This document shows positions 1 to 64,000 of a DNA stretch of 64,000 bases, piece after piece. Every line of letters starts with the position of its first letter. The stretch's first letter is position 1. Origin of the DNA: Candidatus Woesearchaeota archaeon (lineage in GTDB: Archaea > Nanobdellota > Nanobdellia > Woesearchaeales > ARS49); assembly GCA_037445145.1 (NCBI GenBank), contig JBBILB010000004.1, forward strand, positions 15,555 through 79,554, given 5' to 3'. The notes below the pieces were generated by a model, which made no database searches, was not told where the DNA came from, and worked only from the letters and a program-made list of their open reading frames with translations. Position numbers and translations under genes: made by a program.

Positions 1-10
1 GCGCGCCTGT

Positions 11-3000
11 TCATTTTTTCACCTTCCGCTCACTGAGCCATTCTGCGAGCTCGCGCTCAAGCTCCTTTTTATGCGTCCTGTAATATGCTGCGGTAATGCG
101 CAATTTTGCGAGGATTTCCTCAAGCTCTGCAGAAGTGAGCCTGCCTGCCTTCAAGACAGCAAGGCGCTCCCTAACAAGCCCCTTTTCTGCCGGAGTGAGC
201 CTTTCAAACAAAATTTTTCTCAAAAGCCTGAATGCCTCTGGCTCCTTCTGAATCGCGGCAAGAATGCCGGGAGCCTCACGTTTTGGAATCCTTCCGCTTA
301 GCAAATCCCTGAGCTTTCCAAACACATCCTCTGCAACAGGCACATTTTCCTTTTTGAGGCGGTCAGCAAGCTCAGCCATTGAAACCCAGTCCCTGTCCGT
401 AATGCCCGGCTCCTCCCTGCGGGCAATCCTGCGCAGCTTATCAATAACAGGAGGCACTGACTTTCTCGCAGGAGCCTTTGGCAAAGGCCTTGCAGGAATT
501 AATGGCGGAACCGCCTCTGCCTGCCTCTCAAGGTAATACTTGTACCCGATATAGCCGCCAATTCCAATCGCACCAAGAACAAGCAGAACAAGGAAAATCC
601 AGAGCAGTATCCTCAGCTTGCTTGGCGGGTGCGATATTGCATCAAGCGGGTTTGTGCCTTTCCCAATCTCAACCTTGTCATCCCAGCCGTCAAAGTCTGT
701 GTCTGGGTTTGTCGGGCTTGTGCCGTGCCTGTATTCCTCAAGGTTGGTGAGCCCGTCATTGTCAGGGTCTGCATCAGGCGCGCCCTCGCCTGTGCACAAT
801 ACGCTTCCAAAGTGCCTGATGCGCCAGCCGTCAGAAATCTCGTCGCCGCAGCTGAACTTCTGCGAGGGCGAGCAGCCGTTCTCGTCAGCAGCCTCATCCT
901 GCGGGGTGTTCGGGCACTTGTCCCTGTCATCAGGCACAAGGTCGCCGTCACGGTCGCGCTCGGGCTGGCACGTGCTTTCAATGCACATCAATCCCGCAGA
1001 ACAATCAAGGGTTGAGTGACAATTCTTGTTCTCGCCGCACTTGACCGGGCAAGATCCGCCACAGTCAACATCACTCTCTGTGCCTGAAAGTATTCCGTCA
1101 GCACACGTGTCTGGATTGCTGCAGAGCCCGAAATTGCAGCTTCCGCTCGCGCAGTCAGCATCACTGATGCATGTCTTGTTCATTCCGCACGGCAGGCACA
1201 CCCCTCCGCCGCAGTCAACATCTGTTTCATTCGCATTTTTCACATTGTCATCGCAGGCAGCAATTACGCATATGCCGTTATGACAGTATCCTGATATGCA
1301 GTCCGTGTTTGTGTTGCAGTTCGCGCCATCAAGGCAGCCGGGGCAGAGCCCACCGCAATCAATATCTGTTTCATCAGCGTCCTTTACTCCATTCTCGCAG
1401 GCTGTCGGCGCCTTCTCAAAGTCTATCGTGACCCCATTGCTTGCCATCGCATTGCCGCGCAGGCCAACAATGTTGACCGGGTAAACCTCAAACCGGTACT
1501 TGTTACCATCTGTCAGGTTAAGCCGGGTCACATAGAACGGCGTCGCATTGAGGTTTGTGCTAAGTGTCCAGTTGAGCACGGTCGTGTTGGCATGATATGT
1601 GAGCAGCCTGTAATAGTACGCACTAATGTTCGTCTCATTATCCACGCCAAGGAAGTTAAGCTGGAGCTGATCAGCAAAATAAGAGAACTCAGGCTCCTCA
1701 GGCAGGTTTGAGCTGTCATCAACAAAAAGCATTTCAGGAGGCGTCGTGTCAACAACCACAGGAATCTCAAGTGTCGCAATCTCATTCCCGGCGCCTGTGC
1801 TGCACTTCACAAACCACTTGTATGCACCAGAGCTTGTGACATTCACAGGCGCCACGTGCGCATAGCCGTACTCTCCCATCAGGACCGGCTCTGCATCAAT
1901 CGCCTCGCCCACATAACAGAATGAGCGCTTGTTTGTCTCAACCCGCAGGGCAAATTCGGTAGTGTTTGAGTAAGGCGGAGTCTGGCTTATTGCTGCAAAA
2001 GGCACGCCAAGGTCAACCCTGAACTTGACGGGCACTGTTGCAGAAGGCATCTCTGCAGTGTTCTTGCACGCAACATAATAAGTGTATTCTGTTGCATCCT
2101 GTGTTACGTTGATTTCAGCAGAATGGGACCTCTTTGGAATTTCATCAAAGCCGGAAAAGAGCCCGTTCATCAGAACAAACGGCACGTTTTCCGTGCTGTA
2201 CTTGCAGAAGCCCTCATCATCTGTCTGCACCTTGAGATAAGTCGTGAAAATGTCCTGTCCCGGCAAGCGACGCTCTATGATTACTTCCGGGTAAGCATAT
2301 GCTGACTTAATTACTGGCGGAGTCGGGTCAATGCGCAGCTCAAATGATTCCATCACAATATTGCCGCCTGCCTTGCAGTAAACGTAGAGCTTGTGGGTCT
2401 TCAGGTCGCCGACCGCAATCTTGTCAAAGTCAGGGATTTTATGCGTCACAGCCGTTTCTTCAGGGAATGCCCAAAGGAATTCATCAAATGCCTCTTCTGA
2501 TGCAGGCGCCGGCAGGTCATAGGAATACTTGCACACTGCCGTGCGCGAGGTCTCAACAACGATGTCAAACACGTACGAGGCGCTGACGCCCCAGCTTGGC
2601 TCCTTGAGCAGCATCATCATAGGCCCAAGGTCAACCCAGAAGCTTGATTTTCCGATTGCAGGATTGCCGGCAAGGTCCTCTGCCTGGACCCTGATGTTTT
2701 TCTTTCCGCCTGAAAGCCCTGCAACAGTTGTGCTGTAAGTCATTCCGTCTTCTGAAGCAGTCAGCATTGGCACAAGGTTCATTGTCACTTTTTTTGCGGC
2801 ATACTTTGATGTCCAAACCTCGTTCTCAAGCGTTGCAGCAAGCAAAGTCAACGGCTCATTGAACTGTATTGATATGTCAACTGAGCCAACATTAATGACT
2901 GTGCCGTCCTCTGGAATGATTGTTATGTCGCCAGGGGTTGTGTCAACTGTAATTGAAACACTGCCCTCTGCATCCATGAAGACGCCGTTTTTGTCCTTGG

Positions 3001-5092
3001 CGTTGAAAGTCAGGGTGTACTCTCCGTCCAATAAGGGCTTAAGCGGGATGAAAGTGTACTCATAATTCGCGCCGCTTGACGGGCTTGCCGTCACAGGCAT
3101 GACCTTGCTGCCAAGCACAAGCGCTGCAGAAGTCAGGATTGCGGGCTCATTGAATGACACAGTGATTACAGGAGTGTCTGCAATTGTGTAATATTTGCCG
3201 TCAACAAGCCTGCCCGGAGTCACAACAACCTCAAGCACTTTCGGACCTTGGCACCTGTCGCAGGCAATAATTTTCATTTCCTTGACAATACCAGGGTTGT
3301 TTGCGCGGTCAACACCATAATACCGCAAAGTATTTTCCCCAATAGACATTGTTGCAAGGACTTCCCTTCCGCCCTGCAAATAAAGGTCATTCACGTTTAG
3401 CATTGAATAATTTGTAGAGGCAAAATCAGACGGGCTCGTGCAGGATGATTCCTCGCCAACAACGCAGACACGCAGGCGGTAGCCCTGCCTGCCTTCCATG
3501 AACGCGCCGTCATCAGTTGCATTGCGCCTGTCAAGCATTTTTACAGCAAGCCAGTCAATCCTGTCAGTCCTGAACACTGACGGCACAAGGGTCACATTTG
3601 GCGGGAGATAGTCAAGCTCGCACTGCCTCCTCTCAGGGGCAGCCACTTTGAGCGCACAGTCAGGGACGCTGTCTGCATCGTGGTTTTTCACACAGCCCGC
3701 GCCTGCAATGTTCTGGCAGACACGTATGTTGCACGGGTCTGTGCTTGGAACCGCGACCGAGTTGTCAGCATTGAGCCTGATTCCGCCAGGAGGAGAGCCG
3801 CACTGCGATTCATTGTAGTCCATACATGCAGCAGCAGAACAAGGGTTGCTTTCCTGCGAGTTCTTGTCATAAACGCACAAAAATCCCGGGACAGTCAGTG
3901 CATTTGACTTTTCAGCAGTGCACTGGTCAAACACCTCATTGTAAGCGTCATTGTTCTCAAGCCCCAAAGTGCCTTTTGCCTTGCACCATGCGCAGTTTGC
4001 AAACCGCGTGTCAACGCAGACACCTATGCCAATGCCAGGAATCACGTCGCGCCACTCGCACACTCCGGCATGGCAATTGTCGCGCTCGCAAGCACCCTTT
4101 GACCGGTAATCCGCGCACACCATTCTCGGGCTGCACGCATAGCATTCATCAATCGAGCTTTTCGAGCGGTCATAAAAGCAGTAATTCTCGCCGTCTTTTT
4201 CACAGCCGGCAAGCGTGGAATACAACCCGAAAATCCCGCCCCTGTCGCACACCGTCTGGCCGATGCACATGACGCCTGCCTCATCAATGACGCACTGCTC
4301 TCCTGCCTGGCAGTTCACAGCAGGCGCCTGCTGGTAAAGCCGGTTTGATTCATCGCACGCCCAGCCGCGGTTGAATTTGTCCTGGAAAGCCGCAATAACT
4401 GCAGAGGGGAAATCAGCATCAAAAGCAGCAGGGGTTATTCCTGCATAGCCGTATGTCTTAAGGTATTGCTCAAAAAGGTCGTAATAATAATCACCAATGC
4501 AGAACTGCTCATAGCCCTTGTGCCAGCATTCAATGTCATTAAGCCTGCCTGACGCGACAGCAGGCTCTGACAAGCCTGAAACCCTGGAAGCCGAAACAAG
4601 CTTGTACGTGTAGTCAGTATTCCATTCCAGTTCTGGCGAAATGTCTGTGTAAAACCCTGTAGGGGCTGCCTCAGTCAGGCGGACAAAATCATCGCAGTCA
4701 TCGCCCTTGCACCGCGAAATCTCAACATAATAAGTCTGCGACGGGCATGGCAGGGAGTACGTGATAAGGAGTTGCTTTTTGCCTTTCACAGGCAGGACTG
4801 CAAGGTTTTGCGGCGCAGGCTTGTACTCAGGAGAGTCGCAGTTGACAGGTGGCGGGATAACGACAGGAGGGGCAAAAATTGCCTCGCAAATATCATCGCA
4901 GGATTCCCCAAGCGCAGGAAGCTGTGATGTGAACTTCCAGTATGATTCATCGCAGAAAACACGGTCTGACACAAGCGAGCCATTAAACACAATCGGGTCG
5001 CAGCAGCACCCCGGCTGAGCAAATGCGGGCTGCGCACATGCCATTGCGTACAACAACGCCGCCAGTGCTACGATCATCAATATTTTTTTCAT
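11..5092 (-). CDS. Giant (1693 aa) cysteine-rich type-I cell-surface protein. Order: signal peptide, Cys-rich N-terminal region, Ig-like beta-sandwich repeats, three 8-Cys modules, TSP3-like Asp-rich motifs, one TM helix, ~170-aa cytoplasmic tail
   Basis: Uninterrupted 1693-aa ORF. N-terminus MKKILMIVALAALLYAMACAQPAFA is a Sec-type signal. Ig/SbsA-like repeats are visible (PVITVSFNEP..DGEYTLTFNAKDKNG; ISIQFNEPL..AEDLAGNP). Asp-rich motifs are DRDGDLVPDDRDKCPN and DPDNDGLTNLEEY..NPDTDFDGWDD. The TM helix is LRILLWIFLVLLVLGAIGIGGYIGY. The start overlaps the upstream stop (TAATG at 5092). Confidence 0.85.
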   Translation of the reverse strand: MKKILMIVALAALLYAMACAQPAFAQPGCCCDPIVFNGSLVSDRVFCDESYWKFTSQLPALGESCDDICEAIFAPPVVIPPPVNCDSPEYKPAPQNLAVLPVKGKKQLLITYSLPCPSQTYYVEISRCKGDDCDDFVRLTEAAPTGFYTDISPELEWNTDYTYKLVSASRVSGLSEPAVASGRLNDIECWHKGYEQFCIGDYYYDLFEQYLKTYGYAGITPAAFDADFPSAVIAAFQDKFNRGWACDESNRLYQQAPAVNCQAGEQCVIDEAGVMCIGQTVCDRGGIFGLYSTLAGCEKDGENYCFYDRSKSSIDECYACSPRMVCADYRSKGACERDNCHAGVCEWRDVIPGIGIGVCVDTRFANCAWCKAKGTLGLENNDAYNEVFDQCTAEKSNALTVPGFLCVYDKNSQESNPCSAAACMDYNESQCGSPPGGIRLNADNSVAVPSTDPCNIRVCQNIAGAGCVKNHDADSVPDCALKVAAPERRQCELDYLPPNVTLVPSVFRTDRIDWLAVKMLDRRNATDDGAFMEGRQGYRLRVCVVGEESSCTSPSDFASTNYSMLNVNDLYLQGGREVLATMSIGENTLRYYGVDRANNPGIVKEMKIIACDRCQGPKVLEVVVTPGRLVDGKYYTIADTPVITVSFNEPAILTSAALVLGSKVMPVTASPSSGANYEYTFIPLKPLLDGEYTLTFNAKDKNGVFMDAEGSVSITVDTTPGDITIIPEDGTVINVGSVDISIQFNEPLTLLAATLENEVWTSKYAAKKVTMNLVPMLTASEDGMTYSTTVAGLSGGKKNIRVQAEDLAGNPAIGKSSFWVDLGPMMMLLKEPSWGVSASYVFDIVVETSRTAVCKYSYDLPAPASEEAFDEFLWAFPEETAVTHKIPDFDKIAVGDLKTHKLYVYCKAGGNIVMESFELRIDPTPPVIKSAYAYPEVIIERRLPGQDIFTTYLKVQTDDEGFCKYSTENVPFVLMNGLFSGFDEIPKRSHSAEINVTQDATEYTYYVACKNTAEMPSATVPVKFRVDLGVPFAAISQTPPYSNTTEFALRVETNKRSFCYVGEAIDAEPVLMGEYGYAHVAPVNVTSSGAYKWFVKCSTGAGNEIATLEIPVVVDTTPPEMLFVDDSSNLPEEPEFSYFADQLQLNFLGVDNETNISAYYYRLLTYHANTTVLNWTLSTNLNATPFYVTRLNLTDGNKYRFEVYPVNIVGLRGNAMASNGVTIDFEKAPTACENGVKDADETDIDCGGLCPGCLDGANCNTNTDCISGYCHNGICVIAACDDNVKNANETDVDCGGGVCLPCGMNKTCISDADCASGSCNFGLCSNPDTCADGILSGTESDVDCGGSCPVKCGENKNCHSTLDCSAGLMCIESTCQPERDRDGDLVPDDRDKCPNTPQDEAADENGCSPSQKFSCGDEISDGWRIRHFGSVLCTGEGAPDADPDNDGLTNLEEYRHGTSPTNPDTDFDGWDDKVEIGKGTNPLDAISHPPSKLRILLWIFLVLLVLGAIGIGGYIGYKYYLERQAEAVPPLIPARPLPKAPARKSVPPVIDKLRRIARREEPGITDRDWVSMAELADRLKKENVPVAEDVFGKLRDLLSGRIPKREAPGILAAIQKEPEAFRLLRKILFERLTPAEKGLVRERLAVLKAGRLTSAELEEILAKLRITAAYYRTHKKELERELAEWLSERKVKK
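968..1399 (-). repeat. Three tandem 46-50 aa 8-cysteine modules inside the giant protein gene (coding repeat)
   Basis: CENGVKDADETDIDCGGLCPGCLDGANCNTNTDCISGYCHNGIC / CDDNVKNANETDVDCGGGVCLPCGMNKTCISDADCASGSCNFGLC / CADGILSGTESDVDCGGSCPVKCGENKNCHSTLDCSAGLMCIESTC. Cys spacing is conserved, and the module boundaries were mapped onto Cys codons at 1399, 1255 and 1105. Confidence 0.9.
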
Positions 5093-6393
5093 TAGTCAGG
5101 GCACCCCGTGGTGCGGAGCTTCAAAACCTGATAGTCTTCTGTCCTGCCGCCATCAGACACATAAACGCGCATTCTGAAAGGCTCGCCTGCAGGGGGCGTG
5201 GTGATTTCTCCCGGTGATGCAGGCTCTGTCCTAAACGTAACAAGGTCCTCGTCAGGGTCAACCGCCCTTAGTTTTGCAGTCCATGTTTCAGGCCATTTTA
5301 TCACAAGCTCATCGCCAGTGAGGAATATTGACGGCTTTCCCTCGCAGGTGCCAAGCGGAATGAACTCATACCTGTCAAGCGCCGTCTGGTTAATCCACAC
5401 CAGCGCAGGATACCTGTTTGCCCTGAGAATCCAGAACTCCAAAGGCTTGCCGCGCAATCTTGACTCTTCATCCCTAACAATGATTATGTCATCAGTTCCC
5501 TGGTCAAAATCATTCCTGAAAACATTCTTGACAATTGTGACAGGGGTTGCTGCAGTGCTCAGGTTGCGGGGATCAAATGTTGCGTCATTTATTTCGCCAA
5601 GCACAATGCTTTGGACAAAAAGGTAGAATTTTGCAAGGTGGACAGGATAGCCAAGCGAGAACTGGTCAAGAGTTGTGTTCCTTTTTGTCGTAAGGTCTGT
5701 AATGTTGACCTGCCAGCGGACAAGCACTGTGAAGAACTGCTCTGTTTGAATCTGGGTGATGTTTTCAGCAATCATCACGCTAACATTAGGCCTGCCTGCG
5801 GCAATTGAAAGCCCCTGCGCCCCAAAAACCGCCCAGTCAGTGCATTTTGGAAGGTTAAAGCTGATGTATGACTCGAGCTGCTCCTGGATTGAGTCCCTCC
5901 CCGGCTTGAACAGCGGCGGGAGCAATGATTTTCCATAATAACCGCCGTAAAATTCCTTCATGACAGATCCTGTTGTCTGGTTGAACACGTAAGGAAATGA
6001 GGGGAAGGGGTACTCGTCCGGCTCTGCATAATAAAGCGTGCCAATATCCTGCACAGGCCTTGTTATCAGGTAGCTGACATTGAGCCCCTCGTATTCAGCA
6101 TACCTCGAGCCCTTTTCCGCGGGCTGGACATCAGGAGTCAGGCCGCCCTGCATCCTGTACAAGACACCCCCCTGCTTGCCAAGAAGCTCAAGCCCTGCCA
6201 TTGTCGTTATGTCAAGGCAGGACTGAACATATTCCCTTACCGGCTGGACAGCAACCTGCCTGAGCCTTTGCTGCCCTGCCTCCGGCTCTGTCTGCATTGT
6301 TGCGGTCTGCGTACCGAGCCATATGACAAGGATTGCCGCGAACAGCAATATGATGCCCATGGTTATCATAAGCGTGAGCTGTGCATTTTTCAT
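5092..6393 (-). CDS. Hypothetical membrane-anchored/secreted protein (433 aa) with a pilin-like or signal-anchor N-terminus
   Basis: ORF 5092..6453 trimmed to ATG 6393, which forms an ATGA overlap with the upstream stop at 6390. N-terminus is MKNAQLTLMITMGIILLFAAILVIWLG (short basic head plus hydrophobic helix). Many N-x-S/T sequons. No family recognised. Confidence 0.7.
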   Translation of the reverse strand: MKNAQLTLMITMGIILLFAAILVIWLGTQTATMQTEPEAGQQRLRQVAVQPVREYVQSCLDITTMAGLELLGKQGGVLYRMQGGLTPDVQPAEKGSRYAEYEGLNVSYLITRPVQDIGTLYYAEPDEYPFPSFPYVFNQTTGSVMKEFYGGYYGKSLLPPLFKPGRDSIQEQLESYISFNLPKCTDWAVFGAQGLSIAAGRPNVSVMIAENITQIQTEQFFTVLVRWQVNITDLTTKRNTTLDQFSLGYPVHLAKFYLFVQSIVLGEINDATFDPRNLSTAATPVTIVKNVFRNDFDQGTDDIIIVRDEESRLRGKPLEFWILRANRYPALVWINQTALDRYEFIPLGTCEGKPSIFLTGDELVIKWPETWTAKLRAVDPDEDLVTFRTEPASPGEITTPPAGEPFRMRVYVSDGGRTEDYQVLKLRTTGCPD

Positions 6394-7565
6394 GGTCTCA
6401 ATTTTCCTGTCAGGGCAGGCCATGCCCTGACAATCGGGCTTGCTTCCAAACAATCATTCTCGTATCCTGGCTCGCACCTGTGCCTTGCAATAATGTTGAA
6501 GCCCGTGCCTGTCTGGTTTTCGCAGAATGCCCTTGTGTCATACACCTTGACAAGGTTAAGGCAAGGGTCTTTGCCAAGGTTGATATTGGAATACCTGACA
6601 CCGATATAGTCTATTGGCACAGGGCTTGACTCTTTGTAAGGCAGGATTGTGTATTCCGGTCTCAGATTTTTTTCAAGGAAGCCAAAAATGGCCTTGTTGC
6701 CGTTCTGCGCGAGATAAATGTGGTTGAACAACCGCGACCTTGGGAAATAAAGGAAGTTCATGCCGGGATTTTCAGGCTTGTGCAATACCTGCATTACGTA
6801 ATAACTCATTGTTGCCATTGGGCCTGTTATTTTTTCCAAAATTCCTGCCGGGGGCAGTGAAAGGCTGCCGTTTGGAAGATAAATGACTGCATTAAGCGAG
6901 GGGCTGTACCAGACATTTGAGCCGCAGGACGCAAAGCCCGTAATTTCAGGATTGACATTCTTGCACAAATCCGCACTCTTGTCCAGCGCAAGCAGGAATG
7001 AGCGCGTTGTGTGGTTTACTGGAACATTAAGCGTTGCTCCCACGGCAATTGCTGCAGGAGTCTTGAGGATGCAGATGCTGTTAATGCAGGGGACTGCCTT
7101 ATTGCCAATGTTGCAGCTGCTGCCAAGATATTCCTCAACAAGGACATTTTTGACCAGATAATCATACTTGTTAAGCACAGCTTCGTACGAGTCGCAGAAC
7201 AAGGTGTGGCGGTCAGGGGAAGTTTCCTGCGCGAGCTGGAGAAGCTGGAGCGCAAGCCTCTTTGTGCGGGTTGTCCAGTTCCCATTCTCGCAGACATAGT
7301 CAAGGATGCTCTGGGAATTGTTGACGCACCTTGGCCATAGCCGTTCATCGCCCAACTCAAACCAACGCAAAATATCCCCGTCATAGCTGTCATTGCCAAG
7401 CGTGTGCAAAAGGCACTGGGTCTCATTCGCGCACGCGCCGCCCATTGACAAGTCCCATGAAAAACTGACTGCCACCCTCTGCCAGTCAGCGCCTATGTCA
7501 GCAAGCACCCCAGGCAAAAAAACTGCTACAAATACCAGCAATGCCGCAAATGTTGTTCTTCTCAT
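6390..7565 (-). CDS. Hypothetical secreted cysteine-containing protein (391 aa)
   Basis: ORF 6390..7691 trimmed to ATG 7565, preceded by a GAGGGTG SD-like site. MRRTTFAALLVFVAVFLPGVLA is a Sec-type signal peptide. It lies 28 nt downstream of the preceding gene. Confidence 0.7.
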   Translation of the reverse strand: MRRTTFAALLVFVAVFLPGVLADIGADWQRVAVSFSWDLSMGGACANETQCLLHTLGNDSYDGDILRWFELGDERLWPRCVNNSQSILDYVCENGNWTTRTKRLALQLLQLAQETSPDRHTLFCDSYEAVLNKYDYLVKNVLVEEYLGSSCNIGNKAVPCINSICILKTPAAIAVGATLNVPVNHTTRSFLLALDKSADLCKNVNPEITGFASCGSNVWYSPSLNAVIYLPNGSLSLPPAGILEKITGPMATMSYYVMQVLHKPENPGMNFLYFPRSRLFNHIYLAQNGNKAIFGFLEKNLRPEYTILPYKESSPVPIDYIGVRYSNINLGKDPCLNLVKVYDTRAFCENQTGTGFNIIARHRCEPGYENDCLEASPIVRAWPALTGKLRP

Positions 7566-7593
7566 CACACCCTCTTTTTTTGAAAATACTCTG

Positions 7594-9363
7594 CTATTCC
7601 TCCCTGGGCATCCTGCAGATAAACCCTTCCTCTCCAATCCTGTAGTATGAATTGAGCTGCTGGCAGGCAGTGCCGTTCCAGCACTGGTCATAAGCGCAGC
7701 AACCTGAAACCGCTATGCCCTTAATTCCTGTAAGTGCAGGAGACCATTTTATGCTCTTGTTAATCATTCCAGCAAGCTCGCTCGTGAAATCCCATTTGCC
7801 GTTCGGCTGGCACACTGCGTGCGGCTTTGTGCTCTCATGAATATTGGCAAGGACTGCGCCGCAGGGGGTGACGCTGTTGTTCACAAGCACGTCATGCGGC
7901 GGCTGCCTGAACACGTCCTTGAGCTGGAGGATTGTGCTTGACTGCGGGATGCGGCAGCCAAAGAACTGGCCCTTGTAATTAATCACGCGGTCAGCGCCAA
8001 CAGGAAGGTAAGGCACAAAGTCCCCTGTCGGGATAAACACCTTGTTCCAGCAGCCGCCAAGCCCATTCGGGTATGCGGGGTCATTGTAGTATTCCTTGAT
8101 GTCATCATCCTCACTGCAGCAATAAGTCCCTGTCCAGCTGTACCCCGCAGAAGTGCAACTCGGCTCATCCTTAGAATCAAGATCTTTAGTCCAGTCGCCG
8201 TCAGAAGCGCAGTAATAAGTGTCCTCAAAAGAAGGGTTTGTCATCCCCATATCAAGACCATTGATTGATGAGAATGGCCCTGATATGCCGCCGCACTCAT
8301 AAACAGTCCTGTCAGAGCAGGAATACTCATGCGAGACCCTGCCAAAATTGACAATCCTGAACCCGCCAAAATCCTTGGTTATGCCTTCAAGCTGGCTTCC
8401 GCAGCTGAAGAATGCAGTGCCGTTTGAAACAACAGAGCCGTCAGGACAATTCATTTCATGAATTTCACCAAGTTCTGCCAAAGGCACCCACTGCCATTCA
8501 TCATTCACGTTCTTGCCGCAAATGGAATCAATTGTGGTGTTTTCAACAACAAGCTGGTATTTCGTGCATTTCTTAAAATAATTCCGCTCAGTGCATTCCT
8601 GCCTTGTGCTATGGGGAATCCTGCCAACAAACTGGCAGCTTGTGAAGTTAACACCGCAGCAATACCCATTGTACCAGTCACCGCCCTTGTCAACACAGTC
8701 CCTATAAGTTCCTTCGTTGACATCGCAAACTTGATTGTTGTTTGTGTCAGCGCAGACAAAAACCTCATCACTAGGGTTCTGTGTCTCATTGCGCACGTAA
8801 TCCCAGTCATCTGTCTCCGTGTTCTCAACCCACGCAAGCACCCCAGGAATGCCTGAATAAACCCTGAAAAGGTTTGATGCAGGAGAAACATTAACCAGTG
8901 AGCTGATTATGCCAAGCGAAAGAGGGTCAGCATCTCTTGAAACACTACCCCAAATCTCATAAGGAACCATCCTTGCTTCAAGGAATGTCATCCCTGTGCT
9001 GTGGCTGCCAATATACCCTGAATAAGTAAAGTTTTCTGCAGGCGTATTTCCAAGATACCGCTCAAAAATAAGGCCGATTCCAGAGCTTGCCTTAAATACC
9101 CAGGACGTGGTGTAAACCTTGGCGCCGCCCTGCCACAATTCAAAAATCATGCTGTTGTGGTTATGGGAATTGTGCGAAATGTGCGGAGAAAAAACAACCT
9201 TGTCAAAAGTCTTGTTCATACCAAAAAAAACATTGCCGGCAGGACAGCACATCCCGCCTGTTGTCCTGTAAACCTCAACAACCTGCACCTCAAAAGGCAT
9301 TGCAAAAACAGCACAGCTAAGCGCTATTAAGAGAATACTTAGTATTACTGCTGTTCGTTGCAT
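7594..9363 (-). CDS. Hypothetical secreted cysteine-rich protein (589 aa)
   Basis: ATG 9363 lies 6 nt after GAGGAGG. Signal peptide is MQRTAVILSILLIALSCAVFA. Recurring W-x-G-x-Y-C-C motifs (GDWYNGYCCG, YSWTGTYCCS) and SGCCAYDQCWNGTAC. First gene of the four-gene operon. Confidence 0.75.
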   Translation of the reverse strand: MQRTAVILSILLIALSCAVFAMPFEVQVVEVYRTTGGMCCPAGNVFFGMNKTFDKVVFSPHISHNSHNHNSMIFELWQGGAKVYTTSWVFKASSGIGLIFERYLGNTPAENFTYSGYIGSHSTGMTFLEARMVPYEIWGSVSRDADPLSLGIISSLVNVSPASNLFRVYSGIPGVLAWVENTETDDWDYVRNETQNPSDEVFVCADTNNNQVCDVNEGTYRDCVDKGGDWYNGYCCGVNFTSCQFVGRIPHSTRQECTERNYFKKCTKYQLVVENTTIDSICGKNVNDEWQWVPLAELGEIHEMNCPDGSVVSNGTAFFSCGSQLEGITKDFGGFRIVNFGRVSHEYSCSDRTVYECGGISGPFSSINGLDMGMTNPSFEDTYYCASDGDWTKDLDSKDEPSCTSAGYSWTGTYCCSEDDDIKEYYNDPAYPNGLGGCWNKVFIPTGDFVPYLPVGADRVINYKGQFFGCRIPQSSTILQLKDVFRQPPHDVLVNNSVTPCGAVLANIHESTKPHAVCQPNGKWDFTSELAGMINKSIKWSPALTGIKGIAVSGCCAYDQCWNGTACQQLNSYYRIGEEGFICRMPREE

Positions 9364-9434
9364 GCACAACCTCCTCTTTTAAATAGATAGGGCGCCCTTG
9401 GTTTAAAAAGCTTATCTCATATTATTACCGAAAG

Positions 9435-9444
9435 ATAAATATAA
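9435..9444 (+). promoter_or_regulatory. TATA-box-like element for the 9466 gene
   Basis: ATAAATATAA lies 22-31 nt upstream of ATG 9466. Confidence 0.4.
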
Positions 9445-9465
9445 TGAGGCTTTTTCGCAGCAGGC

Positions 9466-10035
9466 ATGAAAGAAGTTGCAATAATTCTTGTCATCCTGCT
9501 TGCTATAGCAGGAGGGCTTGCATGGTATTTTCTCCAGCCCGCTGCAATTCCTGACGCGGAAATCCGGTCGTTTGCTGATGCCTGCATTCAGGAAAGCAGC
9601 AGCTTCGCAAGATTTGTCCAGGCAGTACGTTCAAATGACCCTGCACTCTGCGCACAGCAGACGGCAGTCATGATGAAATTATGCATGGCGCGCATCAGCA
9701 AGGACTCCAGGGTCTGCGACGCTGCAGAGCCTGACATAAAGCCCGCGTGCCTGGCGCTTGCTGCTGATGACAAGGCGCAATGCCCTGCAGGCGATTTCCT
9801 GTGCAAGGCGCTGCTTGGCGACATGCAGGCATGCAGGGAAATGGATTTGGTGCGGTTTGCGTGCGAAAAGGCGCTGGCAGGAAATACAGACTATGCCGGC
9901 TCGGAAAGGATGGAAGAGGACTGCAAACAGCTTGCGGTCCACATCATTGCGCTGGAAAGCGGGGACAAGCGCAACTGCAGAAAAATCAGGAATGAAATTC
10001 TCAGGGAAGAATGCATGAGCATCCTCAAAGGCTAA
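9466..10035 (+). CDS. Hypothetical N-terminally anchored protein with Cys-pair helical repeats (189 aa)
   Basis: MKEVAIILVILLAIAGGLAWYF TM helix, then repeated C..(8-15)..C units (ALCAQQTAVMMKLCMARI, NCRKIRNEILREECM). Divergent from the Cys-rich operon. Confidence 0.6.
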   Translation: MKEVAIILVILLAIAGGLAWYFLQPAAIPDAEIRSFADACIQESSSFARFVQAVRSNDPALCAQQTAVMMKLCMARISKDSRVCDAAEPDIKPACLALAADDKAQCPAGDFLCKALLGDMQACREMDLVRFACEKALAGNTDYAGSERMEEDCKQLAVHIIALESGDKRNCRKIRNEILREECMSILKG

Positions 10036-10618
10036 AAGCAGATGCGGCCTCTGCATGATGCATTCCAAGCATTACAAAAAACGAAGCAAGGTCGTGAGGC
10101 GAGCGCATCTTCCAAGGGTCTTTTGCAAAAGAGCCAATGAGCATCCTGACCTTGTATTTTCTGCAAAGCATTATGTTCTGCATCATCCTGCCAATAAGCT
10201 GGGCTCGTTGGCTGCCTCTTGATGCGAGAATGTCTGCAAAGCTGAATCCGATAGCGACCTTGTTTTTCCTTGCAAGCGAGCAAAGCACGTGGTTAAGACC
10301 TGAGCCGCGCTGATGGATATAGTCTTTTGGCTGGGTGCTTTCAGCGCTGAACAAAACATCAGCAGAGCCCTGCTCAAGCACAACCCTGTCCTGGTCAGAA
10401 CATTTGACAAAAACAGTAACGCCTTTGATGCGGAGCTGTTTTGCCTTTTTTGGCTCAGACAGCACCGCAGTCCTGACTTTCAGCCCTGCTGGCGCAATAG
10501 GTGCTTTCTTTGCGACCTCGACAGAGGGATAAACAAGCACAAGCCCTGCATAGCCAAGCTTCTGGGCTGTGCTGAAGAATTCCTGCTCGTTTTTTTCAGG
10601 GAAAACAATGTCAATCAT
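10025..10618 (-). CDS. rnp3: RNase P protein component 3 (Rpp30 family)
   Basis: GLNHVLCSLARKNKVAIGFSFADIL..QRAQLIGRMMQNIMLCRKYKVRMLIGSFAKDPWKMRSPHDLASFFVMLGM aligns with my recollection of Pyrococcus Rpp30 ([42 protein letters not shown]). Confidence 0.75.
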   Translation of the reverse strand: MIDIVFPEKNEQEFFSTAQKLGYAGLVLVYPSVEVAKKAPIAPAGLKVRTAVLSEPKKAKQLRIKGVTVFVKCSDQDRVVLEQGSADVLFSAESTQPKDYIHQRGSGLNHVLCSLARKNKVAIGFSFADILASRGSQRAQLIGRMMQNIMLCRKYKVRMLIGSFAKDPWKMRSPHDLASFFVMLGMHHAEAASAFSL

Positions 10619-10640
10619 GAAGCAAACGACTGAAGATAGT

Positions 10641-10650
10641 TATTTAAAGA
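10641..10650 (+). promoter_or_regulatory. TATA-box-like element
   Basis: TATTTAAAGA lies 21-30 nt upstream of ATG 10671. Confidence 0.45.
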
Positions 10651-10670
10651 TTGTGCCTTAGTTGAATCCC

Positions 10671-11381
10671 ATGCAGGAACGCATACAAAAAATCCTTGCA
10701 AGGGCAGGAATTGCCTCACGGAGAAAATGCGAGGAACTGATAGCTGGAGGAAGAGTGAGCGTGAATGGCAAAACAGTCAGGCTCGGGGACAAAGCAGATG
10801 CTTCTGTTGATGACATACGCGTTGACGGCTCGCGAATTCCAAAACAGGAACCAAAAAAATATTATGCACTGAACAAGCCAAGAGGGATAGTGAGCACTGT
10901 CAGCGACCCAAAAGGCAGGCTCACAGTAATGCACTACGTCCCAGCAGGGATCAGGGTTTATCCTGTGGGAAGGCTTGACCGCGATGCAGAAGGGCTGATA
11001 GTGATGACAAATGACGGCGAACTCGCAAACAGGCTCATGCACCCGCGTTACGAAACAAAAAAAACATACCACGCAACGCTGACTGGCGAGATTGACAGGA
11101 GGGATGTGCGCAGGCTGAAAAAAGGGGTCAGGGTCGGAGGCAGACTTGTGGTGCTTGACAAGGTCGCAGTTCACACGCCTTCGCACGTCGAAATTTCTTT
11201 GCACGAGGGAAGGAAGCACATAGTAAAGCAATTGTTCAGAAAGCTCGGATACACCGTCGCAAGGCTGAAAAGGACGCAGATAGCAAACATTTCTCTGAAA
11301 GGCTTGCCTCCCGGGGCTTGCAGGAAACTAACCAAGGCCGAGCTTGCCGGGCTTCAAAGGATTTTTAGCCAAAGCAAGTAA
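10671..11381 (+). CDS. RsuA/RluB-family pseudouridine synthase with N-terminal S4 domain
   Basis: RIQKILARAGIASRRKCEELIAGGRVSVNGK (S4 domain). YYALNKPRGIVST; GRLDRDAEGLIVMTNDGELANRLMHPRYETKKTY (catalytic Asp motif). The ORF opens at TTG 10662; ATG 10671 fits the TATA spacing better. Confidence 0.9.
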   Translation: MQERIQKILARAGIASRRKCEELIAGGRVSVNGKTVRLGDKADASVDDIRVDGSRIPKQEPKKYYALNKPRGIVSTVSDPKGRLTVMHYVPAGIRVYPVGRLDRDAEGLIVMTNDGELANRLMHPRYETKKTYHATLTGEIDRRDVRRLKKGVRVGGRLVVLDKVAVHTPSHVEISLHEGRKHIVKQLFRKLGYTVARLKRTQIANISLKGLPPGACRKLTKAELAGLQRIFSQSK

Positions 11382-12221
11382 TTCGCACACCTTGCAAAAA
11401 CCCTTGCTTGAGACCTCTCCGCAGTTTTTGCACAAGGAATGGTGCTGTTTTGCTTTTTTATTGCTTTGGTTTTTCAGAAAGGTCTTGACAATATTTTCTT
11501 TGATTACGGGATTTTGTTTTTCCTGCTCGTCAAGAAAACCCCTCACGGCAAACCTGAAGCCGTCAACAGCGCAAGGGCAACGGCAGTACTTGACAGGAAA
11601 GCCCATTATTTTTGAGTAGCTGACAACCTCTTTTTCTCTGACTTCGTACAATGGCTTTACCCTTTGAACAAAAAGAGCTTCATTCAAGGAATTGCTTGCG
11701 GGTCCGAGCCTTGCATTAAGCTCAGGCATGTTCTTCAGCAGGTTCATGACAATTGATTGGGCTTCATCATCAAGAGTGTGTCCAACCGCAAGCTTTTTTG
11801 CATGGATTTCCCTTGCTTTTTTGTTAAGCAAATACCTCCTGAGCACTCCGCAAACAGTGCAGGACCTGCATTTCTTGATTTTGTCACGCAAATAACACAA
11901 TGATGCGCCAAAAACCTTCCTGAAAGATACTTCATGCAGCCTGACATTGAGCTTTTTGCAGGTTGTCCTGAGATTCTCAAGATTTTCCTGGGTGTAGCAG
12001 CCAATATGGGAGTCAATGGTTATTGCCTCAATTTTATAGCCGAGCTTTTTAAGTATGAAAAGAAGCGTTGTGCTGTCCTTTCCGCCACTGGCAGCCACGG
12101 CTATTTTGTCCTGTTTTGAAAAAAGCCGGTATTTCTTTATAGCATCCCTGACTTTTTTTTCGACAAGAGCAAGGAATTTCTCATCTGCTTTCAAGTTTTT
12201 TTCTTTCATTTTCAACATCAT
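11328..12221 (-). CDS. PP-loop ATPase, TtuA/NcsA-like tRNA 2-thiolation family
   Basis: VAASGGKDSTTLLFIL PP-loop; CRSCTVCGVLRR and CRCPC / CKNCG..CKVC cysteine motifs. It lacks the N-terminal zinc finger I recall in TtuA. The 3' end overlaps the convergent pseudouridine synthase gene by 54 nt. Confidence 0.75.
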   Translation of the reverse strand: MMLKMKEKNLKADEKFLALVEKKVRDAIKKYRLFSKQDKIAVAASGGKDSTTLLFILKKLGYKIEAITIDSHIGCYTQENLENLRTTCKKLNVRLHEVSFRKVFGASLCYLRDKIKKCRSCTVCGVLRRYLLNKKAREIHAKKLAVGHTLDDEAQSIVMNLLKNMPELNARLGPASNSLNEALFVQRVKPLYEVREKEVVSYSKIMGFPVKYCRCPCAVDGFRFAVRGFLDEQEKQNPVIKENIVKTFLKNQSNKKAKQHHSLCKNCGEVSSKGFCKVCELLALAKNPLKPGKLGLG

Positions 12222-13017
12222 TTCCGCTCATTCCTGACAATGGCCGCAAAACAACCGCATTTATCGCAATATTTCTTGCTTTTCCAAATGAATCATTAAC
12301 CACAACAGCCCCTGCTTTGTGCTTTTTGCAAATTCCATCAAGCTCCTCAATGGATTTTATGTTCCATATGACAAGCTTGTCGGGTGAAAATTTTTGCAAA
12401 AGGCTTAGGTCTGTCTTGTTAAGCACTGCTGGAATGATTTTGCACCCGCGCTTCATTGCAAGCACTGCAGCAACAACAGATGCGCTATCCTCAATAAGCG
12501 CAACAGCTGCCCCCTGGCAGCCAACAGGCATTCCGCCAGGACCCGCAACACGGTCAGTAAGGATGTAAATCACACCACAGATTATCTCAATACGGATTTC
12601 TATTGATGGGTTTTCCATTTTCACTTTTGCACTTGATGCTTTCCTTAGCATTTCGCCAAGCTTTATGCAGACATCCCTTGAACTCATCGGAAAATCCTTG
12701 TCAAGACGCTGGCAGCTTATCCTGAAAGAATCGGTTTTCAACAATTTAAAATGTGTATTTGCAGCAGAGAACGCATCCTCAATGGCTTTTCCTGCACGTA
12801 TCGCGTGCGAGAATGATGAAATCCCAAACACAGTCTTCAGGCAATTGCAGTCTTCATCTGTCTCGATAAGTATCCTGCCAAATACCCGCTTAACTTTTGA
12901 GAATTTAACATTGCTTGAGCGCAGCTTTGACTCTATGTTTTTCACAAGCGCGTTCTCAAAACACACCCTGTTTTTTCCCTTGATCCCTATCTCATCATAC
13001 CGTACAAGCACAGGCAT
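12181..13017 (-). CDS. ThiI-like THUMP-domain protein with degenerate PP-loop (278 aa)
   Basis: MPVLVRYDEIGIKGKNRVCFENALVKNI is a ThiI N-terminal ferredoxin-like/THUMP signature. After GMPVGCQGAAVAL the expected SGGxDS reads IEDSAS. The protein is shorter than canonical ThiI. Its 3' end overlaps the next gene by 41 nt. Confidence 0.7.
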   Translation of the reverse strand: MPVLVRYDEIGIKGKNRVCFENALVKNIESKLRSSNVKFSKVKRVFGRILIETDEDCNCLKTVFGISSFSHAIRAGKAIEDAFSAANTHFKLLKTDSFRISCQRLDKDFPMSSRDVCIKLGEMLRKASSAKVKMENPSIEIRIEIICGVIYILTDRVAGPGGMPVGCQGAAVALIEDSASVVAAVLAMKRGCKIIPAVLNKTDLSLLQKFSPDKLVIWNIKSIEELDGICKKHKAGAVVVNDSFGKARNIAINAVVLRPLSGMSGNDVENERKKLESR

Positions 13018-13060
13018 AACAATGTTTTTCCTCTGCAGAATTAAATACTATTGCGAAACC

Positions 13061-13070
13061 TTTTTAAATA
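13061..13070 (+). promoter_or_regulatory. TATA-box-like element for L34e
   Basis: TTTTTAAATA lies 21-30 nt upstream of ATG 13091. Confidence 0.5.
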
Positions 13071-13090
13071 CCCCTCTGGAAGGTTTGCGT

Positions 13091-13357
13091 ATGGTTGAAG
13101 GAAAAAGGCGCACACGAAAGCTTAGGAGGATTTACGTAAGGACCCCTGGCGGAAGAACCGTCGTGCATTACAAGGAAATGAGAAAGAGCAGGCAGCACTG
13201 TTCTAGCTGCGGCTCTGTGCTGCACGGCGTAAAGGCAGTGCATCCGCACGTGCTGCGCGCAATGCCAAAGAGCCAGAAAAGGCCTGAAAGGCCGTATGGC
13301 GGCGTGCTTTGTTCTCAATGCATGCGCCGCGAGATAATACAAAAAGCAAGACAATAA
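13091..13357 (+). CDS. rpl34e: 50S ribosomal protein L34e
   Basis: MVEGKRRTRKLRRIYVRTPGGRTVVHYKEMRKSRQHCSSCGSVLHGV..RPYGGVLCSQCMRREI. Only the last 88 codons of the 230-aa ORF 12665..13357 are used. Confidence 0.9.
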   Translation: MVEGKRRTRKLRRIYVRTPGGRTVVHYKEMRKSRQHCSSCGSVLHGVKAVHPHVLRAMPKSQKRPERPYGGVLCSQCMRREIIQKARQ

Positions 13358-13408
13358 AAGCTCTTGGGCCAACGGCGACGTTCCCATTAAGGAGAGCGGA
13401 GGAAGAAA

Positions 13409-13855
13409 ATGATTGATGTCGGAAGAATCTGCGTGAAAACCGCAGGAAGAGACGCAGGAATGAAGTGCGTCGTGGTTGATGTTATTGATGATAATTTTGT
13501 CCTCATAGATGGCGAAACAAGGAGAAGGAAGTGCAACATAATGCACCTTGAGCCGCTTGACAGGACCGTTGAGTTGAAAAAAGGCGCGAGCCACGCAGAA
13601 GTCGCAAAAGCGTTTGAGCAGCTGGGATATGCAGTGCGCGCTACCAAGGCAAAGCCAAGAAAAGCGCGTCCAAGAAAGGCAAGAAAGAGCAAGCTTGCAG
13701 AACAAAAGCCAGCAACAGCACAAAATACTACAAAAGTCAAAACAAAACCTGCATCTGCAAAGGAAGCTGAGCCAAAAGCACCTGCTGCAAAAACCACTCC
13801 TGAAAAGACGGCTATCAGGAAACCCGCGTCTGCTGTACAAAATAAGCCAGTGTGA
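13409..13855 (+). CDS. rpl14e: 50S ribosomal protein L14e with ~70-aa Lys/Ala/Pro-rich C-terminal tail
   Basis: MIDVGRICVKTAGRDAGMKCVVVDVIDDNFVLIDGETRRRKCNIMHLEP (KOW/L14e), preceded by GGAGGAAG SD. The tail is KAKPRKARPRKARKSKLAEQKPATAQNTTKVKTKPASAKEAEPKAPAAK. Confidence 0.9.
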   Translation: MIDVGRICVKTAGRDAGMKCVVVDVIDDNFVLIDGETRRRKCNIMHLEPLDRTVELKKGASHAEVAKAFEQLGYAVRATKAKPRKARPRKARKSKLAEQKPATAQNTTKVKTKPASAKEAEPKAPAAKTTPEKTAIRKPASAVQNKPV

Positions 13856-13908
13856 GAAGGATCAAGCATTATTGATACGGCGCTCACTGCGGTCAGATGG
13901 TCTAAAAA

Positions 13909-15561
13909 CTATGCTTTCTTCAGATGATTGAATAATTCTGTCAGGTTTATCTCTGCTGCTGCAACAGGCATTTCAAGGTTGAAGTTCGTTATTACCTGAG
14001 GATGCATTTCGCCAACAATGGCGATTGCATGGTCGGCTATCTTTACTTGAGCTACGCGGCCTGGCACAAAGCTGGAGTGCTCTGTTTCCTCAAAGGAAGC
14101 ATTAAGCCCAAGAACCCTAAACAAATACTCAATAACTTGCCTCATTTCAGTATAGTCTGCCTTTGGATGGGCTGAAACCATTGCGAGCTTTGTTATTTCG
14201 CCAACCTGGGTGGGTGTCTTTGGGTCATTTGAGAATACTGTGCCGATTGAGAAGAACTTTTGCGGATAATCCTTCATCTTGTTGACCCTCAGGACTTCCA
14301 TCATAGAAGGAAGCATCCATGCCCTTAATGCATTGTAATCAACAGTCAGGGCATTCGCCAGTTCAATGACATCTACCTTGCAATTCATTGCCTTTGCCTG
14401 CACAGCAATATTGGAAATGTGGTAAGTAATTGCTTCAAGCATGCCAAGGCCAACAAGGAAGTTGGCGATTGTTTCCTGGAAATCAGAAAAGTCATCTGCA
14501 GAACCGATTGTCGCAACCTTTGGAATTTCGGGCCTGAACTTTTCATAGCCGTAGGCAATCGCAATGTCCTCTGCAAGGTCAACAAGGTGCATTACGTCAG
14601 CCCTGTAAGCAGGAACAAGCGCATGGCCTGAGGCATAACCGTATCCCATGCGCTTAAGCAGCTTTTTGGCTTCTGCCTCCTTAAGCTCAATGCCGAGAAG
14701 CCTGCTGACTGCATCAATGTCCACCTTCATTTTTCTCGGAGACAGGTCAGGCGTCGTGACTTTTTTCCTGTACATAACATCAACGCTGAATATTTTTCCC
14801 CCCATGTCCGCAAGCGCGGTAACAATGATGTTAAGCAAAACATTCAGGGCACGTAAGTCAAAGCCAGAACACTCAATGAAGACATCCTTTGTCGTGGTCT
14901 CGACCTTTCCGGTCAGTTGGGAGTTTATGATTGGCGGAACGCTGAGCACCTGCTTTTTTGCATCAATAAAGACAGGGAACCTTGGCTGTCCCTTAAGCAA
15001 GTGCGCATACGCCCTGCCAGTCGGGTGCTGGACAAGCAACTGCGCCGCATCCATTTCCCTAGAGCTTTCCAGCGGAATGAACACAATCTCCTGCGGCTTT
15101 TTCGCGGTGTAAGTGATTGGGAACTGAATTTTTTCAAGAGGGTAAATACCAATTGCCGCTTTTTTGCGATTCCTGCAGTAAGTGACGTGCAGTTTTTCCT
15201 GCACCTGTATGATTTCGCGGATTTTTTCATCATCAAGCTTAAGCCCCTTTACAACAGCGCAGGCAGTGAAAGGCCTTACTGCGCTGACTGCCCTGTCAAC
15301 AATTACCTGATACCCGCCCTTTGCAACAGGATATCCCCTGAGCCCTGTCTTAACCCCGAGGAAAGAGCTTAGCGAGCGTGCCAAACCCTGCTCGCTGAGC
15401 CAGTCAGGCCTGTTTGGAGAAATATCAACCTCAAGTTCTGTATCAAGAACAGCATCAACAGGAGCACCCATCATTGAAAGGCGGTCTTCAATCTCCTTGT
15501 CATTGAGCTTTTTGCCTATCAAGCGCAAAAATTCCTTCTTGTTGATTGTTATTGCAGACAT
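13909..15561 (-). CDS. pheT: Phenylalanine--tRNA ligase beta subunit (archaeal type)
   Basis: 550 aa. MSAITINKKEFLRLIGKKL..VDISPNRPDWLSEQGLARSL (B3/4, B5 domains). Abuts pheS (stop/start adjacent at 15561/15562). Confidence 0.93.
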   Translation of the reverse strand: MSAITINKKEFLRLIGKKLNDKEIEDRLSMMGAPVDAVLDTELEVDISPNRPDWLSEQGLARSLSSFLGVKTGLRGYPVAKGGYQVIVDRAVSAVRPFTACAVVKGLKLDDEKIREIIQVQEKLHVTYCRNRKKAAIGIYPLEKIQFPITYTAKKPQEIVFIPLESSREMDAAQLLVQHPTGRAYAHLLKGQPRFPVFIDAKKQVLSVPPIINSQLTGKVETTTKDVFIECSGFDLRALNVLLNIIVTALADMGGKIFSVDVMYRKKVTTPDLSPRKMKVDIDAVSRLLGIELKEAEAKKLLKRMGYGYASGHALVPAYRADVMHLVDLAEDIAIAYGYEKFRPEIPKVATIGSADDFSDFQETIANFLVGLGMLEAITYHISNIAVQAKAMNCKVDVIELANALTVDYNALRAWMLPSMMEVLRVNKMKDYPQKFFSIGTVFSNDPKTPTQVGEITKLAMVSAHPKADYTEMRQVIEYLFRVLGLNASFEETEHSSFVPGRVAQVKIADHAIAIVGEMHPQVITNFNLEMPVAAAEINLTELFNHLKKA

Positions 15562-17094
15562 TTAATCCAACCTCAGCCACGCCTCCCGCAACTGCTGGAC
15601 ATCATTCTTGTAAATGTCGCGGAGGTCTGTTATTTTGTAATAGTCGGTTATGATGCGCTCCATGCCAAGCCCCCATGCAAGCACAGGCACAGGCTTTCCG
15701 AGCAATGGCTGCACAACCTCTGGGCGGAAAATTCCTGCGCCGCCGAGCTCAACCCACTCGTTTTTCAAAGGATGCCAGACATCAACTTCCATTGAAGGCT
15801 CCGTGTACGGAAAGTGGGACGGCCTGAGCCTTATTTTTTCAAAGCCCATCTTCTTGAAAAATTCCTTGAGATACCCCTGCAAATGGCACAAGTTTACATC
15901 GGGATCAACAACAATACCTTCAACGTGATAGAACTCAAAGAGGTGCTTCCAGTCAAGGGTTTCATTCCTGAAAACCTTCACAACGCTGAAGAACTTCGCC
16001 GGCAAGTCTTTTTCCTCAAGCCGGGAGATTGCCTGTGCGCTAAGCACGGTGCTGTGCGTCCTAAGAAGGAGTTCCTTCGCTTTTTCCTCAGACCACGGCT
16101 GCTGCCAGCCAGTGCTTCCTGTCTTTCCGCCATACTCGTGCACTGCCTTTACCTCATTTACAAATGCTTTTGGAAGCAATGCCTTGTTGGGCTTTTTCAG
16201 GTAGAAAGTGTCCTGCATTTCCCTTGCAGGATGGTCCTGGGGAACGTACAATGCATCAAGGTCCCAGAATGCGGACTGCACAATCGTGCCGGTCATCTCA
16301 TTGAATCCCATGTCGCGCCAGATTTTCTTAATCCTGTTTATTGAGTCAGAAACAAAATGCCTTCGTCCTCCTGAAATCCTTGGCACCTGCACCGTGACAT
16401 CATATCGCCTTATTGGCTTCTTTTTCCATTCGCCGGAAAGGATTACTTGAGGAGTTATTGCATCAATGACTTGCTCATCCCTCACCCCCATTTCAATAAG
16501 CTGTTTGCCAAGCGGAAGCAGAACAGCCTTCTTCAGCTTGTGCTGATCAACCCTTACAATTGCTTTTCGGTGGCGCAAAGCTTGCAAAACATCCTTTTCC
16601 TCAGGAGCAAGCTCTGTTGCGCGCACAGGGAAACTCCTGCGCAAAAATGCCTCTTCCGGAAATTCCTTTTTCAGCATAGCCCTTCCCTGCTCTGTGAGCT
16701 TGACCTTGAATCCTTTGTCGTGCGAGATGTGTACAAGTGCCTTTTTCCTCAAAAGACCGAGGCTGATGTTCAGCTCGTCCCTTGAGAGCTTTGCCTTTGC
16801 CTGGATTTTGTCAAGCAAAAGCTCCTTGTCGCCAAGCGCCTGCAAAAACCTTCTTTCCGGCAATCCCTGCTTTATGTAAAGCTCGCCGTTCTTGTCAGGA
16901 AAAACAACGTCGTAGGTTTCTGTCTCAACCTTTACTGCCTTCTTGTTCTCAAGCCACTGGAGCGCCCTGACTACTTCAACATCCTTCAGCCCTGTTGCGC
17001 TACATATTGCAGGAACAGTTGTGTGCTTGTCCAGGACCGGAAGCACCTTCCGTTCCAGTGGATGCAAGCTTTGAGCGAGCTTGTCTATGTTCAT
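15562..17094 (-). CDS. pheS: Phenylalanine--tRNA ligase alpha subunit
   Basis: 510 aa. Class II core FRNETLDWKHLFEFYHVEG, GAGIFRPEV, AWGLGMERI. N-terminal winged-helix repeats. Confidence 0.95.
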   Translation of the reverse strand: MNIDKLAQSLHPLERKVLPVLDKHTTVPAICSATGLKDVEVVRALQWLENKKAVKVETETYDVVFPDKNGELYIKQGLPERRFLQALGDKELLLDKIQAKAKLSRDELNISLGLLRKKALVHISHDKGFKVKLTEQGRAMLKKEFPEEAFLRRSFPVRATELAPEEKDVLQALRHRKAIVRVDQHKLKKAVLLPLGKQLIEMGVRDEQVIDAITPQVILSGEWKKKPIRRYDVTVQVPRISGGRRHFVSDSINRIKKIWRDMGFNEMTGTIVQSAFWDLDALYVPQDHPAREMQDTFYLKKPNKALLPKAFVNEVKAVHEYGGKTGSTGWQQPWSEEKAKELLLRTHSTVLSAQAISRLEEKDLPAKFFSVVKVFRNETLDWKHLFEFYHVEGIVVDPDVNLCHLQGYLKEFFKKMGFEKIRLRPSHFPYTEPSMEVDVWHPLKNEWVELGGAGIFRPEVVQPLLGKPVPVLAWGLGMERIITDYYKITDLRDIYKNDVQQLREAWLRLD

Positions 17095-17137
17095 ATGCGC
17101 CCTGGCAGATTAACAAGGAAAAAAGAAAACACGCTCC

Positions 17138-17941
17138 TTATTTGACAGGCTTCATCCCCTTCCATGCAGTGTCAAACAAGGTCTCCAGCGCGTTGGCAAA
17201 GAACGGCGTGTTGACCCATATTCCAACATCATACGTCGGGTGGACTTCCTTGTCGTCCAGGATCATGAACACCAAACCCTTGCCGTCTACAATGCAGAAC
17301 CTTGCCTTTGAGTCTGTATGCCTGACTTCTGCGACCTCTGAAACATCCTTGAGCGCGTCCCTGGTCTCCTTCGTGATCGGTGCAGCAATGCGTATCTTGA
17401 CGCCTTTCTTCTTGAGCTTTTCAAAAACAGGCTTGAGCCCCTCAACCTTCCTGAGGAAGCCCTGCGGTGTTGTCATTATTGTCACACTTTTCTCGGCATT
17501 CCTTATGGTAAGCTCAAGGTGGGAGTAAAGGTTATGCCTTCCACGCAAAGAACCAGAAAGGTCAGCCGGCTCCACAAGCTCCACGCCCTGCGTGTGAAGC
17601 AAATTGAGCTCGTTAAGCACGTCACTGGACTTGAGTTGCTCAAGGCGCTTGATGCGCTCATCAGCATCTTCCTTCATATTCTTCTTGACGCGCTCAAGCA
17701 CTTCCTGCGGCGGAATCGCGATGTACTTTATCGGCTTGCCGAGCTTCATCACGACAAAACCCTTTCTTTCAAGGCTTTCAAGAACATCATAGCTCCTTGA
17801 CCTAGGAACATTGGCAATGTCAGAAAGCTCCCCTGCTGTCGCAACACCACGAGAGAGCAAGGCAGTCCAAATCTTGACCTCATAGAGGTTCAAGGAGAAA
17901 TACCGACGGAGCTTGCTCAAAAATTCTTCTTTGACAATCAT
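17138..17941 (-). CDS. TrmB-family transcriptional regulator (paralog 1)
   Basis: wHTH segment WTALLSRGVATAGELSDIANVPRSRSYDVLESLERKGFVVMKLGKPIKYIAIPP, a coiled-coil linker, and a C-terminal TrmB-type effector domain. GGGGGGAGGT SD before the ATG. Confidence 0.85.
   Translation of the reverse strand: MIVKEEFLSKLRRYFSLNLYEVKIWTALLSRGVATAGELSDIANVPRSRSYDVLESLERKGFVVMKLGKPIKYIAIPPQEVLERVKKNMKEDADERIKRLEQLKSSDVLNELNLLHTQGVELVEPADLSGSLRGRHNLYSHLELTIRNAEKSVTIMTTPQGFLRKVEGLKPVFEKLKKKGVKIRIAAPITKETRDALKDVSEVAEVRHTDSKARFCIVDGKGLVFMILDDKEVHPTYDVGIWVNTPFFANALETLFDTAWKGMKPVK
17708..17869 (-). repeat. Dispersed coding repeat: the 54-codon wHTH segment is identical at protein level to 39768-39929
   Basis: Both copies encode the same 54 residues. 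The DNA is similar but not identical, with mostly third-position differences in the stretches I compared by eye. Confidence 0.85.
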
Positions 17942-18104
17942 ACATACCTCCCCCCCTTTTGTTGTTATGGGACTGGGGTAAATCAGGGCGAGTATTAAAA
18001 TGTTACGATTTTAACCACCGCACAAGGGGGATATTTACTCCCAAGTAGTGCTTTTTGACTATCTGGTATTTAATTATTGTTGTGTTTGAGAACAAGCTTG
18101 AGCA

Positions 18105-19148
18105 CTAGAACATCTTGTAGCGCAGTATTGCGCCGATTCCGCCCAATCCCTGAAGTCGCTTTCCGCCCTCGTGCTCTGTTGAAATAATCCAGACCTTCCC
18201 TTTTGTTCTGTCAACATTTTTCATCATGCTGTCAAGTTCTGAAAACTTGTTTTCCTCCCTGAGCTTCTGGATTAGCCTGTCTGTAACAAGAAGGTGCTCT
18301 ATCGCGCCTGCCTCTGCTGCCTGCGCTGTTTCTTTCATGCCGTATGATGCAGGACCCTGCTTTGCGATTTTGCCAAACAAGTCCTCAACTACAGCAATTT
18401 CTTTGCTGATTCGCTCCTGCTTCAATGCCTCCTGCATCTCCCTGCGCTTCAGAACTTCTGCGATTGCTGTTTCGTCAACGCCAGAGCACGTTGCCTGGAT
18501 TATTTTTTTCTTCAAGTCCTGACTTTTCAGGACTTTGAAAAGCTCTTCCTTCCAGAAGGACGGGCTTGCAAGGATTATTTTGTCAGGCCCAAACCTTTTG
18601 TCATAATCCTCCAGCTGCTTAACAATTTCCTCGTAGAAAGTATCTTTTATTTTTTCAGGCACTGCTTTTTTCGCGACCTTTCCTTTTATTGTCGTAAGCA
18701 TTTCATACCCGTCCCTTGCGAGTTTTGCAAACAAGGCCTCCTCGCGGTCAAAAATGCAAATAATTATTTTTGGCACTTTTGCTTTCGTTGCTTCCTTAAG
18801 GTAATCGAGCTGGTAGCGCAACCATTCCGGCTTTATGATGGTAATTGTGCTTCCGACCTCTATTGAGAAAGTGTGGTAGCTTCCGCGAGGCACGTCCTCA
18901 GGACCCTCTGTGACCTTGCCGGAAACCCTGAGCTCTGCCGCGGTGAATTCAACTTTTTCAACCTGTATTGCAAGAAAGACCTTTTTTCTCTCAGCAGCTG
19001 CCTCTTCAGTCACCTTCAGCTTGCGAAGAGTTTTTCCCTTAACCAAGTCCCCCTTGTCAATAATGTTGCTGAGGAACCACAAGTCATCAGGATTCTCAAC
19101 CAACACCTTGGCTTCTCCCTGCTTGAGCTTTAACGCGAGCTGTTTCAT
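18105..19148 (-). CDS. pelA: Pelota (Dom34) mRNA surveillance / ribosome rescue factor
   Basis: MKQLALKLKQGEAKVLVENPDDLWFLSNIIDKGDLVKGKTLRK and an eRF1-like three-domain layout. The ORF opens at TTG 19163; the first ATG is at 19148. Confidence 0.9.
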   Translation of the reverse strand: MKQLALKLKQGEAKVLVENPDDLWFLSNIIDKGDLVKGKTLRKLKVTEEAAAERKKVFLAIQVEKVEFTAAELRVSGKVTEGPEDVPRGSYHTFSIEVGSTITIIKPEWLRYQLDYLKEATKAKVPKIIICIFDREEALFAKLARDGYEMLTTIKGKVAKKAVPEKIKDTFYEEIVKQLEDYDKRFGPDKIILASPSFWKEELFKVLKSQDLKKKIIQATCSGVDETAIAEVLKRREMQEALKQERISKEIAVVEDLFGKIAKQGPASYGMKETAQAAEAGAIEHLLVTDRLIQKLREENKFSELDSMMKNVDRTKGKVWIISTEHEGGKRLQGLGGIGAILRYKMF

Positions 19149-19187
19149 GACACGGAAAAACAAACCGGCATTTAAAAAAGTAGAGCA

Positions 19188-19823
19188 TTAATAATCCTCA
19201 ATCCTAACAATTCCATAACCGTACAGCAGGTATGGCGTGCGCCTTGTATCGTACGGCTCATAATATGGCTTGGGTGCGCGGGTGTACTGGAGGTTGAACC
19301 TGGCAATATCCTTGGGAATTGTGTAGAAGTTGTTGTACCTGTATTTTCCGATTTTCTGCACCTCATAAATGTCATCAAAATGGGTGAAGTCAACAACGCG
19401 CCGGTTATCGTACGGGTTTTGGCTTGCGAAAGAATTGTAGTCCCTTAGCGTATAGCAGTTCCAGTCATTGTAATCATCAATGTCATTCTCGTCAAGGGAG
19501 TCATAAGGGTTTTCATTTATGATTTTCAGCTGGTCTTCCCTGCGCAGTTTTTGCAGGTCAGAACGCTTTGCTGTTTTTGCAGTCAGCGGCTCGTAAGAAT
19601 CATAATTGTCTGCGTTCGCAAACCGGTTGTAGTCATCAAGCGAAATACACGCGTATTTGTCAAAATCACCGGCAACATCAGGGTCAACAGCGTCATAAGG
19701 ATTGTGCAGGGCATAATTCACATTATTCCTGTAATCAACCTCGTCAGCATAATACAAAACCCTTGCAGAAGAAAGCTCAAGGCAAATGACTGCAACAAGG
19801 AATAATGCAAAAAGCTTTTTCAT
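19188..19823 (-). CDS. Secreted Tyr/Asp/Asn-rich protein with internal duplication (211 aa)
   Basis: Signal peptide MKKLFALFLVAVICLELSSA. Internal repeat NPYDAVDPDVAGDFDKYACISLDDYNRFA / NPYDSLDENDIDDYNDWNCYTLRDYNSFA. Ends ..YGYGIVRIEDY. Confidence 0.7.
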   Translation of the reverse strand: MKKLFALFLVAVICLELSSARVLYYADEVDYRNNVNYALHNPYDAVDPDVAGDFDKYACISLDDYNRFANADNYDSYEPLTAKTAKRSDLQKLRREDQLKIINENPYDSLDENDIDDYNDWNCYTLRDYNSFASQNPYDNRRVVDFTHFDDIYEVQKIGKYRYNNFYTIPKDIARFNLQYTRAPKPYYEPYDTRRTPYLLYGYGIVRIEDY

Positions 19824-19825
19824 TC

Positions 19826-20338
19826 TCAGTACCCGTATGGAAGATACCTTGACGCGTACGCGCCCACACGCGAGTACCTGTATGGATTGTAATACGGGCT
19901 TGTGAAGCCAAGCTCGTAATCATCACTGTATGGCCTGTAATCATACCCGTAATAAGTACCAACATCGTAATAAGGATAATAATAGTCAAGGTAGCCGTAT
20001 TTGTAATGCCCGGCAGGATGGCCGGAATCATAATTCCTTGTTGAGCTCTCGTATTTAGAACTTCGTGAAAAAGCAAATTCCCTTGACCTGCCATAATCAT
20101 AATGGTCACTGACACGGCTGCTGCGCCAGCCCCCATAATTCTGCGATGAATGCTCGTATTCTGACTCGCGCACACTTACGCTCTCAGAACTGCTCGAGCG
20201 GGAATAATCGCTTGAGTAGCCATCATAATAAGTCCTACCGTGATAATCATAATAATCATCAACGTACACGTGCGCTGAAACGCTGAAAGCTGAAAGAACT
20301 AATGCAACAAACAATGCAGATATATTGGCCGTTTTCAT
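19826..20338 (-). CDS. Secreted tyrosine-rich low-complexity protein (170 aa)
   Basis: ORF trimmed to ATG 20338 (MKTANISALFVALVLSAFSVSAHV signal peptide). The mature part is dominated by Y/D/S/G/R (YVDDYYDYHGRTYYDGYSSDY .. GYLDYYYPYYDVGTYYGYDYRPY .. RYLPYGY). It ends 2 nt before the next gene. Confidence 0.65.
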   Translation of the reverse strand: MKTANISALFVALVLSAFSVSAHVYVDDYYDYHGRTYYDGYSSDYSRSSSSESVSVRESEYEHSSQNYGGWRSSRVSDHYDYGRSREFAFSRSSKYESSTRNYDSGHPAGHYKYGYLDYYYPYYDVGTYYGYDYRPYSDDYELGFTSPYYNPYRYSRVGAYASRYLPYGY

Positions 20339-20430
20339 ACTGCTGCAACCCCCTTCGCTATGGGTATTTTGTAGTGAAGGCTGCTTAAAAAGGTTCGCAA
20401 AAAAAAAGCACAAGCATGAATTCACCCATA

Positions 20431-20443
20431 ATATTTATATATG
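20431..20443 (+). promoter_or_regulatory. TATA-box-like element for the 20471 operon
   Basis: ATATTTATATATG lies about 30-40 nt upstream of the GTG starts at 20471/20480. AAGGTGAT SD at 20468-20475. Confidence 0.45.
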
Positions 20444-20470
20444 TACGAATTCGCTTGGTGACAAAAGAAG

Positions 20471-21649
20471 GTGATTAATGTGAGGAGACGCGGTCAGGCA
20501 TCAGGCAGCGCGGCAGCGACACTCATAGGCCTGATAACGCTTTTGCTGGTGTTCTACATAATTTTCCTTCCGCCAGAGGAGCGAAGGGAGCTCCTGATGG
20601 AGGAAGAAGGAGTCCTGCCTCCAGGAGTGATTGCGCCAGGAGGCGAAGTCATCTTCAAGGCAGCGCCAGGAAGGCTCAATTATGTCGGCCAGACAGAATT
20701 CGAGCACTTTATCCCAAACCTGTTCCTCACTGAGGAGCGCCAGGCAAAAGTCCTTGCAGAGGCAAGCCCGTTCATTATCAAGAAGGGCTGGTTCAGGAAG
20801 CAGTTCAAGAACATCAACTTCTACATCCCTGACCTTGGGACCGTTGACAATGTCATGCTCAGCTTCCAAACACCCATTCACAGAGGCAGGCTGAAAATCT
20901 TCGTCAACGGACAGCAGGTGTTTGAGAACAACATAATAACAAACAACCCTGCGCCAGTGCCAATACCAAAGAGCCTTTTGCGCGAAAACAACGCAGTGGA
21001 ATTCCAGGTATGGGGATTTGGGCTAATATTCTCAAGACAGTACCAGCTCACTGACGTAAAGATAATTGGCGAAATAACAGACGTGAAAAAGCAGGAGGCA
21101 GCAAACTCATTCGGCATTCCAGACATTGAATACCAGAACATTGAGTCAGCATACCTCGGATTCTACCCAATATGCGACAAGGACGACGTGGGAGTGCTTG
21201 ACATAACTCTCAACAACAAAATAATTTATTCGGCAGTGCCTGTCTGCGAGAGCCCAAGCCGCCAAGACCTGTTCAAGGAGGACTTTGTTTCAGGCAAGAA
21301 CACCCTTGGCTTCAGGCTGCGCTCAGGAATGGCCCGCATAGAAAACATAATAATAAAGACATTCGTAAAGCCGACAAAAGGATATTCCGACTTCTTCTTC
21401 CTGGAGCCGGACATATTCACAGCGATTGCAACAGGAAAAGCCCATGCAGTCCTTGAGATAGAATTTGTTGACGACGGCAGACTCAAAGAAGCAGAAACAA
21501 ACATCAACGGAAGGCTGGACTTGCTTTCCCAGCGCGACCCCAAGTATGTCCGCGACATTTCCGCGGTTATCAGGGACGGCAACAATTACATCGGGCTAAT
21601 GCCGATGACTGACCTTAACGTCATCAGCCTGACAGTGCGGGTGGAGTGA
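20471..21649 (+). CDS. Hypothetical surface protein with class III (type IV pilin-like) signal-like N-terminus and three-fold internal repeat
   Basis: GTG start (the alternative GTG at 20480 gives MRRRGQASGS..). RRRGQASGSAAATLIGLITLLLVFYIIF is a basic patch, then G-Q, then a hydrophobic helix. Three repeat units: RLKIFVNGQQVF..NNAVEFQV, VLDITLNNKIIY..GKNTLGFRL, VLEIEFVDDGRL..GNNYIGLMP. Confidence 0.7.
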   Translation: MINVRRRGQASGSAAATLIGLITLLLVFYIIFLPPEERRELLMEEEGVLPPGVIAPGGEVIFKAAPGRLNYVGQTEFEHFIPNLFLTEERQAKVLAEASPFIIKKGWFRKQFKNINFYIPDLGTVDNVMLSFQTPIHRGRLKIFVNGQQVFENNIITNNPAPVPIPKSLLRENNAVEFQVWGFGLIFSRQYQLTDVKIIGEITDVKKQEAANSFGIPDIEYQNIESAYLGFYPICDKDDVGVLDITLNNKIIYSAVPVCESPSRQDLFKEDFVSGKNTLGFRLRSGMARIENIIIKTFVKPTKGYSDFFFLEPDIFTAIATGKAHAVLEIEFVDDGRLKEAETNINGRLDLLSQRDPKYVRDISAVIRDGNNYIGLMPMTDLNVISLTVRVE

Positions 21650-21651
21650 CC

Positions 21652-23130
21652 ATGGCGGAAGCCGCCACTGGCACAGAGAAGCCAAGCGGATGGGGCGTTC
21701 TTATCCTTGCATTTCTACTTATAATATGGCATGTCTTTGACCTTCTCGTAATGAGGCGCCAGGCGCTGGTATCATTCACAATACTGGCAGTAACATTCGG
21801 CGTATACGCGTTTTTGGCACTTATCGCAAAAGGAATAATGAAGGAAAAGGACTGGAAGTTTACCCTATGGTTTTTGGCAATGTGGCTTGTGCCGATAATT
21901 CTCGGGCTTGTTGCAAAAATCGTGAAGGACTTGCTAGTGCTTGAGGCAGTAACAATGGCAGCGGTTTATTTCCCGCTGTTCATATTTTATTTCCTCACGA
22001 GGGGAGCTGGCTCAAAAACAATCACGATATACTTCATAATCTGGGCATTCGGGCTTGTTTTCTGGGCAGTCACTTACGGCGACCTCGTCAGTTATGCAAG
22101 AGAGCAAAAGATTGAGCTTGGCTTCAACCCACTGCTGTCTTACGAGGCAATCATCAGCTGGACAAAAAGAGCAATAATAAACATGTACACCAGAGGTGTG
22201 GAAACAGGAAAGATGCTTGGAACTGAGATTAATATAGCAATAAGGGCTGCAAAGGGAGACTATTACACAGGACAGGTTGACACTGCAGCAAAAAAACGGC
22301 TTGGGGTATACATAGAAAACTTCAGGCCAACAGAGCCGTTCTTTTACGAAAACTCACCAGTAACTGCTTTCGCAACCCTCAAGGCAGAAACCCTTGACAA
22401 GCCTCTTGACATTCACATTACCTGCGATGCAGACGGAACAACCGCTGCAAACATAATAAGGCCAAAGGATACTTTCAACATCATCACTGCAGAACAGCAC
22501 GAGATTGACTGCATCTGGAACAAGGGAGCGCTTAAAAAGGGAATTCACAACCTCAAACTCAAGGCAGAATTTGAGTTCACAACAAGAGCATACATAAAGG
22601 CATACATAATGGATAGGGATAGGCTCAGAGAATACAGAAGGCAGAACATTGACCCGCTCGCAAACGTGCCTGACAGAACCCCTGTAGCAATATACACTTC
22701 AGGACCTGTGCGCATAGGAATGAGCCTTGGACAACAACCAATTGCGCTCGGCAGAAGCGGTGAGGCATTGCAAAGCTGGGGCATCACTGTTGAAAATATC
22801 TGGGACGGGCAGCTTGAGCAGCTCTCAATGCTATACTTCTTTGTGCCAAAAGGAATCAAGATTGCCCATGTAGAAGGAATTAACATCCAGCAAACATCCT
22901 GTGCGGCAATCCCTGAAGAGGAGCAGCAGGCATGCGATGACGGCCTGGTAAATGTTTATTCCCTAAACCCTGGAGCTGCAAGGAATTTCAGAATCCCTCT
23001 TGAAGTCACCAACCCTGAGCAAGTGCTTGGCAATGCACCAATAGCAGTGCAGAACTTTAAGGTCAGCGCACAATACAGGTATCTGCTTGAGCGCAAGTCA
23101 GTAACAGATGTCAAAGGAGCAACAGCATGA
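21652..23130 (+). CDS. Hypothetical polytopic membrane protein (about 5 TM helices) with a C-terminal domain paralogous to the three downstream lipobox proteins
   Basis: ATG 21652 lies 5 nt after GGTGGAG SD (the ORF opens at GTG 21646, overlapping the upstream stop). N-terminal hydrophobic helices (VLILAFLLIIWHVF, FTILAVTFGVYAFLALIA, LWFLAMWLVPIILGLVA, AAVYFPLFIFYFL, IYFIIWAFGLVFWAV). The C-terminal domain shares GVYIENF, SGPVRIGM, VENIWDGQL and AQYRY landmarks with the paralogs. Confidence 0.75.
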   Translation: MAEAATGTEKPSGWGVLILAFLLIIWHVFDLLVMRRQALVSFTILAVTFGVYAFLALIAKGIMKEKDWKFTLWFLAMWLVPIILGLVAKIVKDLLVLEAVTMAAVYFPLFIFYFLTRGAGSKTITIYFIIWAFGLVFWAVTYGDLVSYAREQKIELGFNPLLSYEAIISWTKRAIINMYTRGVETGKMLGTEINIAIRAAKGDYYTGQVDTAAKKRLGVYIENFRPTEPFFYENSPVTAFATLKAETLDKPLDIHITCDADGTTAANIIRPKDTFNIITAEQHEIDCIWNKGALKKGIHNLKLKAEFEFTTRAYIKAYIMDRDRLREYRRQNIDPLANVPDRTPVAIYTSGPVRIGMSLGQQPIALGRSGEALQSWGITVENIWDGQLEQLSMLYFFVPKGIKIAHVEGINIQQTSCAAIPEEEQQACDDGLVNVYSLNPGAARNFRIPLEVTNPEQVLGNAPIAVQNFKVSAQYRYLLERKSVTDVKGATA

Positions 23131-24050
23131 AAAAACAATTCTTGGTTATCGCAATAATGGCGCTGGTCCTGTCAGGATGCCAGTACGGACTTTTCCAGCG
23201 CAAGGACACAATGCACCTGCCAGAAGTCAATATAGGCACGCAGGGTGTTGAGCTCTTTTTTGCACAAGGCACCCCGCCACGGGAAGTATACGAGAGAAGC
23301 CAATTCTCACTGCTAGTAACGCTCTCCAATCTCGGCACAACAGACGTTGAAGACGGCATTTACGCTCTAAGCTATGAACCGCAATACCTTTACCTGCCAA
23401 GGCAGCAAAACCAAGGAAGGTTCAATGTCCGCGGAAAGTCAATATTCAACCCGCAGGGAGAGGAACGCCTGCTGCAATTCAATTTTGACACAAAACCCCT
23501 CGGGCCGCAGCTTCAGGGCTATCCTGCAACAATAACACTCACCGCATGCTATCCATACAGGACAAATGCACCAATAACAGTCTGCATTGACACAGACCTC
23601 ACAGGCAAGGCAGGAGGAAAAGTGTGCACTCCTGCACTGCAGGCATTCGGCCAGGGACAGGGAGCGCCTGTCGCAGTAACAACAGTTGAAACAAGGATGC
23701 TGCCCCACGAGCATGAAAACAGGGTCAGGCCTGAGTTCGTGCTCACAATCAAAAACCTTGGAATGGGAGAGGTTGTTGCGCAGGAGCTCTACCGCGACGC
23801 ATGCTCAGGAAGAGCGTTGGGACCAGAAGGGTGGGGTGTTGTTTCTGTTGAGGCAGCACTTTCTGAAAAACAACTCACGTGCGCGCCAACACCAGTAAAA
23901 ATAAAGCAACAGGGAGAAACGCGGATTGTCTGCACGCTGCCTGAAGGGATTGATTCAAGGATTGGCAGCTACACAGCGCCGCTCACCATAACACTTGGAT
24001 ACGGCTACGTTACAAGCATTAACACTCAGACAAGGATTATGAAGCCATGA
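23127..24050 (+). CDS. Hypothetical lipobox protein, paralog 1 of the double beta-sandwich family (307 aa)
   Basis: ATGA overlap with the upstream gene; AAAGGAG SD. MKKQFLVIAIMALVLSGC lipobox. Landmarks LVTLSNLG, ACYPYRTNAPITVCID, GQGQGAPVAVTTVE, IKNLGMGEV, LGYGY. Confidence 0.75.
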   Translation: MKKQFLVIAIMALVLSGCQYGLFQRKDTMHLPEVNIGTQGVELFFAQGTPPREVYERSQFSLLVTLSNLGTTDVEDGIYALSYEPQYLYLPRQQNQGRFNVRGKSIFNPQGEERLLQFNFDTKPLGPQLQGYPATITLTACYPYRTNAPITVCIDTDLTGKAGGKVCTPALQAFGQGQGAPVAVTTVETRMLPHEHENRVRPEFVLTIKNLGMGEVVAQELYRDACSGRALGPEGWGVVSVEAALSEKQLTCAPTPVKIKQQGETRIVCTLPEGIDSRIGSYTAPLTITLGYGYVTSINTQTRIMKP

Positions 24051-24060
24051 CGACCAAACA

Positions 24061-24069
24061 TTTATATAA
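24061..24069 (+). promoter_or_regulatory. TATA-box-like element (internal promoter) ahead of paralog 2
   Basis: TTTATATAA lies 23-31 nt upstream of ATG 24092, just after the stop of the preceding gene. Confidence 0.4.
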
Positions 24070-24091
24070 CTCAAAACCGTGGTGCAGAAGC

Positions 24092-25015
24092 ATGCGGAAA
24101 GCGCTTTTGCTTTGCACAGTCCTGATTCTGCTTTTTTCCGGCTGCAGGGCTGCCGCCCCCCAAGAAAGACCCACTTTTGTTGAGGAATTCAGAAGGGGAA
24201 CAGAAGGGCTTTACATGAGATTTGCGCAGAACCTGCCGCCAACAAGGCTGTTCTCCGGTGAAGAACTGGCAGTTGTCCTTGAGCTTGAGAACCGCGGAAC
24301 ATACACTATCGGCGGACCGGGCGACAGGATATACCTTTCAGGCTTTGATCCTGCAATAGTAAGCGGCATATCGCCCGCAGGAGAGCAGATTCCTTTGCTT
24401 GAGGGCAGAAGCCAGTTCGTAAGCCAGGGCGGGGTTGACACCGTCACGTTCAGGGCAATGACAAAAGTGCTTCAGGACAGGTATCCCTTGAGATTACTGG
24501 CAACTGCGTGCTATAATTATGAGACAGTCGCTTCTGCAAACATGTGCATAGACCCTGACCCTTACGCACCAGGAATAAGGCCTCGGGTGTGCGTGCCGCA
24601 GAACGTCGGGCTTGGCGAAGGGCAGGGCGCGCCTGTCGCAGTCACCCTTGTTGAGGTTGACGCAAGCCCTGGCAAGACAAGGTTCAAGATACACGTTCAG
24701 AATGTCGGCGGCGGGGAAGTATTCAGGTCAGGAGGCCAGACATTAAACAAGTGCGCGCCAGGCTCCAGGCTAGACTTTGACGAGATCGACTATGTTGAGC
24801 TTGCTGACGTGATTGTCAGCGGAGTTTCAATCAAAGGAAGCTGCAGACCGCTGGACAAGGGACACATAAGGCTGACAAACAATCAAGGGCTTGTGTACTG
24901 CGAGTTTGACAGGCCACGCGGAGAAGCAGCATACGTGAGCCCAATGACAATTGTGCTAAGATACGGCTACAGGACTTCAGTGTTCCACCAGATGGAAATT
25001 CTGCCAATAACATAA
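24092..25015 (+). CDS. Hypothetical lipobox protein, paralog 2 (307 aa from ATG 24092)
   Basis: The ORF opens at 24047 (ATGA overlap), but ATG 24092 gives a canonical MRKALLLCTVLILLFSGC lipobox signal. Landmarks VLELENRG, ACYNYETVASANMCID, GEGQGAPVAVTLVE, VQNVGGGEV, LRYGY. Confidence 0.75.
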   Translation: MRKALLLCTVLILLFSGCRAAAPQERPTFVEEFRRGTEGLYMRFAQNLPPTRLFSGEELAVVLELENRGTYTIGGPGDRIYLSGFDPAIVSGISPAGEQIPLLEGRSQFVSQGGVDTVTFRAMTKVLQDRYPLRLLATACYNYETVASANMCIDPDPYAPGIRPRVCVPQNVGLGEGQGAPVAVTLVEVDASPGKTRFKIHVQNVGGGEVFRSGGQTLNKCAPGSRLDFDEIDYVELADVIVSGVSIKGSCRPLDKGHIRLTNNQGLVYCEFDRPRGEAAYVSPMTIVLRYGYRTSVFHQMEILPIT

Positions 25016-25065
25016 AGCAGTCAGCAAATGTTGCAAGTTTTTACAGCGCTCGCCTGAATTTTATG

Positions 25066-25105
25066 CGCTGGACGCTATACGCTAATAATTGTTATGCGTC
25101 CAGCG
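25066..25105 (+). other. GC-rich 10-bp-stem hairpin in the spacer between paralogs 2 and 3
   Basis: CGCTGGACGC (25066-25075) and GCGTCCAGCG (25096-25105) are perfect complements separated by a 20-nt AT-rich loop. Located 50 nt after the stop at 25015. Confidence 0.5.
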
Positions 25106-25167
25106 TCCCGCGCAACGAAACCGCGGCGCTGAAAGCGCGTTTTCTACCAAATCAATTCAACGAAAGG

Positions 25168-25176
25168 TTTATATAA
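25168..25176 (+). promoter_or_regulatory. TATA-box-like element ahead of paralog 3
   Basis: TTTATATAA lies 23-31 nt upstream of ATG 25199. Confidence 0.45.
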
Positions 25177-25198
25177 CAATTATTCTCGGTAAAGGAAC

Positions 25199-26140
25199 AT
25201 GCGAAGGATAATTGCGGTTATCATTCTGCTCACACTCGTCACTGCATGCGGTCCAGGCAAGAAGGCAGAAAAGATTGAGCTCACTGCGCCTTTTGTTGGC
25301 GGCAAAGCAGGGCTTGAGGCAGAATTCATTGACTTCCGAAAAGAGGTTTTTGACGGCGGGAGGGACCCATTTGACGTTGTAGTAAAGCTTGAGAACAAAG
25401 GCGAGGCAACAGTTGTTCCTGAGCGCGTGCGAGTAAAGCTGTCAGGCATAAATCCTGCAGAGTTCGGCAAGCTTGAGGAAGACCTTGTCAAGAGCCCCAC
25501 AGATGAGCTTTATGCAGTGCGAAAGGACCCGCAAGGCAATGTAATCCCCGGCGGGCAGGCAACTGTTGAGTTCACAGACCTCAACCACTTCTCGCCGATT
25601 GCAGGCGCGCAGGTCGCGTTCCCATTGCGCGCAGACATCTGCTACACTTATACAACAGAAGCGGTAAGCAAGCTTTGCGTACGCGAAAACCTGCTTGCGC
25701 CAGAGCCCGGCGGAATATGCGAAATAACCGAGGACAAGCCAATATTCAACTCAGGCGCACCCGTACAAATCGGTTCTGTAAAAGAAACTGCGCGGGGCAA
25801 GGACAAGATAAGCTTCAGCTTTGAAATCTCAAACTCAGGGACAGGCAATGTTTACGACCGCGGCTCATTCTGCGACAAAAGCGCAAGAGCAAAGGAAAAC
25901 AGGGTTTATGTGATTGTTGACACAAGAATGCCCGGACTGCAGTGCACAGGACTCACGACAACAGGAACAAAGGCAGAAGGATCAATAACACTTTATGACG
26001 GTAAAAAGATAGTCACGTGCACGCAGACAATAACCACAAGGTCTGACTTTGAGCAACAGATAAGCATTGAAGCAGTTTATGACTACGAAGAATACAAGCA
26101 GACAGAAATAACAGTCAAGAGCTCAGGGGAAGAGGAATAA
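25199..26140 (+). CDS. Hypothetical lipobox protein, paralog 3 (313 aa)
   Basis: MRRIIAVIILLTLVTAC lipobox. Landmarks VVKLENKG, ICYTYTTEAVSKLCVR, NSGAPVQIGSVKE, ISNSGTGNV, AVYDY. Confidence 0.75.
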   Translation: MRRIIAVIILLTLVTACGPGKKAEKIELTAPFVGGKAGLEAEFIDFRKEVFDGGRDPFDVVVKLENKGEATVVPERVRVKLSGINPAEFGKLEEDLVKSPTDELYAVRKDPQGNVIPGGQATVEFTDLNHFSPIAGAQVAFPLRADICYTYTTEAVSKLCVRENLLAPEPGGICEITEDKPIFNSGAPVQIGSVKETARGKDKISFSFEISNSGTGNVYDRGSFCDKSARAKENRVYVIVDTRMPGLQCTGLTTTGTKAEGSITLYDGKKIVTCTQTITTRSDFEQQISIEAVYDYEEYKQTEITVKSSGEEE

Positions 26141-26147
26141 AATAACT

Positions 26148-27110
26148 TTATTTGTTTATCGCGCTGACGTGCGCCAGCAGGGCTTCCAACTGTATGAACT
26201 CGTCAGCGCCTTCCACCATCCTGAATTCTATCTCTCCACACTTGTCAATGAGCCTAACTTTTTCGCGGTTATCAATGCCGAGGTTCCAAACCTCCTTCTG
26301 AATCTGGCGTACGACATCAAGCCCTGACAAGCCGTACTTCAGCATCGTGTCAAGCAAAAAATTCCTTGCCTTGACGAAATCACCTTCCAATGCTGTTTTG
26401 AGGAGCATTGCAATCTCCTTCGGCTGCGCCATTGAAGCCATCGAGAACACCAGCTCAGGGGTTATTGCATCCTGCATTGCAGCACAACTCTGAAGGATGT
26501 TTTCAAGGCGCCGGCAGTCGCCCTCTGAGATATCATATAATGCACTTTTTGCTTCAGGGTCTAGCTTAAGTCCCTCCTGTTTTGCAATCAAGTCAATTAT
26601 TCCAAAAACATCCTCCTTGGGCAATGGCTTGAAGCGGAAGACAGCACACCTGCTCTGGATCGGGTCAATGATTTTGCTCGAGTAATTTGCCGCAAGAATA
26701 AAGCGGCAGGTGCTTGTATAATTCTCCATCGTCCTTCTGAGCGCCTGCTGGGCTTCCTTTGTCAGAGCATCACACTCGTCAAGGAAGATAATCTTGAAAG
26801 GCACATTGCCAATTGCCTTTGTCCTTGCAAAATCCTTGACCTTGACCCTTATGACATCAATGCCGCGCTCATCAGAGGCATTAAGCTCAAGAAAGTTCTG
26901 GCGCCAGTTTTCGCCGAACAATTCGCGCGCAGCAACAAGCGCAAGAGTGCTCTTGCCAACGCCGGGCGGACCAGCAAACAACAAGTGGGGCAGGTTCTTC
27001 TGGCTGACAAAGGACTTTATCTTGCCAACGACAGCATCCTGGCCCTTGACCTCTGCAAACGACTTTGGGCGGTATTTCTCAGTCCAGATCACAGAACATT
27101 CCTCAGCCAT
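26148..27110 (-). CDS. rfcS: Replication factor C small subunit
   Basis: GPPGVGKST (Walker A), FLDECDALT (Walker B), [10 protein letters not shown] (SRC motif). 320 aa, no intein. Confidence 0.95.
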
Positions 27111-27162
27111 AAATCCCCCTGAATAGCACGAACAGGCACCAGTTTAAAAAGATTTAGGGAAA

Positions 27163-27429
27163 TCAGACAATATCTTCTTCCGAAACAACCATGAAGTCGC
27201 CCATCGCGATAACCGCACTGAACGGAATGAGCAAGTTTCCTGCCTTGTCCTTTTCCAACTCGAGCTTCTCAGTGTAGGCGGTCGGGTTCTTGAGGACAAG
27301 GTGGATAAGCTCCCCTGACTTTGTCTCGAAAACAATGTCGCCAACCTCGCCAAACCGCTTGCCAGACTTGCTGACAACAGTCTTGCCCATCAGTTGCTTT
27401 GAGAATTTCTTTTCGTCTGCAGTTGCCAT
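27163..27429 (-). CDS. PRC-barrel domain protein (88 aa)
   Basis: ORF trimmed to ATG 27429. LMGKTVVSKSGKRFGEVGDIVFETKSGELIHLVL..LIPFSAVIAMGDFMVV is a typical PRC-barrel pattern. Confidence 0.65.
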   Translation of the reverse strand: MATADEKKFSKQLMGKTVVSKSGKRFGEVGDIVFETKSGELIHLVLKNPTAYTEKLELEKDKAGNLLIPFSAVIAMGDFMVVSEEDIV

Positions 27430-27504
27430 CAGTTCACCCTTATTTACTCCTCCCGAATGAGTGTAGGTTGTATTTAAATGTTTTCTTTTACTATTGCAAG
27501 AAAG

Positions 27505-27516
27505 ATTTAAATAAAG
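27505..27516 (+). promoter_or_regulatory. TATA-box-like element for tyrS
   Basis: ATTTAAATAAAG lies 21-32 nt upstream of ATG 27537. Confidence 0.45.
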
Positions 27517-27536
27517 ACGGAAAAATGAGGCAGGGC

Positions 27537-28613
27537 ATGAATGTTGAAGAACGGCTAGCACTCATAAAACAGGTGGGTGAGGAAATTATAACAGAGAAGG
27601 AACTAAGGGAGCTTCTTGCCAAAAAGAAAACCCCAGTTGCGTATGACGGATTTGAGCCGTCAGGAAGGATTCACATCGCCCAGGGGCTCTTAAGGACAAT
27701 CAACGTCAACAAGATGCTCAAGGCAGGGTGCGAATTCATAATGTGGGTTGCTGACTGGCACGCCTGGGCAAACAACAAGTTCAGCGGAGACCTGGACAAA
27801 ATCCAGACAGCAGGAAAATACTTTGTCGAAGTCTGGAAAGCCTGCGGAATGGACGTGGACAAGGTAAAGTTCGTCTGGTGCTCTGACTTTGCAGACAAAA
27901 GCGAATACTGGAAAAAAGTAATGCAGATAGCAAGGAACACCACAGTAAACAGGATAGTAAGGTGCTCGCAAATAATGGGCAGGTCAGAAGCAGAGTCTTT
28001 GAGCACTGCACAAATTTTCTACCCGGTAATGCAGGCAGCTGACATATTCCAGCTCAACATAGACATATGCCAGCTCGGAATGGACCAGAGGAAAGTCAAT
28101 ATGCTTGCGCGCGAAATAGCACCAAAGCTCGGGCAAAAAGTGCCTATCGCAGTCCACCACCACATGCTCAGGGGGCTCCAGCAGCCGCCTGTAACAGCAG
28201 AAAAAGATGCAATTGAGCGCGCAATCGCAATGAAAATGAGCAAAAGCAACCCCGAGTCTGCTGTTTTCATGGATGACACAACAAAAGACGTTGAAAGAAA
28301 AATAGCAAACGCATACTGCCCTGCCAAACAGCTCGCGGAAAACCCAATAATTGAGTACTGCAAATACATAATCTTTGAGAAGCAAAAAGAGCTCGTGATA
28401 GAGCGGCCTGAAAAGTTTGGGGGAAAGCTTGTCCTGAAAGGGTTTGAAGAGCTTTCCAAGGTGTATTCAGAAGGAAAACTGCACCCGCAGGACCTTAAAA
28501 AGGCAGTTGCCACTGCGATTGACAGTTATCTGGAGCCTGTCCGGAAGCATTTCAGCAAGGGAAAGCCAAAAGAACTGCTTGAACAGGTCAAAAGCTTTGA
28601 AGTAACCCGCTGA
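27537..28613 (+). CDS. tyrS: Tyrosine--tRNA ligase (archaeal type)
   Basis: MNVEERLALIKQVGEEIITEKEL..AYDGFEPSGRIHIAQG (HIGH-like) and AMKMSKSNPESAVFM (KMSKS). The ORF opens further upstream at 27399; the alternative ATG is 27525. Confidence 0.92.
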   Translation: MNVEERLALIKQVGEEIITEKELRELLAKKKTPVAYDGFEPSGRIHIAQGLLRTINVNKMLKAGCEFIMWVADWHAWANNKFSGDLDKIQTAGKYFVEVWKACGMDVDKVKFVWCSDFADKSEYWKKVMQIARNTTVNRIVRCSQIMGRSEAESLSTAQIFYPVMQAADIFQLNIDICQLGMDQRKVNMLAREIAPKLGQKVPIAVHHHMLRGLQQPPVTAEKDAIERAIAMKMSKSNPESAVFMDDTTKDVERKIANAYCPAKQLAENPIIEYCKYIIFEKQKELVIERPEKFGGKLVLKGFEELSKVYSEGKLHPQDLKKAVATAIDSYLEPVRKHFSKGKPKELLEQVKSFEVTR

Positions 28614-28640
28614 TTGCGCTATTAAAAAGGTTGCCCACAA

Positions 28641-28650
28641 AATTTATAAA
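28641..28650 (+). promoter_or_regulatory. TATA-box-like element for pan
   Basis: AATTTATAAA lies 25-34 nt upstream of ATG 28675. Confidence 0.45.
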
Positions 28651-28674
28651 CAATCTTTGAGTAGGAGAACTTCA

Positions 28675-29814
28675 ATGACGATACGCAACACGGAAAAGGT
28701 TGAGGACGTCAGCTATTCTTACGCAACAAACGTGAGCGGGCTTGAGGAGGAAAACAGGTTTCTCAGGGAGAGTGTTGACAACCTTGAGCGTGAGCTTGAA
28801 AAATTCCGCAAGGCGCCCCTGATTGCGTGCGAGATACGCGACATACTTGAGGACAAGGCACTGGTCAGGCTGCCGAACGGAAACGAATTCCTTGTTGAGA
28901 TAGCGGCAGACTGCGGCAAGCTCGTTCCAGGAGACAGCGTGCTGGCAGAGCAAAAAAACCTGACAATACTCAAGAAAATGCCTGCAAGCAAGAAGTTTGA
29001 CGTTGAAAAATTCGTGATACTCGAAAAGCCTGACATAAAATGGGCAGACATCGGCGGGCTTTCAGAGCAAGTGCAGGAAATAAAGGAAGTGATTGAGCTG
29101 CCCCTGAAAAAGCCGGAATTGTTCAGGCAGGTTGGAATCCAGCCGCCAAAAGGAATCCTGCTATTTGGACCGCCGGGAACAGGAAAAACCTTGTTGGCAA
29201 AGGCGGTTGCTGCGAGCACAAACAGCACATTCATACAAGTAGTGGGTTCTGAGCTCGTTCAGAAGTTCATTGGCGAAGGAGCAAAACTTGTCAAGGAAAT
29301 TTTTCAGCTTGCCCGCGAGAAGGCGCCAAGCATAATATTCATTGACGAGCTGGATGCAATTGCGGCAACAAGGATTGACATAGGAACGTCAGGAGAAAGA
29401 GAGGTGCAAAGGACATTCATGCAGCTGCTTGCCGAGATTGATGGCTTCAAGCCATTGGACAACGTGAAAATCATTGGCTGCACAAACAGGCGAGACATAC
29501 TTGATGCCGCAATAATCAGGCCGGGAAGGCTTGACCGGCGCATTTACGTGCCACTGCCTGACTTTGACAGCAGAAAAGAAGTATTCAGGATACATACAAA
29601 AGAAGTCAACCTTGCAAGAATAAACACAAACGAAATCATAAAAGCAATGGATGGATTCTCAGGGGCAGAAATAAAGGCAGTCGTCACAGAAGCAGGATAC
29701 TTTGCAATACGCGATGGAAGGACAAGGGTTGAGGAAGCAGACTTTTTGCAGGCAATTGAGAAAGTCAGGAGCGGCGAGCCAGCAGACGATGACTATGTGA
29801 AGATGTTCGGCTAG
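28675..29814 (+). CDS. pan: Proteasome-activating nucleotidase (PAN, AAA+ ATPase)
   Basis: N-terminal coiled coil (LEEENRFLRESVDNLERELEKFRK), an OB segment, GPPGTGKTLLAKAVA, IIFIDELDA, PGRLDRRIYVPLPD. The stop shares the CTAG tetranucleotide with the convergent trm5 stop. Confidence 0.92.
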   Translation: MTIRNTEKVEDVSYSYATNVSGLEEENRFLRESVDNLERELEKFRKAPLIACEIRDILEDKALVRLPNGNEFLVEIAADCGKLVPGDSVLAEQKNLTILKKMPASKKFDVEKFVILEKPDIKWADIGGLSEQVQEIKEVIELPLKKPELFRQVGIQPPKGILLFGPPGTGKTLLAKAVAASTNSTFIQVVGSELVQKFIGEGAKLVKEIFQLAREKAPSIIFIDELDAIAATRIDIGTSGEREVQRTFMQLLAEIDGFKPLDNVKIIGCTNRRDILDAAIIRPGRLDRRIYVPLPDFDSRKEVFRIHTKEVNLARINTNEIIKAMDGFSGAEIKAVVTEAGYFAIRDGRTRVEEADFLQAIEKVRSGEPADDDYVKMFG

Positions 29815-30629
29815 TTCTGCACAGCAAAATCCACGCAAACCCTGTTCTGCCTGACACCAACCTGTCCGCACTCAACCACATTCAGGATTTTGCACTTCTT
29901 TTTTGCCTTCTTGCAGGCGGATTTGACTATTTCTGCTGCCTTTTCCCATTCGCCTTCTGGCTGGAAGTCGTAGAAATGAATGACTGTACCCTTCTGCGAT
30001 GCCTTTAGTGCAACGTCAAGGAATTCATCCGCCTTTTGCGGCCAAGGCATCACAATCCTGTCAAACTTCATCTTCGGAATGGATTTTCTTGCATCACCCT
30101 TTATTAGGATTATCTTGTGACCGAGCTTGTTTCTTTTCACGTTCTCAACAGCATACTTGTGCGCTTCAGGATTTGCCTCAATGCCATAAACCCTGTAAGC
30201 CTGCGAAAGCTTTGCTATGACAATAGGATAAGGAGCAATGCCTGAAAACATTACAAGCACAATCTCTCCCGGCTTCACCTGCCTTGCAATGCGTTCTCTC
30301 TCATTCGCAAGCCTTGGGGAAAAATAACAAGTCTCAACATTCAAAGCCATCTCAGCGCCAAATTCCTTGTGCACTGTTGTCTTTCTTTTCTCGCCGGCAA
30401 TAATTTCAACAGGCTGCATCCTGTACTTGCCCCTGTGCCCGCCTTTCTTTTTCACAGCAACCTTGATGTAAGGCAAAAGTTTAAGCAGTGTTTGCGCAAT
30501 GATCTTTTTCTTTTTTTCAAGCTTGGAAGAAATTTCAAGCAGTGCAATGTCGCCAACAACATCAAAACCCCTAAGCAACGAAAGCTCTTTTTCCGAGAGT
30601 TTTCCCTTCAATGCATCCTTCAGCCTCAT
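29811..30629 (-). CDS. trm5: tRNA (guanine37-N1)-methyltransferase Trm5 family (Met-10+ like)
   Basis: FDVVGDIALLEI, YFSPRLANERERIA, VMFSGIAPYPIVIA, FDRIVMPWPQKADEFL. 272 aa. Confidence 0.85.
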   Translation of the reverse strand: MRLKDALKGKLSEKELSLLRGFDVVGDIALLEISSKLEKKKKIIAQTLLKLLPYIKVAVKKKGGHRGKYRMQPVEIIAGEKRKTTVHKEFGAEMALNVETCYFSPRLANERERIARQVKPGEIVLVMFSGIAPYPIVIAKLSQAYRVYGIEANPEAHKYAVENVKRNKLGHKIILIKGDARKSIPKMKFDRIVMPWPQKADEFLDVALKASQKGTVIHFYDFQPEGEWEKAAEIVKSACKKAKKKCKILNVVECGQVGVRQNRVCVDFAVQN

Positions 30630-31657
30630 TAAAAATCACCAAGGCCTTTTTGCTGCATCTTCCTGTGCTGCTTTTCCAGCTCATCAAGAGTCTTTTTGAC
30701 TCGCTCAGCGCTAAAATCGTGCCCGCCAACAAGGAATTTTTTAATACCTTCCTTGTCGGGTGCCCTGAAAACAATCTTGTAATCCTTTGTGACAGGCATT
30801 TCCTTGAACAAATTGAATATCTCCTGCCAGGAAATGTCACAGAACTCATCCCATTTTGCAGCAGCAAATATTTTTTCAGGGGTTTTTTGTTCTTTCACAA
30901 GCGCAAGGGCTTTTTTCGGGCCTATTCCCTTCACGCCGCCGGGGCAATAGTCTGTTCCGACAAGTATTGCAAGATAAATAAGCTGGTCGTGCGTAATTTC
31001 AAGCTCTTTAAGCACGTCCTTTAAGACAATAAGCTCTGGCTTTACAACCACTGTTGCAAGGGCTTTTGTCTTTTTCCTCCTGCCTGCGATTGACAGGTTC
31101 TGTATGAGCCTGTCTGCGCCGTGCAGCAAGGCATCATAGTCCTGGCTCACAACAGCCCAGGCATCACCGTTCTTGACAAGGAATGCTGCCTGGGCATCTC
31201 CCTCGCTCGGCGCCTGAATGACAGGAATGCCCATCAGAATAAGAAGTTTTTTCGCGTCCTCAACCATTTCCTTGGTGAGCCGGGCAGTTCTTGCAGCATA
31301 CTTCTGCATTGCCTCAACATCCTCTTCAGCAACAGCTTTCTCGTACTGCTTTTGTGCCATTGCCTTTGCCTCTGCGCGCTTCTCAATCTCCCTGTGCTTC
31401 AGCACAGGGACTTCGCCGTCAAAAACAAAAACAGGCTTTAGGCCCTGCTTCAGGAAGCTTGAAGTCCTTGAGAACAGGCCAATCAAGTGGGAAGTAACCC
31501 TGCCCTTGCTGTCAGTCAGCGGTCTTCCGTCAGGAGTGCGGATTGTTGTCAAAAACTGGTACAGGATGTTGTAAGCGTCAATGGCAAGGACTTTGCCTTT
31601 CAGCGCCTCAAAAGCAATTTCCCTTTTTGAAACAATGTCCCTTAAATTTACACCCAT
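30629..31657 (-). CDS. fen: Flap endonuclease 1
   Basis: MGVNLRDIVSKREIAFEALKGKVLAIDAYNILYQFL, VFVFDG, SEGDAQAA, H3TH GTDYCPGGVKGIGPKKA, and a C-terminal PIP-like QKGLGDF. The ORF opens at GTG 31669; ATG 31657 is preferred. TAATG overlap with trm5. Confidence 0.95.
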   Translation of the reverse strand: MGVNLRDIVSKREIAFEALKGKVLAIDAYNILYQFLTTIRTPDGRPLTDSKGRVTSHLIGLFSRTSSFLKQGLKPVFVFDGEVPVLKHREIEKRAEAKAMAQKQYEKAVAEEDVEAMQKYAARTARLTKEMVEDAKKLLILMGIPVIQAPSEGDAQAAFLVKNGDAWAVVSQDYDALLHGADRLIQNLSIAGRRKKTKALATVVVKPELIVLKDVLKELEITHDQLIYLAILVGTDYCPGGVKGIGPKKALALVKEQKTPEKIFAAAKWDEFCDISWQEIFNLFKEMPVTKDYKIVFRAPDKEGIKKFLVGGHDFSAERVKKTLDELEKQHRKMQQKGLGDF

Positions 31658-31665
31658 TTTTTTGA

Positions 31666-32679
31666 TCACACCTGTTTTACAGCCAATCCCTTCAGCTCCT
31701 TCAGAAGTTCGCTTGCAGGCTTTGTCAGCGTTCCAGGAGAAAGGAAAAGCACAGGAAGCTTTTTCAGCTGGCCCTGAACATAAGCGTGGCTCAGGTCTGC
31801 CTCGCCGATTTTTGCCTTGTTCTTCGCCTTACAGTAATAATGCAGTTGTCCGACAGGCGAGGCAATTGAGAGGACAAAATCATACTCGTTCTTTTTCTTC
31901 AACGCGACCTGTTCAATCACGGTGATGTTGTTTGATGCAAAGAATGCCATAAGCCTTTGCAGGAAGGGGTCGTCGCCTGCCAATGCTTGCTGTGCTGCCT
32001 CTGCAGGGGCAATTGGCTTTTGTTCTTCGACGGCTTTTGCCTCAGGTACGGTTATTGTCGGCTTTTGGGCAGCACGAGATTCAGCAGGCGCAGCACTTGC
32101 AGGAGCCTGCGGGGCAATTGTTGTTTGCTGCGGCTCAACAGCAACCTTCTGTTTTTTTGCACTTTGCCTCCTTTGTTTTTGCGGTTTTTGAGCTTCTGCC
32201 GGCTGCGACTCTGGCATTGGTGCTTGCTTCTGCAGTAACTGCCTTATTGCATCAGCAGCTTGCTCATCGGTAAGCAAATAAAACTTCCAGAACAATTCCT
32301 TGACGCCGTCAATTACAACATCGAGGGGCTTTGCAAAGTCCTTTATGTTTCTCAATGAAACCCTTGTGAGTGGGTCAAGTGCAGTGTCGCGCATCACGCT
32401 CTTTTCCTTCAACGCGGCAACAGTCTTCCTGTCCTTCTCGTTCAGGTGCTGGACATAGTCAAGCAAGTGCTCAGGATGGTCGGGATGATAGTACAATGGC
32501 GAGCTCCCCACCTTCAGGTGCGAAACCTTGAGCAGTCCTTTTTCACTCATTTCAGAAAGCATTGCGCTTGAGAGCATTGAGTTTGTTGACAGCTCTTTTG
32601 CGACAACAATTGGCTGGACTGGCTTTTGCTCAACCATTGCAAGAATCCTGTCACGATAGTCCAGAGCTCCCATAAGCAA
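31666..32679 (-). CDS. Hypothetical winged-helix protein with Ala/Gln/Pro-rich linker and small C-terminal alpha/beta domain
   Basis: N-terminus ILAMVEQKPVQPIVVAKELSTNSMLSSAMLSEMSEKGLLKVSHLKVGSSPLYY is wHTH-like. ~90-aa low-complexity linker (PAEAQKPQKQRRQSAKKQK..APASAAPAESRAAQKP). C-terminus YDFVLSIASPVGQLHYYCKAKNK. First gene of an operon with fen and trm5. Confidence 0.55.
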   Translation of the reverse strand: MLMGALDYRDRILAMVEQKPVQPIVVAKELSTNSMLSSAMLSEMSEKGLLKVSHLKVGSSPLYYHPDHPEHLLDYVQHLNEKDRKTVAALKEKSVMRDTALDPLTRVSLRNIKDFAKPLDVVIDGVKELFWKFYLLTDEQAADAIRQLLQKQAPMPESQPAEAQKPQKQRRQSAKKQKVAVEPQQTTIAPQAPASAAPAESRAAQKPTITVPEAKAVEEQKPIAPAEAAQQALAGDDPFLQRLMAFFASNNITVIEQVALKKKNEYDFVLSIASPVGQLHYYCKAKNKAKIGEADLSHAYVQGQLKKLPVLFLSPGTLTKPASELLKELKGLAVKQV

Positions 32680-32717
32680 GAGCTGATTTGACCGTGGTAT
32701 AAATAGGTTATGCAGGT

Positions 32718-33248
32718 TTAAGGCTTGAGCCAGCGCACTTCCCAGTAGCTCACGTCGCCCTCATCATCAACGATTCCAACCAGCAAATTCTTTTTTGTAC
32801 TGTGAGCAACCCTATTCCTTGCCGCAAACTCCTGCCACGTCAGTCGCTCGTGCTCGCTTGTAGGATAAACAATCCATTTCGCATGGTCCTCACCGGGCTT
32901 TACGCCGCGCTCGTAAACGCGGAAGTCAGCGCCAAACTTCAAGGCAGTTTTTACAATATACCCCCTGTCCCTCAAGTCCTTGAACACGGAATACCTCGGC
33001 CAGAAATTCCTGTCCTTTTTTCTCACCTTTGAAATAAGCTTTTCAACACTGATAACCTTTCCTTTTCCATCCAGCACATTTATGCGCTTCTTGGCAGCAA
33101 GATAAACAGCCTCTATCGGAGAGAGCTGGACCCTGCCATCATCAAGAAGCCCCCCAAAAAGGCCCTTCCTGAAAAGCTCGCGCGATTCATCAGAGTTCTC
33201 TGTCCTTACAACACTGCCCTCAAGCAGTGCCTTAACGATTGCAGCCAT
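32718..33248 (-). CDS. endA: tRNA-splicing endonuclease (homotetramer-type subunit)
   Basis: 176 aa. YSVFKDLRDRGYIVKTALKFGADFRVYERG..HAKWIVY catalytic-domain pattern. Confidence 0.85.
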   Translation of the reverse strand: MAAIVKALLEGSVVRTENSDESRELFRKGLFGGLLDDGRVQLSPIEAVYLAAKKRINVLDGKGKVISVEKLISKVRKKDRNFWPRYSVFKDLRDRGYIVKTALKFGADFRVYERGVKPGEDHAKWIVYPTSEHERLTWQEFAARNRVAHSTKKNLLVGIVDDEGDVSYWEVRWLKP

Positions 33249-33270
33249 AACATGAAACTGAATGCAGAAG

Positions 33271-33280
33271 GTTTAAATAC
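33271..33280 (+). promoter_or_regulatory. TATA-box-like element for rnz
   Basis: GTTTAAATAC lies 23-32 nt upstream of ATG 33303. Confidence 0.5.
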
Positions 33281-33302
33281 CTTCCGTCTCAAAACAGGCA
33301 TT

Positions 33303-34193
33303 ATGGAAATAACAATACTTGGCACTGCAGGAAGCATGCCGACAAAGGAGAGAAATGTTTTATCAGTGTTCCTGAAATACAAGGCAGAAGGGCTGCTGTT
33401 TGACTGTGGCGAAGGAACGCAAAGGCAGATGAAAACCGCAGGAATTCCATTGTCAAAAGTCACGCGCATATTCATAACCCACTGGCACGGAGACCACGTA
33501 ATCGGGCTTGCGGGCCTGCTGCAAAGCAAGGGGCTTTCTGACAATCCGGGAAGCATTGAGATTTACGGTCCTGCAGGCACAAAAGAAAGGCTTGGCCACA
33601 TGTTCAACGCATTTGAGTTTGCCCGCAATGTTGATATCAGGGTGCACGAGGCAAAGTCAGGAGTCATCCTCAAGACAGATGACTTCATTGTAGAATGCGC
33701 GCCATTGAAGCACAGCGTTCCAACAATAGGGTACGCGTTTGTTGAGAATGACAAGCGCAAAATGGACGTAAAGCTCCTCAAAAAGCACGGAGTGCCTATC
33801 GGACCGCTTGTTGGCAAGCTTCAGGAAGGAAATGTCGTGACAGTAAACGGCAAAAAAATAACCCCTGACATGGTAAGTGAGGTTATTCCCGGCAAGAAAG
33901 TAGCTTACATAACAGACAGCGTTGTGTGCTCTGGGGCGCAAAAGCTCGCAGAGAATGCAGACCTGGTAATCTGCGAGGCAACATACACAAGCGAGCGCAC
34001 AGAAGAAGCACACAAGTATGCGCACATGACAGCAAAAGAAGCAGCACAGCTTGCATCACAAGCAAACGCGGAAAAACTGGTTTTGATACACTTTTCTGCA
34101 AGGTACAAGAATGTTTCAGAGCTTGAGGAAGACGCAAGAAACATCTTTTACAACACACAAGCAGCAAGGGACTTGATGAGGATAAAGCTGTGA
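33303..34193 (+). CDS. rnz: Ribonuclease Z (tRNA 3' endonuclease, metallo-beta-lactamase)
   Basis: MEITILGTAGSMPTKERN, LFDCGEGTQRQ, ITHWHGDHVIGLAGLL, KHSVPTIGY, HFSARY. Confidence 0.92.
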   Translation: MEITILGTAGSMPTKERNVLSVFLKYKAEGLLFDCGEGTQRQMKTAGIPLSKVTRIFITHWHGDHVIGLAGLLQSKGLSDNPGSIEIYGPAGTKERLGHMFNAFEFARNVDIRVHEAKSGVILKTDDFIVECAPLKHSVPTIGYAFVENDKRKMDVKLLKKHGVPIGPLVGKLQEGNVVTVNGKKITPDMVSEVIPGKKVAYITDSVVCSGAQKLAENADLVICEATYTSERTEEAHKYAHMTAKEAAQLASQANAEKLVLIHFSARYKNVSELEEDARNIFYNTQAARDLMRIKL

Positions 34194-34342
34194 AACCGAA
34201 AAGCATAAGAAGAACATGCTATTTCTTGAAGGATATGAGCTGCGTCCAATAGTCTCATTGGCTCTTTTGGCTAGTTTTCTTTTTGTCTTTTCCTCCCAGT
34301 TAATACTGCTGGGAGTGGCAAAAAAACAAGAGGCAAGACGCA

Positions 34343-35320
34343 ATGAACAACATAATCCACGTAAAAGACCTGAAAAAGCAGTTCAAGACAATCAAGCGGG
34401 GCCACGGCTTCATAGCTGCATTCAAGAGCTTCCTCAAGCCAGAAGTAGAGTACAAGCAGGCACTGAAGGGGATAAGCTTTGACATAAAGGAAGGGGAAAT
34501 AGTCGGGATCATAGGACCAAACGGAGCCGGCAAGAGCACTGCGCTCAAGGTGCTCTGCGGCTTGCTGTGGCCTGACAGCGGCGAGGCAGTGGTAATGGGA
34601 ATGGTGCCGTGGAAAAACAGGGTAAAATATGTGAAGAACATCGGCGCAGTATTCGGGCAGAAAACAGGCCTGTACTGGGACTTGCCGCCTGTTGACACAT
34701 TTTATTTGCACCGCGACCTGTACGAAATCCCCCAAAAAGAGTTTGAGGCAAGAATGAACCGCCTCATCAGGCTCCTTGATGCAGAACAAATAGCCAGGAC
34801 GCCCGTAAGGGACCTGAGCCTTGGAGAAAGAATGAGATGCGAAGTAATACAGGCACTGCTCCACAACCCACGCCTTGTGTTCCTTGACGAACCATCAATC
34901 GGGCTTGACATCATTGCAAAGGAAAAGCTCAGGGACTTCATAATAGACCTGAACAGGAAAAACAAGACCACATTCATAGTCACAACCCATGACATGCAGG
35001 ACATAGAAAGGCTCTGCGACAGGGTCATAATAATCAACTATGGAAAAATCATTTATGACGGACCGCTCGAGGAAATCAGGAAGAAATACATCACTGACAA
35101 GCACGTGGAGGTAAAGCTTGCAGAGAAGGCAAAACCATTTGTGTTCAAGGGCTGTAAGGTAATTGCCAAGCGTGATTACGAGCTTGAGCTTGAGCTTGAC
35201 ATGCGCAAGGCCAAGATACAAGACCTTATCAATTATTTGCTGAAGAATTTTGACGTTGCAGACATAGTTGTGGCAGACCCGCCAATCGAGGAAATCATAA
35301 CCAAGATTTACCAGGCATGA
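34343..35320 (+). CDS. ABC transporter ATP-binding protein (COG4586-like)
   Basis: GPNGAGKST (Walker A), LSLGERMRCE (signature-like), LVFLDEPSIGLD (Walker B), TTHDM (H-loop). Confidence 0.9.
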   Translation: MNNIIHVKDLKKQFKTIKRGHGFIAAFKSFLKPEVEYKQALKGISFDIKEGEIVGIIGPNGAGKSTALKVLCGLLWPDSGEAVVMGMVPWKNRVKYVKNIGAVFGQKTGLYWDLPPVDTFYLHRDLYEIPQKEFEARMNRLIRLLDAEQIARTPVRDLSLGERMRCEVIQALLHNPRLVFLDEPSIGLDIIAKEKLRDFIIDLNRKNKTTFIVTTHDMQDIERLCDRVIIINYGKIIYDGPLEEIRKKYITDKHVEVKLAEKAKPFVFKGCKVIAKRDYELELELDMRKAKIQDLINYLLKNFDVADIVVADPPIEEIITKIYQA

Positions 35321-36108
35321 ACATAAACCACCATATCGGACTGGCGAATATCGGCATCAAGATAGCAACAAAATACAGGTGGGAAGCTGTTGCAAGCGTG
35401 CTGACAACACCCATAACCCTTGTCATTTATTATTTCCTCTGGAAGTCTGTGTTCGCATACACCGGCGCCCCTTTGATTCGCGGATTTACTTTCCCAGAGA
35501 TGGTAAACTATTACGTTATTTCAATGATAGTCGGGTTTTTCACTTGGTCAAAGGTTGACAAGTGGATTGAGAACGACCTCATTCAAGGCTGGATGGTCAG
35601 GGGAATGCTCCTACCCATCGGAATCATTCCCTGGTATCTGAGCTTTGAAATTGGCATAAATGTTTACAACATCATAAGCAAGATGATTCCTGTCTTTTTG
35701 ATAGGCATCATCTTCTTCGGTCTGCCGCTCGCGCCAATTATCAGCCTGGCAGGTTTTGCAGTGTCGCTTTTGCTCGCCTTCCTGATCTACTTCGGCTTGT
35801 CATACCTGCTTGGGCTTGGCGCATTCTGGATGAGGCGCATCACAGGGCTGAGGCGCGTCAGGAGGACCCTTGTTGCCTTCCTCGGCGGGAGCTTTATCCC
35901 GCTCGCATTCTTCCCAGCATGGATACAGTCAGCATCACATTTCCTGCCTTTCGAATACGCAAGGTCAGTGCCAATCCTGATATACTTGCAAAAAGCGCCC
36001 GTTCTGGAATCATTGCTTGCACAGCTTGCATGGGTTGCTGTGCTTTACACAATAATTCACTTTGTTGCCAAGCGCGCAGTAAGGCGCTTTGTGAGCGTGG
36101 GACTATGA
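35317..36108 (+). CDS. ABC-2-type permease subunit (COG4587-like)
   Basis: ATGA overlap with the ATPase gene. Six hydrophobic helices; 263 aa. Confidence 0.75.
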   Translation: MNINHHIGLANIGIKIATKYRWEAVASVLTTPITLVIYYFLWKSVFAYTGAPLIRGFTFPEMVNYYVISMIVGFFTWSKVDKWIENDLIQGWMVRGMLLPIGIIPWYLSFEIGINVYNIISKMIPVFLIGIIFFGLPLAPIISLAGFAVSLLLAFLIYFGLSYLLGLGAFWMRRITGLRRVRRTLVAFLGGSFIPLAFFPAWIQSASHFLPFEYARSVPILIYLQKAPVLESLLAQLAWVAVLYTIIHFVAKRAVRRFVSVGL

Positions 36109-36890
36109 AATACATCACGCTTGCTGCAAAAACAGCGCGGATATACCTTAACAAGGAGCTCGCTTACAAGGCAAACCTCATCATTGCAATGCTTGCAATG
36201 GTGCTGGGCGACCTTGTCGGACCAATGCTCGCCCTCATCATTTACAACACAACAGTCGGCATTCCGGGCTGGACATTCCACCAGTTCCTGCTCTTCCAGG
36301 GAACACTAATCACAGTTTACGGAATTGGAAGGGCTCTAACAGGCGAATTCTTCTGGAAGGTGTTTGAAGCAGTCCAACGTGGAGAATTTGACAAGTATTT
36401 GCTAAAGCCATACAACTCCTGGCTCTACCTGATGTCAACAAGCATTGACTGGAACGGCATTTTTGAAACAGTCCTTGGGATAATTATAGTCACTTACACC
36501 ATTACAAAACTGCAAATAAGCTTTCTGAGCCAGGGATTTGCCATGTACTTACTGCTTGTTTGCGCAGGAATACTCTTCCAGTTCGCAGTAATAACACTGA
36601 TTACAGCAGGAAGCTTCATAGCAGTAAAGAACGAGGCGCTTGTATTGCTCTATATGAAGCTCGCTGACTTTGCGCGCTATCCGCTGACTGTTTACGGCGC
36701 GGGGCTACAGTTTTTCCTCACCTTCTTGTTCCCAGTGGCAGTAAGCTCATTCTATCCAGTAGAAGCGCTATTGCGCGGAATGACCTTGTCTGGCATGACA
36801 ATTATTGTAATGCCTGTTTTTGCGTTCTTTGTTTTGGCACTCTGGGCATGGCACAGCACAATAAAGAAATACACAAGCGCAGGCGGATAA
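36105..36890 (+). CDS. ABC-2-type permease subunit (COG3694-like)
   Basis: ORF 35919..36890 trimmed to ATG 36105 (ATGA overlap with the upstream stop). MKYITLAAKTARIYLNKELAYKANLIIAML; multi-TM. Confidence 0.75.
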   Translation: MKYITLAAKTARIYLNKELAYKANLIIAMLAMVLGDLVGPMLALIIYNTTVGIPGWTFHQFLLFQGTLITVYGIGRALTGEFFWKVFEAVQRGEFDKYLLKPYNSWLYLMSTSIDWNGIFETVLGIIIVTYTITKLQISFLSQGFAMYLLLVCAGILFQFAVITLITAGSFIAVKNEALVLLYMKLADFARYPLTVYGAGLQFFLTFLFPVAVSSFYPVEALLRGMTLSGMTIIVMPVFAFFVLALWAWHSTIKKYTSAGG

Positions 36891-37034
36891 TTGCAACTTA
36901 TATAAAACTTTTAAATAGCCAGAATGCCTGTATTGTCGCTGAATGCGCATCTCCCTGAGAAAGCCAAAAGAAGAACTTGGACCCCAGCCACCCCTTTCTG
37001 AAGACCATGACTTTGAGCAGGAACAGAATGTTGC

Positions 37035-37256
37035 CTAACCCGGCTTAGCCGCCAATTTCACATCAGATGCCTTTACTGTCTTTCTTCCTGCGTGCATTGC
37101 GAGCTTGACAGCGCTCTGGGCAATTTTCTCAGCATATTCTTCCAGGACTTCCTTTAATGCCGCCTTTGCCTTGTCAGAAACGCGCTCTGCGCCCGCTGTC
37201 TTGATTATTTTCTCCATTGCAGCCAGAGGAATTAGCCTTTTTGATATTTGAGCCAT
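37035..37256 (-). CDS. Archaeal histone (HMf family)
   Basis: ORF trimmed to ATG 37256, after GGGGTGAT SD. LIPLAAMEKIIKTAGAERVSDKAKAALKEVLEEYAEKIAQSAVKLAMHAGRKTVKASDVKLA closely resembles HMfB. Confidence 0.92.
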   Translation of the reverse strand: MAQISKRLIPLAAMEKIIKTAGAERVSDKAKAALKEVLEEYAEKIAQSAVKLAMHAGRKTVKASDVKLAAKPG

Positions 37257-37288
37257 AAAATCACCCCGGATTTGCAAATGAAGGGAAA

Positions 37289-37300
37289 TTATATATAAAC
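37289..37300. promoter_or_regulatory. Near-palindromic TATA element shared by the divergent histone and hjc genes
   Basis: TTATATATAAAC lies 23-34 nt upstream of hjc ATG 37323 and 33-44 nt upstream of histone ATG 37256. The intergenic region is only 66 nt. Confidence 0.45.
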
Positions 37301-37322
37301 ATTGCGCCAAACAAGAATAAAA

Positions 37323-37724
37323 ATGGGTGCAAAGACAAAAGGAACAGGCGCAGAAAGGGAATTGGTCCACTTATTCTGGGAAAAGGGCTGGGCAGCAGCA
37401 CGAGTGGCCGGCTCAGGAAGCATAAAATACCCAGTCCCGGACATTCTTGCAGGAAAAAACAAACAAGTGCTTGCTATAGAGTGCAAGACAACAAAAAACG
37501 AGTGCCAATACCTAACAAAAGAGGAAGTTGCTGATTTGAAGGAATTCGCAAAAATCACCGGCGCAGAGCCGTACATTGCAGTACGCTTTGCTAGAGAGGA
37601 ATGGGCATTCTTGCATCCCAACGAGCTTGACGTTACTGTTTCACAATTTGTGGTAAGCAAAAAACTTGCGTTGGAAATAGGAAAAAAAATTGATGAAGTA
37701 ATCAGCACAGCGAAAGGTATATAA
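37323..37724 (+). CDS. hjc: Holliday junction resolvase Hjc
   Basis: KGTGAERELVHLFWEKGWAAARVAGSG, PDILAGKNKQVLAIECKTTK (PD..ExK), EPYIAVRF. Confidence 0.9.
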   Translation: MGAKTKGTGAERELVHLFWEKGWAAARVAGSGSIKYPVPDILAGKNKQVLAIECKTTKNECQYLTKEEVADLKEFAKITGAEPYIAVRFAREEWAFLHPNELDVTVSQFVVSKKLALEIGKKIDEVISTAKGI

Positions 37725-37726
37725 AC
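37716..37726 (+). promoter_or_regulatory. TATA-box-like element for tfe (overlaps the hjc stop)
   Basis: GGTATATAAAC lies 26-36 nt upstream of ATG 37752. Confidence 0.4.
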
Positions 37727-37751
37727 AACACCAAAACGTTTTTTCTTGAAA

Positions 37752-38318
37752 ATGTTAAAAATGAATAAAAAAACGAAGCCCAAAAAACCAAAAAAAACCG
37801 CGCCAAAACCAACAGCAAAGGAAGACTTTCTTTCAGAAGTAATAAAGGAAGTTGTTGGTGAAGACGTGTTGCCATTAGTAAGGGTGTTGAAAAACAAAAA
37901 GAACTTTTCAGAATTCAAGCTCGCTGAAACAATAAAGAAGGAAATCAACATCGTAAGAAACATGCTTTACAGGCTTTACGACCACAACCTTGTCACGTTT
38001 ATGCGCAAAAAAGACAAGAAAAAAGGCTGGTACATTTATTACTGGACATTCAACCCAAAAAGGGTCAAGGAACTTGTCAGGAACCTGAAAAAAACAAAGG
38101 TTGAGAAGCTGAAGGAGCGCATTGAGCGCGAAAAATCAACAAATTTCTTCACGTGCGCAAACAAGTGCATACGCCTTGACTTTGACCAGGCAACAGAATT
38201 CGAGTACAAGTGCCCAGAATGCGGCGAAATCCTGCAACAGGAAGACAACACGAAAAGAATAGCAGAACTTGAAAAGGAGCTGCAAATGCTAGAAAAGGAG
38301 CTCAGGGCAAAGAAGTAA
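37752..38318 (+). CDS. tfe: Transcription factor E (TFE alpha, TFIIE-alpha homolog)
   Basis: Lys-rich N-terminus, a wH region (VRNMLYRLYDHNLVTFMRKKDKKKGWYIYYWTFN) and a zinc ribbon (CANKC..CPECG). The ORF opens at TTG 37746. Confidence 0.85.
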   Translation: MLKMNKKTKPKKPKKTAPKPTAKEDFLSEVIKEVVGEDVLPLVRVLKNKKNFSEFKLAETIKKEINIVRNMLYRLYDHNLVTFMRKKDKKKGWYIYYWTFNPKRVKELVRNLKKTKVEKLKERIEREKSTNFFTCANKCIRLDFDQATEFEYKCPECGEILQQEDNTKRIAELEKELQMLEKELRAKK

Positions 38319-38925
38319 TCCACGGGCAGGACTTCCTTGTATTATTCAAAAACACATTGAATGCGTGCACGCCGTGCTCTGAAACAACAGCAGAAATATT
38401 CTCAGACGGAACACACTCCACATTTCCATCCCGCTGCATTGAAGAAACAACATGCCATGATGTTGCCATTGCAAAAACAGGAATGTCGTGCGCGTTTGCG
38501 AGGCGACAAAGCATGCGCGCACCACGCCCGACAAAAACACCCCTCCTGCTTATTGCAACAGGCTCAAGGAGCACGCAGTCAGCATTTTTTATTGCTGCAC
38601 GCGCATCATTCATGCCTGCCCTGTGCACAACAACTGTCTTTTTACGAAACATCCTTGATGCAACGCCTGAAAGCTGGGTGGTGCATGAATAAAGCAGGTG
38701 CTTTGCCCTGTGAATTCTTGACAGAAGCTCCTCACCCGGATTTTTGCTGTTGACGTGCCTTGCAACATAGCGCAACGCATTCTTGCTTATCACATCAAGT
38801 TTTTTGTTTTTTATTGCTGATGAAAATTTTGCAACCGCCTTATCAGCAGGGTATTTGCGCAATAACTCTGCAAAGTCGTTCAGACAGGAGTGTGCAATGC
38901 CCGAAACAGGGTGACGGGCGGACAT
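38302..38925 (-). CDS. eIF-2B alpha/beta/delta-like protein, apparently truncated (207 aa)
   Basis: IKNADCVLLEPVAISRRGVFVGRGARMLCRLANAHDIPVFAMATSWHV resembles the C-terminal GAD..NG.V.NK.GT..A..A....VP.YV segment of the IF-2B family. The central Rossmann part was not recognised. Confidence 0.45.
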   Translation of the reverse strand: MSARHPVSGIAHSCLNDFAELLRKYPADKAVAKFSSAIKNKKLDVISKNALRYVARHVNSKNPGEELLSRIHRAKHLLYSCTTQLSGVASRMFRKKTVVVHRAGMNDARAAIKNADCVLLEPVAISRRGVFVGRGARMLCRLANAHDIPVFAMATSWHVVSSMQRDGNVECVPSENISAVVSEHGVHAFNVFLNNTRKSCPWITSLP

Positions 38926-38930
38926 GACAA

Positions 38931-39128
38931 TCAGCGCTTTTTGCGCATGACCCTTTCAATCAACTGCTCTTCAGCAAGGATCTTGTGGGCGATGCTGTCA
39001 ATGTGCTCCTCAATCCGTGCAACGCGGCGCTCCATCAGGATAAGCACACGTATACAATACACTATTGCCGCGAGCGTTCCGACAATAACAGCAAGCGTAA
39101 TCCTCAAGACCATATCATCAACAGCCAT
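38931..39128 (-). CDS. Small single-TM protein with C-terminal amphipathic/coiled helix (65 aa)
   Basis: ATG 39128 follows AGGTGGAGGA SD. MAVDDMVLRITLAVIVGTLAAIVYCIRVLILMERRVARIEEHIDSIAHKILAEEQLIERV. It ends 5 nt before the next gene. Confidence 0.5.
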   Translation of the reverse strand: MAVDDMVLRITLAVIVGTLAAIVYCIRVLILMERRVARIEEHIDSIAHKILAEEQLIERVMRKKR

Positions 39129-39194
39129 AATCCTCCACCTCATTTAACTTCTTAATAGATAAAATTGATTTAAAAGAGTATAAAAAGGTTTGGG

Positions 39195-39998
39195 TTACTT
39201 GACTGCCTTGCCAGAATCCCAGATTGTATTAAAGATATTTTCAAAGGATTTTGCGAATGATTCTGTGCTGACCCAGACGCCAAAGTCATAATTCGGGTGG
39301 GCGTTTGCATCATCCAAAACCATAAATGTGACGTTCTTGCCATCAACAACAACAAACCGGGCCTTTGCGTCATCAACATGCCTGACCTGTGCGTGCGCTG
39401 ATAACGCCTTTGCTGCAGCACGGGATTCCTTTGTTATCGGGGCTGCTATCCTAATCCTTACGCCTCGCTCCTTTGCCTTAGAAATCACACCACCCAAAGC
39501 ATCAAGCTTCCTCACCAATCCTTGATCTGTTGTCAGAATTGACACGCTTTTTTGAGCACCCTTAATAATCGAAGCAAGGTGGTTGTGAAGGTTTGTGCGA
39601 CCCTTTACGGCGCCGGTAAGGTCTGCGGGCTCAACAAGGTCAACACCCTGCTTGTGAAGCATGTTAAGGTCTGCGAGGACATCACTTCCCTTAAGGCTTT
39701 CAAGAAGCTGCACCCGCTTTCCTGCATCCTCTGAAATATTTTTCTTGACCCTCTCAAGCACTTCTGCAGGAGGTATTGCGATGTACTTTATGGGCTTGCC
39801 AAGCTTCATTACAACAAAACCTTTTCTTTCAAGACTTTCAAGAACATCATAAGAACGTGATCTTGGAACGTTTGCAATGTCAGAAAGCTCTCCCGCAGTT
39901 GCAACACCACGTGAGAGTAATGCTGTCCACAATTTTGCTTCATAACTGTTGAGGCCGAAATCCTTAAGTTTGTTCAAAAAATCCTTTTGCACAATCAT
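39195..39998 (-). CDS. TrmB-family transcriptional regulator (paralog 2), adjacent to the putative origin
   Basis: ORF trimmed to ATG 39998 (MIVQKDFLNKLKDF.., parallel to MIVKEEFLSKLRRYF.. of paralog 1). Same 54-aa wHTH; divergent C-terminal domain. Confidence 0.85.
   Translation of the reverse strand: MIVQKDFLNKLKDFGLNSYEAKLWTALLSRGVATAGELSDIANVPRSRSYDVLESLERKGFVVMKLGKPIKYIAIPPAEVLERVKKNISEDAGKRVQLLESLKGSDVLADLNMLHKQGVDLVEPADLTGAVKGRTNLHNHLASIIKGAQKSVSILTTDQGLVRKLDALGGVISKAKERGVRIRIAAPITKESRAAAKALSAHAQVRHVDDAKARFVVVDGKNVTFMVLDDANAHPNYDFGVWVSTESFAKSFENIFNTIWDSGKAVK
39768..39929 (-). repeat. Second copy of the 54-codon TrmB wHTH coding repeat (see 17708-17869)
   Basis: Encodes WTALLSRGVATAGELSDIANVPRSRSYDVLESLERKGFVVMKLGKPIKYIAIPP, identical to paralog 1. 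Confidence 0.85.
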
Positions 39999-40127
39999 TT
40001 TTACAAAGCCCCCTTCATTATTTAGCAATCTTGATATTCATTCAAATAATATCCTTGTAGAGGTACACTATATTTAAAGCTTTTGACTTTTTAGTATTGA
40101 GGAGTAGCAACATTTTTTGTTTTTATT

Positions 40128-40153
40128 CCTACCCCTCTATTTCTTCTGGAAAA
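40128..40153 (-). promoter_or_regulatory. ORB-like origin recognition box (left, inverted)
   Basis: The reverse complement reads TTTTCCAGAAGAAATAGAGGGGTAGG, i.e. TCCAGAAGAAA plus a G-string, matching the right-hand box at 16 of 19 core positions. Confidence 0.6.
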
Positions 40154-40376
40154 TGAGTTTTATATAATTAAATTGGTTTTTGTGTTATCTATATCATATA
40201 TATTTTTAAATAAAGATATTCACATATATATTTTTAAATTAATTTTCATTTTTATTTATTTTCTATATATAAATAAATTAATAAGTATATAAAACTTCAC
40301 TTTTTTATTCTCTATAATTAAATATATATTATTAAATACACAAAACACACTAATACAACATTTCTTTAATTCCATT
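40154..40376. other. AT-rich duplex-unwinding-element candidate of oriC
   Basis: About 220 nt of almost pure A/T (ATATAT runs, TTTTTAAAT) flanked by inverted ORB-like boxes. The only long non-coding, strongly AT-rich tract in the window, directly upstream of cdc6. Confidence 0.6.
40195..40239 (+). repeat. Perfect 17-nt direct repeat inside the AT-rich tract
   Basis: CATATATATTTTTAAAT occurs at 40195-40211 and 40223-40239 (28-nt period). Confidence 0.85.
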
Positions 40377-40400
40377 CCTCCAAAAGAAACAAAGGGGAGG
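40377..40400 (+). promoter_or_regulatory. ORB-like origin recognition box (right)
   Basis: CCTCCAAAAGAAACAAAGGGGAGG, i.e. TCCAAAAGAAAC plus a G-string, in opposite orientation to the box at 40128-40153. Confidence 0.6.
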
Positions 40401-40424
40401 CGCACAACCTCAAATAAAGAAAAG

Positions 40425-40433
40425 CATAAATAC
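40425..40433 (+). promoter_or_regulatory. TATA-box-like element for cdc6
   Basis: CATAAATAC lies 24-32 nt upstream of ATG 40457. Confidence 0.4.
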
Positions 40434-40456
40434 CAGTGTTTCAACTGGAAAGAAAA

Positions 40457-41686
40457 ATGCAGGAAAAGGGGTTGGTAAGACTTTTTGAAAAATACTTAGA
40501 CCGTAAATCAATTTTCAAAAACAAATCAGTACTTCAAGCAAACTTCAATCCATCAAACATTCCACACAGAGATGAGCAAATAAACAACATTGCCAAAATT
40601 CTGGCACCGTGCCTGCGAGCAGAAAAGCCATCAAACATTTTCATTTACGGAAAAACAGGCACTGGAAAGACGTTGGTTGTACAATACACACTAAATCAAC
40701 TTTCTTTAGTTGCAACAGGTCGCGCAGTGCCAATCATACCTGTTTACCTTAACTGCAAGATGAAAAAAGTTGCGGACACGCAATACAGGCTCATTGCCCA
40801 CATAGTACGAGAAAAATTCAATGAAAACCTTCCAGTAACAGGCCTGCCGACAGAGGAAATTTATGCAGCATTCCTCAGAGCAGTTGACACCAAGAAGCAA
40901 TTAATCATACTTGTACTTGACGAAATAGATCATTTAATGGACAGGGAAGGCGACGAGCTCCTCTACAACCTCACAAGGATAAACACAGAACTGAAAAACG
41001 CTCAAATTTCCATCATCGGAATTTCAAACAACGCAAACTTCATCAACAGGCTTGATCCGAGAGTAAAGAGCTCATTATCCCAGGAAGAATTATTCTTCCC
41101 ACCATATAATGCGCTGCAACTGCAGGACATACTAAAACAACGCGCTAATGAAGCGCTTGTAAATGGTGCAATACTCCCCGGCGTTATTGAAAAATGCGCG
41201 GCGTATGCTGCAAGAGACCACGGCGACGCGAGGAGGGCAATAGAGTTGCTGCGGGTGGCTGCAGAGCTTGCAGAACGCTCGGGCGCTGAAAAAATCACCA
41301 CAGACCACATTGATCAGGCAGAGCAAAAGATAGAGACAGACAGGATTTTTGAGATAATAAGGACGCAGCCCACACAATATCAGGCCACACTTTTTGCCAT
41401 TTACACAATCTGCTCAAAAAAGAAAGAGCAGGTATTCACAGGAGAGGTGTACGACCTATACCAGTCAATCTGCAACAGGGTTGGCCTAAGGCCACTTACC
41501 CAACGCAGAATATCAGACATAGTAGGCGAACTTGACATGCTGGGAATCATCAACGCAAAGGTGATTTCAAAAGGGCGCTACGGCAGGACAAGGGAAATTT
41601 CAATATCAACAACCAAAGAAACGACGCCACGCATCCTGCAGACCCTTGCAAAAGAGTTTGCCCTTACACCTCCCAATGAATCCTGA
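40457..41686 (+). CDS. cdc6: Orc1/Cdc6 replication initiator
   Basis: IPHRDEQINNIAKILAP, IYGKTGTGKT (Walker A), LVLDEIDHL (Walker B), GDARRAIELLRVA (sensor 2), C-terminal wH (GRYGRTREISI). The ORF opens at GTG 40436; ATG 40457 is preferred. Confidence 0.93.
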   Translation: MQEKGLVRLFEKYLDRKSIFKNKSVLQANFNPSNIPHRDEQINNIAKILAPCLRAEKPSNIFIYGKTGTGKTLVVQYTLNQLSLVATGRAVPIIPVYLNCKMKKVADTQYRLIAHIVREKFNENLPVTGLPTEEIYAAFLRAVDTKKQLIILVLDEIDHLMDREGDELLYNLTRINTELKNAQISIIGISNNANFINRLDPRVKSSLSQEELFFPPYNALQLQDILKQRANEALVNGAILPGVIEKCAAYAARDHGDARRAIELLRVAAELAERSGAEKITTDHIDQAEQKIETDRIFEIIRTQPTQYQATLFAIYTICSKKKEQVFTGEVYDLYQSICNRVGLRPLTQRRISDIVGELDMLGIINAKVISKGRYGRTREISISTTKETTPRILQTLAKEFALTPPNES

Positions 41687-43166
41687 CACAGAATCAAAGA
41701 AAAAGGAAATAGTAAAATACCTTCTGAGTCAGCAAGTACTGGTCAAGCCAGAATTCCTGGCAGCATTCTCCAAACCGGAAAAGGTCGACTACTTCTACCA
41801 ACAGGTTTTGCAAAACGTTCCGGCAAGCCAAATTCTTTCACTCGCTGCGAAACAAGGTTTAACAGAAAACCCGCCCCAAACAACCACAAACGCACCAGTT
41901 TGCACACCCAAAGTAAAGGTAGTATTCCAGTACCACGACAAACCCAAAAAAATAACCCCGCAAGACTTCGTGAATTATTTCAATGCGCGCTACAGGGCAA
42001 TTGAGAAAATGCTCCATCACAGGCAGGAACTCCAGAACCTAACATCAATAGGCAGGCTGAACAACAAGAGGGACCGCGAAACAGTGTCAATAATCGGCAT
42101 GGTTAGTGACAAGCAAACGACAAAGAACGATAAAATAGTACTCACCATTGAAGACCCCAGCGGAAGAATAAAAGTAATGATAAGCAAGTCAAAGCCAGAA
42201 GTGCACGAAGCAGCAAAAGACATCGTTCCAGATGAAGTAATAGGCATTACCGGCACAACCGGCAACAACATTGTGTTTGCAAACACAATTGTCCTTCCAG
42301 AAATACCCCTCACGGGCGAGCTGAAGAAATCGCCTGACGAAGCATATGTTGCTGTGCTTTCCTGCGTGCACGTCGGGTCCAAGCTGTTCATGAAGGATGC
42401 CTTTGAGAGATTCATACGGTGGCTGTGCGGCGAAACCGGCAGCGAGGAACAGAGGGCGATTGCAAAAAAGGTCCGGTACGTAATAATTGCCGGCGACCTG
42501 ATTGACGGCGTGGGTGTTTACCCAAACCAGGAAAAAGAGCTTGAAATACTTGACGTTTACGAGCAGTACAACGAGGCAGCACGGCTGCTTGGACAAATAC
42601 CAAAAAACATTGCAATAATAATCTGCCCGGGAAACCACGATGCAGGCAGAATCTCAGAGCCCCAACCGCCCCTATCACGGACATATGCAAAGGCGCTTTA
42701 TGAATTACCAAACGCGTTTCTGATCGGAAACCCCTGCATGATAAACATCCACAGCTCGGAAACATTCCCCGGTTTTGACGTGCTTGTTTATCACGGATTC
42801 AGCTTTGATGACTATGGCGAGATTGTTTCAAGCATAAAGAACTCGGGAAAAACAATCTCTGACAGGGCTCCACTGATAATAAAATTTTTGCTGCAAAGAA
42901 GGCACCTTGCGCCCACACACACGTCCACACTCTATATGCCCGACCCTGAGAAGGACCCGTTGGTGCTCGAAAAAGTCCCTGACATTTTCATAGGGGGGCA
43001 CATCCACAAGAGCAACGTGGCAAGCTACAGGGGAGTAAGCATAGTCCTTGGAAGCTGCTTCCAGGCAAAGACCCCCTTTCAGGAAAAAATGGGTCATGAG
43101 CCAGACCCGGGCAGGGTGCCTGTCATAAACCTTCACACACGTGCGGTCAAAATACTGAGGTTCTGA
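41676..43166 (+). CDS. dp1: DNA polymerase II (PolD) small subunit DP1
   Basis: OB segment plus calcineurin-like phosphoesterase motifs (VLSCVHVGS, IIAGDLIDGVGVY, ICPGNHD, GGHIH). ATG 41676 overlaps the cdc6 3' end by 11 nt. Confidence 0.92.
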   Translation: MNPDTESKKKEIVKYLLSQQVLVKPEFLAAFSKPEKVDYFYQQVLQNVPASQILSLAAKQGLTENPPQTTTNAPVCTPKVKVVFQYHDKPKKITPQDFVNYFNARYRAIEKMLHHRQELQNLTSIGRLNNKRDRETVSIIGMVSDKQTTKNDKIVLTIEDPSGRIKVMISKSKPEVHEAAKDIVPDEVIGITGTTGNNIVFANTIVLPEIPLTGELKKSPDEAYVAVLSCVHVGSKLFMKDAFERFIRWLCGETGSEEQRAIAKKVRYVIIAGDLIDGVGVYPNQEKELEILDVYEQYNEAARLLGQIPKNIAIIICPGNHDAGRISEPQPPLSRTYAKALYELPNAFLIGNPCMINIHSSETFPGFDVLVYHGFSFDDYGEIVSSIKNSGKTISDRAPLIIKFLLQRRHLAPTHTSTLYMPDPEKDPLVLEKVPDIFIGGHIHKSNVASYRGVSIVLGSCFQAKTPFQEKMGHEPDPGRVPVINLHTRAVKILRF

Positions 43167-43167
43167 A

Positions 43168-46100
43168 ATGCTGAAGACAAAAATCACGGCAAACCCGCAA
43201 ATGCAGGAATACTTTGAGTCCATACAGCAACGGGTTGATGAAGTGCACAAAATTGCCAGCGAAGCGAGAGCAAAGGGCTATGACCCAGACACCGCAGTTG
43301 AGGTCAAGCTCGCGGCAAATATGGCAGAGCGCGTTGTCGGCCTCATAAGCGTAGTTGCGCCCCAACTCGCCGACGCGGGAGTTGTTGAACGAATTATGGA
43401 GCTTGAAAAGCAGTATGGCGCGCTTGACTGGCGGGTTGGGCTTGCAATCGCCGGCGAGATTGCACAGCAGAAATTCTGCAAGTTCAGGGACCAAGAAGAG
43501 GCAATCAGCATAGGGGTCAGGACAGGATTTGCATACGTTACCATGGGAGTCGTTTCATCACCACTTGACGGACTGGTAAGCATTGAAATAAAGAAAAGAA
43601 TGGACAACCGCGGGGAATACTTCTGCGTTAACCTCGCAGGACCGATAAGAAACGCAGGAGGCACAGCGGCAGCAGTTTGTTTGCTTATTGCAGACTACGT
43701 CAGGACCCTGTTCAAGTATGATGTTTATGACGCGCAGGATCTTGAAATCAAGAGAGCATACACAGAAATGACCGACTACAGGGAAAAAGTTGCGCCAAGA
43801 CAGTATTTTCCGACATTTGAGGAAATAGAATTTGTCATGAAGCACCTTCCAATTGAGGTTGGCGGCGAACCCTCTGAAAAATTTGAAGTTTCAAACTACA
43901 AAGATCTGCCAAGAATACCGACAAACTTCGTCAGGAGCGGATTTTGCCTTGTAATGACAGAATGCATACCGCTAAAGGCACCCAAACTCTGGGGAAAGCT
44001 CAGTGTTTGGGGAAAAGATTTCGGAATGGAGCACTGGAATTTTCTTGAAGAATACCTTAAAATCCAAAAAGCCGCAAAAGCAAGGGGGGAAATCAAGAAA
44101 GAAAGCTCGATAAAACTTACCCCCGACTTCAGCTACATAGCAGACCTTGTAGCAGGCCGTCCCGTATTCGCGCACCCCCTGCGCGTCGGCGGGTTCAGGC
44201 TAAGGTATGGCAGAAGCAGGACGACCGGGCTTTCAACAGACGGCATACACCCAGCCACGATGCTCGTCACGACAAACTACCTTGCCACAGGAACCCAGCT
44301 CAAGACAGAGCGTCCCAAAAAAGGAAGCGCAATAACCGCCTGCGACACAATCGACGGGCCAATAGTAAAGCTTGATGACGGTTCTGTAGCGCAATTGCAA
44401 AGCATTGCAGCATACAAGGCAGTGCAGGGCAAAATTGCGGAAATACTCTTCCTTGGCGACATGCTCGTCAATTACGGCGACTTTGCCAACCGCGCCCATC
44501 CACTAGTGCCTGCAGGATACTGCCCTGAATGGTGGGTGCAGGAGCTGGAAAAGGCAGCAACAGCAATGCACGGGGAAGTTTCACCAGAAAAAATAGCCGC
44601 GGCTTCAAAAACCCCTGTTGAGCTCATACGGGCAGTGATTGAAAACCCCCTGCGCACTACCCCGCAAGCCAACGATGCTCTCAAACTCAGCACAGCATTC
44701 GGCATTCCGCTACATCCCGCATACACATATTACTGGAGCACAATAAACAGGGAACAGCTCAAGCAGTTAGTGCAGTGGATGGACAAGAAAACCGTGCACA
44801 TGCGGCAGGACGGAAAAATGGTCAGCAAGGTTGTTATTCCAAGAGAGGAAGCGCCAAAACGCGCCCTTGAGCTTGTTGGACTGCCCCACATTGTTGTTGT
44901 TCAGGAAAACGTTGTTGTTGAGTCAGACCACGCGCAGGCATTGCTGGCAACACTGGGCTGGCCTGCAAAAAACACAGAAACACTCCTTGACATAATAGAA
45001 AGGCATCCCGAAAAGGGCGCCCTTGAGCTCATCAACCTGTTCGCGCCGGTGCCAATAAGGGACAAGGCAGGAACATTCATCGGCGCACGCATGGGAAGAC
45101 CAGAAAAAGCAAAGATGCGCAAGCTCACAGGCTCGCCACACTGCCTCTTCCCTGTAGGGGATGAAGGAGGAAAATTCAGGAGCTTCCAAAGTGCAATGGA
45201 AAAAGGCACAATAACAGCAGAATTCCCGCGGTACGTATGCAGAAAATGCAACCGCACAACAGTCCTTTCTGTCTGTGAAACATGCAACACGCCGACAGAA
45301 AGAACATGGCACTGCAAAAGCTGCAATGCATGGATAAAAGAGCCTGTTTGTCCAAAGCACGGCGAAACCCAGCCTTGCCACGAAACAACAATAGATGCAA
45401 AGCACTACTTCAGCGCGGCTGCTGAAAAAGTCGGGATGCGCTCACAGCCTGAACTAATAAAGGGCGTGAGAGGAACCAGCAACCGCGAACATATCCCAGA
45501 ACACATTGCAAAGGGGCTGCTGAGGGCAAAGCACGAGATAGCAGTCAACAAAGATGGAACAACAAGGTACGACATGACCCAGCTGCCCATAACACACTTC
45601 AAACCCAAGGAAATAAGCACAAGCATTGAAAGGCTCAAGCAGCTCGGCTACGACAAGGACATACTTGGAAAACCACTTGAGAACGCCGAACAGGTTTTGG
45701 AGTTGAAGCCCCAAGATGTAATACTCCCTGACTGTGATGCCTCACCCGATGAAAAAATAACATCCGTGCTTATGCGCATCGCAAACTTCATCGATGACGA
45801 ACTCACAAATATTTACGGCCTAAAACCTTTTTACTCAATCCAAAAGCCAGACGACCTTACCGGACACCTTATCGTGGCTCTTGCACCGCACACATCAGCA
45901 GGAATAGTCTGCAGGATAATTGGATTCAGCAAGACGCAAGGCTTTTTTGCGCACCCCTACATACATTCAGCAACAAGGAGGGATTGTGACGGAGACGAGG
46001 CGTGCGCCATCCTGCTAATGGATGCGTTCCTCAACTTCTCAAAGAAATACCTGCCGAACACAAGGGGCTCAACCATGGACGCACCGCTAGTCCTCACATC

Positions 46101-46734
46101 CGTGCTGACTCCTGCCGAAGTGGACGACATGGTGTTTGACCTTGACATCGTATGGCGGTACCCCTTAGAGCTCTACGAGGCAGCACTGCAGTTCAAGATG
46201 CCCTGGGAGATAAAGATCAAGCAGGTCAAGTCAGTGCTTAACAAGCCAGATCAATACGAGGGTTTTGGCTTCACACACGACGTCAGCGATATGAACGAAA
46301 CCATCAGGTGTTCCGCGTATAAAACCCTACCATCAATGGAGGACAAGCTCAAGGGGCAGATGGAACTGGCTGAGAAATTGCGGGCGGTTGACATGTCGGA
46401 TGTTGCCCGGCTCGTGATTGAAAAGCACTTCCTGAAGGATACGAAAGGGAACCTGAGAAAGTTCGGAATGCAGGAGTTCAGGTGCGTGAACTGCAATGAA
46501 AAATTCAGGCGTCCGCCGCTCGTTGGAAAATGCACTGCCTGCGGCGGAAAAATACTATTCACAATATCCGAAGGATCTGTAGTGAAGTATTTGGAGCCCA
46601 CAATATCACTCGCAAAAAAATACAATGTTTCAGGATATTTGCAGCAGGCAATAGAACTTTTGCAGGTCAGGATAGAGGGCGTGTTCGGCAAGGAAAAAGA
46701 AAAGCAGACAGGGCTCGGAGCGTGGTTTGGGTAA
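43168..46734 (+). CDS. dp2: DNA polymerase II (PolD) large subunit DP2, no intein
   Basis: 1188 aa. MQEYFESIQQRVDEVHKIASEARAKGYDP, multiple Zn-cluster motifs (CRKCNRTTVLSVCETCN, CKSCNAWIKEPVCPKHG, CVNCNEKFRRPPLVGKCTACGG), double-psi-barrel segment RRDCDGDE, C-terminal PIP-like QTGLGAWFG. Starts 1 nt after the dp1 stop. Confidence 0.95.
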   Translation: MLKTKITANPQMQEYFESIQQRVDEVHKIASEARAKGYDPDTAVEVKLAANMAERVVGLISVVAPQLADAGVVERIMELEKQYGALDWRVGLAIAGEIAQQKFCKFRDQEEAISIGVRTGFAYVTMGVVSSPLDGLVSIEIKKRMDNRGEYFCVNLAGPIRNAGGTAAAVCLLIADYVRTLFKYDVYDAQDLEIKRAYTEMTDYREKVAPRQYFPTFEEIEFVMKHLPIEVGGEPSEKFEVSNYKDLPRIPTNFVRSGFCLVMTECIPLKAPKLWGKLSVWGKDFGMEHWNFLEEYLKIQKAAKARGEIKKESSIKLTPDFSYIADLVAGRPVFAHPLRVGGFRLRYGRSRTTGLSTDGIHPATMLVTTNYLATGTQLKTERPKKGSAITACDTIDGPIVKLDDGSVAQLQSIAAYKAVQGKIAEILFLGDMLVNYGDFANRAHPLVPAGYCPEWWVQELEKAATAMHGEVSPEKIAAASKTPVELIRAVIENPLRTTPQANDALKLSTAFGIPLHPAYTYYWSTINREQLKQLVQWMDKKTVHMRQDGKMVSKVVIPREEAPKRALELVGLPHIVVVQENVVVESDHAQALLATLGWPAKNTETLLDIIERHPEKGALELINLFAPVPIRDKAGTFIGARMGRPEKAKMRKLTGSPHCLFPVGDEGGKFRSFQSAMEKGTITAEFPRYVCRKCNRTTVLSVCETCNTPTERTWHCKSCNAWIKEPVCPKHGETQPCHETTIDAKHYFSAAAEKVGMRSQPELIKGVRGTSNREHIPEHIAKGLLRAKHEIAVNKDGTTRYDMTQLPITHFKPKEISTSIERLKQLGYDKDILGKPLENAEQVLELKPQDVILPDCDASPDEKITSVLMRIANFIDDELTNIYGLKPFYSIQKPDDLTGHLIVALAPHTSAGIVCRIIGFSKTQGFFAHPYIHSATRRDCDGDEACAILLMDAFLNFSKKYLPNTRGSTMDAPLVLTSVLTPAEVDDMVFDLDIVWRYPLELYEAALQFKMPWEIKIKQVKSVLNKPDQYEGFGFTHDVSDMNETIRCSAYKTLPSMEDKLKGQMELAEKLRAVDMSDVARLVIEKHFLKDTKGNLRKFGMQEFRCVNCNEKFRRPPLVGKCTACGGKILFTISEGSVVKYLEPTISLAKKYNVSGYLQQAIELLQVRIEGVFGKEKEKQTGLGAWFG

Positions 46735-46737
46735 GAA

Positions 46738-47034
46738 TTATTCGTGCATTATTACTGCCTGAGCGTGGGGGATTCCGGCTATTGTTATTATGTGGTCCTG
46801 CGTTATGACTTCCTCCTGCAGGCCCAGCTTTACAGCATTGGGACCGACAAGGTTTATTATGTCCGCGTTCCTTATGAGATCGCCAACTTCCTTGTCATCG
46901 CGCTCCTCACCCCTGTAAAAATCACTTGTGAGGTCAAGCTGGCGCTCTCCCTCCTTGAACTTCCTCTCAATTAGGTCTGAGTCGCACACCGCAACAATAG
47001 TCCTGTTCTCGCGCTTGTGTATTTTGACGATCAT
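46738..47034 (-). CDS. DUF424-family protein
   Basis: MIVKIHKRENRTIVAVCDSDLIERKFKEGERQLDLTSDFYRGEE..INLVGPNAV..IAGIPHAQ matches the pattern I recall for archaeal DUF424. Confidence 0.65.
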   Translation of the reverse strand: MIVKIHKRENRTIVAVCDSDLIERKFKEGERQLDLTSDFYRGEERDDKEVGDLIRNADIINLVGPNAVKLGLQEEVITQDHIITIAGIPHAQAVIMHE

Positions 47035-47043
47035 CGTGAAAAA

Positions 47044-47454
47044 TTAAATCTTTGACTTGACAGGCTGCTTGTGGCCGCAAGCATTGCACTTAAGGTATGT
47101 GAAGTCACCCTCTTTGATAAGGTCTGTGTCGGGCTTTCCGTCCTTCGGGCACAGCACGAACTCATATGCATACTCTTTTATCTTGTCATTTATTCGCGAT
47201 GCAGGAATTTTTGTGCCAAGCACCAAAAGCCCTGCCTTGTTGATTTCGCCGGGTGTTGCCAGCTCCTTGAGAATGAACTTAAGCAAATGCTCAATAGGCC
47301 TGCGAAGTGTTGAGGCTATCTGGGCAAAATTGCTGATAACTGTCTTGTTGCCTTCAATATGCCCCTTAACTTTTGGAATTTCAAAGCGCTCGCGCTCCAC
47401 AACAGCCTGCGGAAGCAACTGGCGCGCGCGCTCAAGCAATTGCTCGTATTCCAT
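47044..47454 (-). CDS. eif2b: Translation initiation factor 2 subunit beta (aIF2-beta)
   Basis: ORF trimmed to ATG 47454. YEQLLERARQLLP..RFEIPKVKGHIEGNKTVISNFAQIASTLRRPIEHLLKFILKELATPG..YAYEFVLCPKDGKPDT..YLKCNACG. Confidence 0.9.
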   Translation of the reverse strand: MEYEQLLERARQLLPQAVVERERFEIPKVKGHIEGNKTVISNFAQIASTLRRPIEHLLKFILKELATPGEINKAGLLVLGTKIPASRINDKIKEYAYEFVLCPKDGKPDTDLIKEGDFTYLKCNACGHKQPVKSKI

Positions 47455-47510
47455 AGGATGAATAATCCAATTACTGTTTATAAAACTGATTGTTTTTTCC
47501 AGAACAAAAG

Positions 47511-47520
47511 GTATATAAAC
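47511..47520 (+). promoter_or_regulatory. TATA-box-like element
   Basis: GTATATAAAC lies 23-32 nt upstream of ATG 47543. Confidence 0.45.
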
Positions 47521-47542
47521 CCAAACGCTGAATTCAGCACGC

Positions 47543-48391
47543 ATGGTCTTGGAGTCATTGCTTAATCCCTTCCGCGCCGAGAGGCAGCCATGGGTTCTTG
47601 TGTTGCTTGGCTTCCTTTATGCATCACTTGGGCTGTTTTTAAGCCTCTGGATTTTTGAGGAACAGGCAAGCATAGTTATGGTCTTCCTCACGGTAATGGC
47701 GGCCCTGCCATTGATGTACCAGGCAATACGCCTTGAGGAAGAAAAGGATATACTACTATCCCACGAACGCACCATTCTCAAGGAACACGGCAAGGCAATC
47801 AAATTTTTCCTCACACTTTTTATTGGTTTCGTTATAGCATATTCACTCTGGTATGTCGTCCTTCCCGATGTTCTTTCACAGAAACTGTTCATCACCCAAA
47901 CCCACACGATATCAAACCTGAACCAGCAGGTCACAGGCGCACTTGCTCAGTTCGGGCTGATGAACAAGATATTCCTGAACAACGTGAAAGTGTTGATTTT
48001 CTGCATACTGTTCTCGTTCCTGTACTGCTCTGGCGCAATATTCATCCTTAGCTGGAATGCAAGCGTCATCGGAGCCGCAGTCGGCAACTTCATACGCACG
48101 CACTTGGCGCAGGCAGCAGAATCCACAGGACTTGCGCGGTATGCGAACTACCTGCACATAAGCTCGCTGAGCCTGCTCAGGTATGCTGTTCACGGAATTC
48201 CTGAAATACTCGCCTACTTCATTGCAGGGCTTGCAGGAGGCATACTTTCAGTGGCAATAATACGGCACGACTTTGGCACAACAAACCTTGAAAAAGTGCT
48301 GCTGGACACATCCGACCTCATACTGATTGCTATATTCATCCTGTTCATTGCAGCATTAATTGAGGTCTTCGTAACTCCTGCATTCTTCTGA
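47543..48391 (+). CDS. SpoIIM/DUF95-family integral membrane protein
   Basis: Multi-TM. FLNNVKVLIFCILFSFLYCSGAIFILSWNASVIGAAVG and GIPEILAYFIAGLAGG are typical of the stage II sporulation protein M-like family. Confidence 0.6.
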   Translation: MVLESLLNPFRAERQPWVLVLLGFLYASLGLFLSLWIFEEQASIVMVFLTVMAALPLMYQAIRLEEEKDILLSHERTILKEHGKAIKFFLTLFIGFVIAYSLWYVVLPDVLSQKLFITQTHTISNLNQQVTGALAQFGLMNKIFLNNVKVLIFCILFSFLYCSGAIFILSWNASVIGAAVGNFIRTHLAQAAESTGLARYANYLHISSLSLLRYAVHGIPEILAYFIAGLAGGILSVAIIRHDFGTTNLEKVLLDTSDLILIAIFILFIAALIEVFVTPAFF

Positions 48392-49021
48392 TTATTCGAG
48401 GACCTTGAGCCTTCCAGGGCTTATCTCAAAAATGTCGCCGTTCTGAAGAAGCAACCTGATGACCTTTTCTGCATCCGCAGAACCCACCTTGGCAATAACA
48501 GCATCAATCTCTGCACCATTGCCTTCATCAAGCGAGCGTATGGCATTAATAACCACCTCGCCAACAGACTCCTCAACCGCTTCCTCAGTGAAATTTTCCT
48601 CTCGCGCTTCAGGTGCAGGGACGCTTTGAATAGGCGCAAGCTCAGCCTTCCTGACTTCAATCCATCCAAGATCCGACAGCTTCCGCACAATCTCAGGCAG
48701 TATGTACATTTCCGCAGCAAACTGCCTAGGCCGCCCAATAACAACGACAACATCACCAACCTTCACTGAACTCATCCTCTCATTCGGCTCAAATGCGCGC
48801 ACGCTTATCCTACCCGAACCGTCATCAATCGAGATTATCGGCAGACCCTCCTCGCTTGAGAATACCACAACTCCGATGACATTTACCCTGGCTGCAACAG
48901 AATTGTCCCTCAGCACAATGTGATTCGGCTTGAATCCATCCTCCTTCACGTATCTGCCTGCAAGAATGTCCTTTATCCACAATTTGCGCGCTACCTGCCG
49001 CTTTTGTTGTTCTTCAGCCAT
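48392..49021 (-). CDS. RPA32-like single OB-fold protein with C-terminal winged helix
   Basis: ARVNVIGVVVFSSEEGLPIISIDDGSGRISVRAFE..VGDVVVVIGRPRQF (OB fold), an acidic linker, and C-terminus VINAIRSLDEGNGAEIDAVIAKVG..EKVIRLLLQNGDIFEISPGRLKVL (wH). Confidence 0.55.
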   Translation of the reverse strand: MAEEQQKRQVARKLWIKDILAGRYVKEDGFKPNHIVLRDNSVAARVNVIGVVVFSSEEGLPIISIDDGSGRISVRAFEPNERMSSVKVGDVVVVIGRPRQFAAEMYILPEIVRKLSDLGWIEVRKAELAPIQSVPAPEAREENFTEEAVEESVGEVVINAIRSLDEGNGAEIDAVIAKVGSADAEKVIRLLLQNGDIFEISPGRLKVLE

Positions 49022-49074
49022 ATCCCCCTGACAAACACAACTTTTGGTGTTTTAAATAGTTTTGTATCCTGTTA

Positions 49075-49140
49075 AGTGCACTTGCTAAGTATACAATTCA
49101 CAGGTATGAAACCGTTAGTCATTATACTAGCAAGTGTACT
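49075..49140. repeat. Imperfect 18-19-nt inverted repeat (hairpin or operator) in the divergent intergenic region
   Basis: AGTGCACTTGCTAAGTATA (49075-49093) against TATACTAGCAAGTGTACT (49123-49140): one mismatch and one bulge, 29-nt spacer. Confidence 0.6.
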
Positions 49141-49273
49141 CGTCGATCCTGTTTAGCCATACCGGGAATTTCCTGAGCAATTCGATAAATTCATAAGCGA
49201 CGTTCTGGATGATGTGTTCGACCTTGCCCTTTTCCTGCAGGTAGTACAGATAGGCAATTTCTCAAAGAAAAAG

Positions 49274-49285
49274 AAGTGTACACTT
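49274..49285. promoter_or_regulatory. Perfect 12-nt palindrome AAGTGTACACTT related to the upstream AAGTGCACTT motif
   Basis: It is its own reverse complement. It lies 26 nt upstream of the TATA-like box at 49311. The related palindrome AAGTGCACTT is at 49074-49083. Confidence 0.5.
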
Positions 49286-49310
49286 AAGAGCTTTACTTAA
49301 CATATCCTCA

Positions 49311-49322
49311 AAGTTTATATAG
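49311..49322 (+). promoter_or_regulatory. TATA-box-like element
   Basis: AAGTTTATATAG lies 29-40 nt upstream of ATG 49351. It is too close to the ORF-track start at GTG 49327. Confidence 0.45.
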
Positions 49323-49350
49323 TCTCGTGCTCAAGACACTCAGGAAAAAG

Positions 49351-50448
49351 ATGGTGGACAAAAGCATCAACGACTACGTGCGCACCCAATTGAGGCGCGG
49401 ATACGCCCCTGAGGCAATACGCGCTTCATTGCTCACCGCTGGCTACAACCCGCAGGACATTGACTTCGCCCTGCGAATTGCATCAAAGCCGGCTGAAAGA
49501 CGCATTGTGATAACAGGCAAGACCATCTTGATTACAGTCGGCAGCCTGCTCGCAATAGCAATCCTCGCGTTTGCCGGATTTCTCCTGTTCAAGCCGGCAG
49601 CAAAGGAAATCAGCATTTCAATGCAAGTGGAACAGCCGCAAATCATGCCGGGCGGAACACTGTCAGTAATGACAATCTTGTCATCAGAACAGAAGCGCAC
49701 AGTGCCTGTAATGCTTGATTATGCAATAGTTGACCCAGTATTGCGGAAGATTATCACGACAAGGGTTGGCAGGACGGAAGTAGGGCTGAGCGCAATTGAC
49801 ACGCAAAGCATCCAGCTGCCTGAAAACATACCCCCTGGAGAGTACGAGGTGCGGCTTGTTGCCGGCTATGCGCGTCTGACCAGAGTGCAATACGCAAAAT
49901 TCACGGTAGTTGCCGCTGAAAAACCAGAAGCTGCTGCTGTTGTTCCAGAAGAGGCAGAGCTTGTTCCTGAAGAGCTTGCCTGCCCTGAAACCTGCGATGA
50001 CCTCAACCCGGCAACAATGGACTTTTGCGAGCGCGGAATTTGCATACACACAATAATCAAGGGTGTTTGCGGCAATGGGCTGTGCGAACCCAGCGAGAAT
50101 AGGATGAACTGCCCAGAGGACTGCGGACCCGCGCAGGACACTGCTGCGGTAATTGAGCAGGCGCTGAAGGTTGTGCAGTCAGACCCTGAAAAGGCAGCAA
50201 CAATATGCAACAGCCTCGTCATTCCTGAATCAGCAGACCCCTGCTTTGCAGCAATAGCAAATGCAAGCCGAAAAAGCGCATTATGCATGAACATACAAGA
50301 CTTGAGGGCAAGGGATAACTGCCTGATGGAATTCGCACTTACAAACGACTTTTCAGTGTGCCTGCAATTGTCAAACAGGTATTTGATGACAAGCTGCCAG
50401 AGCCTTGCGCGATTATCAACAACGCAGCAGCCAGTGCTTGAAGAATGA
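49351..50448 (+). CDS. Hypothetical bitopic membrane protein: small cytoplasmic N-domain, TM helix, beta-rich and Cys-rich ectodomain
   Basis: MVDKSINDYVRTQLRRGYAPEAIRASLLTAGYNPQDIDFAL; TM ILITVGSLLAIAILAFAGFLLF; CGNGLCEPSENRMNCPEDCG motif; C-terminal Cys-pair helical repeats (LCMNIQDLRARDNCLMEFA, VCLQLSNRYLMTSC) like those in 9466-10035. Confidence 0.65.
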   Translation: MVDKSINDYVRTQLRRGYAPEAIRASLLTAGYNPQDIDFALRIASKPAERRIVITGKTILITVGSLLAIAILAFAGFLLFKPAAKEISISMQVEQPQIMPGGTLSVMTILSSEQKRTVPVMLDYAIVDPVLRKIITTRVGRTEVGLSAIDTQSIQLPENIPPGEYEVRLVAGYARLTRVQYAKFTVVAAEKPEAAAVVPEEAELVPEELACPETCDDLNPATMDFCERGICIHTIIKGVCGNGLCEPSENRMNCPEDCGPAQDTAAVIEQALKVVQSDPEKAATICNSLVIPESADPCFAAIANASRKSALCMNIQDLRARDNCLMEFALTNDFSVCLQLSNRYLMTSCQSLARLSTTQQPVLEE

Positions 50449-50603
50449 AACAAAAGAAAAACGCAAGAATCTGGAAAATCATTGGAATCATGTGCTTCGC
50501 GCTTGGAGTCATCGGGCTTTTTCTGCTGGGAATCCAGGGCATACTGCTTATGCTGGTTGGGCTTTCCCTGCTTGGTTACATACACTTCAGGAAGAAGTGC
50601 TGA
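50445..50603 (+). CDS. Small two-helix membrane protein (52 aa), absent from the ORF track
   Basis: ATGA overlap with the stop of the upstream gene. MKQKKNARIWKIIGIMCFALGVIGLFLLGIQGILLMLVGLSLLGYIHFRKKC has basic ends and two hydrophobic helices. Confidence 0.5.
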   Translation: MKQKKNARIWKIIGIMCFALGVIGLFLLGIQGILLMLVGLSLLGYIHFRKKC

Positions 50604-50646
50604 ACAAGACGCGGCATTGCAGCCCAATAAGGATATTTTGTTCCTT

Positions 50647-52725
50647 TTAGATGCGGCTGATGAAGCCGTGCTTGGGCTCAAAGATGTCCCCTGACTTCTT
50701 GAGCCTTTGGATGATGTCTTCAATCTCTGCCTCGCTCAAGCCCTTTTCAGAAGCGGATTTGACAACGTCATCAAGGGGCACAATCTTGCCAACCTTGTTC
50801 TCGAGCTCGGCAATAATCTCCTTAACTGTTATTATCTTGTTCCTTTGCGAAGCAGGCATTGCAGTTGCAATCCTGTCAATATCAATCTGCCCTGTCTCCT
50901 CATCCATCGCGACCTGCCTGAGGCAGTAATCAAGAAGCTCAATAGCCTTCTTTGCATCCTTTTTCAGTACCTTGTCGCGCAAGTGCAACCTCGCAGAGGC
51001 TTCACTCAGCCTGACAAGCCCTTCAAGCTGCCTTGCAGAAACAGGAACAGCCTTTGCGCTTGCCCCTGAACCTGCAGAAGCACGCATCTTGATGAAGTAC
51101 TCCTTCAACTCATCAATTGCGCCGTCAGTGAGCTTCGGGAAAACGTTCTTGCGCGCATAGGCAACATACTTGCGCAACAAGTCCGTGGAAACAGGCGGCG
51201 CCTCAACATTGTTTTGGTGCAGTTCAAGCATGAAAGCGGCAAGCTTCTCGTCGGTCTTCTGATTAGGAATGTCCTTTATTGGAAAAATCAGGTCAAAGCG
51301 GTTAATGAGCGTTGGCGGCAGGTCAATCTGGTTGGCAACAGTGTCGTAAGGGTCAAACCTGCCAAATTTCGGGTTTGCAGCAGCAAGCACTGTAGTCTCG
51401 CACCGCAATGTTGCCTGGATGTTTGCCTTGCTTATAGTAACTGTCTGCTGCTCAAGGGCCTCGTGCATTGCCCAGCTGTCATCCTTGTTCATCTTGTCAA
51501 GTTCGTCAATCATTGCCATACCCTTGTTTGCCAGGACAAGGGCTCCTGCCTCAAGGCTCCAGCCCTGCAAAAACTCGTCCTTGACAACAGTTGCGGAAAG
51601 CCCGGCACCACTCGCACCTTTCCCAGTCACATACCTCCCTTTTGGCGCGATTACCGCCATGCGCTTGAGCATTTGGGACTTTGCCGCGCCAGGATCCCCA
51701 ACCAGCAGGATATGAATGTCACCCCTGCGGATAACACCATCATCATGCTTTTTCCTCACACCTCCAAACATCTGCAGCAAAAGCGCCTCCTTTACACGTT
51801 CGTGTCCGTAAATGCTTGGCGCGACAGAAGACACCATTTTCCTAATAAGGGCAGGATCCTCGGCAAGCTCCCTGATTTTCTGCTCCTCCTCGGCTGAAAT
51901 CCTGAGGTCTGTGAATTCCTCCTGGACTCCAACAACAGAATTTGCCTCAAGCAGAAGGTCAAAGCGGGTGCTCTGGACACCTGACCTGGTAATGATTGGC
52001 ACTTCCTTTATCACGCCAACAAGGATTATCCGCGAACCAGGGTTTGTCTTTTTCTCGCTCAACGGGCTGACAAGATCGTTCTTCAGGAAGACATTTATGC
52101 GCTTTGGCTGCTCTCCGCCCTCAAGCTGTTCAGGAACCTCCTCAAGCACCAATCCCTGAGCATCAACAAGAACTTTGCTCAAAAGCCTGAACTTTCCCTT
52201 CCTTCCACAACTGCATCTGCTTGGCTCCTTGAATTTGTTGTCCAATTGCAGCATTGCAATCATGTTCCCGCAACTAGGACACTCAAACCTTGCCTCTGTA
52301 ACCTGCGGCCGCACGTCTGACTTCTGCCTCACAATACCTTCAACAAAAATGAGCTTGTTCAGGTGCACTGAGCGAATATTTCTTATCATAATCCTGCTCG
52401 ACTCAGGCAGGTTAAAGAAGCGCACTGCAAAGCCCTTTACGTCACCGGGCACATCAAACTCTTCAATCGCCAATTCAGCAGCCTTAAGGAACTCCTCAGG
52501 AAGCTCAAGAAGGGCATCAGCAATGTCAGGGTCAAACTTTGAGAGTGCCGGAAAGTCCACATTCAACCACTTCTGACCCTTTCTTGCCTGCTCCACCAGT
52601 TCTGCATAACAGTGCTGCTGGAAGAAGTCATGAAGTTTCTGTATCAGCTCTCTGGCATCCAACTGCTTGGCAACTGCTTGTTCTGCCATCCCAAAACGCG
52701 AATGAGAGAGCATTCCCTCATTCAT
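50647..52725 (-). CDS. mcm: MCM replicative helicase, no intein
   Basis: Zn motif CPSCG..CSCG; LLVGDPGAAKSQ (Walker A); AMIDELDKM (Walker B); SRFDLIF (Arg finger); C-terminal wH. The start is uncertain among M1, M5 and M13. Confidence 0.95.
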   Translation of the reverse strand: MNEGMLSHSRFGMAEQAVAKQLDARELIQKLHDFFQQHCYAELVEQARKGQKWLNVDFPALSKFDPDIADALLELPEEFLKAAELAIEEFDVPGDVKGFAVRFFNLPESSRIMIRNIRSVHLNKLIFVEGIVRQKSDVRPQVTEARFECPSCGNMIAMLQLDNKFKEPSRCSCGRKGKFRLLSKVLVDAQGLVLEEVPEQLEGGEQPKRINVFLKNDLVSPLSEKKTNPGSRIILVGVIKEVPIITRSGVQSTRFDLLLEANSVVGVQEEFTDLRISAEEEQKIRELAEDPALIRKMVSSVAPSIYGHERVKEALLLQMFGGVRKKHDDGVIRRGDIHILLVGDPGAAKSQMLKRMAVIAPKGRYVTGKGASGAGLSATVVKDEFLQGWSLEAGALVLANKGMAMIDELDKMNKDDSWAMHEALEQQTVTISKANIQATLRCETTVLAAANPKFGRFDPYDTVANQIDLPPTLINRFDLIFPIKDIPNQKTDEKLAAFMLELHQNNVEAPPVSTDLLRKYVAYARKNVFPKLTDGAIDELKEYFIKMRASAGSGASAKAVPVSARQLEGLVRLSEASARLHLRDKVLKKDAKKAIELLDYCLRQVAMDEETGQIDIDRIATAMPASQRNKIITVKEIIAELENKVGKIVPLDDVVKSASEKGLSEAEIEDIIQRLKKSGDIFEPKHGFISRI

Positions 52726-52780
52726 CTACCCCCATCTTTTTATATCCTGCGCGAGTGCATGACCAGTGGCTAGTGCCCTT

Positions 52781-53380
52781 TTATTTGGCCTTTACCTTTT
52801 TCAGGTTCTCTATGAGCTTGTCCAGAGCCTTGTTGACCTCTTCCTCACTCTTTGTGCCTGTGCAGACAACCTTCCCATTGCTGAACAGCAGAAAGGTTGC
52901 CTTCTGGTCAGGTAGTTTGTACACAAGCCCTGGAAACTGCTCTGGCTCGTACTCTGTGTTCTCAAGCTTCATTGCGAGCACGTTCAGGTTAAGGTCCATT
53001 CCAACACTGCCTGCTGCGACAATATTCTGGATGTTCACCTGCGGCTCAACCTTAATCTTGACATTGATTTTTTCAAGACTCTTTATGATTTTCCTTATGG
53101 ACTCGTGCACCTTGTCCATGCTCCTCGCGCCAGTGCACACAATCTTTCCTGACGAGAATATGAGAGCAGACGTCTTTGGCTCCTTTATCCTGATGACCAG
53201 CCCCGGGAACTGCTCAGGATTATATTCTGTGTTGCTCAGTGTTGCAGCCATTTTTTCAAGCGGAATATCATGCCCTAGGTTCGCGCTCACAACAATGTTC
53301 ACAACCTTGATTTCGCGCTGTTCTGTTTTTGGTGCAGCCTTTTTTGCCTTCTTGGCGGCTTTTTTTGCCATAATGTTCAC
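52781..53380 (-). CDS. tbp: TATA-box binding protein with Lys/Ala-rich N-terminal extension
   Basis: Two direct repeats: VNIVVSANLGHDIPLEKMA..EYNPEQFPGLVIRIKEPKTSALIFSSGKIVCTGARS and IQNIVAAGSVGMDLNLNVLA..EYEPEQFPGLVYKLPDQKATFLLFSNGKVVCTGTKS. The N-terminus is MNIMAKKAAKKAKKAAPK. Confidence 0.95.
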   Translation of the reverse strand: MNIMAKKAAKKAKKAAPKTEQREIKVVNIVVSANLGHDIPLEKMAATLSNTEYNPEQFPGLVIRIKEPKTSALIFSSGKIVCTGARSMDKVHESIRKIIKSLEKINVKIKVEPQVNIQNIVAAGSVGMDLNLNVLAMKLENTEYEPEQFPGLVYKLPDQKATFLLFSNGKVVCTGTKSEEEVNKALDKLIENLKKVKAK

Positions 53381-53422
53381 ACCCCCATTTCAGGTGAACT
53401 ATTTTTAAAGCTTAAAAGGAGA

Positions 53423-53438
53423 AGTATTTAAATACTTT
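53423..53438. promoter_or_regulatory. Perfect 16-nt palindromic TATA-like element upstream of tbp
   Basis: AAGTATTTAAATACTT is its own reverse complement. GTATTTAAA recurs at 53441-53449 and TATTTTTAAA at 53401-53410. It lies 43-58 nt upstream of tbp ATG 53380. Confidence 0.45.
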
Positions 53439-53551
53439 TGTATTTAAAAATGGAAATTACCGAGAATACACCTCCATCATTTCCTGTGGAACTCTGGCTG
53501 CTATTTCTTCTCCCCTAAAAAGCCCATTTGGAGCAGATTTTGCCTTTCTGG

Positions 53552-54322
53552 TTAATAAACCTTCATCCACTTTCTGAGCAATGAGCTGAATATGATTGAG
53601 AATATTATATAGCTCCATATCCAGCTGAGCGAGAACGAACCAAGCTTGATGACCTTTACTTTTTCATGAAGTGTTTCTATCTGCCTTACAGTACCATCCC
53701 TGACTGGCTTTATGGGATTGATATATTCGCGCTTGGTTGTTATCTTTACGTCCTTGTGGTATTCCTTGCCGTTGACACTAAACACTATTCCCGGCGCAGA
53801 ATAATTGCCGGCATCTCCTTTGAAAGTGAAAATTACAATTCCGTCACTTATTTTCTTGCTCGCATCACCTGTCAGGGTGATTCCTTCAGGGGCTGTAGCA
53901 CTGATAACGCCAGCAACGCCCTTATCCAGTTGTACCTTGACCGAGAACTCCTGACCCGGCAGTATCGGCTCATATGCGAGGTGCGCTGAAATCCAGCCAA
54001 AAATAATGATTATTGGAATGAAAGTGAAAATCATTGGTCTGAAACTCTGAGTCATGTACTTCATTGAGCTTTGCATGTGCTTTTTCTGCACTTCCATCAA
54101 TTTTTCAGGCTGGTCCTTTAATTCCCTCATCTGCTTCTGCAAATCCTTTGACTCCTCCTTCAAATGCTTCATCAGGTCCTGGTCTGTGGTGTACTTTGTT
54201 ATGATAATTACAATCAATGACATTATGAATGAAAGAATAAGTATCGCCCAGAAAGGCGGCAAGAGCAATAGCCAACCAAAAAGAAAATCAAAAACAGGGT
54301 TTAGGAAATCAAGGAAGCCCAT
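53552..54322 (-). CDS. DUF106 / archaeal YidC-Oxa1-like membrane insertase (Mj0480 family) with an inserted ~110-aa beta-rich domain
   Basis: ORF trimmed to ATG 54322. MGFLDFLNPVFDFLFGWLLLLPPFWAILILSFIMSLIVIIITKYTTDQDLMKHLKEESKDLQKQMRELKD..FRPMIFTFIPIIIIFGWI parallels my recollection of Mj0480. Extra segment EFSVKVQLDKGVAGVISATAPEGITLTGD.. before the last TM helix. Confidence 0.8.
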   Translation of the reverse strand: MGFLDFLNPVFDFLFGWLLLLPPFWAILILSFIMSLIVIIITKYTTDQDLMKHLKEESKDLQKQMRELKDQPEKLMEVQKKHMQSSMKYMTQSFRPMIFTFIPIIIIFGWISAHLAYEPILPGQEFSVKVQLDKGVAGVISATAPEGITLTGDASKKISDGIVIFTFKGDAGNYSAPGIVFSVNGKEYHKDVKITTKREYINPIKPVRDGTVRQIETLHEKVKVIKLGSFSLSWIWSYIIFSIIFSSLLRKWMKVY

Positions 54323-54323
54323 T

Positions 54324-54361
54324 TTTATCCACCAATGAACTTTCTCATCATAGGATTCATG
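54324..54361 (-). repeat. 38-nt perfect direct repeat, copy A (duplicate of the secY 3' end including its stop)
   Basis: TTTATCCACCAATGAACTTTCTCATCATAGGATTCATG is identical to 54456-54493. It lies immediately upstream of the DUF106 start codon. Confidence 0.95.
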
Positions 54362-54366
54362 CCGCA

Positions 54367-54389
54367 TCGAGCTTTTGCGAAAAGCTCGA
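54367..54389. other. Perfect 10-bp-stem, 3-nt-loop hairpin between the two repeat copies
   Basis: TCGAGCTTTT GCG AAAAGCTCGA. Confidence 0.8.
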
Positions 54390-54455
54390 CCAAAAGCATT
54401 AGTGCGGGATTTCCGTTGCACTCCAATCCCGCCCCATAAACTACTTTGCCTTGCA

Positions 54456-54493
54456 TTTATCCACCAATGAACTTTCTCATCATAGGATTCATG
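54456..54493 (-). repeat. 38-nt perfect direct repeat, copy B (authentic secY 3' end: ..MNPMMRKFIGG stop)
   Basis: Identical to 54324-54361. Confidence 0.95.
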
Positions 54494-55848
54494 TCCATCA
54501 AGTGCTGTTTTGCAATGTCCTCGTAAAGCCTGTAAATAATCATGACAGTAAGCAAAAGCCCTGTGCCATTTGTCAAAGCGCCTGAAATGTCAGCAAGACC
54601 CGCAAGAATGCCAACTGCAATAGCGCCCATAACAGTCAAAGGGATAATGTAGCGATCAAGCAAACGCTCAAGCACTCGCTCATCCTTCCTAAAGCCAGGA
54701 ATCTGCAAACCAGACCTCATAATCTGCCTTGCCTGGCTTTTTGCGTCCATCCCTGAAGTCTGCACCCAGAACCACGAAAACACAACAGCACCGCCAATAA
54801 GGAAAATCAGGTAAACAAGGGCATGCCAGATGTCCGAAATGGTCAATGAGCCCCTGATAAGCTTTCCAACAATGTCAGGCGAATAAATCCACGCAACAAA
54901 ACCAGTGGCTGGCGTGTTTCCGACAAAAGTGCCAAGCCAAGGATGACCCCACCTCTGCATCAGGTGCGCCCAAAGCTGAATGTTGGCAATGAGCGCTGAA
55001 ATAAGGATGACTGGAATGTTTGAGGTATAAACAAAGCTCAAAGGCCACCTTATGCCGTGGCCGCGAATCCTGCCAAAAGAAAGAGGAATCTCAACCTTCA
55101 TGCTCTGCGCATAAACAGCAATCACGAAAATGACAATTGTGGAAAGCACTGTTGAAAGCATAAGTATTGCAGTCTGCGGGTCTCCGCGCGCAAGGCTCTG
55201 GAACAAAGCAGGAATTGCACCAGTCATGATTTCAGGATTGTTCGGCGACGGCAATGGTGACAAAGCCCTAATGAAAATACTTTGCGAGACCCCTGCCGCG
55301 ATAAACAATGATATTCCAGAACCAAACCCCCACTTGCTAACGACCTCGTCCATGAACATAATCATTATTCCGCCAAGGAACAACTGGAAAACAAGCAAAA
55401 GCTGCAGGATAAAATAAGAGGCAGTGCCCGCGAGAGTTTCTGGAGGAGCAAGCCCGCCCATAAACACGTAAATCCCGCCTTCAAACAGGATGAAGAATAT
55501 GCTGAGCAATTTCTGGACACCCTGAAAATTCCTTTTTCCATCATGCGTGGTAAGGTCAAACTTTACCAAACCTGAGCCGTTAAGCAACTGAAGCACTATG
55601 CTTGCAGTAACTATGGGTCCAATTCCAAGGCTTATGATTGAGCCAAAGGAGGCTCCAAGTATTATTGAAAGAATCTCAAACTGCTGCAAGGCATTCTGCC
55701 CAAGCCCAAACAATGGAATAAGCCCAAGAATAAAAAAAAGCACAAGCACTATCAGCGTCCACTTCATCTTTTCCTTGAACCCGAGCTTGCGCTGGGTCGG
55801 AGGGGCGACCTCAGGAAGGTTATAAAGTATTTCCTTGTACCAAGACAT
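54457..55848 (-). CDS. secY: Preprotein translocase subunit SecY
   Basis: 463 aa, 10 TM. MSWYKEILYNLPEVAPPTQRKLGFKEKMKWT, GIGPIVTASIVLQLL, GTGLLLTVMIIYRLYE. Follows uL15 as in all archaeal spc clusters. Confidence 0.97.
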   Translation of the reverse strand: MSWYKEILYNLPEVAPPTQRKLGFKEKMKWTLIVLVLFFILGLIPLFGLGQNALQQFEILSIILGASFGSIISLGIGPIVTASIVLQLLNGSGLVKFDLTTHDGKRNFQGVQKLLSIFFILFEGGIYVFMGGLAPPETLAGTASYFILQLLLVFQLFLGGIMIMFMDEVVSKWGFGSGISLFIAAGVSQSIFIRALSPLPSPNNPEIMTGAIPALFQSLARGDPQTAILMLSTVLSTIVIFVIAVYAQSMKVEIPLSFGRIRGHGIRWPLSFVYTSNIPVILISALIANIQLWAHLMQRWGHPWLGTFVGNTPATGFVAWIYSPDIVGKLIRGSLTISDIWHALVYLIFLIGGAVVFSWFWVQTSGMDAKSQARQIMRSGLQIPGFRKDERVLERLLDRYIIPLTVMGAIAVGILAGLADISGALTNGTGLLLTVMIIYRLYEDIAKQHLMDMNPMMRKFIGG

Positions 55849-55850
55849 TT

Positions 55851-56300
55851 TTATTCAGCCCTTGCAGCAAGCAGTTCTCCGCCAGCTGCCTTGACCTTCT
55901 CAATTGCATCAGGCGTGGCTTTTTGCGCTGTTATTTTCCACCTTCTCTTCACTTTACCAGAGCCTAAAACCTTTATGCATCCAATCTTTGAAACGTCAAT
56001 CATGATTGTGCCTGCTGATTCTGTCGCTACCTTCTGGGACAGAAGCAACGGAAGTCTGTCCTCAAGGTCGCGCAGGTTAATCACAACATCCTCAACCTTC
56101 GGACCCTTGTGGATAAAACCGTGCTTGCCCATCAACTGCTTTGCCCAAAGACCCTGCCTCGGCACCTTTGAGGCTGCCTTTTTGCCTGAGCCTGCATTTC
56201 CTGCCCCACCCTTCTGGCCAGATCCGCGGTGCACAAGACCCCACCCGCACGTCCTTGAGCCACGCTGCTTTGTTATTTTCTTGCGCCTTTTGACTGTCAT
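55851..56300 (-). CDS. rpl15: 50S ribosomal protein uL15
   Basis: RGSRTCGWGLVHRGSGQKGGAGNAGSGKK; position in the cluster. Confidence 0.95.
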   Translation of the reverse strand: MTVKRRKKITKQRGSRTCGWGLVHRGSGQKGGAGNAGSGKKAASKVPRQGLWAKQLMGKHGFIHKGPKVEDVVINLRDLEDRLPLLLSQKVATESAGTIMIDVSKIGCIKVLGSGKVKRRWKITAQKATPDAIEKVKAAGGELLAARAE

Positions 56301-56654
56301 TTAAACCATCCTCATGAGCAAGTCGTTTATTTTTTCGCCACGGTTGCCCAGCGCGCCGCCCTTGGCAAAAGGCATCTTTACACCCTTTCTGCCGTATCCC
56401 TTGCGCGGAGGCTGGAGCGCAAACCATTTGCCATTGCCCCTTGCCCTTGCAGCAAGTTTTTTTGCAACCTCGTCACTTACAGGACCCCACGTTGCATAAG
56501 ACTGCACCTTCCTGAGCTGGCCGAGGACTGCAGGGCTTTCCTCAACGATTGTTGCGTGATGGCGCTTGCACAGGTTCAACTGCTCAAAAGCACGGGCTAT
56601 GCTTCTATTCATCCTTACCTGTCCGCGAACCCTGACTATTGCAAGCTTTGCCAT
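56301..56654 (-). CDS. rpl30: 50S ribosomal protein uL30
   Basis: MAKLAIVRVRGQVRMNRSIARAFEQLNLCKRHHATIV. 117 aa, shorter than many archaeal L30. Confidence 0.9.
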   Translation of the reverse strand: MAKLAIVRVRGQVRMNRSIARAFEQLNLCKRHHATIVEESPAVLGQLRKVQSYATWGPVSDEVAKKLAARARGNGKWFALQPPRKGYGRKGVKMPFAKGGALGNRGEKINDLLMRMV

Positions 56655-56656
56655 AC

Positions 56657-57514
56657 TTATTCCTCTGTAATCACTTTTCCAGCAACCTTTGCAACGCGCT
56701 CGGCGTGATCCGGCCTCATCTTGGTTGCATTAAGCTTTTTGAGCGCGTCAACAACTGCCGCAATAAGGTTTGTGGTGGCTCGCAGGTTGCCGTTTGTCTT
56801 GCTCCACACGTCCTTTATTCCCGCAAGCTTGAGTATTTTTGCAGTTTCCTGCTCCATGCACAGCCCCTTTCCCTTTGGCGCAGGCATCAGCCGTATGCGA
56901 ACGCTGCCACACTTTCCGTCCACAGCAAGAGGTATGCTGTGCGGGGTTTTGCAGTTGCATTGCCAGGAACCGCACCCGCGGGCAATCTTGAAGATGTTCA
57001 GCTTTGCCTTGCGAATTGCCTTTTCGCGCGCAGGCACTGTGTCCTTTGACTTTCCATATCCGACGCCTATATAACCGTTGCAGTTGCCGACAACCGCCAC
57101 GCAGGAAAAGCTTGGCTTGTTTCCTTCAGGCGTCTTCTTCTGGGTCTGCCTGAACACCCTTCTCTGCCCTCCACCGAATTTTCCCTTTGCCTGACCAACC
57201 ATAAGGAGGTCGTTCTGCAGGTTCGGCAAAAGCACATCAACCACTGTCGGCTCCAGTATCTTAAGCCCTTTGTCAAGTATCTGGTCAATGTCAGTTATCT
57301 CACCTGACTTCACTTTTTTGCCAATGCTTGTTTTGGGCTGCCATGCTGCAATGTCAACACCTGCCTTCGGGACCTCAATTGCCTCTTCCTCAGGAATTTC
57401 TGTAATAACATCCTTTTCCACTTCCAGCTTTTCCTCTTCAACAACAGAAAGCACTTCCTTTTCAGACTCTTTCTGCTCCTCCTTCTTTTCCTCAACTGTT
57501 TTTTTGGGACTCAT
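56657..57514 (-). CDS. rps5: 30S ribosomal protein uS5 with ~60-aa Glu/Lys-rich N-terminal extension
   Basis: GQRRVFRQTQKKTPEGNKPSFSCVAVVGNCNGYIGVGYGKSKDTVPAREKAIRKAK. The N-terminus is MSPKKTVEEKKEEQKESEKEVLSVVEEEKLEVEKD. Confidence 0.95.
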   Translation of the reverse strand: MSPKKTVEEKKEEQKESEKEVLSVVEEEKLEVEKDVITEIPEEEAIEVPKAGVDIAAWQPKTSIGKKVKSGEITDIDQILDKGLKILEPTVVDVLLPNLQNDLLMVGQAKGKFGGGQRRVFRQTQKKTPEGNKPSFSCVAVVGNCNGYIGVGYGKSKDTVPAREKAIRKAKLNIFKIARGCGSWQCNCKTPHSIPLAVDGKCGSVRIRLMPAPKGKGLCMEQETAKILKLAGIKDVWSKTNGNLRATTNLIAAVVDALKKLNATKMRPDHAERVAKVAGKVITEE

Positions 57515-58089
57515 GTTTGCATTTTCCTCTTGATTTCCTCAAAATGTGCAGGCAGGTTTTCGGGTAGCAGGCCTGCCTTTATGTATTTGCTGAACATTCG
57601 GTTGTATTTCTCAGGCTGTTCCTTGAGCTTTCTTGCCCATTCTGCTATATGCTCGCCTTTTACGCGCTTTTCATCAGGCAGTATTTCCTTTGCGTGAGGA
57701 ACGCTTATTCCTGCATCAAGCACCCCCTTGAGGGCGGCGTACCACACCGCGCCCTTTACCGAAACACTAAGACCAATGTCAAGCACGAGGTTCTTGACAT
57801 TTTTTGCCTTCGCCTTCTTGCCAAGCAGCAAGCCGCACAGGTATGCTGCTGGAAGATTGTTAAGTGACCCCTTCCAGCCAAGCTTGCGGATTTCGTGCGA
57901 ATGTGCAGAGACAATAACCCTGTCGCCTTCCGGACTGAATTCAATTATCTGGAGCCAGATGTTCCTGAGAGAACGCCTGATGACAAGGCGCCTTTCACCG
58001 CTCTTGAGCAGCTTGATGCGTGTCTTGTAGTCTGTTTTGCCCTTCCGCTTCCTGCGGTATTGAACCGAATATGTTGGTGACGCTTTCAT
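57511..58089 (-). CDS. rpl18: 50S ribosomal protein uL18
   Basis: YRRKRKGKTDYKTRIKLLKSGERRLVIRRSLRNIWLQII; 4-nt overlap with rps5. Confidence 0.95.
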   Translation of the reverse strand: MKASPTYSVQYRRKRKGKTDYKTRIKLLKSGERRLVIRRSLRNIWLQIIEFSPEGDRVIVSAHSHEIRKLGWKGSLNNLPAAYLCGLLLGKKAKAKNVKNLVLDIGLSVSVKGAVWYAALKGVLDAGISVPHAKEILPDEKRVKGEHIAEWARKLKEQPEKYNRMFSKYIKAGLLPENLPAHFEEIKRKMQT

Positions 58090-58093
58090 GGTT

Positions 58094-58540
58094 TTACTTC
58101 TTGATAAATAATTCCTGCTCCTTCAGGAACAGTTTTATGTGGTGCGTGCTTCTGAAAAAGCCACCCTTTGCCTTTGCATACATCATATTGAATGTTTCCT
58201 GCGTTATAAGCTTGTGGTCCCTCAGGCGCTTCAACAGGTCGCGCTGTGCCCTTATAAGGCGCATCCACTGCAACTTGCTGTTAGCGCGAGCATTTGCCGA
58301 GCCCTTTCTTGAGCCAGGACCCACCCTGCGGCTGCGACGCGCCTGCGCCTTTGCCACTCTTGCGCGGAACTTGGATATTCCCTGAACAGGCACCCTTCTG
58401 ATGATCCCCCTGTCAATTAGCCTGCGCACGTCAAACTTAGTGATTGCTTCCTTTATCTCGCCAAGCTTTTCTGGATCAAAAACAATCCTACCTGGCGAGC
58501 AGTTCAGTATTTGCGCCGCAAGTCTTTTCTGAAGTTTCAT
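58094..58540 (-). CDS. rpl19e: 50S ribosomal protein L19e
   Basis: MKLQKRLAAQILNCSPGRIVFDPEKL..GPGSRKGSANAR. Confidence 0.95.
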   Translation of the reverse strand: MKLQKRLAAQILNCSPGRIVFDPEKLGEIKEAITKFDVRRLIDRGIIRRVPVQGISKFRARVAKAQARRSRRVGPGSRKGSANARANSKLQWMRLIRAQRDLLKRLRDHKLITQETFNMMYAKAKGGFFRSTHHIKLFLKEQELFIKK

Positions 58541-59112
58541 ACCTGTCTAGCAGTAAGGACCTTGTCCTTCTCCTCCTTTGCTTTTTTCTTCTGCTCCTCC
58601 TCACTCAGGACCTTTTCAGCAAGCTCCGGCTTCTTTGCCTTTTCCTTTGTCTTGGCTTCCTTTTCCTTTGCCGCCTTTATCTTGGCTTCTTTGCGTGCCG
58701 CAATGCTATCCTGGATTTTCTTGAGTTCTGCGTCAATATCCTTAACGTTCAGGACCTTGACTCCAAGCTCCTTTGCCTTTGCAAGCAGGGCTATTCGCTT
58801 TGGCAGCCCCAGTGTGCTTCCAAGCACTGCACCCTGGTTCTTGACATCAAGCCTTGAAAGCTCATTAATGGTATGAACAAGCACCGGCTCGTAGCCTGAC
58901 GGGTGGAGACCATAAACCCTCCTCGGGCTACCGTATCCCGGGTCGACGAGCGCGCGATGGCCCGCAAACCTGTGCCGCATCTTGCTGTGCAATCCCCTTG
59001 GCCTGCGCCATGGCAACGGAATGCATGCACGCTTCTGATAATCCTCCCTGATGAAATCAGGCTTCCTTGCCTTTAACTGCTTCCTAAGCTTGAGCATTTT
59101 TTCCTTGGTCAT
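58537..59112 (-). CDS. rpl32e: 50S ribosomal protein L32e with ~60-aa Lys/Glu-rich C-terminal extension
   Basis: WRRPRGLHSKMRHRFAGHRALVDPGYGSPRRVYGLHPSGYEPVLV. The tail is AARKEAKIKAAKEKEAKTKEKAKKPELAEKVLSEEEQKKKAKEEKDK. Confidence 0.93.
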   Translation of the reverse strand: MTKEKMLKLRKQLKARKPDFIREDYQKRACIPLPWRRPRGLHSKMRHRFAGHRALVDPGYGSPRRVYGLHPSGYEPVLVHTINELSRLDVKNQGAVLGSTLGLPKRIALLAKAKELGVKVLNVKDIDAELKKIQDSIAARKEAKIKAAKEKEAKTKEKAKKPELAEKVLSEEEQKKKAKEEKDKVLTARQV

Positions 59113-59657
59113 TGTTCTATTTCCTTCCCCGGCTTTTCGGTAATGTAAATGCCGTCCTGGAATATCCTCTGATCCTTTTTAGGCTTGAACGTAAGTAGCT
59201 CGAGCAGCCCTGCAGTCTGGCCTGCAAGCTCGCGGTCAACTGCAGTGACTGTTATTTCCTGTCCCGCAATCTTCACGTCAACACCCTTCGGGATTGCGCA
59301 CTCCCTCGGGGTTTTCTCACCGAGGAAATTCTTGAGCACGAACTTGTTTGCGACAATTGCAGCAGTCATTGGGAAGTGCCCTGCGCACAGCTTGAGCCTG
59401 TACACCCACGGCTGCTGGACCCCCCTCACCATATTCTTGAGGTGAGCCAAGAAAGTGTAAAGCATCCGCTTCTCGCGCTTTGTAGCCTTCTTTGCCTTGA
59501 AAACAACCCTCTGACCCTCTACAGTAACGGAAACTCCAGGCGCATACATTCTTCTAGCTAATTCACCCTTCGGACCCTTCACAAGGACATTGCCGTGGTC
59601 AACTGCTACAGTAACGCCCTGCGGCACCTCAAACACTGCCTCATAGTCTATTTTCAT
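59109..59657 (-). CDS. rpl6: 50S ribosomal protein uL6
   Basis: VPQGVTVAVDHGNVLVKGPKGEL..YRLKLCAGHFPM. Confidence 0.95.
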   Translation of the reverse strand: MKIDYEAVFEVPQGVTVAVDHGNVLVKGPKGELARRMYAPGVSVTVEGQRVVFKAKKATKREKRMLYTFLAHLKNMVRGVQQPWVYRLKLCAGHFPMTAAIVANKFVLKNFLGEKTPRECAIPKGVDVKIAGQEITVTAVDRELAGQTAGLLELLTFKPKKDQRIFQDGIYITEKPGKEIEQ

Positions 59658-59659
59658 AG

Positions 59660-60049
59660 TCAGTAACAGTAGGCGATAAGCCTTCCCCCAAGGTTCTGGG
59701 CTTTTGCCTCCTCATGAGTCATCAGCCCCTTGATTGTTGATATTATGAGCACGCCAACGCCTTTTGCGGGCAAAAAGCGCTTCTCAAACTTCTCATACTC
59801 GTCCATTGTGACAGCAAACCTTGGCTTGATAACACCACACTTGTTTATGTTGCCGAGCAAATTCACCTTGACAACGCCGCCACGGGCAGTTGTCACGATT
59901 TCTGTTGTGCCAATGTATCCCTGCGCGTTGAGTATTTCAAGGACTTTCATGGTCATTTTTGAGGCGGGGTGCACCAAGTACTGCTTCTTGCCTGCCAAAT
60001 CATAATTCAGTATTCCGGACAAATTGTTTGCCAATGTGTCATTGAGCAT
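59660..60049 (-). CDS. rps8: 30S ribosomal protein uS8
   Basis: MLNDTLANNLSGILNYDLAGKK..VLEILNAQGYIG..GGRLIAYCY. Confidence 0.95.
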   Translation of the reverse strand: MLNDTLANNLSGILNYDLAGKKQYLVHPASKMTMKVLEILNAQGYIGTTEIVTTARGGVVKVNLLGNINKCGVIKPRFAVTMDEYEKFEKRFLPAKGVGVLIISTIKGLMTHEEAKAQNLGGRLIAYCY

Positions 60050-60058
60050 TTTTTTCCC

Positions 60059-60292
60059 TCAGGTGTATTTCTTGAATCCTATTTTTACGGCAATCTCGCG
60101 GAAGCACTGCCTGCACATGTGCAGGCCATACTTGCTGATATGACCGCCGAAGCGGCCGCAGTTCTCGCAGCGAGCCGTAACAGTCATTCCTGTGCTGCGC
60201 TTCTTGGGCGCGTTGTGCTTCATGTACTTCTTCATCTTGGCAGGCTTTGCCTTTAGCTGGACAAATGCCTTGCGCCAGTCTTTAATAGTCAT
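60059..60292 (-). CDS. rps14: 30S ribosomal protein uS14 (zinc type) with N-terminal extension
   Basis: [40 protein letters not shown] overlap with rpl5 supports the long start (77 aa). Confidence 0.9.
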
Positions 60293-60807
60293 TCAGCCTC
60301 ACCCACCCTGACATTGAAGTTCTTCTGCATGAATTCCATTGCCTCCTCGCGGGTAACCATATGCCTGCGTGGTATTCTTCTCTTCATCAGGCGCCGGCGC
60401 TTGATGCGGTAGCCCGGGCGCTCAAGGGTCACGCAAACCTCAAGCCCCATTATCCCTATTTTGGGATCGTACGCAACACCCGGAATGTCTATGTATTCCT
60501 GTATTCCAAATGAGACATTGCCGCTGTTATCAAACTGTTCGGGCTTGAGCCTGAAATCCTTTGCGTGCAAAAGACGCTTGAGCAACTCGATTGCAGGCTG
60601 CTTTCTGAGGGTCAGCTTGCATCCTATTGGAAGCCCCGGGCGCAAGCCCCAGTTCGGAATCCTTTTCTGGGTGACAGTCTTGACAGGCTCAATCCCTGTT
60701 ATCGCCTTTATGAGAGAAATGCCTTTCTCAAGCTTCTGCATGTCCTTCCCTGCACCTATGTTCAGGGTGACTTTCTCTATCTTCAGCTGTCTCATTAGGT
60801 TTGTCAT
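60289..60807 (-). CDS. rpl5: 50S ribosomal protein uL5
   Basis: [44 protein letters not shown]. Confidence 0.95.
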
Positions 60808-61496
60808 TCTCCCTTAAAAAGCGTTATTGCCGGCTTGTCCTTGCCGACAACAAGCGCGTATTTTTTTGCGGTAACAATTGATTTGCCGTCTGTTGTGAAT
60901 GTTATTTCGTCATTCTCAATCTTCTCAAGCACGCCAACAGTGCCGATGTGCTTTCCGCCAATCAGGTAAATAAGCGCGCCCTTTTCAAGCGCCATGTGTT
61001 GCTGTATTTTCTGGCCAGGCACCTGGATTAGCAGCGAGTCGCCTGTCTTTGTAGAGTCCTTGTCAGCAAGGATGTTGCGGCCGTCGTTTAAGTTGAACTG
61101 CGTCCTGCCTCCTGGAACAACAGTCTTGCCCTCAACCTTGCAGAGCTTGATCCCTGCCTCTGCTTTCGGGATGGGCACCATTTGGAGCCTTCCTTTTTTG
61201 TCAAAAACAACCCTGTAATACTCGTTTGTGCTTGGCAATGCAAAACTATCAAGCAGCCCAACCTGTGACTTCAAATCCCTGACCCTCTTTCCGTCAACAA
61301 GCACTTGGTGGGTGTTCAGGATTTTTTTGGCTTCTGCAGCAGTTGTTGCATACCCAAGCTGCCTAAGCACAAGGGATACCGGCATGCTTTCAGAAAGCTT
61401 GTGCGCACCAGGCATTGGCTTTGCCACGTACTTTGTTGTCCTCCTGCAGATTATCCAGCTTTTCGGCGAATTAATGCGTTTCAGGTGCCTGCTCAT
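60804..61496 (-). CDS. rps4e: 30S ribosomal protein S4e
   Basis: MSRHLKRINSPKSWIICRRTTKYVAKPMPGAHKLSESMP..VLVDGKRVRD. Confidence 0.95.
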   Translation of the reverse strand: MSRHLKRINSPKSWIICRRTTKYVAKPMPGAHKLSESMPVSLVLRQLGYATTAAEAKKILNTHQVLVDGKRVRDLKSQVGLLDSFALPSTNEYYRVVFDKKGRLQMVPIPKAEAGIKLCKVEGKTVVPGGRTQFNLNDGRNILADKDSTKTGDSLLIQVPGQKIQQHMALEKGALIYLIGGKHIGTVGVLEKIENDEITFTTDGKSIVTAKKYALVVGKDKPAITLFKGE

Positions 61497-61867
61497 GCTT
61501 TTGCACCTCCAAGCCGCTTCTTGTCAGAAGTGTCAACTTCCTGAATGATTATTTTTGAAGGATGGATTGGACACATTGCCTTGCTTCCATCCCGCTTAGT
61601 GAACTCAATACCAGTAATGTATACCTTTTGCTCCTTCACGTTGATGCGGTCCACCTTTCCGGTCTTGTTTCTGAATGCGCCACGGACCACCTTTACTTTG
61701 TCGCCAGGCCTGAGCCTGAGCGAGCGACAACCGTACCTCTGCCTCATGTCCTTCTGAAGGTGCGCAGCCACGAAGTCACCCCTTACGTGAAGGGGCGCAT
61801 TGCGCACATACGCACGCTGCTTCCGTACCTGCGCACTTCCTTTCCATGATTTGTTCCAGCTTTTCAT
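61493..61867 (-). CDS. rpl24: 50S ribosomal protein uL24
   Basis: RSLRLRPGDKVKVVRGAFRNKTGKVDRINVKEQKVYITGIE (KOW). Confidence 0.95.
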   Translation of the reverse strand: MKSWNKSWKGSAQVRKQRAYVRNAPLHVRGDFVAAHLQKDMRQRYGCRSLRLRPGDKVKVVRGAFRNKTGKVDRINVKEQKVYITGIEFTKRDGSKAMCPIHPSKIIIQEVDTSDKKRLGGAKA

Positions 61868-61871
61868 GTTT

Positions 61872-62273
61872 TCACACTATTATGCTTGCAATCTTTGCCA
61901 CTGCAGGCCATCTCTCGGCCACTTCCTTAGCTACAGGACCCTTTATCATCGTGCCCTTGGGGTTGCCGAACTCGTCCTTGAGCACAGCAGCGGCATTGTC
62001 AGCGAACTTGACTCTTGTCCCGTCAGGCCTCCTGAATTCCTTTTTCTGCCTGACAATTACTGCCTGCACAACCTGCTTGCGCATTTCAGGCTTGCCTTCA
62101 ACCACAGACGCAATGATGACATCGCCTATTCCGGCTGCCTCGTACCTGCCTGTGCGCGTCTTGTGGCCCTTAACTGTTATTATCTTGAGTGTTTTTGCCC
62201 CGGAGTTGTCGCACGTTGGTATGCGCGCGTTATGCGGCAACGGCCGCCCTATATGTGCCTTTATGTCCTTCAT
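61872..62273 (-). CDS. rpl14: 50S ribosomal protein uL14
   Basis: CDNSGAKTLKIITVKG..AGIGDVIIASVVEGKPEMRKQVVQAVIVRQKKEFRRPDG. Confidence 0.95.
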   Translation of the reverse strand: MKDIKAHIGRPLPHNARIPTCDNSGAKTLKIITVKGHKTRTGRYEAAGIGDVIIASVVEGKPEMRKQVVQAVIVRQKKEFRRPDGTRVKFADNAAAVLKDEFGNPKGTMIKGPVAKEVAERWPAVAKIASIIV

Positions 62274-62662
62274 CTCTTTGCCTCCGCCTCTTCATCAGCT
62301 TCCTTTTTCCTCACTTTTGCTTCTTCAAGGAGGGCGGCGCGTTCCTCAAAGAGGCGCTCTGCACCCAGCTTTTCGGTAATTACGAAGTGCTTTGTCTTGC
62401 TGATAGGCCTGCATTCCGATATGCGGACAATATCCCCTGGCTTGGCATTGATGCATTCTGGGTTGTGGACGTTTATTTTTGTGCGGCGGCGCTCGTAACG
62501 CTCGTACTTTGGCACATAATAACTCCTCTCCCACTCAACTATTGCCGTGTTTTGGGCGCGCGCAGAGAGCACTGTAGCAACGAATGTTCTTCCACGAGTC
62601 CTTATGCTCCCGTGCATCGGACAATGTGCATCATTGCAGGTTTCTGCCATTTTTTGCCTCAC
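62270..62662 (-). CDS. rps17: 30S ribosomal protein uS17 with acidic/basic C-terminal tail
   Basis: CNDAHCPMHGSIRTRGRTFVATVLSARAQNTAIVEWERSYYVPKYERYERRRTKINVHNP..GDIVRISECRPISKTKHFVI. Confidence 0.95.
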   Translation of the reverse strand: MRQKMAETCNDAHCPMHGSIRTRGRTFVATVLSARAQNTAIVEWERSYYVPKYERYERRRTKINVHNPECINAKPGDIVRISECRPISKTKHFVITEKLGAERLFEERAALLEEAKVRKKEADEEAEAKR

Positions 62663-62988
62663 TTTATAACGATTGCTTCAGGGGCGAACCCCATTTCCAC
62701 AAGGAGGTCCCGGACCTTGTTCTTGTGGTCGCGCTCGGCTGCGGGGGTGTCCCCGCCTCCGCCCTGGAGCTCTATGCGCCCTTCCTTGACCGTTCCGCCG
62801 CAGGCAAGTTTTGCCTTCAGCTTCTTGGCGAGCTGGTTAAGATCAATGTCGCTGATTCCTGTGATAATCGTATATTTCTTGCCGAACTTCTTCTGCTCGA
62901 TTGCGACGGTGACCTTCTGGGTCTCCTTCGCAATGCTCTCGCATACGCAAAGTTCTTGCGGCAAGCCACACCGCACACATACAGTCAT
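62659..62988 (-). CDS. sui1: Translation initiation factor aIF1 (SUI1)
   Basis: CVRCGLPQELCVCESIAKETQKVTVAIEQKKFGKKYTIITGI..LAKKLKAKLACGGTVKEGRIELQG..DHKNKVRDLLVEMGF. Confidence 0.9.
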   Translation of the reverse strand: MTVCVRCGLPQELCVCESIAKETQKVTVAIEQKKFGKKYTIITGISDIDLNQLAKKLKAKLACGGTVKEGRIELQGGGGDTPAAERDHKNKVRDLLVEMGFAPEAIVIK

Positions 62989-63191
62989 GCTTTTTTAGTC
63001 CCCTCCTGTTTGCCTGCAAGAACCGTTTCGATTCTTGCAATTGTTTTTTTCGCAAGCCTAAGCTTGCGCGGATTTTTTGGAACAGTGCCTATTGCGACCT
63101 GTGCGTTCTCTTTCATAAGGTCCTTCTTGAGTTCAAGCATCTTGCTTTTCAGCTCTGCAGGCGGCAATGCCTTGAGTTCCTTGAATTTCAT
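62985..63191 (-). CDS. rpl29: 50S ribosomal protein uL29
   Basis: MKFKELKALPPAELKSKMLELKKDLMKENAQVAIG. Confidence 0.93.
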   Translation of the reverse strand: MKFKELKALPPAELKSKMLELKKDLMKENAQVAIGTVPKNPRKLRLAKKTIARIETVLAGKQEGTKKA

Positions 63192-63895
63192 TGTGCAACC
63201 CCCTCTTTCCCGAGCTCAGTTGCCGGCTTTGGAGCTCTTTTTTTCCTTGCCCTTGGCTTTTTCTGTGGCTCTTCTTTTGCCGGCTCTGTGACAGGGAGCT
63301 CCTTTTTTACTTCTATGTCGTCAACAAGCTTAACCCCTGGAGGCATGATTGCGACCTTTATGCCGATTGTCCCTGCGCGCAGTGTTGCGAATGTTGTTGC
63401 GCGCCTTATCTGGGTCAGAGCGACATTTCCGCATTTCTTCAGGTAGCCTGAATAGAACCGCCATGACTTTGCGCGGGCGCTCGGAACCTTGCCCGATATC
63501 CTTATTTCAATGCCGAGCGCGCCTGCATTCATGACATCTTGCATTGTCTTGTGGCCTATCGCCTTGAACTTCTGGATGCCAAAACGCTCAATCGTTGAGG
63601 CAATCCTTTCAGCAACTATTTGCGCGTCAAGGTTGGGGTTTTCCACTTCTGCAATCTCTACCTGCGGGTTCTCAAGGTTGAAGCGCCTCTTGAGCGTGTT
63701 TGTGAGCTTCTTAATGTTCTCGCCCTTCTTTCCAACCACAAGCCCCGGTCTGGACGCCGAGATTATTATTTTCTCTCCGAGCGGGGTCCTAACAAGCTTT
63801 GTCACGCTGTGCCCAACATTCTTCAGGGTTTGCTCTATATACTGCTGTATCTGGAATTCCTTTACCCTTTCCGCAACAAATTTGCGCTCAATCAT
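63188..63895 (-). CDS. rps3: 30S ribosomal protein uS3 with Lys/Pro-rich C-terminal tail
   Basis: KH domain IIISASRPGLVVGKKGENIKKL; GALGIEIRISGK. The tail is EPAKEEPQKKPRARKKRAPKPATE. Confidence 0.95.
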   Translation of the reverse strand: MIERKFVAERVKEFQIQQYIEQTLKNVGHSVTKLVRTPLGEKIIISASRPGLVVGKKGENIKKLTNTLKRRFNLENPQVEIAEVENPNLDAQIVAERIASTIERFGIQKFKAIGHKTMQDVMNAGALGIEIRISGKVPSARAKSWRFYSGYLKKCGNVALTQIRRATTFATLRAGTIGIKVAIMPPGVKLVDDIEVKKELPVTEPAKEEPQKKPRARKKRAPKPATELGKEGVAQ

Positions 63896-64000
63896 TTCTT
63901 TGCAACCTCTTTGCCTTCTGCTTTTTGCTCCTTGACCTCTGCAACTATCACTTCAACATGCGCGCGCTTTGCCTGCCTCCTCCTGTGCCTTCCATAGCGG
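63892..64000 (-). CDS. rpl22: 50S ribosomal protein uL22, C-terminal fragment (gene continues beyond the window edge)
   Basis: The minus strand reads ..RYGRHRRRQAKRAHVEVIVAEVKEQKAEGKEVAKK-stop. ATGA overlap with the rps3 start. The position upstream of uS3 is canonical. Confidence 0.8.
   Translation of the reverse strand, partial: RYGRHRRRQAKRAHVEVIVAEVKEQKAEGKEVAKK

Follow-up and report, generated by a model that had tools for sequence, protein, structure and literature searches.

A woesearchaeal operon pairing a 1693-aa glycoprotein with five predicted pilin-signal proteins probably encodes a cell-surface attachment apparatus named in no database

At one end of a 64,000-nt stretch of woesearchaeal DNA (the window, in its full length) lies a run of genes for large secreted proteins, which raises the question of what structure these proteins build and how much of it the window contains. 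A first-pass annotation had described a four-gene operon ending in a giant gene, and had pointed to giant surface proteins of small-genome, episymbiotic archaea; the organism is a Woesearchaeota (DPANN) archaeon. The operon was found to pair a 1693-aa glycoprotein with five proteins carrying predicted pilin-type signals, and it probably encodes a cell-surface attachment apparatus that is named in no database. The features in the window are as follows.

9364..9465, minus strand: g1 upstream intergenic region, common to g1 and a divergent 189-aa gene
7594..9363, minus strand: g1, 589 aa, secreted, Cys-rich
7566..7593, minus strand: g1-g2 spacer, 28 nt, containing a GAGGGTG Shine-Dalgarno sequence
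6390..7565, minus strand: g2, 391 aa, secreted, accessory member
5092..6393, minus strand: g3, 433 aa, predicted prepilin-type N-terminus
6313..6393, minus strand: g3 residues 1-27 (leader, [A/G/S]↓Q junction, hydrophobic segment), candidate class III signal peptide
11..5092, minus strand: g4, 1693 aa, type I membrane glycoprotein
1..14, minus strand: first 14 nt of g5 (ATGAACAGGCGCGC, encoding MNRRA...), cut by the window edge

The four reading frames, g1 to g4, lie exactly where they had first been placed, and the proposed junctions (the 28-nt gap with its GAGGGTG, the g2/g3 overlap at ATGA and the g3/g4 overlap at TAATG) were all found in the sequence. Chance reading frames were excluded, as each of g1-g4 has homologues, with E values down to 0. 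The operon does not end in the giant gene: the g4 stop codon (window 13-11) overlaps the g5 ATG (window 14-12) as ATGA, and three more coupled genes follow g5. The operon in the window is identical, base for base, to positions 5730-15082 of the source contig (L003), on which the coupled unit g1-g8 encodes proteins of 589, 391, 433, 1693, 175, 360, 162 and 158 aa, the last four (g5-g8) beyond the window edge; g5/g6, g6/g7 and g7/g8 overlap, and g9 (959 aa) follows g8 after a 32-nt gap. Since the g4 stop overlaps the g5 start and the g5-g8 junctions overlap as well, the operon reaches past the window, and g1-g4 are the 5' half of a translationally coupled operon of at least eight genes.

Three Sec signals and one basic-hydrophobic anchor had been assigned to g1-g4. 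The signal peptides of g1, g2 and g4 stand, but the g3 anchor is better called a prepilin-type (class III) N-terminus. It reads MKNA↓QLTLMITMGIILLFAAILVIWLG; an alternative ATG offered by gene callers at window 6423 gives a 443-aa protein with a 14-residue leader. A search at E <= 1e-3 returned a g3 family of 5820 representatives at 50% identity, for which there is no Pfam model; of 70 diverse members, 0 matched a relevant Pfam family. The g3 N-terminus was compared among 28 close relatives and 147 more distant, diverse ones; 119 of the latter have A, G or S at -1 and Q at +1, with leaders of 2-45 residues, and all 14 metagenome orthologues fit the motif with Q at +1. By profile comparison g3 resembles g7 over ~120 residues (75% probability) and, at 63% probability, the N-terminus of g8. 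The AF2 model of g3 (pLDDT 84) has an alpha/beta ectodomain and a C-terminal cadherin-like beta-sandwich in which a DPDED motif is invariant; fold and profile matches were weak cadherin and Ig ones only. Judged by its sequence, g3 is a member of a very large family with a prepilin-type signal and is no Cys-rich partner.

The same design recurs beyond the window edge. Both g3 and g5-g8 begin with a short basic leader, a G, A or S, a Q and ~22 hydrophobic residues, g6 departing in having I, V or F instead of Q (motif [KR][GA]↓[IVF][ED]). In g8, K or R stands at -2 in 66 of 75 sequences, A, G or S at -1 in 74 and Q at +1 in all 75, behind a leader of 0 to >20 residues; Q is also found at +1 in 34/34 g7 and 23/28 g5 sequences. 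These N-termini appear to be of the class III (prepilin) kind and to share the +1 Gln seen in Methanococcus EppA substrates: M. maripaludis pilins that EppA processes have class III signals that end in Gly and a conserved +1 Gln (PMC3875500). Two other signal types were considered and rejected, a signal peptidase I site because the [G/A/S]↓Q motif stands before the hydrophobic stretch, and a Tat signal because RR is not conserved in g3 and g5-g8. In the AF2 model of g8 (pLDDT 89), helices 8-32 and 38-57, jointly about as long as pilin alpha-1, are followed by two short helices and a C-terminal four-stranded sheet.

No known pilin was matched. The pilin and class III models PF04021, PF07790 and PF07963 matched none of the five N-termini in Pfam and NCBIfam searches, even at E <= 10 on isolated N-terminal peptides; positions +2 to +4 of g5-g8 are occupied by charged or polar residues, for which FlaFind would probably reject them. 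Among solved structures, neither Foldseek searches with the g3 and g8 models (best E = 4e-3 and 0.1, respectively) nor profile searches against the PDB recovered a pilin, an archaellin or a pseudopilin. Genes for a T2SSE ATPase, a T2SSF platform protein or a Peptidase_A24 were found neither in the window nor among 137 downstream neighbour ORFs at 17 related loci.

An uncleaved signal anchor would equally present an N-terminal helix followed by an ectodomain. The main rival reading is accordingly an envelope scaffold, with no filament and no type IV machinery, in which g4 is the core structural S-layer-like or canopy glycoprotein, held by its C-terminal TM anchor, and g3 and g5-g8 are uncleaved type II assembly or stalk subunits. 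The absence of pilus machinery nearby and of any matched pilin fold or family favours this reading, which we nevertheless consider unlikely; a plain signal anchor needs no invariant [G/A/S]↓Q behind a freely varying leader in five families.

Nutrient capture was also weighed. The bindosome of Sulfolobus combines sugar-binding proteins bearing class III signals with small pilin-like BasABC proteins, and g3, with its class III-type N-terminus and its large, globular ectodomain of alpha/beta type, might similarly be a ligand-binding ectoprotein with g5-g8 as small assembly pilins. DPANN archaea depend on scavenging, which would suit such a role, and g7 has a weak NCBIfam match to BasB (E = 0.037) in its N-terminal region only. 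This match is far below cut-off and covers just the hydrophobic helix, neither the operon nor its conserved neighbourhood contains an ABC transporter or a solute-binding-protein domain, and the giant Cys-rich membrane protein has no bindosome counterpart, so that we regard this reading as very improbable.

The composition of the window proteins was compared with that of 19 housekeeping ORFs of the window. All four had been called Cys-rich, which is true of g1 (4.9%), g2 (3.6%) and g4 (4.55%) against a background of 1.32%, but not of g3, whose 4 Cys (0.92%) fall below it. Their reported richness in N-x-S/T sequons was confirmed, g1-g3 having 1.7-1.85 and g4 0.95 per 100 aa versus 0.34 in the housekeeping ORFs, and their description as extracellular or membrane proteins was supported. 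The CC/CCC motifs GYCCG, TYCCS, SGCCAY and PGCCCDP are all present, as is a fifth, GMCCPA, at g1 residue 39.

Behind a Sec-type signal (..CAVFA↓MP), g1 has 29 Cys, four CC pairs and 10 sequons; three vicinal pairs (C235/236, C415/416 and C555/556) are invariant. It has no match in Pfam, NCBIfam or the PDB. Its homologues form 29 clusters, all from Woesearchaeota where named, and in 5 of these LamG (PF13385), a lectin-like module, is present as an insertion. The fastest-evolving member of the operon, g1 ranges from 579 to 1396 aa among relatives and is 42-48% identical to its counterparts at loci L006-L008, against 56-65% for g3-g7, as would suit a variable part facing outwards from a constrained scaffold. 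The g2 protein (14 Cys, 7 sequons, Sec-type signal ..GVLA↓DIG) was without match in family searches and was found in its upstream place at 12 of the 19 metagenome loci long enough to show it.

The giant protein is divided as follows, the last segment being assigned from a hydropathy scan.

3233..5014, minus strand: g4 residues 27-620, GCC[C/T][D/N/E]P motif after the signal peptide, FN3-like segment, large Cys-rich region
1448..3232, minus strand: g4 residues 621-1215, Ig-like/Big_13 domains, three ~95-aa two-Cys beta-domains, sequon-dense FN3-like domain
629..1447, minus strand: g4 residues 1216-1488, three 8-Cys modules, then TSP3-type Asp-rich Ca-binding repeats
14..628, minus strand: g4 residues 1489-1693, single TM helix (~1490-1518) and ~175-aa charged helical cytoplasmic tail

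All the elements first described for g4, namely Ig-like repeats, 8-Cys modules, Asp-rich motifs, one TM helix and a tail, were recovered. Big_13 was matched at residues 636-718 (E = 1.2e-9), and a profile search against the PDB matched Lap adhesin, SiiE-like Ig domains and titin FN3; residues 1101-1200, within the FN3-like domain, hold 6 sequons. The three modules share the pattern C-x-NG-x-KD-x-ETD-x-DCGG..., and the TSP3_bac (7.8e-4) and TSP_3 (1.7e-3) matches, sub-threshold in g4 itself, are backed by TSP3_bac matches in 7 of 12 orthologues, reaching 4.2e-14. Residues 27-620 have neither a Pfam nor a PDB match; they contain ~40 invariant Cys, and their GCC motif is kept in 7/7 orthologues. 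Across six orthologues 69 of 77 Cys are conserved. Tail identity is 57-78% for L001 and L006-L008 but only 17-28% for L009 and L010.

Several of these features bear on the envelope scaffold. The length of g4 (1674-1696 aa in close and mid-distance relatives, 2265 aa in L010) and the uniform conservation of its ectodomain, in which no hypervariable region was seen, would suit a structural protein, as would its heavy sequon load and C-terminal TM anchor, which are typical of many archaeal S-layer glycoproteins; a Sec signal, Ig-like beta-domains and core-genome status are shared with these too. However, no S-layer family was matched by g4, which differs in its 4.5% Cys with 69 conserved Cys, its TSP3 and 8-Cys modules and its 175-aa tail, the last being atypical of S-layer proteins; the Ig, FN3, TSP3, cadherin and LamG content of the operon is adhesin-like. 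One related locus has an S_layer_C (PF05124) protein encoded separately nearby, a hint that the S-layer protein is the product of another gene.

The order g3-g4-g5-g6-g7-g8 was kept in every relative examined, down from 86% to 23% g3 identity, and the operon always adjoined the RNase P p30 gene. In a metagenome sample of 76 loci found with a g8 profile, and counting only loci with room upstream, the same order and strand were seen upstream of g8 for g7 in 64/65, g6 in 40/41, g5 in 28/36, g4 in 26/29 and g3 in 13/20. The operon is vertically inherited in Woesearchaeota, and by sequence comparison its conserved core is g3, g4 and g5-g8, half of which lies outside the window; ahead of this core stand one or two Cys-rich Sec-secreted proteins (g1, g2). 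A g4 rate near that of housekeeping neighbours, and a position within a housekeeping gene block fixed in all relatives, again favour the envelope scaffold. The rate of g3-g7 is almost as low as that of the adjacent genes for RNase P p30 and RsuA (61-73% identity), which agrees better with a core structural apparatus than with a variable adhesin.

These comparisons also bear on the first-pass model of a self-contained, disulfide-stabilised adhesion complex of four proteins, the smaller three being partners or assembly factors of g4. The coupling of g1-g4 and their co-occurrence in close and mid-distance relatives, the conserved Cys of g1, g2 and g4 and the adhesion-type domains speak for it. 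Co-occurrence as such survived in every relative examined, except that g2 was not recognisable (missing or replaced) in L009 and L010, the most distant ones. The four genes are nevertheless not the unit: g2 is dispensable there, g1 varies two-fold in size, g3 is low in Cys and of a prepilin-type family, the coupled unit runs on into g5-g8, and these, not g1 and g2, are most strictly conserved with g4. We consider the four-protein model improbable.

With moderate confidence we favour a pilin-type, minor-pilin-like set that forms an attachment structure together with Cys-rich glycoproteins. The pilin-type character, overlooked in the first pass, would mean assembly by, or modelled on, type IV filament machinery. 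The sequences themselves show which genes are present, how they are coupled and conserved, the shared N-terminal motif, the enrichment in Cys and sequons and the domains; cleavage, filament assembly, protein association and an adhesive role we infer along the following lines. The g3 and g5-g8 proteins would be inserted N-in via their hydrophobic N-termini, cut at [G/A/S]↓Q by a class III (EppA/PibD-type) signal peptidase and joined through their N-terminal helices by type IV filament machinery, both encoded elsewhere. The product would be a short pilus or pseudopilus, or else a minor-pilin-like priming or tip complex. This structure may display or dock the disulfide-rich glycoproteins g1 and g2. 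With a TM anchor and a cytoplasmic tail of its own, g4 cannot be carried by a filament, and it would be a fixed envelope partner in the cell's own membrane, with its tail in the cytoplasm. The function would be attachment to surfaces or partner cells; the adhesion-type content comprises Big_13, FN3, TSP3 repeats, the cadherin-like DPDED domain and LamG in g1 relatives. Adhesion or cell contact, as first proposed, thus remains the most plausible role, but the mechanism shifts away from a free disulfide-linked complex.

Among known systems, the Epd pili of Methanococcus maripaludis (EppA-processed EpdA-E, pilin-like MMP0600/0601/0709) are similar in having several pilin-like genes per operon, large ones too, and basic leaders ending in a small residue before a conserved +1 Gln (PMC3875500). 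Adhesin-like proteins also occur alongside; some DPANN have Epd-type (system 1) loci, and in archaeal filament loci several pilins are often accompanied by large Ig-rich adhesin-like proteins (bioRxiv 10.64898/2026.04.22.720090). In contrast to Epd, DUF361/PF04021 was not detected in the woesearchaeal proteins, the +5 Glu is absent (g3, g5) or displaced (+3 in g8, +6 in g7, +2 in g6), and the operon and its surroundings contain no gene for an ATPase, a platform protein or EppA; nothing equivalent to the 1693-aa Cys-rich TM protein is encoded in the Epd cluster. Large extracellular multi-Ig/FN3 proteins of the arCOG05616 and arCOG07037 type are likewise encoded beside several predicted pilins and have been proposed to serve adhesion or envelope passage (bioRxiv 10.64898/2026.04.22.720090). 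Adjacency to ATPase and platform genes, both lacking here, is the defining feature of those loci, and the ~600-aa Cys-rich N-terminus, 8-Cys modules, TSP3 repeats and tail of g4 are not described there, the comparison being by description only.

The bacterial fimU-pilVWXY1E operon and the T2SS GspH-I-J-K tip likewise have four to five tandem pilin-type genes of unequal size, g6 (360 aa) and g3 (433 aa) being the large members, cf. GspK and PilW; this is analogy only, with no sequence or fold homology detected. The resemblance extends to large Sec-secreted, Ca-binding, non-pilin adhesin-type proteins encoded with the pilin-type genes, to a location apart from ATPase and platform genes, and to a variable outer component, here g1, on a conserved core. 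As an archaeon, however, the organism has no outer membrane or secretin, and g4, the largest protein here, differs from PilY1 in having a membrane anchor and a cytoplasmic tail. The SPEARE proteins of Ca. Nanohaloarchaeum antarcticus, large multi-domain secreted or anchored proteins, reportedly mediate host contact. They resemble g4, by description only, as large multi-domain surface proteins of a host-dependent small-genome archaeon (the DPANN organism of PMC6642349), whereas g4 is much smaller, conserved in length and sequence rather than lineage-specific, and set in a fixed operon with pilin-type genes.

Read by eye, the region upstream of g1 (9364..9465) contains A/T-rich TTTAAA-type boxes, with a GAGGAGG Shine-Dalgarno sequence directly before the g1 ATG, and is likely the putative operon promoter.

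The four minus-strand ORFs that the first-pass annotation described as a complete operon, here called g1 to g4, were found in the ORF list and the sequence at the coordinates it gave, as were the junctions between them: a spacer of 28 nt containing GAGGGTG between g1 and g2, then overlaps of ATGA (g2/g3) and TAATG (g3/g4). The operon does not end at g4, as had been supposed. The minus-strand bases at window 14-1 are ATGAACAGGCGCGC, where the TGA that ends g4 shares bases with the start codon ATG of the next gene (g5), and g5 to g8 follow on the source contig (L003, Logan contig SRR11582170_7793), whose positions 5730-15082 are identical at every base to window 11-9363. Beyond g8 lies a longer gene, g9, whose N-terminus gave weak PD40/TolB beta-propeller matches in Pfam/NCBIfam scans. 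An HMM of g9 recognises it in only 2 of 76 loci retrieved from metagenomes with a g8 profile; many of these loci have a plus-strand ORF of 600-960 aa after g8. The earlier observation was mostly correct, shortened by the window edge and mistaken in one detail, the cysteine content of g3.

Genes of the operon (g1-g4 from the ORF list and sequence), with Cys content and sequons per 100 aa where determined. The baseline, from 19 housekeeping ORFs of the same window, is Cys 1.32% and 0.34 sequons per 100 aa.
g1: window 9363 to 7594, minus strand, 589 aa; Cys 4.9%, sequons 1.70
g2: window 7565 to 6390, minus strand, 391 aa; Cys 3.6%, sequons 1.79
g3: window 6393 to 5092, minus strand, 433 aa; Cys 0.92%, sequons 1.85
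g4: window 5092 to 11, minus strand, 1693 aa; Cys 4.55%, sequons 0.95
g5: beyond the window on L003, 175 aa; overlaps the preceding gene
g6: beyond the window on L003, 360 aa; overlaps the preceding gene
g7: beyond the window on L003, 162 aa; overlaps the preceding gene
g8: beyond the window on L003, 158 aa; overlaps the preceding gene
g9: L003 17653-20532, past the left edge of the window, 959 aa; 32-nt gap after g8

All four proteins in the window had been called cysteine-rich. This holds for g1, g2 and g4 and not for g3, since its 0.92% Cys lies below the housekeeping background. Every CC/CCC motif reported previously was located in the sequence, and an additional one, GMCCPA, is present at g1 residue 39. 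Within g1 near its 5' end (window ~9215-9235) there is an eight-T run on the coding strand (aatgttttttttggt); as archaeal terminators can consist of oligo-T tracts, this run could attenuate transcription.

The N-termini of g3 and g5-g8 each consist of a short basic leader, a small residue, Q (I, V or F in g6) and about 22 hydrophobic residues. All five thus have the features that define a class III signal, namely a basic leader, G/A/S at -1, about 20 hydrophobic residues and a cleavage site N-terminal to these. Within each family the leader varies in length while the residues after the junction (marked here by a slash) are almost invariant, as in MRRSKG/QMEIMGL and MRRVKAAPAKLAGLRAKGTKG/QMEIMGL, which have the same mature start, or MKKAQ.. 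and MGQRQSLLAGFGSRRSPKRA/QIKMFET. Among metagenome orthologues of g8, the junction has K/R at -2 in 66 of 75, A/G/S at -1 in 74 of 75 and Q at +1 in all 75; the +1 Gln is also found in 34/34 orthologues of g7, 23/28 of g5 and 14/14 of g3. In the g3 of the window, -2 is N and -3 is K, most of its relatives having K/R at -2. A profile search of 1.84 billion representatives (clusters at 50% identity) returned 5820 g3-family proteins at E <= 1e-3 and 548 at E <= 1e-30. The pattern [..][G/A/S]Q[ILVM][TSA].. occurs in the first 45 residues of 119 of the best 147, behind leaders of 2-45 residues, and most of those without it are evidently truncated gene calls. The start of g3 is itself ambiguous. The ATG at window 6393, chosen in the first-pass annotation, gives the ATGA overlap and a 4-residue leader, and that at window 6423, used in public gene calls, gives a protein of 443 aa with the leader MACPDRKIETMKNA/Q and a 34-nt overlap with g2; both are compatible with a class III leader. 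Because gene callers take the upstream start, exact look-ups returned no record of the 433-aa form; nor was there one for the PolD large subunit of the window. A signal peptidase I (SPase I) site was rejected because the motif precedes the hydrophobic segment, and a Tat signal because RR is not conserved.

The N-terminal architecture of g3 and g5-g8 is therefore that of class III (prepilin) signal peptides, cleavage itself being a prediction. The main rival explanation sees the five N-termini as uncleaved anchors and the whole set as an envelope scaffold. Similar junctions are known from EppA-processed pilins of M. maripaludis, in which leaders of 5-13 residues end in Gly and are followed by a conserved +1 Gln, and EppA-type (DUF361) pilins of Methanococcus also have Glu at +5 (PMC3875500). 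The +1 Gln is nearly invariant in g3, g5, g7 and g8 too, whereas the -1 residue is G, A or S rather than Gly alone, and Glu is found not at +5 but at +3 in g8 (invariant), +6 in g7 and +2 in g6, and is absent from g3 and g5. None of Class_IIIsignal PF04021/DUF361, Pilin_N PF07790, N_methyl PF07963 or the NCBIfam pilin models matched the full proteins at E <= 0.1, nor did any pilin or class III Pfam model match ten isolated N-terminal peptides at E <= 10. The FlaFind pattern is [KRDE][GA][ALIFQMVED][ILMVTAS]x3. In this form it is fitted by most g3 relatives (KKAQLTL) and not by g5-g8, because these have G, E or K at +2 to +4.

The AF2 model of g8 (pLDDT 89) has helices at 8-32 and 38-57, two short helices and a four-stranded sheet, and that of g3 (pLDDT 84) has helices at 2-28 and 38-73, alpha/beta domains and a C-terminal beta-sandwich with an invariant D379-P-D-E-D383 motif. 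As modelled, both topologies appear compatible with a pilin-like "helix plus head". Foldseek gave no significant match for either model and recovered no pilin or archaellin (g3 against PDB and viral libraries, g8 against PDB). Weak cadherin/Ig hits were confined to the g3 C-terminus, which resembled protocadherin weakly at most (fold E = 4e-3, TM about 0.15; profile E = 0.07), and there was no cadherin-like Pfam match in g3 or in diverse members of its family. Besides the weak propeller match of g9, Pfam and NCBIfam scans of all nine proteins gave only Big_13 and weak TSP3 matches in g4, and no S-layer model of either collection matched g1-g4. When g1, g3, g4 and g8 were compared with solved structures (phmmer and profile searches against PDB), Ig/FN3 domains were obtained for g4 alone; g1 and g8 returned nothing and g3 weak matches at most. 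Using hhalign, no paralogy was detected among g1, g2 and g4. Among the pilin-type proteins, profile similarity was moderate only: g3 resembles g7 at 75% probability and the N-terminus of g8 at 63%.

The 64-kb window, the adjoining 10 kb of the source contig and 137 ORFs downstream of g8 in 17 related loci contained no secretion ATPase (FlaI/PilB family), platform protein (FlaJ/TadC/PilC family) or Peptidase_A24. The co-located ATPase and platform genes by which MacSyFinder/arCOG define an archaeal type IV filament (TFF) locus are accordingly missing from the regions covered. Pilin and minor-pilin operons are frequently unlinked from their machinery, so its absence nearby is compatible with a pilin model.

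The operon lies in a conserved position within the genome. The rest of the window encodes archaeal housekeeping functions, including RNase P p30, PheRS, Pelota, RFC, Cdc6, PolD, MCM, SecY and a YidC-like protein. Although the region is otherwise gene-dense, Rfam and ARAGORN scans of its 64 kb yielded no tRNA, rRNA or other Rfam family. Four related loci (L006-L009) have g1-g8 in the same order immediately after the RNase P p30 gene; their g1 proteins are 43%, 37%, 34% and 29% identical, respectively. The order also holds in L010, where g3 identity is only 23%; there the first gene encodes 1396 aa and the giant protein has 2265 aa, and the series of 169/363/169/148 aa is retained. The g2 protein is unrecognisable in L009 and L010, and g1 ranges from 579 to 1396 aa among relatives, with LamG (PF13385) present in five g1 clusters. 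In the 76 metagenome loci, upstream genes were placed by per-family HMMs, and wherever the contig was long enough they had the same order and strand.

Genes found upstream of g8, among the metagenome loci with room for them.
g7: 64/65 loci
g6: 40/41 loci
g5: 28/36 loci
g4: 26/29 loci
g3: 13/20 loci
g2: 12/19 loci

A mobile island was rejected because synteny with the housekeeping neighbours is conserved in the related loci. Identity to L006-L008 is 56-65% for g3-g7, compared with 61-73% for RNase P p30 and RsuA, 78-84% for PheS and 42-48% for g1. Such a near-housekeeping evolutionary rate, together with the fixed genomic position, favours a core structural role under the pilin and scaffold models alike. 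In GTDB-species genomes the only g3 match was JAWCLR010000001, a "Candidatus Woesearchaeota archaeon" MAG, at 86% identity. Every homologue of g1, g3 and g8 that carries a name belongs to Woesearchaeota, and "Candidatus Woesearchaeota" was the sole name present when cluster members of distant g3 relatives were looked up.

The domain architecture proposed for the giant protein g4 was upheld. Its Ig-like repeats are represented by Big_13 (PF19077), which scores 39 bits at residues 636-718 (cut-off 27; E = 1.2e-9) and is present in 7/12 orthologues, and an FN3-like domain at residues 1136-1220, likewise backed by the orthologues, matched titin FN3 in a profile search of PDB. Three 8-Cys modules occupy residues 1216-1375, and a single TM helix at about 1490-1518 is followed by a tail of ~175 aa. 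The Asp-rich, Ca-binding-like motifs, of the TSP3 type D-x-D-x-D-G-x-x-D-x-x-D, are visible at residues ~1376-1400 and 1438-1470. They score below threshold in the window protein (E = 7.8e-4 and 1.7e-3), and the TSP3 assignment is strengthened by TSP3_bac in 7/12 orthologues (best E = 4.2e-14). On this basis g4 carries TSP3 repeats, for which Ca binding is a prediction. Residues 27-620 contain about 40 invariant Cys and gave no match in Pfam or in PDB sequence and profile searches. Across six orthologues 69 of the 77 Cys are conserved, and identity is even along the ectodomain. A GCC[C/T][D/N/E]P motif at residues 27-31 (window 5000-5014), 2-8 residues past the predicted signal-peptide cleavage site, is found in every orthologue (L001, L006-L010) and could serve for lipidation, metal binding or an intermolecular disulfide. 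Its G-C junction resembles the -1/+1 positions of a lipobox, but -3/-2 do not fit. A similar GG-x-CCP was observed near the mature N-terminus of g1. The g4 tail is 57-78% identical in closer relatives and 17-28% identical in L009 and L010, where that of L010 is K/E/P-rich and of low complexity. With a membrane anchor and a tail of its own, g4 is less likely to be cargo of a filament than a fixed part of the envelope or a docking component.

Taken together, the best-supported reading is that the operon would encode a surface apparatus built around pilin-type subunits. Its conserved core would consist of g3, g4 and g5-g8, and g1 and g2 would be peripheral, more variable, secreted, disulfide-rich glycoproteins, g1 being sometimes lectin-bearing. 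The first-pass annotation had proposed an extracellular, disulfide-rich DPANN complex, probably for adhesion, which agrees with this reading; it had overlooked the pilin-type module and how far the unit extends. A parallel is the bacterial minor-pilin/PilY1 operon, in which 4-5 unequal pilin-type genes lie beside genes for large Sec-secreted Ca-binding proteins and apart from the ATPase genes. The T2SS GspHIJK set has the same layout, and archaeal filament loci with several pilins and large Ig-rich adhesin-like proteins (bioRxiv 10.64898/2026.04.22.720090) are a further parallel. In all three cases the likeness to g1-g8 is a functional analogy rather than a demonstrated homology. A more specific proposal, which we consider rather unlikely, is that the operon encodes a host-contact apparatus of Woesearchaeota, an archaeal counterpart of the minor-pilin/PilY1 tip complex. 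Here g3 and g5-g8 would prime and cap a thin type IV-like filament presenting the variable, lectin-bearing, Cys-rich g1 and g2. The conserved g4, which has a cytoplasmic tail, would span the membrane at the contact site and serve there as a platform for docking or signalling. If this were true, a major uncultured DPANN lineage would have a signature component in the g3 family, which comprises about 5800 clusters at 50% identity and lacks a Pfam model.

Full-text literature searches turned up no account of this operon. We also weighed the MoxR/vWA "novel secretion system" (Makarova et al. 2015, PMC5898192) and ruled it out because its components differ from those of the operon. Makarova et al. 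noted that DPANN genomes hold unrecognisable pilins, but beside FlaI/TadC genes, and listed a few DPANN-specific secreted "dark matter" families, with one of which g3 may coincide (PMC6393860). Loci combining archaeal pilin-type proteins with an adhesin-like protein are already known; new here are how widely the set is conserved, the Cys-rich TM protein of 1700 aa, the absence of linked machinery and the size of the unannotated g3 family. The eight to nine genes form a syntenic set that is deeply conserved and has no database annotation. In it, pilin-type subunits occur together with a secreted protein that is variable and lectin-bearing and with a membrane glycoprotein of ~1700 aa that is disulfide-rich and constrained. 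With g3 (5820 representative clusters), g8 (86 or more clusters at 90% identity) and g4, it includes at least three large unannotated families, and pilin-type signals with +1 Gln reach well past the families covered by current models. Woesearchaeota belong to the most widespread DPANN archaea; we know of no cultured member, and to our knowledge the molecular basis by which DPANN recognise and hold their partners is largely unknown. In cryo-ET of one DPANN co-culture contact structures are visible, their proteins being still unidentified (PMC11329633). The operon genes are concrete, testable candidates for a DPANN contact apparatus.

Other surface-protein genes were observed nearby. A divergent gene on the plus strand (window 9466-10035) encodes 189 aa with an N-terminal TM helix, many Cys and no family match. 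It has its promoter region in common with g1, and a gene of 106-191 aa is found at its position in L005-L008; it possibly belongs to the functional neighbourhood of the operon. A second surface-protein cluster, with no Pfam match, lies at window 19188-26140, and related loci have 211-aa and ~195-aa genes in the equivalent position.

Genes of the second surface-protein cluster.
Minus strand, two genes: 211 aa (D/Y/N-rich) and 199 aa (extremely Y/S/D-rich), secreted, low-complexity
Plus strand, first gene of a coupled set: 392 aa, prepilin-like N-terminus MINVRRRG/QASGSAAATLIGLITLLLVF
Plus strand, next gene: 494 aa, multi-TM
Plus strand, then three genes of similar size: 307-322 aa, lipobox-like N-termini LSGC, FSGC and VTAC

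Among the 137 ORFs downstream of g8 in related loci (L013-L086) were two with SLT transglycosylase domains and others with Amidase_2, Amidase_3 and Peptidase_M15_3. Peptidoglycan-degrading enzymes are unexpected in archaea, and these neighbours could indicate bacterial partners or prey. One further ORF of the 137 carries an S_layer_C domain.

Follow-up and report, generated by a model that had tools for sequence, protein, structure and literature searches.

Gene organization and amino acid composition

The window, a stretch of 64,000 nucleotides from a Woesearchaeota contig, carries two adjacent genes on the minus strand between the gene for pelota and a divergently transcribed operon. Gene A (19826..20338, minus strand) starts with ATG and, judged by its translation, its homologs and its dN/dS, encodes a secreted protein of 170 residues rich in Tyr, Ser, Arg and Asp. 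Gene B (19188..19823, minus strand) encodes a secreted acidic protein of 211 residues with 27 Asp, 26 Tyr and 18 Asn. The two are 2 nt apart, as an earlier note on this DNA had stated, and the A stop and B start read TGA GA ATG (19824..19828, minus strand), an arrangement that suggests translational coupling. A longer version of gene A, with a GTG start at 20425 in the mechanical list of open reading frames, is not supported: the methionine of MKT... is where the homologs start, and it follows a conserved GGGGG Shine-Dalgarno sequence.

The mature A chain, following cleavage between VSA and H, contains 36 Tyr and 30 Ser in 148 residues, in agreement with the ~35 Tyr in ~148 residues counted before; the two Tyr-rich runs quoted at that time, YVDDYYDYHGRTYYDGY and GYLDYYYPYYDVGTYYGYDYRPY, are both present in the translation. 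This corresponds to 24% Tyr, 20% Ser and 9% each of Gly, Arg and Asp, with a mean Tyr content of 22% in the A family. Mature B contains 14% Tyr (family mean 12%). The window proteome has 3.1% Tyr, and a content above 5.3% is found in A and B only; relative to this proteome the excess has a binomial P of 6e-22 for A and 3e-10 for B. Tandem DNA repeats do not account for the composition. Tandem Repeats Finder (TRF) detected no repeat array spanning the two genes. Its only hit, at 20273-20296, is a 23-nt, 3-copy microrepeat that falls where A encodes its signal peptide.

Signal peptides and secretion

Sec signal peptides had been claimed for both proteins, and both show a basic n-region, a hydrophobic core of 12-15 residues and an A-x-A type cleavage site, conserved in both families. 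They were called by rule rather than with a trained predictor. In A the signal peptide comprises residues 1-22, MKTANISALFVALVLSAFSVSA, with His as the first mature residue (20273..20338, minus strand), and the n/h/c-region pattern is kept in 22 of the 24 family members. The B signal peptide, residues 1-20 (19764..19823, minus strand), follows the same pattern and ends in ...LELSSA before Arg; the family members share an [AS]-x-A site. Neither protein contains a further hydrophobic segment, the maximal 15-residue Kyte-Doolittle mean past residue 30 being -0.44 for A and 0.19 for B. By these rules, A and B look like Sec-dependent secreted proteins, with a signal peptide and no further transmembrane segment. 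A lipobox cysteine is absent from both cleavage sites, and so is a PGF-CTERM-like C-terminal transmembrane sorting signal from both proteins, whose C-termini are hydrophilic, Tyr-rich tails.

Conservation and taxonomic distribution

Homologs of A fall into 24 clusters with bias-corrected HMMER E-values from 1e-13 to 1e-77, those of B into 42 clusters with E-values down to 1e-117; among 1.84 billion proteins only 22 representative clusters of B were found. All taxonomically named relatives of either protein come from Woesearchaeota/Nanoarchaeia metagenome-assembled genomes (MAGs). Several of the source MAG titles (CG10, JZ, OBJ) suggest groundwater or other environmental sample series, as far as sample codes can tell, and the titles of other relatives name one sand sample and one SMAG assembly. 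Compared in the same genomes, identity is 46-61% for A, 55-73% for B and 73-76% for pelota.

A comparison with one relative at 80% identity gives dN/dS values of 0.13 (A) and 0.11 (B). Both genes are real, and purifying selection acts on them. The earlier note had named spurious reading frames upstream of pelota among the findings that would overturn its interpretation, and non-functional frames, or low complexity conserved by composition only, could be suspected from the extreme composition of both proteins and from precomputed annotations of homologous proteins, which list zero Pfam domains. A dN/dS of about 0.1 in both genes rules this out. The ordered invariant motifs in both families, the very low bias-corrected E-values, the conservation of start codon, Shine-Dalgarno sequence and coupling, and the confidently predicted B core likewise speak against it, so that this explanation is already refuted and retains next to no probability.

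The family had been described as unrecognised, and in the searches of Pfam, NCBIfam, PDB sequences and Foldseek databases neither A nor B obtained a match. No Pfam family was found for either protein at E <= 0.1, and none was common to 24 B-family members at E <= 1. The HMMs for EF-hand, dockerin, TSP3 and Excalibur matched neither A nor B nor, at E <= 1, the 24 B-family members. The only NCBIfam match, Rv0361_Cterm for B, was discarded, since it reached 22 bits against a cut-off of 37 and lay over the signal peptide region. Profile searches against the PDB returned nothing for A; the best result for B, the EC2 domain of Tetraspanin-15, has an E-value of 0.11 and was treated as chance. With the B model as query, Foldseek gave best E-values of 4.2 against the PDB and 0.62 against BFVD. 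The literature on Tyr-rich secreted archaeal or DPANN proteins and on Woesearchaeota surface proteins yielded no description of the A/B family.

Protein A combines a predicted beta-hairpin with a tail predicted to be disordered

The conserved core of A, residues 41-103 (20030..20218, minus strand), is predicted by AlphaFold2 and per-column conservation to form a long beta-hairpin with strands at residues 41-66 and 78-103. Alternate positions are conserved in it (E52, V54, E58 and E60; Y80, Y82, R84, R86, F88, F90 and R92), giving a conserved Y-Y-R-R-F-F-R face. The mean pLDDT of 10-residue blocks in the hairpin ranges from 44 to 75, with 72, 66, 57 and 75 for residues 51-90. It is the only part of A that rises above background in the model, and its confidence is moderate. 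Beyond it the mature chain stays below a pLDDT of 50 nearly throughout; such values apply to 104 of 170 residues, and the whole model has a pLDDT of 52.6 and a pTM of 0.23. Apart from the hairpin, A is thus predicted to be mostly disordered.

The Pro/Tyr-rich C-terminal tail, residues 115-170 (19829..19996, minus strand), lies below a pLDDT of 50 and contains near-invariant motifs, YPYYDVGT.YG.DYRP ... TSPYYNPYRYSRVGAY.SRYLPYGY-COOH, with a terminal PYGY that is invariant in the family. The family alignment contains 23 invariant columns. The description of A as simply a low-complexity protein therefore does not hold: the conserved hairpin core together with the invariant motifs argues for partial order.

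Protein B contains a duplicated acidic core

The folded core of B, residues 21-165 (19329..19763, minus strand), was delimited from the AlphaFold2 model, charge and pI, and the invariant columns. It is predicted to be alpha-helical, and model and conserved columns indicate four units, each a helix followed by a [ND]-P-[YF]-D-x-x-D loop. Block-mean pLDDT is ~64-88 over residues 21-160 (68-88 up to residue 140), and the whole model reaches a pTM of 0.59. The core has a pI of 4.4 and a net charge of -13, with 30 acidic residues in 145, and its Cys59 and Cys123 are invariant, including in relatives at 22-30% identity. As a compact repeat domain with no relative in sequence or fold, it is a candidate for a new fold.

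An internal duplication had been proposed from a motif occurring twice. A profile-profile alignment of the two halves with hhalign (probability 97.8%, E 1e-12, 45 columns) bears out the duplication, with repeat 1 at residues 38-82 (ALHNPYDAVDPDVAGDFDKYACISLDDYNRFANADNYDSYEPLTA; 19578..19712, minus strand) and repeat 2 at residues 102-146 (INENPYDSLDENDIDDYNDWNCYTLRDYNSFASQNPYDNRRVVDF; 19386..19520, minus strand). The motif was right except for the spacing between D[FY] and Cys, which is four residues and not two. The C-terminus ..YGYGIVRIEDY is found in the translation as quoted. It closes a basic, Tyr/Pro-rich tail, residues 166-211 (19191..19328, minus strand; pLDDT <50, pI 9.0), which carries the motif PYYEPYD.R.(S/T)PY.LYGYG..R.EDY. 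A PYY[NE]PY motif is common to the tails of A and B, with an hhalign score of 15.5 compared to 9.9 +/- 2.2 for column-shuffled profiles, 1 of 100 of which scored as high. This match may be taken as weak evidence for a relation between the tails. A common C-terminal sorting signal was not adopted as its explanation; the 10-residue PYY.PY match is a weak lead.

The acidity of the B core raises the question of whether the pair interacts with cations or minerals, i.e. whether the B core and an Asp/Ser/Tyr-rich A capture Ca2+, Fe or silica at the cell surface and in this way, for instance, regulate encrustation in hot springs or groundwater. The low pI, the 30 acidic residues and the four regularly spaced Asp-rich loops after helices would suit such a function, as would the Asp/Ser-rich composition of A and the hints in source MAG titles, from sample codes only, at groundwater or environmental series. 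However, the loops are unlike canonical Ca-binding motifs and match neither EF-hand, dockerin, Excalibur nor TSP3, relatives come from other kinds of sample too, so that no clear restriction to a habitat is seen, and it would stay unexplained why Tyr/Pro motifs and the PYGY at the end of A are invariant. We consider it unlikely that this is what the pair is for.

Putative regulatory elements and the A-B unit

In all 15 syntenic loci the gap between A and B is 0-3 nt, or the genes overlap as ATGA/TAATG. That the A-B pairing is the conserved unit is the main new result of this work. A Shine-Dalgarno-like AAGGGGG (20349..20355, minus strand) lies 10 nt before the A ATG, and a GGGGG/GGAGG run before the A start is conserved in nearly all 15 loci. 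Further upstream, ~45-50 nt from the ATG, a TATA-like CTTTTTAAG followed by a conserved TTCACTAC (20371..20392, minus strand) forms a putative A-B promoter, a function assigned by the archaeal TATA consensus. In 15 related loci the TATA-like element keeps this distance, and it reads TTTATATA in distant relatives. On the plus strand, TTTATATA at 20434..20441, part of a conserved 'atatataaat' block, lies 29 nt before the GTG of the neighbouring operon (20471); it is likely the operon's own promoter, in an inferred orientation, and outside the A-B unit. Directly after the B stop, and ~25 nt before the pelota ATG (19148), a T6 tract/TTTTTTAAAT (19170..19179, minus strand) likely represents the A-B terminator together with a separate pelota promoter. 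A similar CCTTTTAAAC/TTTTTTAA element occurs in 8 of the 15 loci. Scans with sigma-70 and intrinsic-terminator models gave counts at the level of shuffled sequence, and these models are not informative for an archaeon.

A and B constitute a clearly delimited and conserved module that is predicted to be extracellular and is probably well expressed.

Relation to the neighbouring envelope operon

The spacer of 132 nt between the A-B pair and the divergent operon beginning at 20471 was found as described. The operon (20471-26140) comprises five genes, whose products are a transmembrane anchor, a polytopic protein and three lipoproteins, the latter encoded by genes 3-5, which carry a lipobox. Gene 1 is read as an N-terminal membrane anchor; an assignment as archaeal type IV pilin was dismissed, because the RRG|Q-like site is not conserved in orthologs (KKAQ, RRSAKIQ).

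The earlier note had suggested that pair and operon belong to one envelope locus and proposed conserved adjacency as a check. The adjacency is indeed conserved in the clade, the divergent arrangement being kept in every syntenic locus (15 of 15), including those in which B identity is as low as 41-45%, but the promoter elements are separate and back-to-back, and the operon also occurs without A-B. One could picture A and B as accessory subunits that dock onto the membrane-anchored and lipoprotein products of a five-gene envelope complex, in line with the constant divergent order, the extracytoplasmic location of all seven products and a likeness, seen by eye, between the conserved C-terminal L.YGY strand motif of the lipoproteins and PYGY in A or LYGYG in B. 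Yet in two Woesearchaeota lineages (L031-L034) the intact operon stands directly beside pelota, with neither A nor B within 9 kb; gene 1 of one of these operons (L033) is closest to that of L023, which does have A-B. The operon family is also wider than the pair, with 108 relatives compared to 42 for B and 24 for A, pairs of B-like and Tyr-rich genes occur without the operon, and the promoter elements lie on opposite strands. Moreover, these genomes are collinear throughout the region, and the adjacency may therefore reflect nothing more than inherited position. A and B hence do not qualify as members of the operon system, a role as its subunits is quite unlikely, and, given its presence without A-B in two lineages, the operon is a neighbour of the pair and not an obligate partner.

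Distant B-like genes and their Tyr-rich partners

Outside the synteny, each of the six distant B-like genes has a secreted Tyr-rich sequence either as its neighbour or within a fused reading frame. A search of metagenomes for still more remote B-like loci returned one only. In L025 the B core is flanked by Tyr-rich segments and followed by a C-terminal transmembrane helix, with two more Tyr-rich reading frames downstream, and in L028 it is fused to a tail of ~200 residues rich in Tyr, Gly and Asn. In L026, L027, L029 and L035 a secreted Tyr-rich reading frame lies beside or near the B-like gene. Among 317 candidates of at least 100 residues derived from reading frames in L001-L030, a survey that stops short of L035, every listed one with at least 10% Tyr was of these types. 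Homology of Tyr-rich neighbours to A is supported in L003 (E 4e-10) and L006 (E 5e-9) only. The neighbours in L025, L026, L027, L029 and L035 have no detectable homology to A and resemble it in composition alone. Likewise, an A-B 'Rosetta stone' fusion in P0075 and P0088, whose Tyr-rich N-terminal parts resemble A by eye, was rejected, as the A-family HMM scores 5-7 bits there, mostly over the signal peptide; the fusion is compositional only.

The patchy distribution of the family, which is absent beside the operon in L031-L034, resembles that of accessory host-range factors, and would fit specific ligands for host or glycan recognition, i.e. a lectin-like or receptor-binding adhesin of a host-dependent DPANN cell instead of a bulk coat. 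Carbohydrate-binding surfaces typically feature Tyr, Asp and Asn, the evolution of A is more rapid than that of either B or pelota, and one relative is membrane-anchored. Against this, no lectin or CBM fold or family was matched, dN/dS values are low and, in the single pair whose dS is unsaturated, give no hint of diversifying selection, and the locus lies in a core, vertically inherited housekeeping region and not in a variable island. Recognition ligands are therefore a doubtful reading, on balance, of the pair.

A tentative model of an extracellular coat or adhesive

A matrix or cement role is plausible from composition, predicted disorder and context. Our leading, though tentative, reading is that A and B form a co-translated, Sec-exported two-gene module specific to Woesearchaeota, most likely a self-associating Tyr-rich extracellular coat or adhesive. 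B would be the folded hub, probably disulfide-stabilised and, judged from motif shape alone, probably cation-binding via its four [ND]-P-[YF]-D-x-x-D loops, and A would act as its multivalent 'sticker' partner. The two proteins may be held together by contacts of the types Tyr-Tyr, Tyr-Arg and Tyr-Pro among the tails, the hairpin face of A and the acidic B core, and the same contacts may keep both at the cell surface in a cohesive layer. Such a layer could reinforce the envelope, or it could fix the small cell to a substrate or host.

A and B share the Tyr-rich composition of dityrosine-cross-linked structural proteins such as those of spore coats or oocyst walls. Oxidative dityrosine cross-linking is possible and not required by the coat model; among the 39 of ~60 window genes that were scanned, no oxidase, peroxidase, laccase or other cross-linking enzyme was found. 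Nine Woesearchaeota MAGs in another study have no tyrosine synthesis pathway (PMC11606122). A protein with 22% Tyr would hence be costly and is presumably maintained by selection.

The coat reading can be extended to a 'sticker' system that has no described counterpart, in which a disulfide-braced acidic B hub recruits A into a condensate-like or cross-beta glue on ultrasmall Woesearchaeota, for holding hosts or particles, while the fast-evolving Tyr-rich partner is repeatedly replaced and the B hub is kept. We hold this extension to be improbable as it stands. If true, it would amount to a prokaryotic analogue, independent of enzymes, of the Tyr-based adhesives found in animals, and would offer a handle on the attachment of uncultured DPANN cells. 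A merely lineage-specific set of coat proteins would be of modest, specialist interest. Woesearchaeota are abundant, uncultured and ultrasmall and are thought to rely on other cells. The majority of their surface genes carry the label 'hypothetical', next to nothing is known of their envelope construction and mode of attachment, and the A-B pair provides a concrete candidate for a part in either.

Comparison with known systems

Searches of Pfam, NCBIfam, the PDB and Foldseek databases revealed neither homology nor a fold match of A or B to a known structural or adhesive protein. In composition and organisation, one resemblance is to the spore coat of Bacillus subtilis, for which CotC, CotU and a tyrosine-rich coat component have been discussed (PMC7944565). 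Like CotC and CotU (and CotG), A and B are small, dominated by Tyr and charged residues, and encoded by adjacent or related genes, and the CotC/CotU layer is insoluble, extracellular and protective, with Tyr-rich proteins thought to be cross-linked. No sequence similarity to CotC, CotU or CotG was detected. CotC and CotU are Lys-rich, whereas A is rich in Ser and Arg and B contains an acidic domain that is folded. The coat proteins lack a signal peptide and are synthesised in the mother cell; A and B, in contrast, come from an archaeon and are exported by the Sec pathway.

Apicomplexan oocyst-wall proteins, mussel foot proteins, sandcastle-worm cement and resilin are likewise secreted, disordered and Tyr-rich, often with acidic or basic partners. 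These eukaryotic materials cohere by aromatic and cation-pi contacts, coacervation and (di)tyrosine or DOPA chemistry, and require tyrosinase or peroxidase enzymes. A and B come from a different domain of life, share no homology with them and have no such enzyme identified here, and the conserved core, predicted as an ordered hairpin, sets A apart from a pure low-complexity cement. Reviews of Tyr-based materials are available (PMC9999432, PMC12817120).

Regarding the B core, EF-hand, dockerin, TSP3 and Excalibur proteins offer a parallel, in that helices each followed by an Asp/Asn-rich loop are duplicated in an extracellular acidic protein. The B loop, however, is [ND]-P-[YF]-D-x-x-D instead of DxDxDG/DxNxDG, and no fold match was found. 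For A, a parallel in residue grammar and predicted disorder is found in FUS-like domains, in which Tyr 'stickers' act with Arg, and Ser/Gly serve as 'spacers', a grammar that underlies phase separation and the assembly of hydrogels or cross-beta structures. In contrast to these intracellular, eukaryotic domains with little positional conservation, A is secreted and holds 23 columns invariant.

A tandem pair of secreted, tyrosine-rich proteins

Genes A (19826–20338, 170 aa) and B (19188–19823, 211 aa) lie on the minus strand, span 19188–20338 and are separated by 2 nt (TGA GA ATG). Both N-termini show the n/h/c pattern of a Sec signal peptide, which is kept throughout the A and B families, and neither protein has a further hydrophobic segment beyond it. 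After predicted cleavage between VSA and H, mature A contains 36 tyrosines among 148 residues (24%), along with 30 serines and 13 each of Asp, Gly and Arg; B contains 27 Asp, 26 Tyr and 18 Asn and ends in YGYGIVRIEDY. Tyrosine makes up 3.1% of the proteome of the window, and A and B are its only genes above 5.3%, a composition far from chance (binomial P of 6e-22 and 3e-10, respectively). No tandem repeat array spans the genes; the sole match of TRF is a 23-nt, 3-copy microrepeat at 20273–20296, in the part of A encoding the signal peptide. The secreted tyrosine-rich pair described in the earlier note is thus confirmed, and the tyrosine runs, the duplicated motif in B and the 132-nt spacer between A and the divergent envelope operon starting at 20471 were all found in the sequence.

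The window is archaeal, and the locus has Pelota, TrmB, PheRS alpha and beta, RFC, Cdc6 and PolD on its flanks. Searches returned 24 homolog clusters for A and 42 for B, many members of the two families lying on common contigs, and all organism-labelled homologs belong to Candidatus Woesearchaeota or Nanoarchaeia MAGs. The family alignments contain invariant motifs in a fixed order, beyond mere composition, and comparison with the closest relative (80% identity, dS about 1) gives a dN/dS of 0.13 for A and 0.11 for B; for pelota it is 0.07, against a different relative (L019; 84% amino acid identity, dS 1.6). The homologs, the ordered motifs and these ratios refute the alternative that A and B are spurious ORFs upstream of pelota, to which we leave practically no chance: both are genuine genes.

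The family has a very restricted distribution: HMMER, run in full with a B profile, found 22 representative clusters among 1.84 billion proteins and no more; with one genome per species, the family occurs in 12 of 185,579 species, and one additional, more distant member is likewise labelled Woesearchaeota. The earlier note had not recognised the family. The searches run returned no family model, PDB sequence or fold match for A or B, and literature searches found no prior description. We rate the pair as two orphan families restricted to Woesearchaeota, belonging to the general class of secreted, tyrosine-rich structural or adhesive proteins.

Transcription unit and relation to the operon

Upstream of A, a TATA-like element with a conserved TTCACTAC is found 45–50 nt from the start codon and a GGGGG Shine-Dalgarno sequence ahead of the ATG; both recur in most or all of 15 related loci. 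In all 15 the A–B junction measures 0–3 nt or overlaps, which indicates likely translational coupling. A second, separate putative TATA element, TTTATATA (20434–20441, plus strand), precedes the GTG of the operon by 29 nt, and immediately after the B stop comes a T-tract/TATA-like element, about 25 nt short of the true pelota ATG (19148). With upstream elements of their own, a coupled junction and separate elements for operon and pelota, A and B appear to form their own bicistronic unit between the two.

The operon (20471–26140, plus strand) comprises five genes without Pfam families. The product of gene 1 carries a membrane anchor at its N-terminus, that of gene 2 has a polytopic N-domain and an ectodomain, and genes 3–5 encode three paralogous lipoproteins, whose lipoboxes read LSGC, FSGC and VTAC and which share six further invariant cysteines; beyond the lipoprotein signal and weak CARDB matches, no Pfam or PDB relative of the products was found. 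The operon has a wider phyletic distribution than the pair: 108 relatives of gene 1 were found, and those labelled by organism are all Woesearchaeota or Nanoarchaeia. The operon is divergent from pelota in every locus examined and may encode a core cell-surface structure of the order.

All syntenic relatives share one gene order: the five-gene operon on the opposite strand, then A, B, pelota, TrmB and PheRS. With regard to adjacency, the suggestion that the pair belongs to the same envelope locus holds. The association is not obligate, however: in L031/L032 (marine) and in L033/L034 the operon lies directly opposite pelota and no ORF resembling A or B occurs within 9 kb, and distant B-like genes with tyrosine-rich companions were found without the operon in the DNA available around them. 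The link is therefore positional, and the view that A and B are accessory subunits of the operon complex, in agreement with the conserved adjacency but not with these exceptions, is distinctly improbable. Gene 1 of L033 is closest to that of the pair-bearing locus L023 (54% identity), and its lack of the pair would probably reflect loss or relocation rather than an outgroup state.

In the marine loci the pelota–operon spacer (L031/L032 8705–9000, about 300 nt) contains, by eye, several repeated short inverted repeats with GGTGGT/ACCACC. One lineage carries an extra 165-aa ORF of ordinary composition and without a signal peptide between B and pelota (L003 9102–9599).

B-like genes outside the synteny

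Near six distant B-like genes outside the synteny, the operon is absent in the DNA available, some contigs being only 1.3–3.5 kb long. All six have kept a secreted tyrosine-rich companion. P0075 (441 aa, L025) has tyrosine-rich flanks fused on both sides and a C-terminal TM anchor, and is followed by two more tyrosine-rich ORFs; P0080 (L026) and P0079 (L027) each adjoin a secreted tyrosine-rich ORF, and P0084 (L028) carries a fused Tyr/Gly/Asn tail of about 200 aa. P0077 (362 aa, L029) has tyrosine-rich flanks of its own and a nearby secreted 166-aa protein with 24 Tyr, 21 Ser, 17 Arg and 13 Asp, and in L035 a secreted 333-aa protein with 44 tyrosines lies immediately downstream. Homology of these distant partners to A was not detected; in L003 and L006, homology to A holds for the A-like genes upstream of B genes of 43–47% identity (E values of 4e-10 and 5e-9). 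Among 317 gene candidates (greedy non-overlapping ORFs of at least 100 aa from loci L001–L030; L035 was fetched later and is outside this count), all those listed with at least 10% tyrosine are A-type, B-type or such partners. Since companions are kept without the operon and the operon without the pair, the conserved unit is the B core plus a secreted tyrosine-rich sequence, not A–B plus operon.

At 3365–7529, the L029 locus also carries the gene for a prolipoprotein diacylglyceryl transferase of bacterial type and full length (Lgt, PF01790, E 1e-66), with two DsbA-like thioredoxin genes and a DoxX gene on its flanks; the B-like gene is about 3 kb away. According to the abstract of PMC12462473, no archaeal Lgt homologs have been identified, which would make this gene notable if the contig is archaeal. 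The gene upstream of the B-like gene is DoxX in L029 (7128–7529; PF07681, E 6e-7), and a multi-pass hydrophobic ORF upstream of that in L035 (178–606) is DoxX-like as judged by eye only; in other respects these loci are not related. The resemblance may be due to chance, or it may point to extracytoplasmic thiol chemistry that bears on the invariant cysteine pair of B.

Predicted architecture of the two proteins

AlphaFold2 predicts an all-helical B core with moderate confidence (10-residue block-mean pLDDT about 64–88 for residues 21–160; pTM of the whole model 0.59) and a tail (164–211) with pLDDT below 50. Comparison by hhalign shows that the core consists of two homologous halves (probability 97.8%, E 1e-12), and by eye it comprises four units of a helix and a [ND]-P-[YF]-D-x-x-D loop. 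Cys59 and Cys123, one in each repeat, are invariant down to relatives of 22–30% identity, which suggests a disulfide. With no relative in structure and sequence searches, B possibly represents a new fold. The core is strongly acidic (pI 4.4, charge −13) and the tail basic and Tyr/Pro-rich. As a rival to the coat or adhesive reading given below, a role of the pair in cation or mineral interaction is fairly improbable.

A is predicted to be mostly disordered (pLDDT 52.6, pTM 0.23). The ordered exception is a long predicted hairpin of residues 41–66 and 78–103, with 10-residue block means of 72, 66, 57 and 75 for residues 51–90 and 44 and 50 at its two ends, which is also the most conserved region of A. 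Conservation alternates along one strand (E52, V54, E58, E60) and the other (Y80, Y82, R84, R86, F88, F90, R92), the signature expected of a putative beta-strand with one functional face. The C-terminal third has near-invariant Pro/Tyr motifs and an invariant PYGY end; PYY[NE]PY is common to the tails of A and B, weakly above shuffled controls.

Other features of the window and related loci

At 11–5092 (minus strand) lies the gene for a 1693-aa protein that combines a bacterial Ig-like (Big_13) domain with a bacterial TSP3 repeat. Three ORFs of 453, 433 and 591 aa without a Pfam match follow (5092–9369, minus strand), and together these genes look like another surface-protein cluster. Directly upstream of cdc6/orc1 (40436–41686), which is followed by PolD DP1/DP2 (41646–46734), an AT-rich intergenic stretch at about 40000–40460 with several imperfect inverted repeats is probably a replication origin; the 40–42 kb bin has the lowest GC content in the window (0.39). 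The TrmB-family regulator beside pelota (17138–17941, minus strand) is exceptionally conserved in its orthologs in L019–L024, its first ~40 residues (MIVKEEFLSKLRRYF.LNLYEVKIWTALLSRGVATAGELS) being almost identical where pelota is only 52–60% identical; a second TrmB paralog is located at 39195–40028. Four loci bear the GenBank title "uncultured Methanosarcinales archaeon". In two of them, L021 and L024, the gene order was read and matches that of Woesearchaeota MAGs gene for gene (operon, A, B, pelota, TrmB); for L015 and L016 the evidence consists of the adjacent A and B genes. These bins are probably mislabelled.

Proposed function and comparison with known systems

The reading that we prefer, and hold tentatively, is that the pair forms a coat or adhesive of two components outside the cell. 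In this view B would act as a folded, acidic hub that is probably braced by a disulfide and may bind cations, and A as its multivalent Tyr/Arg "sticker" partner; the tails and the hairpin face of A would, through aromatic and cation-pi contacts, join the two to each other and to the surface. Export, coupling, conservation and predicted architecture come from the analysis; the rest of the model we infer. A membrane-anchored fusion protein in another Woesearchaeota supports a cell-surface location, and the cost of a 22% tyrosine protein argues for a selected, probably abundant product; in another study, the tyrosine synthesis pathway was missing from nine Woesearchaeota MAGs (PMC11606122). The cement role proposed in the earlier note is plausible. 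A ligand for specific host or glycan recognition is an unlikely identity for the pair. For the study of the DPANN envelope or of attachment, A–B offers a clean candidate that can be tested.

The pair could be assigned to none of the known systems with which it was compared. The B core superficially resembles helix-loop Ca-binding repeats but lacks the canonical Ca-loop pattern. By composition and likely physics, A–B is alike to the Bacillus spore-coat proteins CotC/CotU, apicomplexan oocyst-wall proteins, marine animal cements and FUS-type low-complexity domains.
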